Shown here: piece by piece, positions 1 to 28,807 of the stretch
How positions within the stretch are numbered: position 1 is the first letter of the stretch
Layout of the letters: each line of letters opens with the position of its first letter
Assembly: GCA_050246115.1 (NCBI GenBank)
Contig: JBFWWP010000018.1
Coordinates: 1 to 28,807, forward strand
Length of the DNA stretch: 28,807 nt
Direction of reading: 5' to 3'
From: Planctomycetota bacterium
GTDB taxonomy: Bacteria > Planctomycetota > UBA8108 > UBA1146 > JAJFFE01
Notes under the pieces: model-generated
Database searches by the model: none
What the model saw: only the letters and a program-made list of their open reading frames with translations
Told to the model about the DNA's origin: nothing
Made by a program: the position numbers and the translations under genes

Positions 1-68
1 CCGGAGCGGCCGAATCTGACCCAAATCGACGGCAAGATGTCGAAGTCATTCTCGGGCGACTCCTTAGG
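1..68. mobile_element. Partial copy (right arm and terminal inverted repeat) of the 190-bp MITE-like element; the rest lies before the window start
   Basis: Positions 1-66 match 23371-23436 at 63/66 nt, including the terminal GAAGT(C/T)ATTCT(C/T)GGGCGACTCCTTA. The TAA stop of the GT2 gene (64-66, minus strand) lies inside this terminal repeat. Confidence 0.5.
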
Positions 69-783
69 CCCGCAGCGAGCGACGGCGCAGGCGCCGCGAC
101 TTGCGTAGCAGCTTCACGTACGAGATGCCGAAGCGCAGGATGCGCGCCTTCGAATAGCCGTGTTTGCGCGGGACGTAGTGAAACGGGATCTCCTCCACCC
201 GGTATCCCGCTGAGTAGGCCTTGACCAAGAGCTCCTGAAGAAAGCTGAAGTCCCGATTCTCCGTCGCGATCGAACGCAGCACGTTCGCGTGATAGAGACG
301 AAACCCACTCGAGAGGTCGGCGATCGGCATGTCGAGAAACCATGCGAAGACACGATTGAGAATACGGCTCAACAGCAGTCGCGAGAGCGGCATGGTGGCG
401 CGCCCCCCGGCGACGTAGCGTGAGGCGATCAGGATCTCCGCCCGATCCCGATGGCGATACAGCGTTCCCAGGATCTGGGGTGGATGCGACAAGTCCGAAT
501 CGAGGGTGACGACGAAGCGACCGCGTGTCTGCGCGAAAGCCTCCGTGAGCGCAGCGCCATATCCGGGTTGCGTCTGCAAGATCACCCGCGCCCCGGAAGC
601 GGTGGCGCGCGCCGCAGTCTGATCGTGCGAGCCACCGTCGACGACCAAAATCTCGTGCGCGAGGCCCAGTTGCTCGCAGACCTCACGGACCTCCGCTACG
701 ACCGGCCCTACGTTCGCCTCTTCATCGAAGGTGGGAATCACCACGGAGAGATCGAGGGGCTCGGCGAGTGCCGAGGATTCCAT
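64..783 (-). CDS. GT2-family glycosyltransferase (polyprenyl-phosphate / dolichyl-phosphate sugar transferase-like)
   Basis: ORF 64..846 contains LSVVIPTFDEEANV, VVDGGSHDQT and TLDSDLSHPP, which are the GT2 DxD-type motifs. I prefer the ATG at 781-783 (MESSALAEPLDLSVVIP) over the ATG at 846; the start is uncertain. Confidence 0.8.
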   Translation of the reverse strand: MESSALAEPLDLSVVIPTFDEEANVGPVVAEVREVCEQLGLAHEILVVDGGSHDQTAARATASGARVILQTQPGYGAALTEAFAQTRGRFVVTLDSDLSHPPQILGTLYRHRDRAEILIASRYVAGGRATMPLSRLLLSRILNRVFAWFLDMPIADLSSGFRLYHANVLRSIATENRDFSFLQELLVKAYSAGYRVEEIPFHYVPRKHGYSKARILRFGISYVKLLRKSRRLRRRSLRA

Positions 784-972
784 GGCCAACGACTCGGCGT
801 CCAACGAATCTCGACTCTGGCCGGAGGCGCGGGAGACCGGGTGCATGAGGTCGCCTGACTCGCAGAAGCTCGACGTCCCGATGGAACAGAGGGCGGGACG
901 CGTGCGATCCTACCGAGGAAGCCGCGTCGTGTCAGGCGTGTTCGAACCCGACACCGGATTCGGGGCGCTGCT

Positions 973-1008
973 TTCTTGGAGGGGCCTTTCGAAAGCCCCC
1001 TCCAAGAA
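973..1008. repeat. 36-bp near-perfect palindrome (17 of 18 arm positions pair, centred on TTTCGAAA), a possible hairpin terminator or operator
   Basis: Read directly: TTTCTTGGAGGGGCCTTTCGAAAGCCCCCTCCAAGAA. It lies about 100 nt downstream of the minus-strand ABC ATPase stop, in the 270-nt gap before the GT2 gene. There is no U-tract on either side. Confidence 0.5.
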
Positions 1009-1112
1009 GAGCTCGCCTTCGGCTCCGCAATGGGCCTCGTCCCGGGACTCGTCGAGAAGCGCTCGGCCACGCTGGCCCCGTAGCCGCCGGCCGACCTCCT
1101 CGGACCGGTCCG

Positions 1113-1766
1113 TCAGTCCCGGTTCCCGGCGATGCCGAGATCGACGACACGCGCCCCACTCCCGGGTTGGTGCCCCGCGATGACGGTGATGGCCCCGCGC
1201 CCACGCTCCTCGGCCAGCACGTGCTCGATGCGCCCGCGACCCTCGGCATGCTGCGCCGCCATGGGCTCGTCGAGCAAGATCAGGGAACGCTGCGATGCCA
1301 AGGTGCGAAGCAACGCACACCGCTGCGCTTCACCGCCGGAGAGGGCGGGCGGCTTGCGGGTCAACAGGTGAGTCACCCCCAGTTCGTCGGCGAGGCGGGT
1401 GACACGCTCGGCTATCGGCTCGCCGCGTTCCCCCGAGTGCCGGGCGGCCTCGCGAGCCACCCACATCGCCTGGCGCCCTACGCTCAAGTGTGGCCAAAGC
1501 CCGAGGTCTTGAAGCAAGAGCGCCACGTCACGCTTCCACGCGGGGCACTCCGCACCCCCACCGACGAGCCGATGACCGTTCAGTTCGACGTTCCCGCGTG
1601 CGGCCGGCAGCAGCCCCGCGATGACGCCGAGCAGGGTGCTCTTGCCTGCACCATTGGGGCCCACGAGCCAAAGCTCCGCTCCCGGCTCGACCGCGAAGTC
1701 GATCGGCCCCGCTCGCAACCGGCCGCGAACCAGCCACAGGTCCCCGACGACAAGTCCCTTCGGCAT
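1113..1766 (-). CDS. ABC transporter ATP-binding protein, short form without a C-terminal regulatory domain (ThiQ/FbpC-like)
   Basis: Walker A GPNGAGKST, signature LSGGEAQR and Walker B LILLDEP are present. The start ATG at 1764-1766 overlaps the permease TGA stop by one nucleotide (TGATG on the minus strand), indicating translational coupling. Confidence 0.85.
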   Translation of the reverse strand: MPKGLVVGDLWLVRGRLRAGPIDFAVEPGAELWLVGPNGAGKSTLLGVIAGLLPAARGNVELNGHRLVGGGAECPAWKRDVALLLQDLGLWPHLSVGRQAMWVAREAARHSGERGEPIAERVTRLADELGVTHLLTRKPPALSGGEAQRCALLRTLASQRSLILLDEPMAAQHAEGRGRIEHVLAEERGRGAITVIAGHQPGSGARVVDLGIAGNRD

Positions 1767-3271
1767 CACGAGGACGACCTCCCTCTCGGGGTGAGCCAAC
1801 CAAGCAGCACGGCGACGAGCACCCCGACCGCGCCCAGTCCTACCGCCAACTGCGCCGCTTGGGCGTCGTGGCGAAAGTGGAGGAACTGATGCAGTTCCAC
1901 GATCGGCGACAGCTGCCCCGGCGGCATCAAGAGCGAAGCCACCTCGACGTCACCGAGGATCAGCACCATCACCACCAGGCCCGCGATCGTCAGAAACGGG
2001 GCGGCCAGCGGCGTGAGTACGCACCACCGGCGAGTTCGTGGCCCCAGGAGCAGTTCGGCGGCGTTCCGTTGCGACTGCGGCACCGCGTGGATCGCCCACA
2101 GCCCCAGCACCACCCCAACCCCCAGGTAACGAGCCGCCTGTCCCAGATTGAGGAGCACTGGCCCGGTCCAAGAGCGCGGGAGCCAGTGCTGCACCGTCTC
2201 GAGCAGCGCAAGCGCTCCGAGGCTACCCGGTACGAGCAGCGGGAGCGCACACGCGAGCACCACCCCACGCCGCTGAGTAAGCGCCAGTCGCCAACCCAGC
2301 CCGACGATGACGAACGCCAAAGCCGCTGCTCGGACGGCCTCGAGAGCGAGCCCCTCGGTCCAGAGCCCGAGGGTTGGCACTGGATGACCCGCGGCTCGGT
2401 GCAAGAGCGCACCCCACGGAATGGTCCACGACAGCGCAACGGTCCAGAGCCCCCCGGTCACCCATCGCGCCGCAGGCCCAGCGGGCAAGTACGCTCGCCC
2501 GCCCACCGCGGGCAGTGCCTGCGCACGACGCTCGCCGCGCACCACCGCCCACGCGATCGGCAGAGTCATCGCCGCCAACAGCCCCGTCAGCGCCCAGCCC
2601 TCGCTCGGGTCACGCGACGCAGTGAACGCGGCGAGTACGCGATCCCCGAGTGTCTCGACGCCCGCGTAGCCCGCGACTTCCCGGGCAGGTACCAGCAGCG
2701 CGAAGACCAAGAGCGTCATGCGCGCGATCGTGCCGCGCACTCGGGGGACCAGCACGCGCAACGTCCCGGCAAGGGGGGGGAACGAAGCCGTGAGCGCCTC
2801 ACGCTCCGCGCGATCGACGCCGCGGATCGCGCTCGATACACCCCAGAACACGATCGGTGCCATCTGCCAAGCCGAGAGCAAGGCGGCACCCCACACGCCG
2901 CGCACCAGGAATCCGCAGGGTCCACCGGCGAGCAGCGCGTTGGCCGCGGTCGTGAGCACCGCTGGCGGGAACAAGAAAGGGAGCAACAGGAAGGGTTCGA
3001 CGAAGTGGCGGCCGCGCACGGGGAACGCCCACAAGGAGACGGCTTCGAGCGTGCCGAGCAGCCCCGCGCCCAGCGCGGCGATCGTAGCGACCGCGAACGT
3101 ATCGACGAGAACGCGCACGACGCTGTCGGCGGACAGCCCGACGGTGGGTGCTGCCGGCGGCTCGAGGCACAGCCACCCACCGATCGGCAGATAGAACCCG
3201 AGCACCGGAATGACGAGCGGCCAGAGGCCGAGCCAGTCGCCTCGACCGCGCCCGCAGCCAAACCCCGTCAC
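1766..3271 (-). CDS. ABC importer permease, two-domain fused type (FbpB/ThiP-like)
   Basis: It is a long polytopic hydrophobic protein with two copies of the binding-protein-dependent transporter inner-membrane region (for example LAGTLRVLVPRVRGT and the GQAARYLGVGVVLGLWAI region). The N-terminal 180 aa of the ORF track entry are arginine-rich overlap junk. I place the start at the GTG at 3269-3271, which overlaps the binding-protein TGA stop (GTGA). Confidence 0.75.
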   Translation of the reverse strand: MTGFGCGRGRGDWLGLWPLVIPVLGFYLPIGGWLCLEPPAAPTVGLSADSVVRVLVDTFAVATIAALGAGLLGTLEAVSLWAFPVRGRHFVEPFLLLPFLFPPAVLTTAANALLAGGPCGFLVRGVWGAALLSAWQMAPIVFWGVSSAIRGVDRAEREALTASFPPLAGTLRVLVPRVRGTIARMTLLVFALLVPAREVAGYAGVETLGDRVLAAFTASRDPSEGWALTGLLAAMTLPIAWAVVRGERRAQALPAVGGRAYLPAGPAARWVTGGLWTVALSWTIPWGALLHRAAGHPVPTLGLWTEGLALEAVRAAALAFVIVGLGWRLALTQRRGVVLACALPLLVPGSLGALALLETVQHWLPRSWTGPVLLNLGQAARYLGVGVVLGLWAIHAVPQSQRNAAELLLGPRTRRWCVLTPLAAPFLTIAGLVVMVLILGDVEVASLLMPPGQLSPIVELHQFLHFRHDAQAAQLAVGLGAVGVLVAVLLGWLTPRGRSSS

Positions 3272-4275
3272 CGCCCCCAAACCTCGCGGAAGATCTCGAG
3301 TGCCCGCGGCAAGAGCTCTGCGGCGCGAACGTAATCGGCGGGGAACACCTTCATGCCGCGGAGCGACAGGCCCGTTGCCGGCACGGGCACGGCCGAACGC
3401 AATGGGATCTGGCGCGAGGACGAGGACGCGAGCCACTCCTCGACCTCTGGGGAAAGCAAGAAGTCGATCAACTCGCGGGCCTCTGCCGGATGCGGTCCGC
3501 CCTTGACGAGCGCCACGGTGTTGGGGATCACGACGACTCCATCCCCGTCGAGGAGCGTCCCCGAGATGGGCTCTCCCCGGCGACGCGCGACTTCGATGTC
3601 GTCGGTGTCCGTGAACCCGAGCAGCACCTCGCCCGCGACGACACGATCGCGGCTCGTCGCATTGCCGGAGACGACCTGAACTCCGAGGTCGCGCAACGCC
3701 GCGACGTAAGTCTGGAAGCGTGGCTCGCCCCAGGCCGCGAGCAAGATCGCAAAGTGGCTGCCAGTAGTCCCAAAACGTGGGTCCGCCAAACTGACGGCGC
3801 CCCGCCAACCCTCGGCAAGGATCTCGTCATGAGTCTTCGGCACGGAACCCTGCGGAACTCGGTCGAGCCGAAAGGCGAGTGCGCGGGCGCGCGCCGCGAA
3901 GCCGGTCCACAGACCTGTCGGGTCCTTGAAGTGATCGGGCACGTCGGCACTGGAGGGCGATGAATAGGGCGCGAGCAGTCCTTCGGTTCCGAGCTGGATC
4001 GTACGCAAGATCTCGTTGTTCCAGAAAACGTCACACAGCGGGCGGCGGTGTTCGCGCCGAATGCGTTCGACCAACCCCGTGGTCTTGGTCGCCTCGGTGT
4101 CGAACACCGCATCCACGCGAATGCCCGTGCGCTCGGTGAAGCGGTCGAAGACCTGGCGGCTGAAGACATTGTCCAACGCGGTGTAGACGACGACCGTGCG
4201 CGTCGGCTCCCGGTCGCCCGTGCAGCCTGCCGCCAGCAGCAAGGCGGCGAGCAGCCACCCGCGGACCGCCGTCAT
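3268..4275 (-). CDS. Periplasmic substrate-binding lipoprotein of the iron(III)/thiamine (FbpA/ThiB) ABC family
   Basis: The N-terminus [21 protein letters not shown] is a signal peptide with a lipobox (LAAGC). TVVVYTALDNVFSRQVFDRFTERTGIRVDAVFD resembles FbpA/AfuA/TbpA-type binding proteins. The ATG at 4273-4275 overlaps the upstream ATPase TGA stop (ATGA). Confidence 0.8.
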   Translation of the reverse strand: MTAVRGWLLAALLLAAGCTGDREPTRTVVVYTALDNVFSRQVFDRFTERTGIRVDAVFDTEATKTTGLVERIRREHRRPLCDVFWNNEILRTIQLGTEGLLAPYSSPSSADVPDHFKDPTGLWTGFAARARALAFRLDRVPQGSVPKTHDEILAEGWRGAVSLADPRFGTTGSHFAILLAAWGEPRFQTYVAALRDLGVQVVSGNATSRDRVVAGEVLLGFTDTDDIEVARRRGEPISGTLLDGDGVVVIPNTVALVKGGPHPAEARELIDFLLSPEVEEWLASSSSRQIPLRSAVPVPATGLSLRGMKVFPADYVRAAELLPRALEIFREVWGR

Positions 4276-4976
4276 GAGACCCGCCCTTCCCAGCAGCCAT
4301 CGACCATCACCAAGCTGCGTGCCGCGCGCGCCGCCGTCGCCGGATCGTGCGTCACCAACAAGAACGTGGTCCCTTCCTCCTGGTGAATCCGGTCGAGCAA
4401 CTCGAGCATCTCGGTGCCCGTGCGCTGGTCCAAGTTGCCCGTGGGCTCGTCGAAGATCACCAGCTTCGGCCGCTTCACGAGCGCTCTCGCAATGGCTACG
4501 CGCTGCTGCTCCCCGCCCGAGAGTTGGCCCGGTCGATGGCCGACTCGCTGCGACAGGCCCACCCGCGCCAGCATCTCTCGCGGCTCGTGGGCGGGCACGC
4601 CGCGCCGACGGTATGCGAGCGGCAGCTGAACGTTCTCGAGCGCCGTGCGATCTTTGAGCAGATGAAACGCCTGGAACACGAAACCCAGCTCCTCGTTACG
4701 GAAACGTGCTCGCTGCCGATCGGACAGGTGCTCGACCGGCTGACCGCGGTAACGATAGGTCCCAGCCGTCGGCGTATCGAGCAGGCCGATGATCTGGAGC
4801 AACGTCGACTTCCCTGAGCCGGACGGCCCGCGGATCGCGACGTACTCGCCGCTCCGGAGGTCGAGATCCACCCCCCGCAGCGCTTCGACGCGGGCTTCGC
4901 CCCGGCCGAAGCTGCGCTCGATGCCCCGCAGTTCGACCAGCGCTTCTCCCAGAGTTCTCGCATCCGACGGACTCAC
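4272..4976 (-). CDS. MacB/LolD/FtsE-type ABC ATP-binding protein
   Basis: [27 protein letters not shown], the FDEPTGNLD motif and VTHD are all present. The upstream 340 aa of ORF 4272..5987 is arginine-rich junk. I place the start at the GTG at 4974-4976, which is preceded by GGAG at a 6-nt spacing. Its stop overlaps the binding-protein start (ATGA). Confidence 0.8.
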
Positions 4977-5035
4977 GGCGCACTCCGTTCGTGTGGATCC
5001 GACTTCGCGGCGAGCGGCAACGAATTGCTCAGTAG

Positions 5036-6163
5036 TTACTGCCCGCGGGCACCCACGCGTAACACGATCCAGGGATACAGCAGGGCGATCAGCAGACCGA
5101 CGCTCACCGCCCAGCGTCCGGCCGTCGTCGAGCCATCGCCCGAAGAGACGAGGCCGAAGTTGTGGGCCAATGCACCCCCGACGACCAAGCCGGCAACGGT
5201 AACGAAAGCATCGCCATTGCCTTCGCCGGTCATGACCATTTGGCGAACTGGACACCCACCGGCGAGACAGCCCGCTAGCCCGACAAGGGCGAGAGACGCG
5301 ATACTCCAAAGCGCGTCGCCGTGGGCCGCGGGCTGGCCTTCGAGCCCGACATGCCCCTGCCCGCCGACGAACACGACCCCACCATAGGCAACGACGAGCG
5401 CACCGGCACCGACCAGCATCAGTTTCCCGCGCACGAAGACCTGGCGCGCGGCCGTGATCGCGCAGAAGCCCGTTGCAGACAACAACGCCCCCGCCACCAC
5501 CGCGATCCCGAGCGCCAACCACCAAACCGCGTGAGGAGGCCCTCCTGCATCGCCGGGGCCAGGCCCGAAAGGCAACCGCGAGAGCAAGAACAAGACGCCG
5601 ATACCCACGAACGTCAGTGGCCCGAGCCAACCGATCGGGGCCGCCACGCCCTCGGTCTTGCCGACCGAGTAGCCGCGCTTCTCGAACCCAACACCCGCGC
5701 CCACCCCGGCCACGAAACCAATCAGGCCGATCCACGCGTTCAGATCGCCACCGCCGAGCCGTTGGAGCATGCGAAACGGACAACCGAGGAACACCAAAGA
5801 ACCGACTGCCATCCAAATCCCGAAGAAGAAGCGCGCGGCCGCGTGGCTTCCCGAGCGAGCCACGAAGCCCCGCGTCGCCGCGACCCAGGCAAGCGCGCCC
5901 AATACGAGCCCGACGAGCTCGGGGCGAAAGATCTTGGGGCCGCTCCCGAACAGCCCGAGTGCGCCTGCTGTGTCGCGCAAGAAGCACGCACCACAGATAC
6001 CCATGTTGCCTGGGTTACCCGCGAGCACCAACGCACCGCAGCCCATCCCCACGACAGCTGCCGCGATCACACCGACCCCGCGAGCAGCGGCGCCAGCGGA
6101 ACGTCGAAGCAGAGGAGGCTCAGCGTTCAAGGTAGCGTACCGGCATGCGTTCCATCCCCCCAA
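5036..6163 (-). CDS. YedE/YeeE-family polytopic membrane protein (putative sulfur-compound / thiosulfate transporter)
   Basis: It is a highly hydrophobic protein of about 375 aa. Two internally repeated halves each carry a conserved-Cys motif (MGICGACFLRD and GLAGCLAGGCPVRQMVMTG), as in YeeE/TsuA. The start is uncertain: TTG at 6163, TTG at 6130 or ATG at 6046. Confidence 0.55.
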   Translation of the reverse strand: MGGWNACRYATLNAEPPLLRRSAGAAARGVGVIAAAVVGMGCGALVLAGNPGNMGICGACFLRDTAGALGLFGSGPKIFRPELVGLVLGALAWVAATRGFVARSGSHAAARFFFGIWMAVGSLVFLGCPFRMLQRLGGGDLNAWIGLIGFVAGVGAGVGFEKRGYSVGKTEGVAAPIGWLGPLTFVGIGVLFLLSRLPFGPGPGDAGGPPHAVWWLALGIAVVAGALLSATGFCAITAARQVFVRGKLMLVGAGALVVAYGGVVFVGGQGHVGLEGQPAAHGDALWSIASLALVGLAGCLAGGCPVRQMVMTGEGNGDAFVTVAGLVVGGALAHNFGLVSSGDGSTTAGRWAVSVGLLIALLYPWIVLRVGARGQ

Positions 6164-6447
6164 GTAGCGAAGTTGCTTGGCATGTCAGTGACACCCATCC
6201 AACCCGTTCGATCGTTCAACGATCCGCCGCCTGGAAAGCTTAAGGGGCGCCCCGAAGTCTGTGAAGCCTCCATCAAACGTCATCCAATTACGCTCCTCGG
6301 GCGGGGAGAGAGCTGCGTGAGCCCAGAGTGAAGCCTCCACCGCGTCCTGCTCCCCTTCCGGGGCGAGTCCTGCCGTGTCACCCATGGGATCGGACAATCG
6401 GTTACCTATGGTTCCGGAATGGACCATGAGATCACCCCACCCCCCCG

Positions 6448-6469
6448 CCCCGCCCCTCGAGGGGCGGGG
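6448..6469. repeat. Perfect 22-bp GC-rich palindrome (CCCCGCCCCTCGAGGGGCGGGG), a possible hairpin terminator between the surface-protein operon and the YeeE cluster
   Basis: Read directly: 11-bp perfect arms around CTC|GAG. It lies in the roughly 1-kb gene-poor gap, downstream of the minus-strand gene ending at 7165. Confidence 0.5.
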
Positions 6470-7164
6470 AGCGCACCTCCTCGAGCTTGGGGTCCCCTCC
6501 AACTGGGCGCTGGAACGACCATCGACTGGCCAGCGACAATTACTCCTGAGGAGCATGCCGTGTCCGCGATCGCGAGCGTTGGATGCGAGGGGCCTGCGCC
6601 CTGTCCGTGAGATCCTGGAAGGGTCCGCGGTGTCTGCGGGCGCAGACAGTCCGACGATGCACTCGGGGATGCACTTGGGTGTAGCGCTCGCGGCATCGTC
6701 TTCGGTCCCCACGGAGCGGAACGACCGCGGCACCGCCGACGGTGGCCTCGAGTGGAGACCTCGGCCCTGGACCGCCGCGACGCGGCTGCGATGCGCCCGT
6801 GAACTGCACGAGCGGTTGCGGTCGCTGGTGAGCGAGGCCCATGAACCAGAGGTCCAAGTGGACAAAGAACCAACCCACTCCCCCCGACCCCGCGACCCGG
6901 TGTCCACGGGCGCAGACACGCAGCGCGTCGAAGCACTCGCAGAGGGCCTGGTTCGCCTCGGCTACCGTCGGTCGGAAGCGGTCGGGAGAGTCGAGCACGC
7001 GCTGGCACAACTGGAAGGGAATGGCTCCGAAGCAGACGATGGTGAAGTCTTGCGCTTCGCGATCTCGTGCGCTTCGCGATCTCGCGGGGTGCGCAGCGCA
7101 TGATCGAACCACCGGGTCGGGCTCCCCTCGAGCGCGGCGCCCCAAGCTTCGCCGTCCAACTCCC

Positions 7165-8922
7165 TTACGGACACGTGAAGCGATGACATTGCAACAAACC
7201 CACCCCGGGATGCGATCCACAATCCGGGTAGGGCGGGGGCGGTACGAAGCTGGACTCGAACAACGTCGCGAGCAGGAGGAGTACGTCGGCCAAACCGGTG
7301 GTGGCGTCCTCGTCGATGTCGACGGCGGCCGCGCAGGATACCGTCGTCCCGAGATAGAGATGTCCCAGCAGGAAGGGCACATCCGCGACATCGACCCGGA
7401 GGTCGCCGTTCGCGTCGCCCCGCACGAACATCGGCACCGGTTCGTTCCCGCGATGAAACGAACCGCCACTGCTGCCGTCATGGCAGAACTGCGGCCACGG
7501 CGCGGGTTGCCCCTGGGTACCGATCGCCGGCTGATCCCACGCAAAGATCTCGTGGTTCCAGGTGTGGATGATCTCCATGTCGCCATCGCCGTCGAGGTCA
7601 GCGAGCGCCGGCACCAGTAGCTCCCTATACGGTGCCACGACGCCCGGAGGAAACGCCTTGGGCCAACCGGGCAACGGCTCGAGCGTCGCACTGTTCAAGA
7701 CATGGAGGGTCCAAGCATCCTCGAGCGGGAGGTCGATGCGGTAGATCGACCACACGACAATCTCTAGCTGCCCATCCCCGTCGACGTCGCCCACCACCGG
7801 CGGTTTGTAGTTGCGGTACGGGAGCACGTCCGAGACCTCCTTCGCCACCACGAAGCCGGAGGTGACGACCGAGTACTGGTGCACCTTCGCCACGCGAAGC
7901 AGGTCGCCCGCCAGTACGACCTCCAACCACCCGTCCGCGTCGAGGTCGGCGACTGCCGGATAGGGATAGGTGACCGAAGGCGCTGCGGTCTCGAAGCGCT
8001 TGATGCCGTCCGGTCGGTACGCATGCAGCCGATAGTAGCCGGGCAGCACGATCTCCGGCTGGTGATCCTGGTCGAGGTCGGCGATCACCGGCGTAAACAC
8101 CTCTCCTCCCGGGTGCGGTTGCAGCGGCCAGCCGGGGCGAACGCTGCCATTACCATCGAGAAGCCACACCGATGGCTCCGTGTAGTTCGGCCCAGAGAAC
8201 GGGACGCCCCAAAAGACGACCACGATCTCCGCTCGACCGTCCAGGTCGACGTCGCCGACTGCCAGCCCCGTGTCGATGAACGAGATGGGGTTCCCGACGT
8301 TCGGCGGCCACGTGAGCGACACCGGCCACCCCGGCTGGACCTGGCCGTCCGAGCCCAACACGTGGATGGTCAGATCAGGGTTGACCGCTTCGACGTAAAC
8401 GAGTTCGTCGAGGCCGTCGCCGTCGAGGTCGCCGAGAGCCATAGAGAGTTCGCTCACGCCATTCGCGGCATCGAGCGCGGGCCAGCCGGGAAGGACGCTG
8501 CCATCCGGTCCGAGCGCGAAGAACACGTCGATACCCGCGCCAGAAGTGTGGACTGCCGATTGATGGGGGCCGGGGACCAGATTGCCCGCGAACATCCGAG
8601 CCGAGCCCTCAACGGGGGAAGTCCAGTTGGGCACGAGCTGACCGTTAGTCAGGTATGCACGCGGCCCTTCCAACGGATTTCCCGATGGCACGACGATCTC
8701 AGGGGCTGCGTCCCCGTACACGTTCGCAACGATTGGGATGAACGAGTGGGCGACGGGGCCGATCTCGAAGGGCCAACCGGGCACGAGCGCAGCCTCGCCC
8801 TGCGCAAGCAGACGCCCTCCGAACGGGCCCCCGGCGAGCGGCATCAGGATGAGAACGCCGATCCATCTCCTCAGCGGAGCGGTCTCGCGACTCACTGACT
8901 GGAACGATCGGCTCATCGTCAT
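7165..8922 (-). CDS. Secreted FG-GAP/VCBS-repeat beta-propeller protein with a C-terminal dockerin-like module and Cys-rich tail
   Basis: The N-terminus MTMSRSFQSVSRETAPLRRWIGVLILMPLAGG is a signal peptide with an RR motif, so it may be Tat-exported. It has repeated Ca-binding loops (DLDGDGLDELV, DVDLDGRAEIV, DLDADGWLEVV, DVDGDGQLEIV, DLDGDGDMEII) and recurrent PGWP motifs, typical of an integrin-alpha-like 7-blade propeller. The C-terminus FVRGDANGDLRVDVADVPFLLGHLYLG...IDEDATTGLADVLLLLATLF is a dockerin-type double Ca-loop, followed by PPPPYPDCGSHPGVGLLQCHRFTCP. The ATG at 8920-8922 is preceded by AGAAGG, and the gene starts 23 nt after the upstream gene's stop. Confidence 0.8.
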   Translation of the reverse strand: MTMSRSFQSVSRETAPLRRWIGVLILMPLAGGPFGGRLLAQGEAALVPGWPFEIGPVAHSFIPIVANVYGDAAPEIVVPSGNPLEGPRAYLTNGQLVPNWTSPVEGSARMFAGNLVPGPHQSAVHTSGAGIDVFFALGPDGSVLPGWPALDAANGVSELSMALGDLDGDGLDELVYVEAVNPDLTIHVLGSDGQVQPGWPVSLTWPPNVGNPISFIDTGLAVGDVDLDGRAEIVVVFWGVPFSGPNYTEPSVWLLDGNGSVRPGWPLQPHPGGEVFTPVIADLDQDHQPEIVLPGYYRLHAYRPDGIKRFETAAPSVTYPYPAVADLDADGWLEVVLAGDLLRVAKVHQYSVVTSGFVVAKEVSDVLPYRNYKPPVVGDVDGDGQLEIVVWSIYRIDLPLEDAWTLHVLNSATLEPLPGWPKAFPPGVVAPYRELLVPALADLDGDGDMEIIHTWNHEIFAWDQPAIGTQGQPAPWPQFCHDGSSGGSFHRGNEPVPMFVRGDANGDLRVDVADVPFLLGHLYLGTTVSCAAAVDIDEDATTGLADVLLLLATLFESSFVPPPPYPDCGSHPGVGLLQCHRFTCP

Positions 8923-8945
8923 GGCTTCGCCTTCTCACGACCCAC

Positions 8946-11177
8946 CTACGGGCAATTGTTGAAGCTCGCGTCGACGCAGTACTCCGGAGTCGCCTCCGGG
9001 GTCTCATCCGGACCACACGTCGGAAACGGAGCGGGCGGCGGCGGTCCCCCGCTGAAGAGGTAGCCCAGAAGGTAGACCGAGTCCGCAAGGTTGACCGTGT
9101 CCATGTCGTTCGCGTCGTACGCATCAAGGCAGTTCTGGAGCGCTTGGCCACTGAACAAGTAGGCCAATAGCACGACCGCATCGGAGAGATTGAGGACCCC
9201 GTCGCCGTTGGCATCCCCACGGACGAACGGCACCGTTGCTTCGTCTGCACCGCGATCCGAGCCGGCACCCGCGACACCGAGGATATCCAGCGCCCTCGGT
9301 TCACCATCGATGTCGGCGGTGAGCGTGTAGGTCAAGCCAGGGTCAGCGCTGTCGATGGCGGGGGATGTCTTTCCGGCGATGTGGTAGTCGGTGCCCAGTC
9401 CTGGCAGAGTCGCTACCGTAGCGAAGCCCTCCAGGTTTGCCCCGCCCACCGCCGGACTGAAGGGAGGCAGCAACGAGTAGCTCAGCGCGGTCGCCGTCGG
9501 TGCTTGCGGCAGTTCCGCGAAGTACTCGAGTTCATGCCCGGCTGCAAATGGCAGCACATTGTTCCGAACAACGTTCGAGGTGCCCGCAAACGTCGACCCG
9601 CTTGCGACGAAGAGGCCGGCGCCCAGGCCTCCTTGATCGAGCTCGTTCAAGGTGAGAGTGTTCGCATCCATGCGAAACGCGCCGGGCCCTGGGCTCTGTT
9701 GTGCACTCACGTACGCGCCGCCTCCCCGCACCCGTGCCGTGTTGCGATAGATGGCGTTCCCCTCGACGAAAATCACGGAAAAGCTGGTCAGTTGGGCGTC
9801 GACGAACAGGCCTCCGCCAGACTCCGTCGCGGGCCCCGCCCCTGCGTCGAAGGGCGGATCGACCTGCACGTCGTGGTCGCGGATCTCGTTGCCCACGATC
9901 GAGACCGCGAAGGCCACGGGTGGAGTAATGTTCGTCGCCTCCAGGTACAGTCCAAGGCCCGCGTACCGGCTGCCGCCGACCGAAACCGGAAGAAGCGGCA
10001 ACCAGGTCTCGTTCTCACGGATTAGATTGGCGATCACCTCGAGCGTGGTCGCTGGCGGCGATGGCAGTGTGGGCCGGAGAAACAGGTACACGCCGGCACC
10101 CTCCTGAGCCGTGTTCCGGGCGACGTCGTTCCGACAGATCACCCACTGGCTGCCGCCGTCCACCACTTCCAGCGCGATCCCGCCGCCACGCCGCGGAACT
10201 TGCTCTCCGACGTCGCCGAAGACGTTGTCGACAACCGTGTTGTCGGCAATGACCGCGTCTCCTCCCTGCTGGTAGACGCCCGCTCCGAGAAACGCGCTGG
10301 GTCCGCCGACTGCACCGGTGACCTCATTGTTCGCGATGAGGTTGTGAGCCACTACGCTGTCCAGGCCGTCCGTGAAGATCATGGCTACGCCACCCCCGCC
10401 AAGCAGAGCATCATTGTCGACGATCTCGTTGCCAAGAATCGAAACGGGAGCTTGGATGACGCGAATGCCGCCCCCGTGGTCAAGGCCGGTGCCCAGCGTG
10501 ATCCTGAAACCGTGGCGTACGACTCCACTCGTCGATGCGACCACCGCGCCAATCTGTACGCGACCGGCGGTGGACTGGGCGCAGAAAGATGGTGCGCCTT
10601 GCTCGATCACGATCCCACCATTGACTATCGTGCTTGCCGGCCCTCCGGAAGCAAAGAGCGTCAGCCCACGTGGAAAGCACTTCGGGTCGATCGTCACCGA
10701 GGTGTAAGTGCCGGGTTCGACCTGAATCACGTACGGGATGGTCGGGATCAGGGCCGCTCCGATGTCAACTGCGAGTTGAATCGCATTGGGCGTCGTTGGA
10801 CCGACGATCGCGTCGACAGGACTTGGAAGGGAACTCGGTGCCGGAGGCGCGCATCCTTGGCTTCCCTGGGCCGACTGGGTTTGACCCTCCGAGCCCTCGG
10901 GGGGTGCAGCGGCAACCGGCTCATTCGGCCCGGGTGACTCGCTGGCTGGCGGAGGCAGTTGAGCAGCGGAGCTGCCGAAGTAGTCACTCGCATCGAGGAG
11001 TCCGCCGAACCTGGGGGTGCAGTGGCTCAGAAGCGTCGAGAGGGAGCCGCCCTGGACGAGCCACCAGTCGACGATGAACCGATCGATCTCGTTGGCTTGC
11101 CCGTCACCATCCACGTCGATCAACGCCAACAAAGTGTGCGGAGCCTCGGCACGAGCCGGACACGGGCTCCCGATCAC
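8946..11177 (-). CDS. Secreted right-handed parallel beta-helix repeat protein with an N-terminal EF-hand-like loop and a C-terminal dockerin-like module plus Cys-rich tail; the N-terminus depends on the phase of the upstream (CCTT)n tract
   Basis: It shows the periodic beta-helix repeats IVDND, IANNEVTG, IADNTVVDN, ICRNDVARN, IVGNEIRDH, IYRNTA and VRNNV. The N-terminus carries DVDGDGQANEID, and the C-terminus carries VRGDANGDGVLNLSDAVVLLAYLF...DANDMDTVNLADSVYLLGYLFSGGPPPPAPFPTCGPDETPEATPEYCVDASFNNCP. The annotated start is an in-frame GTG at 11177 with poor SD spacing. The in-frame upstream sequence encodes a perfect signal peptide but lacks an in-frame ATG in the present repeat state. Confidence 0.75.
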   Translation of the reverse strand: MIGSPCPARAEAPHTLLALIDVDGDGQANEIDRFIVDWWLVQGGSLSTLLSHCTPRFGGLLDASDYFGSSAAQLPPPASESPGPNEPVAAAPPEGSEGQTQSAQGSQGCAPPAPSSLPSPVDAIVGPTTPNAIQLAVDIGAALIPTIPYVIQVEPGTYTSVTIDPKCFPRGLTLFASGGPASTIVNGGIVIEQGAPSFCAQSTAGRVQIGAVVASTSGVVRHGFRITLGTGLDHGGGIRVIQAPVSILGNEIVDNDALLGGGGVAMIFTDGLDSVVAHNLIANNEVTGAVGGPSAFLGAGVYQQGGDAVIADNTVVDNVFGDVGEQVPRRGGGIALEVVDGGSQWVICRNDVARNTAQEGAGVYLFLRPTLPSPPATTLEVIANLIRENETWLPLLPVSVGGSRYAGLGLYLEATNITPPVAFAVSIVGNEIRDHDVQVDPPFDAGAGPATESGGGLFVDAQLTSFSVIFVEGNAIYRNTARVRGGGAYVSAQQSPGPGAFRMDANTLTLNELDQGGLGAGLFVASGSTFAGTSNVVRNNVLPFAAGHELEYFAELPQAPTATALSYSLLPPFSPAVGGANLEGFATVATLPGLGTDYHIAGKTSPAIDSADPGLTYTLTADIDGEPRALDILGVAGAGSDRGADEATVPFVRGDANGDGVLNLSDAVVLLAYLFSGQALQNCLDAYDANDMDTVNLADSVYLLGYLFSGGPPPPAPFPTCGPDETPEATPEYCVDASFNNCP

Positions 11178-11212
11178 CCCGATCGCCGACAGAACTGCGC
11201 CCGTGACTAGAC

Positions 11213-11232
11213 AAGGAAGGAAGGAAGGAAGG
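11213..11232 (-). repeat. Tetranucleotide microsatellite (CCTT)5 on the coding strand (AAGG x5 on +, followed by an imperfect AAAG), a candidate slipped-strand phase-variation tract
   Basis: Read directly at 11213-11232. It lies between two ATG codons (first bases at 11259 and 11242, minus strand) and the beta-helix protein reading frame. Confidence 0.9.
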
Positions 11233-11473
11233 AAAGTCGCATAACGTCACCACCTTCATCTCTTGGGAAGCCACAGGCGCCACTCCGGAAATCATCGCCT
11301 CGCCCACGCGACAAGTCAACCTGCCCCTCAGGCCAGCAACGACCGAAGTCGCTGGTGCAACGTCTTTGCTTCGACGCATCCGCGGGCGTGACCCCGTCGC
11401 CAACTTCCCCGCAGCGCCAAGTCTACTGTCGGGGCCAACGCCTTTCGCTGCTCGCCTGGGCAATCGGGGCGTG

Positions 11474-11485
11474 GGTTCGCGAACC
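11474..11485. promoter_or_regulatory. Perfect 12-bp palindrome GGTTCGCGAACC in the divergent promoter region between the beta-helix gene and the POT transporter gene; a candidate operator
   Basis: Read directly. It lies in a roughly 380-bp divergent intergenic region. A second, imperfect palindrome GGTTCCCGATCCGGGACC lies about 60 bp downstream. Confidence 0.3.
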
Positions 11486-11623
11486 GGGTAGGCACGGATC
11501 CCCCACGACGACTCGACCTGATACACTCCGCGCCCTGGCTCGGTTCCCGATCCGGGACCCCGTGACCGTCGAAGACTGCTGGCACCGAGGGTGAGTGTCT
11601 TTCTGGACGAGGAGATCCATCGG

Positions 11624-13618
11624 ATGACGAACGACCGAGAACCGACCCCGCTTCTGTTCGGCCACCCCGCCGGACTGTTCACCCTGTTCTTCGCCGAGAT
11701 GTGGGAGCGTTTCTCGTACTACGGGATGCGCGCGCTACTGATCTTCTACATGACGAAGGGGTTCCTGGGTTACGGAGACAGCGACGCCTACGCCGTCTAC
11801 GGCGCCTACACCGCCCTCGTTTATATGACTCCGTTCTTCGGGGGCATGCTCGCGGACCGCATCTTGGGACAGCGACGCGCTGTGGTACTCGGAGGCATCC
11901 TGATGGCCCTCGGCCATTTGACCATGACCTTCGAGGACAAAACGATGTTCTTCACGGCCCTGGCGCTGTTGATCACTGGCAACGGCTTCTTCAAACCGAA
12001 CATCTCGACGTTGGTGGGGAGTCTGTATCCGAAAGGGAGCCCGCGCCGGGATGGCGGCTTCACAATCTTCTACATGGGAATCAACCTCGGCGCCGCCATT
12101 TCACCGCTTCTCTGCGGCTACGTCGGAGAAACGTACGGCTGGCACTACGGATTCGGCCTGGCAACGGTGGGCATGTTGGCCGGCCTTGCCGTATTCGTAG
12201 CTCCCACCTTCATCACGCAGATCATCATCTTCTGGTCGGCCGCCGCGACCGCGGGATCGCTCTTCTGGTTTCACCCCGAGGGGATCTTCTCGACCCTGGT
12301 GAACTGCTTCATCGCCGTGGCGCTGTTGGCTGCGGCGGGCGTCTCCATCGTGGCGCTCGGCCGCGGGGGACTGCCGGCGCATGTTGGCCAGCCGCCCGAC
12401 CCCGAGCGGCTATCGCGTCCGCTCGTGGCCGGGCTCCGGACCGAGTACGCCGTCTACTTGGGCGCGGTCGTGGCGATTCCAGTGTTCGCGCTGCTGGTGT
12501 CGGGCTTCTCAGGGTTCACGTCGCACGGGGAACCGCTCCAACTGGCCTCGAACGAACTGATCAAGAACCTCGAGAACAGCCCCAACCGAATCGCCCCCGT
12601 CGTCGCCATGGTCGTCAAGGAGGCGAGCAAGCCGGCGGGCCTGCTGCTTTTCGTCGCGGGTCTGGGCTCCTTGATCTACCTCACCCTCGAGACTTTCCGC
12701 CTCGACAAAGTGCGCCGCGAACGAATGTTCGTGGTCCTCATCCTGACCTTCTTCTCGCTGTTCTTCTGGGCGTTCTTCGAGCAGGCCGGCAGTTCGATCA
12801 ACAACTTCACCGATCGGAACGTCGATCGCGTGTTCGCCGAGCGGGTGGTGACCGCGGACGACGTGGGCAAGACCATCCAGCTCAGCCCCACACAGGAACA
12901 GTTCGGCTATTCGAATGGTGGTTCATTGTTCACCCTCGATACGCTGACGGCACTCCGCGCCGAAGAGGGCCGACTTCCAAACTTCCAGATCGACTGGGTC
13001 GTGACCGCAGACAACGTCGGCATGAAGATCGCAGATCGCGGGGGCGAAGTGCCGGCGAGCACGTTCCAGTCGGTCAACGCGGTGTTCATCCTGCTCTTTG
13101 GATTGATCCTCACCGCACTGTGGAGCTGGCTCGGAGCCCGAGGGTTCGAACCCAGCACACCCCTGAAGTTCGCCCTCGGCCTCATTCAGCTGGCCCTCGG
13201 ATTCGGTGCGTTCTGGTATGGCGCACAGACTGCCGACAGCCGTGGCATGGTCGGCGTCCAGTGGCTCATTCTCGGCTACCTACTCCACACGACCGGCGAG
13301 CTGTGCCTCTCCCCGGTCGGATTGTCGATGGTCACCAAGCTGACGCCGGCCCGACTGGCCAGCACTTTGATGGGAACGTGGTTCCTGGCGACCGCGTTCT
13401 CTCAGTACCTCGCAGGGATCATCTCGCTCTTCACGAGCGTGTCGGGAGAAGGCGCCGACGGGAACGTCATCCCGCCGCCGTCCCAAACGGTGCACGTCTA
13501 CGGAAACGTGTTCTTCCAGATTGCGGTGGCGGGCCTGATCTGCGGGTGCGTCTGTCTGGTGCTGGTGCCCGTCATCAAGCGGTGGCAGCACGAAGGAGTC
13601 GTGGTCGAGGACGAGTGA
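11624..13618 (+). CDS. POT/PTR2-family proton-dependent oligopeptide transporter with a large inserted loop domain
   Basis: The PTR2 signature FFAEMWERFSYYGMRALLIFYM is present, and there are multiple TM segments. I place the start at the ATG at 11624, which is preceded by GAGGAG at a 9-nt spacing. The loop of about 90 aa is non-hydrophobic and carries an internal repeat (VVTADDVGKTIQL / VVTADNVGMKIAD). Confidence 0.85.
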   Translation: MTNDREPTPLLFGHPAGLFTLFFAEMWERFSYYGMRALLIFYMTKGFLGYGDSDAYAVYGAYTALVYMTPFFGGMLADRILGQRRAVVLGGILMALGHLTMTFEDKTMFFTALALLITGNGFFKPNISTLVGSLYPKGSPRRDGGFTIFYMGINLGAAISPLLCGYVGETYGWHYGFGLATVGMLAGLAVFVAPTFITQIIIFWSAAATAGSLFWFHPEGIFSTLVNCFIAVALLAAAGVSIVALGRGGLPAHVGQPPDPERLSRPLVAGLRTEYAVYLGAVVAIPVFALLVSGFSGFTSHGEPLQLASNELIKNLENSPNRIAPVVAMVVKEASKPAGLLLFVAGLGSLIYLTLETFRLDKVRRERMFVVLILTFFSLFFWAFFEQAGSSINNFTDRNVDRVFAERVVTADDVGKTIQLSPTQEQFGYSNGGSLFTLDTLTALRAEEGRLPNFQIDWVVTADNVGMKIADRGGEVPASTFQSVNAVFILLFGLILTALWSWLGARGFEPSTPLKFALGLIQLALGFGAFWYGAQTADSRGMVGVQWLILGYLLHTTGELCLSPVGLSMVTKLTPARLASTLMGTWFLATAFSQYLAGIISLFTSVSGEGADGNVIPPPSQTVHVYGNVFFQIAVAGLICGCVCLVLVPVIKRWQHEGVVVEDE

Positions 13619-13626
13619 CGAACGGG

Positions 13627-14865
13627 TCAGCGTTCTGCGAGAACGCGCGCCGGAGCTAGCTTCGCGATGCGACGCGCGGGGATCAGGTTGGTCAGTGCGC
13701 CCAACGCGGCGACCAGGACGCCAGTGCCCCACAAAGCGACCGCGGGCAGGTGCGACTTCCACGACAGGGCTGGCTCGACGAGGGCGTGGAGAAGCCAGGT
13801 GGCGAGGGCGTAGCCGAGCGGCAACGCGAGTAAGGCGAGTAGGGTGCCCTCGGCGACGAGCGGCAGCACGACTGCCGCGCGCGTTGCACCCTCGACGCGT
13901 CGGATGGCGATCTCGGGGTAGCGTTCCTCGATCGCCAGGGTCGCGATGGTGCTGTTGAGGAGCAGCATCACGAACAGGTTGACGATCCAGAAGAAATTCG
14001 CGAGGGAGCTGAAGCGGTCGACCATCTCAATGAGAAACTCGGCCCAGTGCTTCTGTACGTGGAAGAACGGTTCGACGCCTCGGGTCTTCAGGAACTCGCG
14101 AGTGCGATCGGCGATCGAGTCCACGGCATCGACGCTTGGCGCCTGCACGATGACGCCAGACGGAGCCTCGTCCGTCAGGTGAAGATAGATGTTCTTGAAC
14201 TCGAGTCGCCGCGCTGAGATCGACCGTGCCATCGCCTGCGAATCGAACATGCCGAGTTGCTGCCGCAAGGAGATCGGGTCGCGCATCACACCGACCACGC
14301 GGGCTCGGAACTTGACCCCACCGCGGGCAGCGTCGAATTCCTGCCCCACCATGCGCTCCGGGTTGGTATCCAGTTCGCGCGCAAAGGCCTCGTCGAGAAC
14401 CACGGGAGTGATCCCGTCGGTCGTTCGGTCGCCGTCTTCCAGGAAGCGACCCGCGAGCATGCCGCCGGCGAGCACGTTCGCGAACTGCGGCGTGGTGATC
14501 ATGTAGGTCGGGGACCGCTTCGCGCGAAACAGCTCCAGCACCCCAGCGAGCTCCATCTTGAACGGAATGACCGCGCGCACCGCCGACCCCAGCTCTGCGC
14601 GCAGAGAAGCCACATCCTCGCGATCGAGCTTGCGTCCGCTCCCGTCGCCGATCTTCACCCAACCAACCTGGAGCGGGTTCAAGCACACGACGCAGTCGAT
14701 GCCAAGACTGCGGAGATCCTTCGAGATGGCGCGACGTCCCCCTTCGACGACCGCGATGGTCATGAGCACAGAGGCGAAACCGGTGGCAAAAGTGGCGAGG
14801 ATCAACAGCGATCGCACGCGCTGCCGCGTCAGGGCCAAGACCACATCCTGCAGCAGCGGACTCAC
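13627..14865 (-). CDS. ABC transporter permease, FtsX-like (MacB/LolC/LolE/DevC family), second of a tandem pair
   Basis: It has an N-terminal TM helix (VRSLLILATFATGFASVLMTIAVVEGG), a large periplasmic domain and a C-terminal FtsX-type 3-TM region (FFWIVNLFVMLLLNSTIATLAIEERYPEIAIRRVEGA...). The start GTG at 14863-14865 overlaps the upstream gene's TGA stop (GTGA) and is preceded by GGAGG at a 5-nt spacing. The upstream 314 aa of the ORF track entry are arginine-rich junk. Confidence 0.8.
   Translation of the reverse strand: MSPLLQDVVLALTRQRVRSLLILATFATGFASVLMTIAVVEGGRRAISKDLRSLGIDCVVCLNPLQVGWVKIGDGSGRKLDREDVASLRAELGSAVRAVIPFKMELAGVLELFRAKRSPTYMITTPQFANVLAGGMLAGRFLEDGDRTTDGITPVVLDEAFARELDTNPERMVGQEFDAARGGVKFRARVVGVMRDPISLRQQLGMFDSQAMARSISARRLEFKNIYLHLTDEAPSGVIVQAPSVDAVDSIADRTREFLKTRGVEPFFHVQKHWAEFLIEMVDRFSSLANFFWIVNLFVMLLLNSTIATLAIEERYPEIAIRRVEGATRAAVVLPLVAEGTLLALLALPLGYALATWLLHALVEPALSWKSHLPAVALWGTGVLVAALGALTNLIPARRIAKLAPARVLAER
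13631..13647. terminator. Hairpin GCGTTCTGCGAGAACGC (7-bp stem, 3-nt loop) at the convergent junction of the POT gene (+) and the FtsX permease gene (-)
   Basis: Read directly. It lies 13 nt after the POT TGA stop and inside the last codons of the convergent permease gene. There is no U-tract. Confidence 0.3.
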
Positions 14866-16202
14866 CCCGCCCTCCGGAGCAAACTCATGGGATCGTGCTT
14901 CGACGCCCGCCACGCGGGATAGGCCGATGCGACCACGGCACCGACGGTGAGCACGACGCCCGCCTGAATCGTGTCGGACCAGGGGAGCGTCGCCGCGACC
15001 GCGACGTTGGGGTCGAGCGCCACGCGCAGCTCGGCGAGCCCCATGCCGCAAGCCAAACCGACCGCGAACCCCACGATCGCGAGGAGCACCCCCTCGCACA
15101 CGAACTGCGTGAAGATGTCGAGGCGCCGGGCTCCCTCGGCGCGGCGCAGGGCGATCTCCCGGCGGCGCTGCCAGCCGGAGAGCAGCAGCAAGTTCGCGAG
15201 CACCAGCAAGCCCATGGTGACGAAGAGGCAGAAGAAGACCTCGTGCAACACCAGGTACCCCTGCATCTCCGGCGCGGTCATGATCGGCCACACCGCGTTG
15301 GTGTAGAGCAGAGGAGAACGGCCGCGCTCCACCAGCAGCTTCTCGGCTTGCGCCGCGCACACCCCGACAAGGGTCGGCTCGACCCGGATGAACAGCCAGT
15401 CGAGGCGGTCGCCCGGCACGGCCGAGCGCGGGAGGTAAACGCCCAAGCCGGTCGAGCGCCACGGGGCGTCGGCGGGCGCGATGCCCACTGCGCGGAGCAA
15501 GGTCGACACGAGTTTCGAAAAGCGGGCGTCGTCGCGGACGCCCATGGCATCGGCGTCGTCGCGCTCGTCCTCGATGACACCCACGACGTGGAGCATGCGC
15601 GCACCCGCGACCGACGCCTCGGCAGGGATGAGCGCAGGCAGGTCGGCGGGTCCCGTCGGCGCCAGCGCCATTCGCCGGCCGACGACGCCCGACGGATCGA
15701 CTCCGACCCCCAGGAGGTGCTCGACGAGCCCCAACTCGAGCGCGACCTCGGTGACCGGATCCGCCCCGGCCTCGGCCGCCGGGGTAGCACTCGGGTAACG
15801 GCCACAAAGTGCCTTCTTACCGCGGGTTGAGGAGATCTCGTCGTCGCATCCGAGGAGCCAAACGCGCGGGTCCAGTGCCTCGCCGACGACGAGGCTCGCG
15901 GGAGCGACTCGGAGGCCGGAGACCCTGGCGTCGGGGCCCAGCGCGGCGGCGAGACTGGGCAAGTCGGCCTCGATGGGGAAAACCGCCCCCCCCGGGTCAA
16001 CGCCGATTTGGACGAGGTCGGTGCCGATTTCGCGGGCCCGCTCCACGGCCGCGGCGCGTGTGCCGCCGATGACCGCCGCCGGCACGATCGCCAGCGCCAC
16101 CGCCCAGATCATCCCCTGGCTGACCAGGAGCGTCCGGAGCGGGTGCGCGGCGATCTCCCGGACCGCGATGGCAAGGTTCGCCTTCAGCGCCGTGTAGGAC
16201 AT
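14862..16202 (-). CDS. ABC transporter permease, FtsX-like (MacB/LolC/LolE/DevC family), first of a tandem pair
   Basis: The ATG at 16200-16202 gives MSYTALKANLAIAVREIAAHPLRTLLVSQGMIWAVALAIVPAAVIGG, a typical FtsX-type N-terminus. The C-terminal region EIALRRAEGARRLDIFTQFVCEGVLLAIVGFAVGLACG... is the FtsX domain. Confidence 0.8.
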   Translation of the reverse strand: MSYTALKANLAIAVREIAAHPLRTLLVSQGMIWAVALAIVPAAVIGGTRAAAVERAREIGTDLVQIGVDPGGAVFPIEADLPSLAAALGPDARVSGLRVAPASLVVGEALDPRVWLLGCDDEISSTRGKKALCGRYPSATPAAEAGADPVTEVALELGLVEHLLGVGVDPSGVVGRRMALAPTGPADLPALIPAEASVAGARMLHVVGVIEDERDDADAMGVRDDARFSKLVSTLLRAVGIAPADAPWRSTGLGVYLPRSAVPGDRLDWLFIRVEPTLVGVCAAQAEKLLVERGRSPLLYTNAVWPIMTAPEMQGYLVLHEVFFCLFVTMGLLVLANLLLLSGWQRRREIALRRAEGARRLDIFTQFVCEGVLLAIVGFAVGLACGMGLAELRVALDPNVAVAATLPWSDTIQAGVVLTVGAVVASAYPAWRASKHDPMSLLRRAG

Positions 16203-16588
16203 GCTCGAAAAACCCCTTTCCAACTCGATGCGGCTTCCCTTTAATGGGGCGTTCCGCTGGGCCCGCGCGAGGCCGGGAGTCGCGAAACGTCCACCGGAAC
16301 GAAGGGGTTCCGCGCCCGCGGGGAGCTGAACCGGTCGGTCCTCCGCGATCCACCGAGCGTCCGGGCAAGCTCGGGGTGCCGCTCGCGCTCGACGCGCTCG
16401 CGGCCGTGGTTTCGCGTCGTGGCAGTAGGCGCAGACGCTTGTACCGCCGGGGGGGATAGTACCCTCGAGTACGGCGATTCGGCCTCCGCGAATTGGCACT
16501 GCGAACGGACGACCCCCGCGAGTCGACACATCCCGGGGCACGGTCGAGACAACGTCACGCGTAACCGTTCATTTGGACAGGCTTCATC

Positions 16589-17098
16589 ATGACTGCGAAG
16601 ACTATGCACGTCGAACGCTTCGGTCTCCCGTCTTGCGGAACCGGCCGCGGGACGCGCTTCGGGTTGGCCCTACCCGGGTTGGCCCTACTGTTGGGCTGGG
16701 GCCTCGCCAGCGGTTGTTCGACTCCGAGAAACCCGGCCGAGAACGAAGTGATCGAGGTATCGCACAACACGCAGTACAACGACCTCCCGGTGCCGTTCGG
16801 CTTCGACTTCGATCAGCGCGAGTCGTGGGCCTACCGCGAGTTCGAGGAAGCCGCAATGCCGTTTCGGTCCTGCTCTCAGGTCTACTGGGGAGACCAGCCG
16901 ATCCGCCACTTGGCGACTTGGTACGAATCGCAAATGGGCCAGTACGGCTGGCATCACGAGCAGACGATCGAAGGCAAGAGCATCCAGCTGATCTTCACCA
17001 AGGGCATCGAGAGGTCCGAAATCGACCTGGTGAGAACGATCGACCGTGGCGGCCGCGACCCCATCACCAAGCTCACCTGCCGAATCGTTGCGAACTGA
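16589..17098 (+). CDS. Hypothetical lipoprotein
   Basis: The signal peptide with lipobox is LALPGLALLLGWGLASGCSTP. The mature part is a soluble protein rich in W, Y and Q. No recognisable family. Confidence 0.55.
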   Translation: MTAKTMHVERFGLPSCGTGRGTRFGLALPGLALLLGWGLASGCSTPRNPAENEVIEVSHNTQYNDLPVPFGFDFDQRESWAYREFEEAAMPFRSCSQVYWGDQPIRHLATWYESQMGQYGWHHEQTIEGKSIQLIFTKGIERSEIDLVRTIDRGGRDPITKLTCRIVAN

Positions 17099-17168
17099 GT
17101 CTGGCGAGACGTCTCGTAAGAACAAGATACCGGCGTGTCCGGGCTACGAACAGGAAGACCAACCGCTC

Positions 17169-17771
17169 ATGTCGAAGGTGAAGAAGAACGCCCCGCCAAC
17201 CAAGCACGAGACCGCTCACCTCGAGGACACGATCACGCAAGTGTCGGACCGCGTGGCGGTGATTGCCAAGCGCTACTGGGTGCCGATCGTGGTCGCCTGT
17301 GTCGCGGTGGTCGGCCTCCTGGGAATCTCCTCGATCTATCAGTGGTTCGCAAAGACTCGCCAGGAAGAGTTGGCCTCGGAGATCTACAACGCTTTCGATG
17401 GACCGAACGACGAGGCCAACCTCGACGCCAAGCGCGGCAAACTCGAGAAGGTGTGGAGCGAGATCCAGGGCGAGACCATCGAGTCGGTGTTTGCCGTGCG
17501 ATATGCCAGGTGGTTGTGGCAGGACGCGAAAAACCCGCAGCGCGCGGTGCAGGTCCTCGATGAGGCGACGAAGCGACACCCCGAGGACAAGGTCTTGGAG
17601 TTCTTCCGCAGCCGCTACGCCCAAACGCTGAAGGCCAGCGAGGGCTTCGTCATTCCGACGCCGCCCCCGCCGCCGGAGCCGATCGTCCCGACCCCGATCC
17701 CGACTCCGACGCCCGGCACCCTCCCCGAGGCGCCGCCGACCGTGGATCCGCCGGCCCCGAGCGACGGATAG
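17169..17771 (+). CDS. Hypothetical single-pass membrane protein with a proline-rich C-terminal tail
   Basis: It starts at the ATG at 17169 (MSKVKKNAPPTKHE...). A single TM helix (WVPIVVACVAVVGLLGISSIYQWF) is followed by a helical TPR-like region and a C-terminal tail IPTPPPPPEPIVPTPIPTPTPGTLPEAPPTVDPPAPSDG. It sits immediately upstream of rluD. Confidence 0.5.
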   Translation: MSKVKKNAPPTKHETAHLEDTITQVSDRVAVIAKRYWVPIVVACVAVVGLLGISSIYQWFAKTRQEELASEIYNAFDGPNDEANLDAKRGKLEKVWSEIQGETIESVFAVRYARWLWQDAKNPQRAVQVLDEATKRHPEDKVLEFFRSRYAQTLKASEGFVIPTPPPPPEPIVPTPIPTPTPGTLPEAPPTVDPPAPSDG

Positions 17772-17800
17772 GAACGGTCCCGATCGAGCGTTCACCGGGG

Positions 17801-18772
17801 ATGGAAGCCGAGACGTTCCACTCCCTCACCGTCGGCGCAGACGCTGCGGGGGAACGAGTCGACCATTGGTTGCACCTGCAGTTCACCGACCTGTCTCGTT
17901 CCGCGCTCAAGCGCTACATCGAGGAGGGCCGCGTGCTGGTGAACGGCGCGCCTCCGAAACCGAGCACGACGCTGCGCGCCGGCAGCGAGGTCTCGGTTCG
18001 CATACCCGCGCCGCCGCCGCTGCGTCCGATCGCGCAGGAGATCCCCCTTGCGGTCATCTTCGAGGACGACGCAATCCTCGTGATCAACAAGGGACCCGAC
18101 ATGGTGGTGCACCCGTCCCCGGGACGCTCGCCACAAGGAACGTTGGTCAACGCGCTACTCGGGCGGCCGGGCCAGCTTTCGTCCGAAGGCGGGGACTATC
18201 GGCCCGGGATCGTCCACCGACTGGATCGAGAGACCTCTGGCCTCATCGTCGTCGCCCGCACCGACGCCGCCCACCGCAATCTCGCGGCGCAGTTCAAAGC
18301 GCGCGCGGTGGCGAAGGAGTATCTGGCGTTGGCTCACGAGGTTCCCAACTCAGCCGAGGGACTCGTGGACCTGCCCGTCGGGCGCTCCCCCACGCAGCGA
18401 AAGAAGATGACCGTCCGGCACGATGAACAGGGCAAGGAGTCTCAAACCCGCTGGCGGGTCGAGCGCACGCTGGCGCGGTTCACGTGGTTTCGCTTGTTTC
18501 CTCGCACGGGAAGAACCCACCAGATTCGCGTTCACCTGAAGAGCCTCGGGCACCCCATCGTGTGCGACGCGCTCTACGGACGCGAAAAGAAGATCACGCT
18601 GTCGGAGATCCATGGCCGCACTCCCAAGGCCGGCGAGGAAGCGGTTCTCGATCACCATGCGCTGCACGCTGCGCGCTTGTCCTTCGCTCACCCGGTCCAC
18701 GGCCAGCCACTCACGTTCGAAGCCCCCTTGCCGCGAGAACTCCAGCGCCTGTGGGATCTCGCGGCCGACTGA
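17801..18772 (+). CDS. rluD: 23S rRNA pseudouridine synthase, RluD/RluA family
   Basis: The S4-like N-terminal region is ERVDHWLHLQFTDLSRSALKRYIEEGRVLVNG, and the catalytic motif HRLDRETSGLIVVARTD is present. Length and layout are typical for RluD. Confidence 0.9.
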   Translation: MEAETFHSLTVGADAAGERVDHWLHLQFTDLSRSALKRYIEEGRVLVNGAPPKPSTTLRAGSEVSVRIPAPPPLRPIAQEIPLAVIFEDDAILVINKGPDMVVHPSPGRSPQGTLVNALLGRPGQLSSEGGDYRPGIVHRLDRETSGLIVVARTDAAHRNLAAQFKARAVAKEYLALAHEVPNSAEGLVDLPVGRSPTQRKKMTVRHDEQGKESQTRWRVERTLARFTWFRLFPRTGRTHQIRVHLKSLGHPIVCDALYGREKKITLSEIHGRTPKAGEEAVLDHHALHAARLSFAHPVHGQPLTFEAPLPRELQRLWDLAAD

Positions 18773-18934
18773 TTCGGGTCACCGCCCCCCAGAGAACGCC
18801 TGGTGATTTGGAAAGTCATTCACGCGCGAACGCTTACGACTCGAATGAGCGGCGGCGAGACTTTCTCTTCAAATCCTTCGAGTTGCCGGCCGATCAACCG
18901 TGGGGGGACACGAATGGGCGAGGAGGCCTCGGGG

Positions 18935-19117
18935 ATGGGCTCGTCGGACAAGCACACCTGCCAGCGTTGCTTTCATCAGGAACAGATACCCACCTACCAG
19001 TACGTGAAGTTCGACGACCGCATCCAGTACCTGTGCCGACAGTGTTGGGAGGGGTTTCGTCGCTGGTTCCATTGGGGACAGAACGACGTGCGCGAGCGCC
19101 AGCTGGAGCTGTTCTAG
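18935..19117 (+). CDS. Small (about 60 aa) CxxC...CxxC zinc-ribbon-like protein
   Basis: MGSSDKHTCQRCFHQEQIPTYQYVKFDDRIQYLCRQCWEGFRRWFHWGQ... has two CxxC pairs 22 aa apart and a Trp-rich tail. A strong SD (GAGGAGG) lies 8 nt upstream of the ATG at 18935. The longer ORF 18803..19117 has no SD. Confidence 0.45.
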   Translation: MGSSDKHTCQRCFHQEQIPTYQYVKFDDRIQYLCRQCWEGFRRWFHWGQNDVRERQLELF

Positions 19118-19122
19118 TCTCA

Positions 19123-19146
19123 GTTCGAGCGCGTCCCGCGCTCGAA
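19123..19146 (+). terminator. Perfect 10-bp GC-rich hairpin (TTCGAGCGCG-tcc-CGCGCTCGAA) 6 nt after the stop of the small zinc-ribbon gene
   Basis: Read directly. Its position at a gene end fits an intrinsic terminator, but there is no clear U-tract, which is common in high-GC genomes. Confidence 0.4.
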
Positions 19147-19375
19147 TCGGGGTGATTCGTCTCCGAGGAGCTTTCGCAAAGCCCCCTCGTGGCGGCGGCA
19201 CAGCCGCCTCCACTTCACCCACGAACGCCCGCCTTCGGCTTCGTTCGGTATCCGTCAGGCGCGAACCGGGGTTGCTCGCGAATGCGCGCCCGCGGGGCGG
19301 CCCTTGGGCTTGGCCGCCGGGTGCTTCCTCGTCCACGGGCTCAAGCTTGCCCGCTCGGCGCCCGATTCATCGTTC

Positions 19376-21103
19376 ATGAACATGCCGATAAAGCGCGGGA
19401 AGCTCCGAGTCGTCACCGTCTTTCTAGCAGGGACCATCTGCGCCCTCGCGAACGCCGAGGAACTCCCGCACTTCGCGACGCGCGAGCTCTCGATCCGCAC
19501 CGCGATCACGAGCGTCGGTGCGGCGCCCGTCGCGAGCTACCAGCTCTGGGTGACCACCGACGGCGGTCGCAGTTGGGCTCGTGGTGGCGCTCCGTACCCC
19601 GGGCCCGCACCGGTGCCATTCGTCGCCCCCGGGGATGGTCGCTACGGGTTCCTCGTCGCGGCCTTCGACAGCGCCGGCCTCGGTTCGCGCCCTCCGCAGC
19701 CGGGCCAGACCCCAGACTTCGAGTGCGTGGTCGACACCGAAGCTCCGGCGCTCGAAGTCCTACGGCCCGAGACGTCGGATGCGATCTATGCCGGTGGACA
19801 GGTGATCTGCCAGTGGCGCGCTCTGGACGCCAGCCTCGGCCCCAAACCGGTTCGTATCGAGTACCGTCGCCGCCCCGACCCCGTGTGGCAGCCGATTCTG
19901 CCGGAGAACGACTTCATCGCCGAGGGATCCCAAGCCTGGTGGCCGCCGTTCGTCGACGGCGAGGTCGATCTCCGCATCGTGGCTACCGACCGAGCGGGGA
20001 ACCGGTCCGAGTGGGAATTGCCGGCCCCGCTCCGGGTCATCCCGTTCGACGGTTTCCGCGGTTCGCGAGTCCTCGCTGCGACGCCCTACTCATCCTTTCA
20101 CTCGGTTCCCATCTTCTACCGCATCCAGGAGTACACGCTCGTGGAACTCGAGGAGGTGGAGCTCTGGTATCGTCACGAGACCAGTTCCTGGGCACGCGCG
20201 AGCGACCCGGACAAGGTGTCGCCGTACCGTTTCGAAGCTCGACTCGATGGCAACTACTTCTTCTACCTTCGAGCCACGAATCGAAATGGCGTCGCCACGC
20301 GCGAACCACCGGGCGCGGATACCCCACCCGACCTACGGGTCATTGTCGACACGCACTCCCCCGAGGGGGCACTCCGTGTCGGCAACGGCGAGCGCAAGGT
20401 CTTCCACCGAGCAGGCGATCCGCTGGAGATCGCGTGGCAACTCGCCGACGCCAACCTGCGGGCGAGCGCGTGCCGGCTGGAGTACAGCCTCGACTCGGGT
20501 CACGATTGGCGTAGCCTGGCGAACGACATCCACCTCAGTGGCGGTAACGGCACCTTCCTCTGGCGCGCGCCGCTGCTCGAGATCGGGGAACTTCGAGTGC
20601 GACTGGTGGCACGCGACTACGCTGGCAATCAGACCTACGTGGAGTCGGACTCGATCCTGCACCTGATCAACCCGACGGTCGACCCGAAGGCGGCGGCGCA
20701 GGACTTCTATCAACGAGGGCTGTTTCTCTCGCGACTCGGGGATCGTGCGTCGCTGATGTCGGCACTCGAGAACTTCGATGTCGCCCTCACCTACGATCCC
20801 GAGCATGCGCTTGCCTGGCACGATCGCGGCGCCATCCGCATGCTCCTGAATCTGCCGCTCGCGGCGATCGCCGACTTCGAGCGCGCGCGGGAGCTCCGAC
20901 CGCGGGATCTCGATCTGACGTTCTCGCTGATCCGAGCACACTTGCACGTGGCCCGCAGTGGCAAGGACCCACAGGTCGACCACACGGCGATGGCGCGCAC
21001 GCTGTTCGAGTCCGTCTCGCGCGTGGACATCTACAAAGAGATCAACTACCGTGAACTCCTCAACGAGTATCAGCTCCTCGAGCAAGGTCTCGGATCGAAG
21101 TGA
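19376..21103 (+). CDS. Secreted protein with BNR/Asp-box repeats and C-terminal TPR repeats
   Basis: It starts at MNMPIKRGKLRVVTVFLAGTICALANAEE, a signal peptide with an AXA site. The BNR-like motifs are WVTTDGGRSWAR and SLDSGHDWRSL. The C-terminal helical repeats (DFYQRGLFLSRLGDRASLMSALENFDVALTYDPEHALAWHDRGAI...) are TPR-like. Confidence 0.7.
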   Translation: MNMPIKRGKLRVVTVFLAGTICALANAEELPHFATRELSIRTAITSVGAAPVASYQLWVTTDGGRSWARGGAPYPGPAPVPFVAPGDGRYGFLVAAFDSAGLGSRPPQPGQTPDFECVVDTEAPALEVLRPETSDAIYAGGQVICQWRALDASLGPKPVRIEYRRRPDPVWQPILPENDFIAEGSQAWWPPFVDGEVDLRIVATDRAGNRSEWELPAPLRVIPFDGFRGSRVLAATPYSSFHSVPIFYRIQEYTLVELEEVELWYRHETSSWARASDPDKVSPYRFEARLDGNYFFYLRATNRNGVATREPPGADTPPDLRVIVDTHSPEGALRVGNGERKVFHRAGDPLEIAWQLADANLRASACRLEYSLDSGHDWRSLANDIHLSGGNGTFLWRAPLLEIGELRVRLVARDYAGNQTYVESDSILHLINPTVDPKAAAQDFYQRGLFLSRLGDRASLMSALENFDVALTYDPEHALAWHDRGAIRMLLNLPLAAIADFERARELRPRDLDLTFSLIRAHLHVARSGKDPQVDHTAMARTLFESVSRVDIYKEINYRELLNEYQLLEQGLGSK

Positions 21104-21275
21104 CCGGGGCGCAGACGGTCTTGTCCCCTCCTCAGGACCACGAGCACAACGGGCACGCAAGTTGACACGGGAATCCGACTCACCGACACTGAGCGGGACT
21201 CGAGTCGCGCGCCGATCGGGCGCCCGGTTTGGATCGCGAAAGAAGACCCGTTGACGACGAGGCGGAGGTTCCCCG

Positions 21276-22466
21276 GTGAGCCGATGGCAACGAGCCCTGA
21301 CTCCTGGCAGCCGCCTGACGCCACTGCGTAGGGCCATCGCGTGGGGTCTCGCGCTCGCTTGGACCTTCGGTGGGAACGGGTGCGCGACTCCGAGGGATGC
21401 CACGGGCGAACCGCAACCCGTGCGCCTGACCGACCTCCACCCGGACCCGCCACCGAATCGCATGGACTGGGAGTTCTACGACAACCTCGGTGTCGGTGGG
21501 CCGGTGGCCGCAACAACCCCCGCCAGTTCGTCGCGAGACCCGGCAGACACGAACCCTGGTTCGCTCGCGGGTGAGCCCCTGGAGAAGATCTCGCCCGTGT
21601 CGGTGACCCGTGGCGTGCCCGAACCGCCGACTGCGTCTTCATCGTCGGCGTCTCCATCGTCGGCGGGGCTCGTCCAGGTGAGTCGAGGAAACCCGGAAGC
21701 GAGCGAAGGGCGCTCGGGATCGGCTCCGTCGGGTCCGACCACCGAGGGGGATCAGCTCATCGCCATGCGCGATCGACTGCTCGAGCAGCTCCGGCGACTG
21801 CAGGACCGATCGGAACACGAACTCACCGACGCGCAACGACTGACGAAGCATGACCTCGAAACTCGCCTGATGTCCTTTCACTTCCTGATCCGGAAGGCCG
21901 ACGGAGCCGCCCTACAAACGCTCCTGGAGTCCGTGGAGACACCCGTCTCGCCCGGCATGGTCCATAGCCTGCTGCGGGCCGCGCTCTACCACGACGTGGG
22001 CAGTGAGAACCTCCGGGATCGTGTGATCGCCTCCCTGCGTGCGGGATCGGCGGACAGGCCGTTCGCGCTGGTCTCGACCGAGATCTGCACTTCGGTGACC
22101 CACGACGGAGGCCGTACCCGCTACCCCGAGTATGTCTTCAAGCCGAACCAGCGGATCCTGCTCTTCGGTGAGCTCCTCAATCTGTCGTCGCGGCCCGACG
22201 GCGACGCGTTCGTCAGCGAATTGGAGATCGAGGTGCTGCTCCTCGACGCCGGTGGGCGACAAAGAGATCGGCGACGACTGGGCCTCGACGGGTCCATGGT
22301 CGATCGCCAACGGGTTCCGCGGGAGAAGAACTTCTTCTCCGAGTACTACCAACTGCCCTATCGTTTGACGCCGGGGTCCTTCCGACTCGTCATCATCGCG
22401 ACCGACCGCAACGCTGCGTCAGGGGCTACCGCCCAACAGGAACTTTCGATTCGCATTCAGAATTGA
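21276..22466 (+). CDS. Hypothetical lipoprotein or secreted protein with a Ser/Pro-rich linker
   Basis: The GTG at 21276 is preceded by GGAGG at a 7-nt spacing. The N-terminus LRRAIAWGLALAWTFGGNGCATP has a signal peptide with a Cys. A low-complexity S/P-rich segment is followed by a globular C-terminal domain. No recognisable family. Confidence 0.6.
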   Translation: MSRWQRALTPGSRLTPLRRAIAWGLALAWTFGGNGCATPRDATGEPQPVRLTDLHPDPPPNRMDWEFYDNLGVGGPVAATTPASSSRDPADTNPGSLAGEPLEKISPVSVTRGVPEPPTASSSSASPSSAGLVQVSRGNPEASEGRSGSAPSGPTTEGDQLIAMRDRLLEQLRRLQDRSEHELTDAQRLTKHDLETRLMSFHFLIRKADGAALQTLLESVETPVSPGMVHSLLRAALYHDVGSENLRDRVIASLRAGSADRPFALVSTEICTSVTHDGGRTRYPEYVFKPNQRILLFGELLNLSSRPDGDAFVSELEIEVLLLDAGGRQRDRRRLGLDGSMVDRQRVPREKNFFSEYYQLPYRLTPGSFRLVIIATDRNAASGATAQQELSIRIQN

Positions 22467-22545
22467 GCGCAGCGTCCGCTGCGAGCGGCCACCGGACGCG
22501 GCTCACGGGTGGGCCGAGCCGCTGCGAGCCGAGGAGCAAACCGCC

Positions 22546-23178
22546 GTGCAGTCCCCAGGAATCCGGATCACGGCCGGCGAGCTTCGCGGCAAGACCATCG
22601 CGGTCCCACCGGGCAACGAAGTGCGGCCCATGCGATCGCGGGTACGGGAGTCGCTCTTCTCGATCCTCGGGGATCGAGTTCGGGGGGCTCGGGTGCTCGA
22701 TGTCTTCGCCGGCTCTGGGTCGCTGAGCATCGAAGCGCTGTCGCGCGGGGCGAGCACCGCGGTCCTGGTCGAGACCGCACCCAAGGTTCTCGAGGTTCTG
22801 CGCCAGAACCTGGCGCGGCTGAATCTATCGGCGCGCACGACCGTCGTTACGGAGGACGCCTACACCTCTCCGAGCCTCGAAGCCGCACGAGGCCAACTTG
22901 GCAGGGAAGCCCCCGGTTTCGATCTGATCGTGATCGATCCGCCCTTTCCCCAGTACCCCACTGGCGCCCCTTGGGCGCTCGCGTTCCGCCTCGCCGTCGA
23001 GCTCCTCCGCCCGCGCGGCGCCCTGGCTCTCGAGTATCCGGCGGGAATCGACCCGCCCACGGAACCAGACGCAATCACCCTTGTGGCCCGCAAGAAGTAC
23101 GGCGACACCCAGCTCGGTGTCTGGGAGGAGGGTCGCAACGCGCCTCTCGGACTCAGTCCGGACGGGCGACGGCAGTGA
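22546..23178 (+). CDS. rsmD: 16S rRNA (guanine966-N2)-methyltransferase RsmD
   Basis: ITAGELRGKTIAVPPGNEVRPMRSRVRESLFSIL matches the RsmD N-terminus. VLDVFAGSGSLSIEALSRGA is the SAM-binding motif I, and VIDPPF is the DPPF/Y motif. Confidence 0.85.
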   Translation: MQSPGIRITAGELRGKTIAVPPGNEVRPMRSRVRESLFSILGDRVRGARVLDVFAGSGSLSIEALSRGASTAVLVETAPKVLEVLRQNLARLNLSARTTVVTEDAYTSPSLEAARGQLGREAPGFDLIVIDPPFPQYPTGAPWALAFRLAVELLRPRGALALEYPAGIDPPTEPDAITLVARKKYGDTQLGVWEEGRNAPLGLSPDGRRQ

Positions 23179-23248
23179 GTTGCCTGGGGGCCACGACCGA
23201 CGCCGAGCCACGAGGGAGCTGCTCGCAAGCTCCCTCGTGATCACCGAG

Positions 23249-23438
23249 CGCATAGGAGTCGCCCAAGAATAACTTCACCCTCTTGCTCGTCGCTTCGGGC
23301 CATCTTCGACCGATCCGAAAACCCCGAAATCCTCACCGGAACGAAGGCTACGCCTCCGGTTCCGAGCTTTCCGGATCGGCCGAATCTGACCCAAATCGAC
23401 GGCAAGATGTCGAAGTTATTCTTGGGCGACTCCTTATG
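23249..23438. mobile_element. MITE-like non-autonomous element of about 190 bp with 26-27-bp terminal inverted repeats and an internal long hairpin, in the convergent intergenic region between rsmD and the flotillin gene
   Basis: The left terminal repeat at 23251-23276 is CATAGGAGTCGCCCAAGAATAACTTC. The right terminal repeat, as the reverse complement of 23412-23438, is CATAAGGAGTCGCCCAAGAATAACTTC, which is identical apart from a single-A indel. The interior contains the complementary segments TCTTCGACCGATCCG / CGGATCGGCCGAA and CGGAACGAAGG..CCTCCGGTTCCG. No ORF lies inside. A TA dinucleotide abuts both ends. The flotillin TAA stop (23434-23436) lies at the right junction. Confidence 0.6.
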
Positions 23439-25071
23439 CCTTGGCCTTGCCGGGCGTCGGGTTTGACTTGGCGGCGGGGGGCCCTTCGGGAGCCTCGGTG
23501 GCTGCGGCCACGTTGGCCACCTCGGCCTTGGTCCCGTCCTTTTCGACCAGCTTGCCGAAGAACTCCGGCATCTCGACGCCGCCGATGTCCTTCATGATCT
23601 GCATCACGGGCGGCAGCATGCCGCCGAGACTACGAACGAACCCCGCGGCGCCGCCGGCTCCATTGCCGTTCCCGCCCCCATCCCAGCATACGACCTTGTC
23701 GAACTTCACGTTCGCGATCGCCGACGCAGCGGTCTCGGCAAGCTTGTCGAGGTGCTCGAGCATCAGCATCTGGAAGGCGGGCTGGGCGCCGCCGCAGCTG
23801 TCGACGATGAGGCGCAGGCCTTCGGCCTTGGCACGAAGCTGTTCGAACTCACCGCGGGCCTGTGCCTCGAGGCTGAGGAACACCGCCTTCGCCTCCGCTT
23901 CCGCGTGGATGCGTCGTCTCTCGGCAGCGGCCTCTGCGTCGACGACGACCTTCGCCTTCTCGGCGAGGGCCTGCGCCTCGAGTAGCGCGCGCTGCTCCGC
24001 CTCGACCTTCCGAGACTCGGCCTCGGCGGCCTTGGCCTCGGCCAGGTACTGCGCCTGGCGCACGCCCGCTTCGGCCTCCCGCTTGCGAGTCTCGGAGAGC
24101 TGGTAGGCTTCCGCCTCGCGTACCCGCAGTTCGGCATTGGTCGCGGCGATCTTGGCCTTGGCTGCGTTCTCGCCCTCGACCGCCTCTGCGTCCGCCGTGG
24201 CGATCGCGATCCGCTTGGCCCGATCGGCCGCCTTGACCTCGGCCTCGGTTTGAAACTGTGCGCGCTGCTCACCGATCTGCTTGTCACGGTTGAACTCGGC
24301 GATGCTCAACGCCTGGTTCTTGAGGGCGTTGGCGGTACCCACCGCGCGCTCCTTGTTCGCCTCCGCAACCTGAATCTCCTCCTCGCGCCGAGCCTTGGCC
24401 ACCCCGATCGCGCCATGGCGACGCTGCTCGGCCACGTCGATCTCGGCCTGCTGGATCGCCTCCGAGGCGGCTTTCCTACCGATGGCCTCGATGTAGCCCG
24501 ACTCGTCCATGATGTCGGTGATGTTCACGTTGAGAAGCACTAGACCGATCTTGTTCAGCTCCGGTTCGAGGCTGCTTTGGATGCTCTGCAGGAACATGTC
24601 TCGATCGCGGTTGATGGCCTCGATGCGCATGCCGGCGATGACCTGGCGTAGCTGCCCGAAGATGATGTCGCGGGCTTGCTGACCGATCTCGGTCGTGGTC
24701 AGTCCGAGCAGACGCTCGGCCGCATTGTGCATGATCGTCTCCTGGGTCCCAATGGCGACGGTGAACACGCTGGGCACGTTGATGCGAATGTTCTCGGCGG
24801 AGAGCGCGCCCGTGAGTGGGATCTCGATCTGGAGCGGATCGAGGCTCATGAAGCTGTAGTTCTGGATGAGCGGCAGGACGAAAGTGCCGCCTCCGTGCAG
24901 ACACTTGGCGGAGCGGTCGGCACCGACCTTTCCGTACACGACGAGCACTCGGTTCGATGGACAGCGCTTGTAGCGCTTCGCCAAGAACACCAGGAAGCCG
25001 AGCGCGGTGAGCACGACCGCGACGATCAGCACCAACAACAAACTGTTCGGTTCGTCGAACCACCCCAACAT
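23434..25071 (-). CDS. Flotillin / band-7 (SPFH-domain) protein, FloT/YqiK-like
   Basis: It has an N-terminal TM helix (LLLVLIVAVVLTALGFLVFLAKRY) and an SPFH domain. It also has a very long Ala/Glu-rich coiled-coil region (EAEVKAADRAKRIAIATADAEAVEGENAAKAKIAATNAELRVREAEAYQ...) that is diagnostic of flotillins. Confidence 0.9.
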   Translation of the reverse strand: MLGWFDEPNSLLLVLIVAVVLTALGFLVFLAKRYKRCPSNRVLVVYGKVGADRSAKCLHGGGTFVLPLIQNYSFMSLDPLQIEIPLTGALSAENIRINVPSVFTVAIGTQETIMHNAAERLLGLTTTEIGQQARDIIFGQLRQVIAGMRIEAINRDRDMFLQSIQSSLEPELNKIGLVLLNVNITDIMDESGYIEAIGRKAASEAIQQAEIDVAEQRRHGAIGVAKARREEEIQVAEANKERAVGTANALKNQALSIAEFNRDKQIGEQRAQFQTEAEVKAADRAKRIAIATADAEAVEGENAAKAKIAATNAELRVREAEAYQLSETRKREAEAGVRQAQYLAEAKAAEAESRKVEAEQRALLEAQALAEKAKVVVDAEAAAERRRIHAEAEAKAVFLSLEAQARGEFEQLRAKAEGLRLIVDSCGGAQPAFQMLMLEHLDKLAETAASAIANVKFDKVVCWDGGGNGNGAGGAAGFVRSLGGMLPPVMQIMKDIGGVEMPEFFGKLVEKDGTKAEVANVAAATEAPEGPPAAKSNPTPGKAKA

Positions 25072-25213
25072 CTTAGGTCTCCGTCCTTGTGTATCCCCTC
25101 AGCGGGCTACGCGGGCAATCGCGCCGGCGCGGAGGGCACCCCCATCGTGAGTCTCGGGTCGTCGACCTCGAGGCGTTCAGCGTGTCCTCTGTGAGATGAT
25201 CCAGGCGGCCCGT

Positions 25214-25765
25214 TCAAACGGACGCGACCTCGAGCGTGTCCGGGGCGACAATGGCGATGACCTGTACCTTCGCACCGGTGTTGAGTTCGGCACCCGTGGT
25301 CACTGCTCGAGCCTCTACGGTGCGATTCTGGATCTCGACCGTCACCTTCCCCGCGCCCTGATTCTGTTGCGGGATCTTGAGATAGACCGTCGCGGTCTTG
25401 CCGACCGCATTCGCCAGGCTCACGTTCCCCCGCGCTTGCAGGCGCTGGAACGACTTCATGATGATGCCGACGACGTAGAATGCGACCAGACCGGCGCCCA
25501 AGGATCCGACGACCGTGGAGCCGGGGAACGGTCGCCAGTCGAGCGCGTTCAGCAACAAACCGCCGAGTCCGAAGAAGGTGAGGAACGCGACGATGGCCTT
25601 CAACGACAGGTAGTCGAAAAACTCGTGGCCGCCGATGCCGGCCTCATCGAGCTGGAAGTCCGCGAAACCACCGTCACCGTGATCGAAACCGAGCGACATC
25701 AGGACGATCTGCACGACCATGATGACGCCGCCCACGATCGCACAGACTTGGAAGACCGTATCCAA
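25214..25765 (-). CDS. NfeD-family membrane protein (YqiJ/YuaF-like), the flotillin operon partner
   Basis: It has two TM segments (VFQVCAIVGGVIMVVQIVLMSLG and AIVAFLTFFGLGGLLLNAL) and a C-terminal OB-fold-like region (KTATVYLKIPQQNQGAGKVTVEIQNRTVEARAVT). The start TTG at 25763-25765 is preceded by a strong SD (GAGAGGAG) at an 8-nt spacing. The N-terminal extension of the ORF track entry (GTG at 25840) has no SD. Confidence 0.7.
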   Translation of the reverse strand: MDTVFQVCAIVGGVIMVVQIVLMSLGFDHGDGGFADFQLDEAGIGGHEFFDYLSLKAIVAFLTFFGLGGLLLNALDWRPFPGSTVVGSLGAGLVAFYVVGIIMKSFQRLQARGNVSLANAVGKTATVYLKIPQQNQGAGKVTVEIQNRTVEARAVTTGAELNTGAKVQVIAIVAPDTLEVASV

Positions 25766-26165
25766 GAGCCCGACTCCTCTCGTTAGCGCTGCGCCGTCGA
25801 TCCGAGTGCCTGATTGCAGTCGCCTGGGCACACGCAGCACCCTGCAGCCACGCGACGCCGGCAGATCGTTGGCCCTCGCGGCCGCGCTGGCTCCGTGAGT
25901 GCGCTCGACCGTCGGTCAGCGGGTGTTCGTCGTGTGCCCTTCTCGCAGCAACCCGCCGACCAACCGCAATCCGCGCGGACAGAATCTGGGTAGCCAGGGC
26001 ACAAAATCGAAGACCCGCACCAGCGGACCCGCTTTGCGGCCCCTACCCGACCCCTCGCGGCTGGCGGATTGCGCCAAGTCCCCGTGAACCGGTGGCGCGG
26101 CGCACCGGCGGTCGCCTCTCGGCCTGCGGCCCCCGCGAGCGCATCGACAAGCCCGCTCCTTGGGC

Positions 26166-27206
26166 CTAGTAGCTGAGGTCGACGGTGTGGGCGGTCTCCA
26201 AGAACGCGGTCAGGAGAGCGACCGTGGCTTCCAAGTCGCGCCCGTCGATCGTCTCGACCACCGAGTGGACGTACCGCGTCGGCACCGACAACGTGATCGC
26301 TGGGACGGCGTCCCCACCGCGCTGGATGCCGGCAGCATCGGTGCCGCCCCGCGGGAGGATTTCGAGCTGGTGCGGAATCTCGTGCTTCTTCGCGAGGTCT
26401 CGAAAGTGTCGGACCAGCTTCGGGTTCGAGATGGCCGAAGAGTCGAGGATCTTGATCGCAACGCCTTGCCCGAGGGTGGAGATGTACTCTTCGGGCTTGG
26501 CCGAGGGCAGGTCGCACGCCAGGGTAACGTCAATGGCGACGCCCATGTCCGGCTGAATCCGGTGGGCGGCAGTGGTCGCACCCCGCACGCCGATCTCCTC
26601 CTGGGAGGTAGCCACGGCGTAGATCGACACTTCCCGACTCTTCACGCGCTTTAGGGTCTCGATGAGCGTGTAGATGGAAACGCGATTGTCCATGGACTTG
26701 CCCGACCAACGGTTCCCAACCTGAATACAGTCTTGATAGAGGGTCACCGGGTCGCCGATGTCGACGAGCTTCTTCACTTCCGCAGGCGGCAGTCCAATGT
26801 CGACGAACAAGTCCTTGATCTCGGGGAGCTTCTTGCGTTCGTCGTCGGTCATGATGTGAATCGGCTTCGAACCGATGACACCGATGATGTCTTGCTGCTG
26901 GGCGTTGATGACGCGCACGCGCTTGGCAATCAGCGTCTTCGGATCGAACCCCCCGAGAGGCTGCAAGCGCAGGAAACCTTTGTCGTCGATGTGCGTGACG
27001 ACGAAACCGATCTCGTCCATGTGCCCGGCGAGCATGACCTTGCGCGGGTGATCCCCGCGCCCTTCGCGAATCGCGATGACGTTGCCCAAGCCGTCGGTCT
27101 CGATGCGATCGACGTACGGTTCGATCTCGCTGCGGAAGATGGCGCGAATCCGGTCTTCGAAACCAGGAGCACCCGACGCCTCGCACAGCCGTTTGAGAAG
27201 TTCCAT
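26166..27206 (-). CDS. M42-family metallo-aminopeptidase (FrvX/CelM/glutamyl aminopeptidase-like)
   Basis: MELLKRLCEASGAPGFEDRIRAIFRSEIEPYVDRIETDGLGNVIAI, MLAGHMDEIGFVVTHIDDKGFLRLQPLGG and the downstream metal-binding regions are typical of M42. The ATG at 27204-27206 is preceded by GAGG at a 7-nt spacing. An in-frame 89-aa extension up to the ATG at 27473 is possible, but its SD spacing is poor. Confidence 0.8.
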   Translation of the reverse strand: MELLKRLCEASGAPGFEDRIRAIFRSEIEPYVDRIETDGLGNVIAIREGRGDHPRKVMLAGHMDEIGFVVTHIDDKGFLRLQPLGGFDPKTLIAKRVRVINAQQQDIIGVIGSKPIHIMTDDERKKLPEIKDLFVDIGLPPAEVKKLVDIGDPVTLYQDCIQVGNRWSGKSMDNRVSIYTLIETLKRVKSREVSIYAVATSQEEIGVRGATTAAHRIQPDMGVAIDVTLACDLPSAKPEEYISTLGQGVAIKILDSSAISNPKLVRHFRDLAKKHEIPHQLEILPRGGTDAAGIQRGGDAVPAITLSVPTRYVHSVVETIDGRDLEATVALLTAFLETAHTVDLSY

Positions 27207-27491
27207 CCGCTCGCCTCTGCTCCAAGGGCCCCGGTACACCACCACGTCACCCGGCCCGAAGGCACGGGAATCGCCGCGGCGCACGGAGTGGTTCGCTGGT
27301 TCACCGATCTCGACTCTGACAATCGCGCCATTGTGACCCGCGACGGCCTGCAGGGCAACGGCCTCTTGCCCGGGCAAAGTCAGGAACGAAGCCCCGACCT
27401 GGCTCGGTGTAGCGCAGCCTGGGCCTTCTCGGTCGAGGTCAGAACCACGGTGCTCCAGGCCCGTGATCGTCATCCTCCGGGGTTCGATCCG

Positions 27492-27851
27492 TCAAAGCCC
27501 GCCGGCCCCGGGGGGTTCGCCATCGCGGCCCTGCAGTCGGCTCAAGTTCAACGATTGCTCGTGAGTCAGGCGACCCGCGGCAACATCCAACGAGTAGAGC
27601 TGCATGACGAGGTGGTGCTGACGGGAGAACGGGTAGGGCCGCGGATGACGGAGGATCGTGAACCGAACCCGGCGGAGTTGGCCGTCGGCGACCTCGAAGT
27701 CGACGACGTCGACACGACCCCGTTGCTCGGGTCGCAGCGACGTTCCGCGCAGGCCGTCGGGGTGGTCGAACTGGGCGCGGACGAGGGCACGGGCGCGGGC
27801 CGCGACTCGGTGGCGGCGCCACCTCGCCTGACACGTCCGCCAGAGGCTCAT
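27492..27851 (-). CDS. Hypothetical 119-aa protein translationally coupled to the rhomboid gene
   Basis: Its ATG at 27849-27851 overlaps the rhomboid TGA stop (ATGA), and it fills an otherwise empty gap. The sequence VVDFEVADGQLRRVRFTILRHPRPYPFSRQHHLVMQLYSL is not recognisable. Arginine-rich content at the N-terminus lowers confidence. Confidence 0.35.
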   Translation of the reverse strand: MSLWRTCQARWRRHRVAARARALVRAQFDHPDGLRGTSLRPEQRGRVDVVDFEVADGQLRRVRFTILRHPRPYPFSRQHHLVMQLYSLDVAAGRLTHEQSLNLSRLQGRDGEPPGAGGL

Positions 27852-28774
27852 GGTCGCCGCGACTTCTTGCTCATGGTGATCAGGAACTCGCGCTCGCTGG
27901 GCGTGAGGGAGTCCAATCCGCCCTCACTGACCTTTCGCAGTAGAGCGTCGAGCCGCGCTTCTTCCTCGACGGACCGCCCTGGATCCCGCGGGCTGGGCGC
28001 AAACTCCCAGGAAGTTGGGTTGGCCGAGCGCCGACGACGGCGCCCGCTGCGGCCCGATCGTAGGCCCAACCAGCCGAGCCAGCCTCGCATCCAGGCCCCG
28101 TAGAAGAGGGCACCGAATCCGGCGCCAGCCAAGTGCGCGCCGTGCGCAACATGCATTTCTCCCGGTGGAGGAGGTTCGGCGCGCAGTAGGTCGGTGACGA
28201 GACCCACCCCGTCCATCGCCACGGAAATCGCAGCAACGAGCCAGGCGGCCAGCGGAATCACGGCGAACAGCAGGATCGTGGTGCGCGGCTCCCGAAGAAC
28301 CGAAACCAACAACACCGCTGTGACGGCGCCAGAGGCCCCGAGGAGCGAACTGTCCCACAGGACGAGTTGCAGCGCAGCCGCCACGAACGACGCGAAGGCG
28401 CCCGACACGAGGTAGAAGACCCAGAAGGCACGAGCCCCCAGCCAGTCCTCCACCCGGCGTCCGAAGAAGTGAAGCACCATCAAGTTCATGGCCACGTGGA
28501 ACAAGTCTCTGTGCGAGAACACGCTGGTCAGCAGGGTCCAAACGTACCCTTCGCTCAGCCGCGCCCAGCTGCAACCGAAGTGCACGGCGAGGAAGCGCTC
28601 CGTGTCGCCCGCGACCTGCCAGAGCAGGAACACGGCCAGATTGATCGCGATGATCAGGGTTACCGCCGACCAGTTGGCGGGATTGATCTGTCCCCCCGGA
28701 CTGGGAGACCGCATGTAGTCGCGGTTGAAGATACCCACGGCGTCGCACTCCTCGGATTCGTCTTCGTTTCGCAC
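27848..28774 (-). CDS. Rhomboid-family intramembrane serine protease
   Basis: It has six or more TM helices. The catalytic GASGAV (GxSG) motif and the His in AHGAHLAGAGFG are present. The cytoplasmic C-terminal extension is LDALLRKVSEGGLDSLTPSEREFL. The start is uncertain: GTG at 28774 or ATG at 28714. Confidence 0.8.
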   Translation of the reverse strand: MRNEDESEECDAVGIFNRDYMRSPSPGGQINPANWSAVTLIIAINLAVFLLWQVAGDTERFLAVHFGCSWARLSEGYVWTLLTSVFSHRDLFHVAMNLMVLHFFGRRVEDWLGARAFWVFYLVSGAFASFVAAALQLVLWDSSLLGASGAVTAVLLVSVLREPRTTILLFAVIPLAAWLVAAISVAMDGVGLVTDLLRAEPPPPGEMHVAHGAHLAGAGFGALFYGAWMRGWLGWLGLRSGRSGRRRRRSANPTSWEFAPSPRDPGRSVEEEARLDALLRKVSEGGLDSLTPSEREFLITMSKKSRRP

Positions 28775-28807
28775 TTCAGCCGGCGGTCACTCACACTGGC
28801 CCGCGCC

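Follow-up and report, generated by a model that had tools for sequence, protein, structure and literature searches.

The type I dockerins of clostridial and ruminococcal cellulosomes (PF00404; PDB 2ccl_B, 4fl4, 5m2o_B) are built from a duplicated F-hand, i.e. a 12-residue Ca loop followed by a helix, twice, and they are mostly located at the C-terminus of secreted cargo, with cohesins encoded in the same genomes or polypeptides. In known dockerins the residues at positions -3 to -1 relative to the first loop pack against a C-terminal proline, an arrangement called the 'intramolecular clasp', and mutation of these residues destabilises the dockerin and weakens cohesin binding about ten-fold (Slutzki et al. 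2013, PMC3821032). The known clasps are single non-covalent contacts, either a salt bridge or aromatic-proline stacking. For freshwater Planctomycetes a non-cellulosomal cohesin/dockerin system, the 'planctosome', has been proposed, with LTD proteins and M12/M14 peptidases as its cargo (Andrei et al. 2019, PMC6461901). A further relative is NCBIfam NF041540, the 'GC-type dockerin domain-anchored protein', a curated lineage-specific dockerin variant whose name implies a C-terminal anchor.

Two adjacent genes of a Planctomycetota bacterium encode proteins that end in a related module. They lie in a stretch of 28,807 nucleotides (contig JBFWWP010000018.1 of assembly GCA_050246115.1), the whole of which is referred to here as the window, and both are on its minus strand, 23 nt apart:

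7165..8922, minus strand: FG-GAP beta-propeller protein gene, 585 aa, NCBI MGE3963001.1
8800-8922, minus strand: signal-peptide-like segment of the propeller protein, residues ~1-41
7243..7428, minus strand: dockerin core of the propeller protein, F499-V560, with inter-loop C530 and degenerate loop 2 DIDEDATTGLAD
7168..7242, minus strand: Pro-rich Cys-containing extension of the propeller protein, P561-P585, PPPPYPDC568G...QC579...TC584P
8923..8945, minus strand: intergenic spacer between the two genes, 23 nt
8946..11177, minus strand: beta-helix protein gene, 743 aa, GTG start as annotated, NCBI MGE3963000.1
11082..11117, minus strand: EF-hand-like single loop DVDGDGQANEID near the mature N-terminus of the beta-helix protein
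9045..9227, minus strand: dockerin core of the beta-helix protein, F651-G711, with FVRGDANGDG loop 1, helix, C683, degenerate loop 2 DANDMDTVNLAD, helix
8949..9044, minus strand: Pro-rich Cys-containing extension of the beta-helix protein, P712-P743, PPPPAPFPTC721G...YC734...NC742P
11213..11234, minus strand: (CCTT)5.5 tetranucleotide repeat (TRF) in the signal-peptide-coding segment of the beta-helix gene
11257..11259, minus strand: candidate ATG of the beta-helix protein, in the +1 frame at 5 repeat units

In Pfam the propeller protein matches FG-GAP_3/FG-GAP and the beta-helix protein matches Beta_helix (residues 235-364) as well as Dockerin_1. No terminator-like site was found between the two genes, and this, with the 23-nt same-strand gap, makes their co-transcription, as put forward in the original prediction, plausible. 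The EF-hand-like motif noted earlier behind the beta-helix signal peptide is present, but the DVDGDGQANEID loop is significant for no family (EF-hand_5 E 0.77 in Pfam; module HMM sub-hit E ~100).

Outside their C-terminal modules of ~90 aa the two proteins share no region that BLASTP can align, while the tails themselves are 40% identical over 89 aa (E 1e-9) and are thus homologous. The C-terminal sequences quoted in the original prediction match both proteins exactly, and the shared dockerin-like module, proline run and Cys-rich end that it described are borne out. The same E-value of 1e-9 over 89 aa refutes a chance or low-complexity match between a proline run and a few cysteines. The shortness of the tail is all that would favour such a coincidence, which can be dismissed for practical purposes in view of 24 homologues found with the tail in a single-sequence search (down to E 1e-25), 30,813 protein clusters at E≤1e-10 in a profile search, and motif positions that are conserved across the family, the Pro/Cys extension included. 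The module HMM found no further tail-bearing ORF among those of the window. Absence of the tail from all other proteins had been named as the outcome that would reduce it to coincidence; it is carried by a third protein on the same contig (48 kb of contig read), by the beta-helix protein's sole distant homologue and by tens of thousands of other proteins. P0179, to which the beta-helix protein is most closely related, lacks the mid-tail cysteine.

Both window tails conform to what is defined in this analysis as the 'planctomycetal disulfide-clasped dockerin variant', with an FxRGD start, an inter-loop Cys, a PPPPxP[FY]P strap, GxDPTxDxLxC and an optional CG...C pair. Instead of the three cysteines previously counted the system comprises four, the additional conserved one lying between the Ca loops (C683 in the beta-helix protein, C530 in the propeller); both tails carry all four and align to the module HMM from positions 9/13 to 108/109. 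Both have a degenerate DPT motif (PDETPEATPEYC and SHPGVGLLQC). Two Ca-loop plus helix repeats had been assigned to each protein, and this holds in full for the first loop, which is canonical in both (DANGDGVLNLSD and DANGDLRVDVAD), but not for the second, which is degenerate in both: DANDMDTVNLAD of the beta-helix protein has M at position 5 and thus lacks that ligand, and DIDEDATTGLAD of the propeller has A replacing G at position 6. With canonical ligands of loop 2 lost in both proteins, two-site Ca binding and a dual mode of cohesin binding are uncertain.

How readily the module is recognised as a dockerin depends on the method. The type I signature claimed for both proteins is confirmed by Pfam for the full-length beta-helix protein, where Dockerin_1 matches residues 654-701 with 23.8 bits against a gathering threshold of 22.9 (20.4 bits for the isolated tail), but the propeller tail alone reaches only E 0.095, and its dockerin nature rests on the family profile and the fold. 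Searched against the PDB, the profile of both tails and their homologues retrieves only dockerins and EF-hand proteins over profile positions 27-82, the dockerins with E 6e-8 to 1e-3. The three-helix dockerin fold is present: AF2 models of both tails have a pLDDT of 85-86 (only 66-79 in the tail stretch), and the top 28 Foldseek PDB matches of the propeller module model (pLDDT 86) are all dockerins. None of the solved dockerins aligns past family-profile position ~86. Unlike type I dockerins, the variant adds ~30 residues after helix 3 (PPPPxP[FY]PxxGxDPTxDxLxC) with one to three predicted disulfides.

The cysteines of this extension covary with one another and with the dockerin core. The inter-loop and mid-tail cysteines give counts of 316/11/12/16 in the top-scoring set and 102/1/0/2 in the genome-locus set; the 'CG' Cys and the last Cys give 92/3/9/224 and, in the genome-locus set, 65/0/2/38 (p=1.4e-26, although counts that include related sequences make such p-values overstate independence). 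An optional third pair, RGDC with xCD, is seen at 17/6/8/324 in the top-scoring set. Covariation with a Cys inside the dockerin core indicates that the tail cysteines are structural. The AF2 models agree, in that the Pro/'CG' segment packs against F/V in both tails, and DSSP assigns bridges in the propeller model between F14/V15 and C83/G84 and between C45 and C94 (tail numbering). Judging from the covariation and these bridges, we infer that the window proteins carry the two-disulfide form. After the second helix the polypeptide would go on as P-P-P-P-x-P-[FY]-P-x-[C/x]-G-x-D-P-T-x-D-x-L-x-C(-x5-6-C) and fold back along the dockerin domain, its Pro-rich stretch and 'CG' resting on the N-terminal F-V of FVRGD; a first disulfide would join the mid-tail Cys to the Cys between the Ca loops, and a second, in the longer form to which the window proteins belong, the 'CG' Cys to the last Cys. 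Such a tail would amount to a covalent, elaborated version of the intramolecular clasp, which it resembles in that residues before loop 1 (here F-V-R of FVRGD) meet a C-terminal proline and close the module. It differs from the single contacts described to date in being a long Pro-rich strap that appears to be disulfide-locked, and a tail of this kind suits an oxidising, extracytoplasmic location.

The original prediction took the Pro/Cys tail for a possible sorting or anchoring tag. On this reading it would be a C-terminal export signal read by dedicated machinery, akin to T9SS CTD or an analogue of PEP-CTERM/MYXO-CTERM. Of 113 genome-locus ORFs, 98 have the module as their extreme C-terminus, which would agree with this, as would Cys-Pro-stop being the commonest, if not universal, ending, and so would the weak choice-of-anchor domain matches that precede the module (choice_anch_Q at E 0.065 in the beta-helix protein; choice_anch_J in 2 of the 69 family members). 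However, of the 357 copies with a tail in the top-scoring proteins, 215 lie internally or at the N-terminus (the top-150 list is biased towards multi-copy proteins), which largely refutes such a signal. Profile matches extend to positions 108-114 in proteins with 2-12 copies, and in tandem arrays the next FxRGD begins directly after '...CP'. In addition, a one-disulfide form exists that has neither the last Cys nor the 'CP', the tail cysteines covary with one in the dockerin core, and the tails show neither strict C-terminal placement with a hydrophobic helix and basic end nor a beta-sandwich CTD, there being no hydrophobic or charged anchor segment at all. Sorting-signal models from NCBIfam and Pfam (PEP-CTERM, MYXO-CTERM, GlyGly-CTERM, LPXTG, T9SS CTD) match the window proteins nowhere at E≤1 and the tails nowhere at E≤10, in keeping with the earlier statement that the tail falls outside known sorting-signal families. 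A sorting function is thus highly improbable; the Pro run and the Cys tail belong to the dockerin domain itself.

The variant is very common in Planctomycetota and is not named separately in any database searched: neither Pfam nor NCBIfam holds a model that matches the Pro/Cys tail of either window protein at E≤10, and Pfam Dockerin_1 detects just 23 of 69 family members. NF041540 matches neither window tail at E≤10 and 3 of the 69 members (best E 0.0023); at 12.9 bits for P0012 against a curated cut-off of 29, these scores mark the present variant as a different subfamily.

The two proteins were predicted to be secreted. For the propeller this agrees with a signal-peptide-like N-terminus, read from the sequence as an n-region with Arg, a hydrophobic core and LAQ/G. 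For the beta-helix protein secretion is conditional, because its ORF has no in-frame start ahead of the signal-peptide-like segment: the frame is open upstream to 11246 with no canonical start codon there, and the (CCTT)5 repeat as assembled throws the signal peptide out of frame. Changing the copy number in silico to 4 or 7 units brings the ATG at 11259 in frame (MKVVTLCDF...ARA/EAP). As in contingency genes, a non-triplet repeat in the 5' coding region thus sets the reading frame. The single promoter-like site at 11319-11291 is no more than expected by chance.

Simple-repeat phase variation in signal-peptide coding regions is exemplified by the CTCTT repeats of the Neisseria opa genes; to our knowledge such switches are not established in Planctomycetota. 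Like the opa repeats, (CCTT)5 is non-triplet, lies in a leader-peptide coding segment and determines whether the ATG and the mature protein share a reading frame. Unlike them it stands alone: 629 kb of related loci contain no other simple repeat that shifts the frame. Its copy number does not vary between the NCBI MAG and the Logan SRR27751815 assembly (5 units each; the two are perhaps not independent). The phase-variable start in the original prediction is therefore upheld as far as repeat length sets the frame, and finds no counterpart in observed variation; an assembly error or a pseudogene is an equally possible cause of the disrupted frame. One frame-shifting repeat in one of two genes, constant in number in both assemblies, gives weak backing to the notion that this may be a variable surface-display locus.

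What the module docks onto is suggested by its company. Pfam Cohesin is found in the same polypeptides as the module, which goes against the cohesin-independent docking originally considered: [Doc-Coh]n-Doc chains account for 100 of the 176 top proteins, the module alternates with cohesins in 25 genome ORFs, and 22 of 80 genome loci contain a cohesin-like ORF, the profile of these domains retrieving only cohesins from the PDB. A search for cohesins, which had been called for genome-wide, covered the window and 48 kb of the contig and yielded none; in other genomes and polypeptides cohesins accompany the same variant. Less probably, the module would be a Ca-dependent domain of dockerin fold without affinity for cohesins in these proteins; it would bind some other partner, for example a cell-wall or capsule glycan, an S-layer or another protein, or just stabilise its cargo. 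Orphans of this sort are frequent among non-cellulosomal dockerins, the 48 kb are free of cohesins as are 58 of 80 genome loci within 4 kb, dockerin carriers appear to exceed cohesin carriers in the loci (116 vs 26 ORFs), and the degenerate second Ca loop of both window proteins points the same way. However, the alternation of variant and tail with cohesins is hard to explain without a cohesin-dockerin interaction, and since the dockerin genes of cellulosomes far outnumber cohesin genes and are scattered away from them, the absence of a cohesin nearby is uninformative.

The reading that we favour, with a probability of roughly 0.6, is a Ca2+-binding type-I-like dockerin with a covalent clasp that docks cargo onto cohesin scaffolds of the same organism. 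The cargo is unrelated among carriers (FG-GAP, beta-helix, LTD, Kazal, M14, M12, S8, phosphatases and others) and overlaps with that of the planctosome, which shares with the family the phylum, cohesin/dockerin proteins and M12 reprolysin, M14 carboxypeptidase and LTD cargo; the FG-GAP and beta-helix cargoes of the window lie outside the planctosome model, and none of the four mentions of cohesin/dockerin in its description covers the Cys/Pro extension, disulfide variants or [Doc-Coh]n-Doc chains (PMC6461901). In contrast to cellulosomal dockerins, the variant occurs in aerobic or aquatic Planctomycetota, on cargo without a cellulolytic role. For the two window proteins we infer Ca binding, cohesin binding and an extracytoplasmic location: the module would attach the FG-GAP propeller and the beta-helix protein non-covalently to cohesin domains of scaffold proteins made by the same organism, and the result would be a 'planctosome'-type surface or extracellular assembly.

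Two adjacent genes of the window, arranged head to tail with a spacer of 23 nt, encode proteins whose likeness is confined to their last ~90 residues (40% identity, E 1e-9):

8946-11177, minus strand: gene of the beta-helix protein (743 aa; MGE3963000.1, 'hypothetical protein')
7165-8922, minus strand: gene of the propeller protein (585 aa; MGE3963001.1, 'FG-GAP-like repeat-containing protein')

The window forms part of contig JBFWPE010000004.1 in the Planctomycetota MAG GCA_050250155.1. Pfam recognises FG-GAP_3/FG-GAP repeats in the propeller protein, and a right-handed beta-helix with a borderline Dockerin_1 match (23.8 bits against a cut-off of 22.9) in its neighbour. The common C-terminal module, with its proline run and cysteine tail, is absent from every other ORF of the window. 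The original prediction described this module correctly in all but the cysteine count, which is four conserved residues rather than three; the fourth lies between the two Ca loops (C683 in the beta-helix protein, C530 in the propeller). The window neighbours and contig flanks are of a housekeeping and transport character (MFS/PTR2, MacB/FtsX, ABC transporters, a glycosyltransferase, a pseudouridine synthase, a Band 7 protein and an M42 peptidase), and a promoter and terminator scan gave no signal exceeding shuffled expectation. Downstream of the propeller gene a gene-free 1.1-kb gap (6071-7164) holds a perfect direct repeat at 7051-7084 (17-nt x 2, TGCGCTTCGCGATCTCG).

The A1 profile of the module, built from the two window tails and 23 metagenomic homologues, matched solved type I dockerins in the PDB (E 6e-8 to 1e-3) and, more weakly, EF-hand proteins; AlphaFold2 modelled the core of both tails with confidence (mean pLDDT 85.4 and 86.1). 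Scanned alone, the propeller tail fails the Pfam Dockerin_1 model (E 0.095), and it is the fold and the family profile that identify it as a dockerin. To judge from profile and predicted fold, the module is a dockerin. Dockerin_1 reaches only 23 of 69 carriers, and public labels of family members read 'hypothetical protein' or, at best, 'dockerin type I domain/repeat-containing protein'. Membership of NF041540 was rejected, and no paper on a 'GC-type dockerin' was found in the literature. Directly before the dockerin, residues 596-646 of the beta-helix protein (window 9239-9391) give a weak match to NCBIfam 'choice-of-anchor Q' (13.5 bits, cut-off 25); Choice_anch_J occurs in 2/69 family members. 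At the other end of this protein DVDGDGQANEID forms a lone canonical 12-residue Ca-loop motif (11082-11117, minus strand) followed by a helix-like segment, ~10 residues past the putative leader cleavage site. A reading of this N-terminal DVDGDG loop as half a dockerin was rejected, the loop being significant for no family.

All PDB matches of A1 stop near profile position 82-86; for the Pro/Cys part there is no solved chain. Searched exhaustively against 1.84 billion representative proteins, the profile matched 55,558 clusters at E<=1e-3, of which 30,813 reach E<=1e-10 and 1,093 reach E<=1e-30; the matches commonly extend to positions 108-114, with 2-12 copies per protein. A canonical clostridial dockerin scores ~36 bits against A1, for which scaling gives an estimated E of ~6e-4 in this large library, and matches at E<=1e-10 correspond to ~58 bits or more, by scaling far above the canonical core. 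Most of the latter are probably the variant with the clasped tail, and some could be proteins with several ordinary dockerins. Applied to the two window proteins, the 24 homologues found first and the top 150 proteins of the search, a local HMM delineated 517 modules, 357 of which reach the tail; 215 of these 357 are internal or N-terminal. In tandem arrays (metagenomic proteins P0028 and P0035) the next 'FxRGD' follows directly upon '...C-x5-C-P'. The tail alone retrieved nothing from Pfam and NCBIfam at E<=10, and the full-length window proteins match no sorting-signal model. Internal copies, tandem arrays and the lack of a sorting model thus lead us to reject the proposal that the tail is a C-terminal sorting or anchoring tag.

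The tail cysteines occur in pairs, which were counted in two sets of sequences.

Table. Co-occurrence of cysteines in the module, as both / first only / second only / neither.
Pair; top-scoring proteins; 114 distinct modules of genome loci
'CG' Cys and last Cys (5-7 residues after the mid-tail Cys); 92/3/9/224; 65/0/2/38 (Fisher p 1.4e-26; covariation p-values overstate independence because the sequences are related)
Inter-loop Cys and mid-tail Cys; 316/11/12/16; 102/1/0/2
RGDC and xCD (optional third pair); 17/6/8/324; 7/1/3/94

The same pairing is found again in proteins with unrelated cargo. These paired counts point to a family with one-, two- and three-disulfide forms, to the second of which both window proteins would belong, with C683-C734 and C721-C742 as the putative pairs in the beta-helix protein and C530-C579 and C568-C584 in the propeller. 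Among genome-locus modules of the two-disulfide form at a C-terminus, 'CP' is the commonest ending (20/43), with CE, CL and bare C also seen. The AlphaFold2 model of the propeller tail is in line with this pairing and lends it support: C45 bridges with C94 (the inter-loop and mid Cys) and the N-terminal F14/V15 with C83/G84, these being DSSP bridges and not S-S distances. The pairing rule has an exception in P0179, the beta-helix protein's nearest homologue, which has the inter-loop, 'CG' and last Cys and no mid-tail Cys.

In characterised dockerins, residues -3..-1 before the first loop pack on a C-terminal proline or charged residue, forming an 'intramolecular clasp'; clasp mutants are less stable and bind cohesin about ten times more weakly (PMC3821032), and those of ScaA show a lower Tm and affinity. 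In the present module the conserved G-D comes after F-V-R, to which a PPPPxP[FY]P strap leads back. By this analogy, the most economical reading of the tail is an elaborated clasp, rendered covalent through disulfides. A clasped extension with covarying cysteine pairs is described neither in Pfam, NCBIfam or the PDB nor in the searchable literature, where no paper linking dockerins, Planctomycetes and cysteines or disulfides was found.

The distribution of the module was surveyed with the exact peptide pattern FVRGDANGD, derived from 5 close sequences, in one genome per species; the 121 confirmed loci are a narrow slice of the family. Almost all of the 80 loci kept come from Planctomycetota MAGs, several genomes having 4-7 loci each, and 31 of the 80 hold two or more carriers within ±4 kb of the match. 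Among complete ORFs, the module lies at the very C-terminus in 98/113. The cargo is varied.

Cargo among 69 carriers:
FG-GAP, 7
beta-helix, 4
lamin-tail domain, 4
Kazal inhibitors, 3
also present: M14 and M12 peptidases, subtilase, purple acid phosphatase, PKD, Kelch, MauG-type peroxidase

Pfam Cohesin and the module occur in one polypeptide in P0033, P0042 and P0027, and an HMM seeded on the cohesin regions of these three found [dockerin-cohesin]n-dockerin alternations in 100/176 top proteins, as well as cohesin-like domains in 22/80 genome loci, 25 times in the module's own ORF. In the PDB, a profile of these domains retrieved nothing but cohesins (14/14 matches). Regular examples of the alternation include P0029, P0031, P0033 and P0087, and the genome loci L019 (409-4288) and L061 (2297-4261). 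Such an architecture could permit head-to-tail polymerisation. A 'planctosome' involving LTD, M12 and M14 proteins has been proposed for freshwater Planctomycetes (PMC6461901); the module's cargo and cohesin linkage match that proposal and extend it. The module was also met in MAGs whose labels are Bacillota, Zixibacteriota, Gammaproteobacteria, Ignavibacteria, Thermoanaerobaculia and a Poseidoniia archaeon (L006, L060, L065, L070, L071, P0206, P0228), reflecting either spread beyond Planctomycetota or mis-binning.

The original prediction was to be refuted if the tail were missing from the rest of the genome and from orthologues; it is present in both, and a chance similarity between the two window proteins was rejected. 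The tail occurs in P0179 (L084 396-2411), the sole distant homologue of the beta-helix passenger (33% identity, with a signal peptide), and, in the source genome itself, in a third carrier on the same contig:

L085 (the extended same-contig region) 16289-18730, minus strand: 810-aa FG-GAP/CARDB protein with a clear signal peptide, about 5.4 kb beyond window position 1

This carrier ends in the three-disulfide (6-Cys) form (...FVRGDCNGDG...CRDACDTNDDG...FACDIDPTDTDALGCETFAACP, last residues ...CETFAACP), and it adjoins an ECF sigma factor and a 985-aa CarboxypepD_reg-repeat protein. The 48 kb of source genome read (the window and 10 kb on either side) contains no cohesin. The finding behind the original prediction is real and its interpretation changes: the tail most probably forms the disulfide-clasped end of a lineage-specific dockerin, one with links to cohesins and extremely frequent among Planctomycetota. 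As cargo, the two window proteins are ordinary representatives of this family.

The start of the beta-helix gene raises a separate question. The annotated GTG (11177) yields an N-terminus without a signal peptide, and the open frame upstream of it encodes a leader-like segment, ...FLPSFLPCLVTGAVLSAIGVIGSPCPARA/EAP, but lacks a start codon. In the +1 frame relative to the ORF there is an ATG at 11259, and between this ATG and the ORF lies a repeat:

11213-11234, minus strand: perfect (CCTT)5.5 repeat

Five units put the leader peptide out of frame; with 4 or 7 units ATG 11259 reads into the ORF, giving MKVVTLCDFPSFLPCLVTG..., MKVVTLCDF...ARA/EAP. Across 629 kb (the window and related loci) no other simple repeat shifts a frame, and no copy-number variation was seen, both assemblies compared having 5 units. 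The arrangement fits a phase-variation switch caught 'off'; it fits equally well a frameshift that is fixed, or an error in the consensus. If the switch is confirmed, no earlier case of contingency-locus phase variation in Planctomycetota is known to us.

Taken to its full extent, the reading would be a phylum-wide extracellular assembly of Planctomycetota, in which disulfide-clasped dockerins and divergent cohesins form polymerised [dockerin-cohesin]n-dockerin scaffolds displaying varied non-cellulolytic cargo, with the beta-helix cargo gene turned on and off by (CCTT)n leader slippage; in its entirety we consider this unlikely (a probability of roughly 0.15). At the level of the domain, a candidate 'new sorting signal' is replaced by a testable structural feature. 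Engineered disulfides have reportedly been used for stability in cohesin-dockerin assemblies, and a naturally disulfide-locked dockerin may interest their designers. The mark of the planctomycetal dockerin branch is a conserved Pro-rich strap that carries one to three covarying disulfides; the Pfam model misses about two thirds of this branch. A dedicated profile would allow metagenomic proteins now called 'hypothetical', in the tens of thousands, to be recognised as cohesin-docked extracellular proteins, and would provide a handle on the organisation of the surface or secreted proteome of Planctomycetota, the 'planctosome' idea included.

Follow-up and report, generated by a model that had tools for sequence, protein, structure and literature searches.

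The window, by which we mean the whole 28,807-nt stretch of DNA that was analysed, carries on its minus strand a long open reading frame for a beta-helix protein, followed downstream by a gene for an FG-GAP/VCBS protein. The beta-helix ORF encodes an N-terminal DVDGDG...DRFIVDWW module, a right-handed beta-helix and a C-terminal dockerin-like domain. Its Pfam matches are Beta_helix PF13229 (E 4.7e-7) and Dockerin_1 PF00404 (E 5.3e-5, just above its cut-off), and PDB dockerin matches were obtained at E 0.0018-0.0081. Judged from this domain content and from its full-length homologues, the product is a Planctomycetota-type secreted beta-helix protein with a C-terminal dockerin-like domain, the secreted localisation being a prediction. 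The FG-GAP/VCBS gene begins 23 nt after the beta-helix ORF, and from the spacing and orientation the two are probably co-transcribed. The features considered here, which include a tetranucleotide repeat at the 5' end of the beta-helix ORF, are the following:

7165..8922, minus strand: gene for the FG-GAP/VCBS protein downstream, which has a signal peptide of its own and a dockerin-like tail
8946..11177, minus strand: beta-helix ORF in its public annotation, with 743 aa starting at GTG 11177 (the sibling annotation starts at TTG 11132 and has 728 aa)
11148..11213, minus strand: in the ORF frame, the rest of the signal-peptide sequence, CLVTGAVLSAIGVIGSPCPARA, which aligns with the signal peptides in homologues P0006, P0008, P0011 and P0014
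11207..11209, minus strand: TAG stop of the ATG2 frame, reached after 11 codons (MRLSFLPSFLV*) when there are five units, from direct reading and simulated alleles
11213..11234, minus strand: perfect tetranucleotide microsatellite TT(CCTT)5, from direct reading, TRF and shuffles
11240..11242, minus strand: ATG2, +1 out of frame at 5 units and in frame at 3, 6 and 9
11247..11249, minus strand: upstream limit of the main ORF frame, a TGA, with no ATG, GTG or TTG from there to GTG 11177
11247..11256, minus strand: Shine-Dalgarno-like AAGGTGGTGA, with its GGTGG core (11254-11250) 7 nt upstream of ATG2
11257..11259, minus strand: ATG1, an alternative start that needs 4 or 7 units to be in frame
11291..11319, minus strand: sigma-70-like promoter match (TTGACT, 17-nt spacer, GATGAT) upstream of both ATGs, a consensus match only

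A 192-aa ORF in the ATG1 frame (11104-11682) was rejected as spurious; it has no Pfam match and overlaps the start region of the divergent POT transporter gene.

The CCTT tract and its reading frames

Read directly, the minus strand runs GAG ATG(11259) AAG GTG GTG ACG TT ATG(11242) CGA CTT T (CCTT)5 GTC TAG(11209-11207). The five CCTT units (11232-11213) form, with the two T's that precede them, 22 nt of perfect period-4 sequence, or 5.5 units as scored by TRF. No other tetranucleotide repeat in the 28.8-kb window reaches 14 nt; a 16-nt AAGG-repeat pattern, allowing up to 2 mismatches, appeared in none of 100 dinucleotide-preserving shuffles, and no second SSR of the same class was found in the window and a 10-kb flank (~39 kb in total). 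The tract lies in a 5' coding position between ATG 11242 and the signal-peptide core, its unit length is not divisible by three, and it encodes part of the hydrophobic region of the signal peptide (read as FLPSFLP in the frame of the ORF and as SFLPSFL in that of ATG2). By the genetic code every frame of (CCTT)n gives the same cyclic P-S-F-L peptide, uncharged and free of stops, so that changes in unit number would harm the signal peptide only through the frame. With 5 full units, or 5.5 with the partial one, the tract is exactly at the cut-off of at least 5 units that PhasomeIt uses for phase-variable tetranucleotide tracts (PMC5953494).

The main ORF frame is open from 11246, right after TGA 11249-11247, and reads RYATFLPSFLPCLVTGAVLSAIG-(GTG 11177)IGSPCPARAEAPH; the first ATG, GTG or TTG in it is GTG 11177. 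When alleles with 2 to 9 units were simulated, ATG2 opened proteins of 762, 766 and 770 aa at n = 3, 6 and 9, and ATG1 opened proteins of 769 and 773 aa at n = 4 and 7, while at n = 5 and 8 neither ATG gave the full protein, the ATG2 product at n = 5 being the 11-aa MRLSFLPSFLV. In silico, a change in unit number thus toggles between a full-length and a truncated product. The preliminary description of this DNA had given the tract, the two ATGs and the frame arithmetic, and both direct reading and the simulated alleles reproduced them.

Start codons and upstream signals

The same description had noted a good Shine-Dalgarno sequence (SD) before ATG2, and this was borne out: the SD duplex has an energy of -13.4 kcal/mol, which ranks second in strength among 15 gene starts of the window, as calculated with a generic anti-SD that may not be the host's. 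With this assumed tail, energies at the 15 neighbouring gene starts ranged from -3.7 to -15.7 kcal/mol, and pairing at ATG1 (-2.6 kcal/mol) was the weakest among all starts tested. ATG2 (11242) is probably the native start codon, and ATG1 is unlikely to be used as a start. Further upstream, one sigma-70-like site was found against 0.1 expected.

An RNA structure sequestering the SD was considered and discarded: the long stem of the minimum free energy fold encloses both ATGs, but its z-score is -1.48, and equally good folds were obtained in 16 of 200 shuffles. Searches of the locus for an exact-seed inverted repeat and for Rfam families found none, and GC3 frame profiles over the 70-nt N-terminal region were uninformative.

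A signal-peptide remnant aligned with homologues

Four full-length homologues, P0006, P0008, P0011 and P0014, were found with HMMER at 35-42% identity (35-44% for the full-length homologues overall), their matches starting at residues 12-38 of the extended ORF. The N-terminus of each consists of M followed by a basic residue, then a hydrophobic core and a cleavage motif of small residues, and this signal peptide directly precedes a conserved DVDGDG...DRFVVxWW...GG.L module. When the frame is restored by a sixth unit, the reconstructed protein (MRLSFLPSFLPCLVTG...ARA|EA) aligns end to end with the homologues from Met1. By this alignment the upstream in-frame stretch, which had already been described as a signal peptide without a start codon, is a real signal-peptide remnant, with cleavage predicted by the AXA rule after ARA and before EAPH. 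The 743-codon body is intact and can be aligned to the homologues through to the C-terminus. Since the six-unit reconstruction aligns with signal-bearing homologues, the frameshift is real, and the public annotations therefore have to be corrected: the deposited 743-aa (GTG) and 728-aa (TTG) proteins describe a signal-less remnant of a frameshifted secreted protein.

The FLPS periodicity is missing from all the distant homologues examined, and the repeat is thus lineage-specific. Orthologues with 4 or 6 units and an in-frame ATG had been proposed as a check, and no close orthologue turned up in public collections: a word-based search of 5.8 billion proteins returned only the same protein, in its 728-aa and 743-aa calls, and no relative was found when GTDB representatives and JGI metagenomes were scanned with protein patterns.

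The five-unit allele across assemblies

The source data are landfill metagenomes sequenced by Illumina 2x150 and assembled with metaSPAdes, and an independent Logan assembly was available. The window, GCA_050250155.1 and the Logan assembly of SRR27751815, which are consensus sequences from two samples, each have exactly 5 units. Over about 16.6 kb the window differs from GCA_050250155.1 by one SNP (5525) and a 3-nt indel (about 16405), and the two are consequently separate consensus sequences. An assembly error, which had been raised as an alternative, is effectively excluded by this agreement. No variation in tract length was seen among the three assemblies from the two samples, these being consensus sequences of near-clonal genomes, and since the two MAGs are near-clonal their shared allele says little about the rate of change. 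By exact-protein look-up the protein was found only in two sources related to the MAGs and in two Logan runs; the contig of SRR27751816 spans just the 3' end of the beta-helix gene.

A candidate translational switch and its alternatives

Together, this evidence is consistent with a slipped-strand translational ON/OFF locus of the contingency type, like Neisseria autA/autB or opa, which is now OFF, and we give this reading about an even chance (a probability of roughly 0.5). The native start would be ATG 11242 with its strong SD, and the signal peptide would be encoded in part by the slippage-prone (CCTT)n. At 5 units, the frame opened by ATG2 ends after 11 codons, and the 743-codon body has no start before the signal-peptide remnant. 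For want of a start codon upstream of this remnant the gene would be OFF for export, and at best a signal-less product would be made from GTG 11177 or TTG 11132. The gain of one unit or the loss of two (n = 6 or 3), through slipped-strand mispairing in replication, would yield MRLSFLPSFLPCLVTGAVLSAIGVIGSPCPARA|EA... and with it the full secreted protein. Of the earlier proposal of slipped-strand phase variation, the length of the tract, which reaches the published threshold, stands; the switching itself, that is, that the tract changes length at an appreciable rate in the host and that this is used adaptively, is what we infer. The rate of switching may be low, with 5 units at the bottom of the operational range.

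The same arrangement could have arisen by a one-off frameshift, a single slippage from 6 to 5 units fixed in a clonal lineage with no recurrent or adaptive switching, in which case the locus would be an ordinary pseudogene. We regard this as a serious but somewhat improbable explanation. It agrees with a five-unit allele common to both MAGs and both runs, with a tract just at threshold length, with the lack of a further contingency-type SSR in about 39 kb, and with homologues that have no repeat. However, the 743-codon body can be aligned end to end and carries no additional lesion, and a pure tract of 5.5 units implies several earlier slippage steps, of which single ones cross OFF frames. Most of the analogous loci in other phyla are out of frame but intact in other respects, and genomes that differ by one SNP and one indel make the shared allele little informative on rate. 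A slippage-driven switch could also have three states, as had been proposed, with 4 units ON from ATG1, 5 OFF and 6 ON from ATG2. The frame arithmetic of this scheme is correct, and the ATG1 product, MKVVTLCDFPSFLPCLV..., could still serve as a signal peptide; this mod-3 arithmetic is no evidence for it, however, and the scheme depends on ATG1, whose SD pairing is the poorest among the starts tested. Furthermore, the n-region of the ATG1 product has no net positive charge, as its K and D cancel, the strong out-of-frame ATG2 would compete on the same mRNA at 4 units, and the homologues align with the ATG2 N-terminus, all of which makes a third state unlikely.

Expression as annotated, from GTG 11177 or TTG 11132 with no signal peptide, would make the upstream signal-like sequence irrelevant or call for another export route. 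PGAP and other gene callers place the starts there, and a weak SD-like GAGG lies 11 nt before TTG 11132, but every full-length homologue has an N-terminal signal peptide at that position, the neighbouring dockerin-tailed FG-GAP protein has one too, and MIGSPCPARAEAPH has no hydrophobic core; we consider this explanation very improbable. Hardly any weight is left for a sequencing or assembly indel in the repeat, or for a recoding event (frameshifting or 4-nt tRNA hopping) that would restore the frame. Repeats are classical sites of both, and identical codons every 4 nt could in principle make a hop conceivable. Against an indel, three assemblies of Illumina reads made by two assemblers agree with one another, and both the reads and the k-mers are far longer than 22 nt. 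Against recoding, which the preliminary description had named as programmed frameshifting, there is no X XXY YYZ slippery site and no stop-codon pause, the RNA structure is not significant and has no Rfam match, +1 or -1 cognate re-pairing is impossible on CCU/UCC/UUC/CUU, and the homologues are unshifted.

Comparison with known contingency loci

To our knowledge, contingency loci are hardly documented in Planctomycetota or in a free-living lifestyle, and we know of no demonstration of SSR phase variation in Planctomycetota. A literature search on SSR phase variation in Planctomycetes and on CCTT/TTCC/AAGG phase variation found nothing specific. If the tract switches, it would represent classical slipped-strand phase variation in free-living landfill Planctomycetota.

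In the opa genes of Neisseria, a pyrimidine-rich CTCTT/CTTCT repeat codes for the hydrophobic part of the leader peptide, and slipped-strand mispairing switches the frame. Its location in the leader peptide and its potential to form H-DNA have reportedly been described (Belland 1991). The opa genes and the beta-helix locus both have homopurine-homopyrimidine tracts, but opa has a pentameric unit, a multi-copy family, high tract numbers and measured switching, whereas here a single locus has 5 units. The genic CTTCT repeat of Opa has 7-21 units (PMC5953494).

In autB of the meningococcus, AAGC tracts of 2-10 units in signal-sequence DNA vary among isolates (PMC5118866). As at the beta-helix locus, the number of units in autA and autB sets the frame; the reference strains are often OFF, and removing two units from autB of MC58 gives an ORF that is extended at the N-terminus and has a predicted signal peptide. 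The beta-helix/dockerin protein is, however, unrelated to the autotransporter, its repeat unit is another one, and it belongs to free-living landfill Planctomycetota and not to a host-adapted pathogen. Furthermore, length polymorphism has been shown in autA/autB, whereas the beta-helix locus is known from three five-unit assemblies. Searches for autotransporter or Opa beta-barrel homology gave none, Pfam and NCBIfam yielding only Beta_helix and Dockerin_1, and the locus would work like the autA/autB or Opa families without belonging to them.

The lic, mod and hgp loci of Haemophilus influenzae are tetranucleotide contingency loci, as described in PMC2651432 and by De Bolle 2000, cited in PMC5953494. 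They resemble the beta-helix locus in that tetranucleotide SSRs in 5' coding regions lead to translational ON/OFF of surface-related functions, but their tracts are typically much longer (often more than 10-30 units) and there are many loci per genome, in contrast to the one short tract in about 39 kb.

(CCTT)n tracts in the signal-peptide DNA of other genomes

The design had been called unusual, a view that our survey does not support. GTDB genomes were scanned for (CCTT)n, at least 120 stretches were listed, and the loci were classified by eye. Among the stretches listed we found the same layout in several environmental phyla: an SD and ATG are followed by 1-13 codons, (CCTT)5-10, the hydrophobic core, a motif for cleavage or a lipobox, and a long ORF. 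Of the 11 loci judged by eye among these stretches, two are in frame; the other nine are out of frame and need a change of one unit for the SD-ATG to be joined to a signal or lipoprotein peptide of canonical type. The loci, under our labels, are:

L016, Saprospiraceae
L031, Anaerolineales
L038, Treponema
L041, Aureispira
L046, 'Brocadiaceae'
L062, Planctomycetales
L070, Lewinellaceae
L076, Neisseria viridiae
L087, Acidobacteriota
L092
L108

A crude count of (CCTT)n against (AAGG)n orientation at the 5' ends of long ORFs gave 23 versus 20, with no bias, and the cross-phylum comparison uses only the subset with signal peptides that was verified manually. A metagenome scan for length polymorphism of the Planctomycetales locus L062 found nothing. 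The beta-helix protein has no homology to the other CCTT-tract proteins, which argues that the design arose independently.

This side survey suggests that CCTT in signal-peptide DNA recurs in many environmental phyla, mostly out of frame, and could broaden the known ecological range of SSR bet-hedging. We tentatively suggest, as a possibility that we hold to be rather unlikely, that in free-living environmental bacteria, Planctomycetota among them, such tracts form a convergent cross-phylum class of contingency switches for surface and secreted proteins, of which the beta-helix locus would be one OFF-phase example. In such a class the CCTT unit would be favoured, as all its frames code for P-S-F-L and only the downstream frame changes. 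If such a class exists, SSR phase variation would be a general form of ecological bet-hedging and not mainly a trait of host-adapted pathogens. Pfam matches were obtained in five of the ten downstream ORFs scanned, and all are of secreted or surface type: a T9SS sorting tail, CHB_HEX_C/Fn3_assoc, Beta_helix, an M48 peptidase and Big domains. The M48 peptidase ORF was judged to encode a lipoprotein by its LGGC lipobox.

A frameshift in the signal-peptide coding region

The gene of a secreted beta-helix/dockerin protein carries a reproducible frameshift at a microsatellite inside its signal-peptide coding region. The features concerned are:

7165-8922: FG-GAP gene
8946-11177, minus strand: beta-helix/dockerin ORF (743 aa from GTG; Pfam Beta_helix and Dockerin_1)
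11132 and 11177, minus strand: TTG and GTG, annotated starts
11209-11207, minus strand: TAG stop codon
11213-11234, minus strand: perfect period-4 tract, 5.5 copies (Tandem Repeats Finder)
11242, minus strand: ATG2
11249-11247, minus strand: TGA stop codon
11259, minus strand: ATG1
11319-11291: sigma-70-like promoter match (consensus match only)

On the minus strand the order is GAG ATG(11259) AAG GTG GTG ACG TT ATG(11242) CGA CTT T (CCTT)5 GTC TAG(11209-11207) TCA CGG. An SSR scan of the 28.8-kb window found no other tetranucleotide repeat reaching 14 nt; apart from the tract, the only notable repeats were short homopolymers (8 nt at most) and a single trinucleotide repeat of 12 nt, and a comparable AAGG-repeat match occurred in 0 of 100 dinucleotide-preserving shuffles. 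The frame of the ORF is open upstream as far as 11246, directly past the TGA, and the in-frame stretch ahead of GTG 11177, RYATFLPSFLPCLVTGAVLSAIG, has no ATG, GTG or TTG. In simulated alleles the full protein was read from ATG2 with three, six or nine CCTT units and from ATG1 with four or seven; with five or eight it was read from neither, and the ATG2 product was the 11-aa MRLSFLPSFLV. Every detail of the sequence reading and frame arithmetic in the preliminary description is thereby confirmed. By the genetic code the codons CCT-TCC-TTC-CTT specify a cyclic Pro-Ser-Phe-Leu peptide in every frame, with neither charge nor stop codons, so that the repeat always fits a signal-peptide h-region and only the downstream frame is altered.

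Two homopolymers elsewhere in the window, G8 at 2773-2780 inside a predicted 501-aa ORF (1766-3271) and C8 at 15986-15993 inside an FtsX-type gene (14862-16202), fall short of the length usually required of phase-variable poly-G/C tracts.

Comparison with full-length homologues

When the extended ORF was run with full HMMER against 1.84 billion representative proteins, four full-length homologues with 35-42% identity were obtained. Their alignments start at query residues 12-38, and only that of P0006 (from residue 12) begins within the 23-residue extension ahead of the GTG. All four carry a signal peptide, immediately followed by a conserved module DVDGDG...DRFVVxWW...GGxL.

N-termini of the full-length homologues
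P0006: signal peptide MRYCVIAALCLALGATASSFA, then AG
P0008: signal peptide MYRSVAQVVFVVSLCLAGVSYS, then QP
P0011: signal peptide MHFKFSLFLAILTILLVARGSDCLA, then QS
P0014: signal peptide MRRIGAIIIAVACINAPITCSA, then QP

A six-unit reconstruction, MRLSFLPSFLPCLVTGAVLSAIGVIGSPCPARA followed by EAPHTLLALIDVDGDG, aligns with the four from Met1 (alignment A1), and the neighbouring FG-GAP protein, which has a similar dockerin-like tail, possesses its own signal peptide. Judged from these comparisons, the in-frame extension represents a true signal-peptide remnant, as had been proposed, and the gene is frameshifted relative to its protein family. The product from GTG 11177, MIGSPCPARAEAPH..., is without a hydrophobic core, and the public annotations (743 aa and 728 aa) are signal-less remnants. 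FLPS periodicity was found in none of the four homologues, and the repeat is therefore specific to this lineage.

The ORF product has weak PDB matches to type I dockerins. Its N-terminal module, IDVDGDGxxxxxDRFIVDWWLxxGGxLSxLL (minus strand 11021-11126; about residues 18-52 in the 743-aa ORF), is conserved in the four homologues, where it stands at the N-terminus of the mature protein. It resembles one calcium loop of the EF-hand or dockerin-like type, and no Pfam or NCBIfam model covers it. The beta-helix and FG-GAP genes are separated by 23 nt, and each product has at its C-terminal end a dockerin-like module, FVRGDANGD..., together with a Cys-rich tail. The two genes probably form an operon, and a 5' frameshift in the first could therefore act polarly on the second.

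Choice of start codon

For each start, the duplex energy of its 20 upstream nucleotides was calculated with a generic 16S 3' tail, assumed rather than taken from this genome.

Duplex energies with the generic 16S tail (kcal/mol)
ATG2 (AAGGTGGTGA; GGTGG core 7 nt upstream): -13.4
GTG 11177: -8.6
TTG 11132: -5.9
ATG1: -2.6
15 neighbouring gene starts: -3.7 to -15.7

With this tail ATG2 ranks second strongest among the neighbouring starts and ATG1 falls below all of them. ATG2 is the probable native start, and three, six and nine units would be the ON states of the gene. A three-state switch, in which four units give ON from ATG1, five OFF and six ON from ATG2, was not borne out, as it relies on ATG1.

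Possible phase variation and alternative explanations

The tract would act as a slipped-strand ON/OFF locus, at present in the OFF phase and one unit from ON. The tract is pure, its unit is no multiple of three nucleotides, it directly follows the start codon in a gene for a secreted protein, and the downstream ORF is intact. We assign a probability of about 0.5 to recurrent switching. Of the phase-variable reading proposed earlier, the frameshift at the tract and the six-unit ON state from ATG2 stand, whereas the three-state model does not and recurrent switching is inferred.

An assembly or sequencing indel, one alternative raised earlier, is effectively excluded. The exact 743-aa product is encoded in the MAG "Planctomycetota bacterium" GCA_050250155.1 (contig JBFWPE010000004.1), and a 728-aa call of this protein occurs in a further NCBI MAG, with locus tag AB7O52, and in the Logan assembly of SRR27751815. 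Between the window and the Logan SRR27751815 contigs there is no difference; from GCA_050250155.1 the window differs by one SNP (window 5525; T vs C, minus strand), whose GCA_050250155.1 allele is shared by a Logan contig of SRR27751816, and by a 3-nt indel at about 16405 (GCCACCGTGG vs GCCGTGG). These matches and differences therefore indicate two near-clonal consensus genomes from two landfill samples, and the window is probably the AB7O52 MAG. The runs are CA_2019 landfill metagenomes, with 2x150 reads from Illumina HiSeq and assembly by metaSPAdes (bioRxiv 10.1101/2024.05.30.596742). For such data a 22-nt repeat is trivial, and all three assemblies (window, GCA_050250155.1, Logan SRR27751815) have exactly five units. 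No tract-length variation was seen among these three near-clonal consensus sequences, which are blind to minority alleles. On such sequences the main rival, a one-off fixed frameshift marking a young pseudogene, is a real possibility, though we hold it to be somewhat less likely than recurrent switching. Programmed frameshifting on the tract, also suggested earlier, is unlikely: there is neither slippery site nor pause codon, +1 or -1 cognate re-pairing is impossible on the tract codons, the local RNA fold is insignificant (z = -1.48) and Rfam gave no match.

In the predicted MFE fold of the 5' region of the minus-strand RNA, roughly 12 bp (GCGCCUGUGGCU / AGUCACGGGCGC; 11197-11208 with 11269-11280) form a stem around the repeat and the two ATGs, and GAAGG pairs with CCUUC of the tract; by the same z the fold is insignificant against shuffles.

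Relation to known systems and to loci in other genomes

By analogy the locus would be a new member of a well-known class, closest to Neisseria autA/autB and opa, for which the host phylum, Planctomycetota, and the habitat are unusual. In meningococcal autB, AAGC tracts of 2-10 units in signal-sequence DNA vary between isolates; most strains carry the gene in the OFF state, and the reference strain MC58 regains the signal peptide on removal of two units (PMC5118866). Phasome surveys require at least five units for tetranucleotide tracts (PMC5953494), exactly the number present here. In our literature search neither CCTT-type phase variation nor SSR phase variation in Planctomycetes turned up, which is absence of evidence only.

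Scanning GTDB species representatives for (CCTT)5 gave at least 120 stretches from many phyla. Among the matches listed, at least 37 tracts run into 150 or more open codons on the CCTT-reading strand. At least 11 of these loci, classified by eye, share the layout of the present locus, in which an ATG and 1-13 codons precede (CCTT)5-10, and the tract leads into a hydrophobic core, a cleavage or lipobox motif, and a long ORF. An SD-like sequence is visible upstream of the ATG in several.

Loci with this layout among the GTDB matches listed
Out of frame, repaired by a single-unit change (9/11):
L016, Saprospiraceae
L031, Anaerolineales, MRLRLPSFLLLLLLGIAGLYATRPAQA
L038, Treponema, MRRNSSFLPSFLPSFLGSLFLISC
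L041, Aureispira
L046, "Brocadiaceae", MRIAPSFLPSFLLALTAFASATVTRAQS
L070, Lewinellaceae
L076, Neisseria viridiae, ...ILGGC, lipoprotein
L087, Acidobacteriota
L092
In frame (2/11):
L062, Planctomycetales, 10.25 units
L108

Five of the ten downstream ORFs scanned had Pfam matches, all five to secreted-type domains (T9SS sorting tail, CHB_HEX_C/Fn3_assoc, Beta_helix, M48 peptidase, Big domains). These proteins show no homology to the window protein, and the (CCTT)n-in-signal-peptide design therefore arose independently. That most of these genes are out of frame yet otherwise intact would be expected of unstable tracts and not of stable coding repeats, with the caveats that the 120 stretches listed are a lower bound, that classification was by eye and that a crude test found no orientation bias of CCTT vs AAGG at the 5' ends of long ORFs (23 vs 20). 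The architecture, earlier called unusual in environmental genomes, is indeed rare per genome but recurrent, with at least 11 loci in several phyla.

In 20 of 113 cases judged (e.g. L012, L015, L018, L084, L116), (AAGG)n adjoins the beginning of a long ORF, either at it or a short way upstream; these repeats may be 5'-UTR or promoter-spacer elements, because their purine strand is SD-like.

A dispersed MITE-like element, about 190 nt long and bearing terminal inverted repeats (AGGAGTCGCCCAAGAATAACTTC ... GAAGTTATTCTTGGGCGACTCCT), matches no Rfam family at gathering score and is self-complementary overall. At least four copies with 94-95% identity occur within about 39 kb, all intergenic: at window 23250-23439, partially at window 1-70, and at about 10777-10879, 12137-12324 and 20179-20361 of stretch L005.

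Follow-up and report, generated by a model that had tools for sequence, protein, structure and literature searches.

Correia, ERIC and RUP elements are flanked by TA, and the eukaryotic PIF/Harbinger elements, which are related to the IS5 family, and Tourist MITEs duplicate TAA or TTA. The catalogue of MITE families is poor for Planctomycetota and for uncultured lineages in general. The definition of a MITE includes a length of 70–300 bp, terminal repeats of 15–30 bp and transcripts that form hairpins, and known bacterial MITEs are reported to affect mRNA stability (PMC3733652). Within the IS5 family, a preference for TNA targets is documented for the IS1031 subgroup (PMC1676026). Here we describe a short palindromic element in a 28,807-nt stretch of DNA from a Planctomycetota bacterium (the window; contig JBFWWP010000018.1, assembly GCA_050246115.1), which is probably a copy of a lineage-restricted MITE or foldback-type palindromic family, mobilised in trans by a DDE transposase at TNA and later constrained as a hairpin. 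The family is new, but it is an ordinary kind of element and not a new kind of thing. The evidence base is small: this genome contributes five loci, and a relative adds two or three.

At 99.7% identity, the window matches contig JBFWPE010000004.1 (198,769 bp), part of assembly GCA_050250155.1, which NCBI labels a Planctomycetota MAG. Over 15.4 kb (window 13452–28807 against the contig segment L009), 30 substitutions and 3 indels separate the window from this assembly, and the window therefore represents another strain or assembly. Among the indels are 3 nt at 16404 and, at ~21630, a gapped insertion of 15 nt; 3 of the substitutions fall within 23252–23374, two of them inside the element and one in its left 3-bp flank. 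The G+C content of the genome is 67%. We took the census of copies in 54 kb of JBFWPE010000004.1, namely the segments L009, L010 and L013, which were reached via the window proteins and one flank protein. Two relatives were picked via orthologues of the flanking proteins: rel1 (Logan SRR23004066/78/79), with protein identities of 91% for Dus and 77% for the methyltransferase, and rel2 (ERR12725708), whose Dus protein is 75% identical.

Since the copies share sequence only between GGAG and CTCC, we place the element proper at 23255–23433. The features of this copy, together with the stop codon that adjoins a half copy at the start of the window, are as follows.

23255..23433, minus strand: full-length copy A, 179 bp (alignment of copies A, B and C with half copy D; folding energies)
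23255..23276, plus strand: left terminal inverted repeat GGAGTCGCCCAAGAATAACTTC, the perfect reverse complement of 23412–23433
23412..23433, minus strand: right terminal inverted repeat, the identical 22 nt (repeat search)
23337..23364, no strand: apex stem-loop at the element centre, CGGAACGAAGGCTACGCCTCCGGTTCCG (sequence and consensus fold), retained in half copy D, which stops just past the apex
23252..23254, no strand: left 3-bp flank, which reads TTA in GCA_050250155.1 but ATA in the window owing to a SNP at 23252 (T in L009, A in the window)
23434..23436, minus strand: right 3-bp flank TTA, which, read on the minus strand, forms the TAA stop codon that closes the flotillin-like gene (ORF 23434..25071, minus strand, stop included)
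64..66, minus strand: TTA flank of half copy D, the TAA stop of the glycosyltransferase gene 64..846, minus strand (ORF and sequence)

Within the window, the 22-nt core GGAGTCGCCCAAGAATAACTTC is present at three places (23255 on the plus strand, 23412 and 42 on the minus strand), where shuffles lead one to expect 0.01 occurrences. Around it, a repeat search delimits inverted-repeat arms of 33 nt at 23254–23286 and 23402–23434 that are 91% complementary, and the 22-bp perfect terminal repeats extend into imperfect arms of ~85 nt. The inverted termini of the element are GGAGTCGCCCAAGAA, and its ends read GGAGTC. A 201-nt region folds as a single long hairpin on either strand, at -107.7 kcal/mol (z -11.0) on the plus strand and -134.9 kcal/mol (z -14.6) on the minus strand. 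The minus strand is thus the better-folding, or strong, strand of copy A, and it runs in the same direction as the flotillin gene.

Copy A lies between an RsmD-family methyltransferase gene (PF03602, 22546–23178, plus strand) and a convergent Band_7/SPFH flotillin-like gene (23434–25071, minus strand). Coding capacity is absent: the element holds mechanical ORFs only, and the copies, at 179–184 bp, fall inside the 70–300 bp range of MITEs. A protein search with the concatenated six-frame translation of the element, aimed at ORFs mis-called over copies, returned no protein relatives. Neither a sigma-70-like promoter nor a T-tract terminator was found in or around the element. Repeat search, ORFs, fold and domains all bear out the earlier note's description of a short non-coding, MITE-like hairpin element between convergent rsmD and flotillin genes. 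Its inverted repeat also stands, but the extent it gave, about 190 bp with 26-bp repeats, has to be reduced to 179 bp and 22 bp, the outer CATA and TTATG being flank by comparison of the copies.

Two other kinds of repeat lie in the same DNA. A second, shorter palindrome, GAGGG(G/A)GC-loop-GC(C/T)CCCTC, is found downstream of genes at window 979–1002, 19160–19193 and 23207–23240 and at L013 9632–9656; one of these stands after the rsmD stop, ahead of copy A. The motif lacks a T tract and is possibly a REP-like repeat, or else the terminator hairpin of the organism. At window 7570–8442, five diverged copies of a 42-nt unit, spaced 132–351 nt, sit inside a coding region which the MAG annotation assigns to an FG-GAP-repeat protein; this is the usual DNA of protein repeats and has no relation to the element.

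Within the 54 kb of JBFWPE010000004.1 the family comprises 3 full copies (93–96% identical), 1 half copy and 1 remnant. Besides copy A they are:

L010 12138–12321: copy B, full, 184 bp, 93.5% identical to A
L010 20179–20357: copy C, full, 179 bp, 95.5% identical to A
L010 10784–10879: half copy D, 96 nt, one arm and the apex; it equals window 1..63 (minus strand) plus 33 nt beyond the window start
L013 ~938–979: remnant E, ~45 nt, one end only

In the terminal 22 nt, each end of a full or half copy has 0–2 mismatches, and that of remnant E has 3. Window 1–70 is 94% identical to window 23371–23440, and D carries the arm equivalent to 23371–23433; its second arm is missing, as the second-arm alignment scores below shuffles. 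All partial copies retain the same end. The further copies and their conserved termini agree with the earlier note's proposal that the element is repeated in the genome, the absence of such copies or of conserved termini being what it would have counted against a mobile unit. The truncated second copy that it saw at the window start is likewise real, not as a mere cut at the window edge but as a genuine half element. Beside remnant E, in intergenic DNA at L013 ~820–903, a 21-nt unit (CGCTCACGCGCAAAAGCCAGT, with variants) also occurs four times in tandem.

In the Logan assemblies of two runs, contigs stop 29–40 nt inside copies B, C and D. Such breaks inside the element ends are what one would see because a k-mer assembler is expected to stop at a genomic repeat. 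The element breaks short-read assemblies at each copy.

We then compared the occupied sites with those of the relatives. Site B, between a 985-aa gene and Dus, is without the element in rel1 and rel2, with flanking sequence still recognisable in rel1, and site D is unoccupied in both. Around these empty sites the neighbouring genes are conserved, as are parts of the flanks; an exact empty site containing a single TNA was not recovered. More distant relatives showed no copy in 20-kb samples (L021, L023, L024).

At site D the glycosyltransferase orthologues of both relatives have ~180 extra C-terminal residues, which in one of them carry methyltransferase domains. The window glycosyltransferase (64–846, minus strand) is cut at ~residue 256 relative to these orthologues and ends exactly at the TAA of D, and the convergent Dus gene (L010 10916–12085) has a 17-aa C-terminal extension. 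Because the glycosyltransferase ends at the TAA of D and Dus is extended by 17 aa, we regard D as an insertion-plus-deletion junction; D itself is a true truncation at the deletion junction. The ~96 nt between D and Dus were considered as an old 3' remnant of the glycosyltransferase gene, a suggestion dropped when BLAST gave no significant similarity; they have no detectable origin.

Two further copies occur in rel1. Copy F (L018 11630–11729) occupies a different site and is 85% identical over one arm and the apex. Its second arm has decayed; since the tail, at 39% identity, is marginally above shuffles (9 of 300), F may represent a full-length copy that has degenerated there. D and F apparently end alike, and a discrete 96-nt mobile unit was considered for this reason; it was rejected, the two endpoints lying ~6 nt apart. 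Copy G (L015 ~99–180) is more diverged and lies upstream of the methyltransferase orthologue, in the place of copy C. That C and G share a place yet G is far more diverged needs re-insertion, gene conversion or unequal decay. In the same relative, a 527-aa ORF labelled glycosyltransferase (L018 10159–11742, minus strand) has an N-terminal extension of ~90 residues that translates through copy F, probably a gene-calling artefact arising from the open frames of the repeat.

The DNA adjoining the copies holds a strong signal. Reading the three bases before GGAG inward from each terminus, we obtained nine flanks from copies A–F:

Copy A: left TTA in GCA_050250155.1 (ATA in the window, through the SNP at 23252), right TAA
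Copy B: left TGA, right TAA
Copy C: left TAC, right ATA
Half copy D: TAA
Remnant E: TGA
Copy F of rel1: TCA

T-N-A stands at 7/9 flanks, compared with 2.2% of trinucleotides in intergenic DNA (P = 9e-11); T at -3 and A at -1 are conserved and the middle base is variable. Read on one strand, copy A in GCA_050250155.1 is TTA-element-TTA, so that its left flank forms with the right flank a perfect 3-bp direct repeat. The same reading gives TGA...TTA for B and TAC...TAT for C, each matching at 2/3 positions. As between a 3-bp duplication and a TNA preference acting at each end, duplication is not proven, because the flank pair is perfect at one of the three full copies and in one strain only.

The earlier note had tentatively taken a TA adjoining both ends for the target duplication of an IS630/Tc1-mariner-type MITE. 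TA does occur within both flanks of copy A and close to both ends of copy C. However, the flush dinucleotides of the nine termini are TA, AA, GA, AA, AC, TA, AA, GA and CA, so that TA is flush at 2/9 termini, or at 3/10 if the window variant ATA of A-left is counted. No copy has a flush TA at both ends, copy B has TGA on one side, and what is conserved is the T at -3 together with the A at -1. The signal is therefore a 3-bp T-N-A, and we consider an IS630-type origin most improbable.

Several of these flanks are stop codons. Copy A and half copy D adjoin the TAA stops listed above, and a 305-aa gene has its TGA stop in the TCA beside remnant E. Stop codons make up ~17% of tolerated TNA sites, and the targeting of stop codons as a property of its own, beyond a TNA preference and intergenic tolerance, was not significant (P = 0.06–0.33). 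Placement at stop codons is what one expects of an element that seeks TNA in a genome of 67% G+C.

For the family that we favour, a MITE moved in trans at TNA, we infer both the duplication mechanism and the transposase family. A DDE transposase encoded elsewhere in the genome would bind the terminal repeats; it probably has the target choice of the IS5 family or PIF-Harbinger, and would insert the unit at TNA with a 3-bp duplication. At 67% G+C, TNA is rare, TAA and TGA stops would be among the tolerated sites, and the duplication would regenerate the stop. Insertion at such stops with regeneration would explain why copies end flush with gene ends.

The two strands of the hairpin are not equivalent. 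The strong strand of all three full copies begins GGAGTCGCCCAAGAATAACTTCGACATCTTGCC and folds at -122 to -127 kcal/mol with 8–9 G:U pairs; for the opposite strand the values are -85 to -98 kcal/mol and 0–1 G:U. Arm-to-arm transitions produce G:U on the strong strand in 8/8 cases and A:C in none. Among copies, stem pairs with a one-sided transition stay paired on the strong strand in 6/6 cases, and only 2 stem pairs are broken, both by transversions. Pair 17/168 (columns of alignment A3) belongs to the terminal repeat and reads A-U in copy A, C-G in B and G-U in C; in copy B both sides have changed, a compensatory double change. The G:U-only transitions and this double change suggest a constraint on a transcribed hairpin.

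The strong strand is also oriented with its neighbourhood. It is the sense strand of the neighbouring genes in 4/4 co-directional contexts (B, C, E, G), and at the convergent sites A and D it matches the strand of the gene whose stop adjoins the copy. It is not one absolute DNA strand, A and D having it on one and B and C on the other. Since the strong strand tracks transcription and not an absolute strand, the asymmetry points to RNA or transcription and not to replication. In small numbers, this is the pattern that one would predict if selection favoured an RNA hairpin within read-through transcripts. Part of the G:U asymmetry could stem from mutation bias associated with transcription (C-to-T and A-to-G on the non-template strand) rather than from RNA selection. 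Beside any mobility, the hairpin seems to matter on one strand, as RNA or as single-stranded DNA.

These data bear on the view that the element is a structured RNA module (such as an sRNA gene family, a processing site or a stabiliser in the 3' UTR) which is selected as such and spread by recombination or duplication. Pairing-preserving variation, one double compensatory change included, and an orientation consistent with the neighbouring transcripts are what such a module would show. The window gave no match in Rfam at gathering thresholds; its best sub-threshold match, to the long-hairpin family Dictyoglomi-1, is a weak likeness in the same direction (28 bits against a gathering score of 150). 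However, no Rfam family scores at threshold, a promoter-like site and a T-tract terminator are lacking, copies adjoin unrelated genes with sharp boundaries and TNA flanks, their sites are empty in relatives, the half and remnant copies decay freely, and a copy in rel1 has lost its second arm. We therefore hold an RNA module of this kind to be quite unlikely. The earlier note, which had weighed a conserved structured RNA as the alternative to a mobile unit, finds support in the lack of an Rfam family, yet some of the variation does preserve pairing, in the G:U-only transitions and in the one double change.

Within the reading of a mobilised MITE, the inserted unit would be read through in the transcript of the neighbouring gene and would form a very stable RNA hairpin there. 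Selection appears to keep the hairpin paired. Its function as RNA we infer, by analogy with bacterial MITEs, to be probably that of a stabiliser or processing site at the 3' end or between cistrons.

We looked for the enzyme and for relatives of the element elsewhere. As the earlier note had observed for the window, no transposase was found, and the gene tables and Pfam scans of every fetched locus contain no transposase domain. Nor did the fetched loci yield a full-length IS with the termini of the element, or a Y1/HUH, RAYT or TIRYT gene. Scans of GTDB genomes and JGI metagenomes with the exact terminal-repeat pattern did not find the element, a plasmid collection held no match to it, and the literature search returned no paper of relevance to the accession, the runs or the terminal sequence. 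Eight loci returned by the GTDB and JGI terminus scans were rejected as not being the element, having single matches of 22–27 nt, several of them in a conserved coding sequence. In JGI contigs L004 (349–374) and L008 (3946–3971), a 26-nt exact match to the terminus (GGAGTCGCCCAAGAATGACTTCGAC) stands beside an unrelated membrane-protein gene and is either a solo end or a chance match. At rel1 L015 10100–10121, 14 nt short of the contig end, a perfect terminus match of 16 nt (GGAGTCGCCCAAGAAC) leads into sequence that is related to neither arm. Another element with the same terminal repeat may end here, conceivably the autonomous partner; the adjoining 860-aa ORF has no Pfam domain.

The chief rival explanation concerns the enzyme: a single-stranded DNA hairpin moved by an HUH tyrosine transposase, in the manner of REPIN/RAYT, TIR repeat/TIRYT or IS200/IS605 miniature-like units. 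One particular strand would fold and be cut beside a short target, the TNA at either end then combining target and cleavage site instead of being a duplication. Such movement would account for a pairing constraint that is specific to one strand, G:T being the most tolerated mismatch in DNA hairpins, for the differing central base in the TNA flanks of copy B, and for partial copies that all keep the same end; moreover, REP/RAYT and TIRYT systems are reported in Planctomycetes (PMC3733652). On the other hand, the element has true terminal inverted repeats with TNA on both sides and a perfect TTA/TTA at copy A, its arms measure ~85 nt instead of 20–40 nt, its ends have no GTAG/CGTC tag, and the fetched loci hold no Y1/HUH gene. 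The strong strand, furthermore, follows local transcription and not one absolute strand, which argues for RNA. Taken together, we judge movement by an HUH enzyme unlikely.

A stronger version of the hairpin constraint would have the copies kept as functional RNA or single-stranded DNA hairpins. The element would then be a 3'-end module delivered by a transposon, which lands on TAA or TGA stops, regenerates them and is afterwards constrained in its pairing; in a variant, it would be a strand-specific DNA hairpin moved by an HUH-type enzyme with a TNA target. The basis for this is the G:U-only transitions, the double change in the terminal repeat and an orientation that always matches neighbouring transcription. 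We find it doubtful though conceivable, and if true, HUH-type movement with a TNA target would be an undescribed combination.

For what is probably a lineage-restricted MITE, moved by a DDE transposase and later constrained as a hairpin, the main points of interest are the pairing-preserving variation and the stop-codon placement; otherwise it is an ordinary example of its class. The element affects MAG contiguity, gene calling and gene content, because it sits on stop codons and marks the truncation of the glycosyltransferase. If the pattern holds genome-wide, the family would offer a small natural data set on the RNA-level selection of bacterial MITE hairpins after insertion.

Finally, we compared the element with described systems. 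Correia/NEMIS of Neisseria, ERIC/YPAL of enterobacteria, RUP of Streptococcus pneumoniae and Nezha of cyanobacteria resemble it in size, in the length of the terminal repeats and in being non-coding; like it, they are dispersed beside coding sequences, and the hairpin of the whole unit ends up in neighbouring transcripts, as that of the element probably does. They differ in that their sequences are unrelated and that the host of the element is a member of the Planctomycetota, and the 3-bp TNA of its flanks contrasts with the TA of Correia, ERIC and RUP. REPIN/RAYT and TIR repeat/TIRYT systems share with it the extragenic palindromes, the long hairpins, the singlets or half units beside doublets and the occurrence in Planctomycetes (PMC3733652). 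However, REP/REPIN units are 20–40 nt long, tagged by GTAG/CGTC and associated with a RAYT (PMC3733652), whereas the element has arms of ~85 nt, is untagged and has TNA at both flanks. With the IS5/IS1031 and PIF/Harbinger/Tourist groups it has in common the 3-bp T-N-A target, mostly TAA or TTA, and a terminal repeat that starts with GG; it departs from IS5/Harbinger in showing a perfect duplication at one copy only and in the lack of such a transposase in the fetched DNA.
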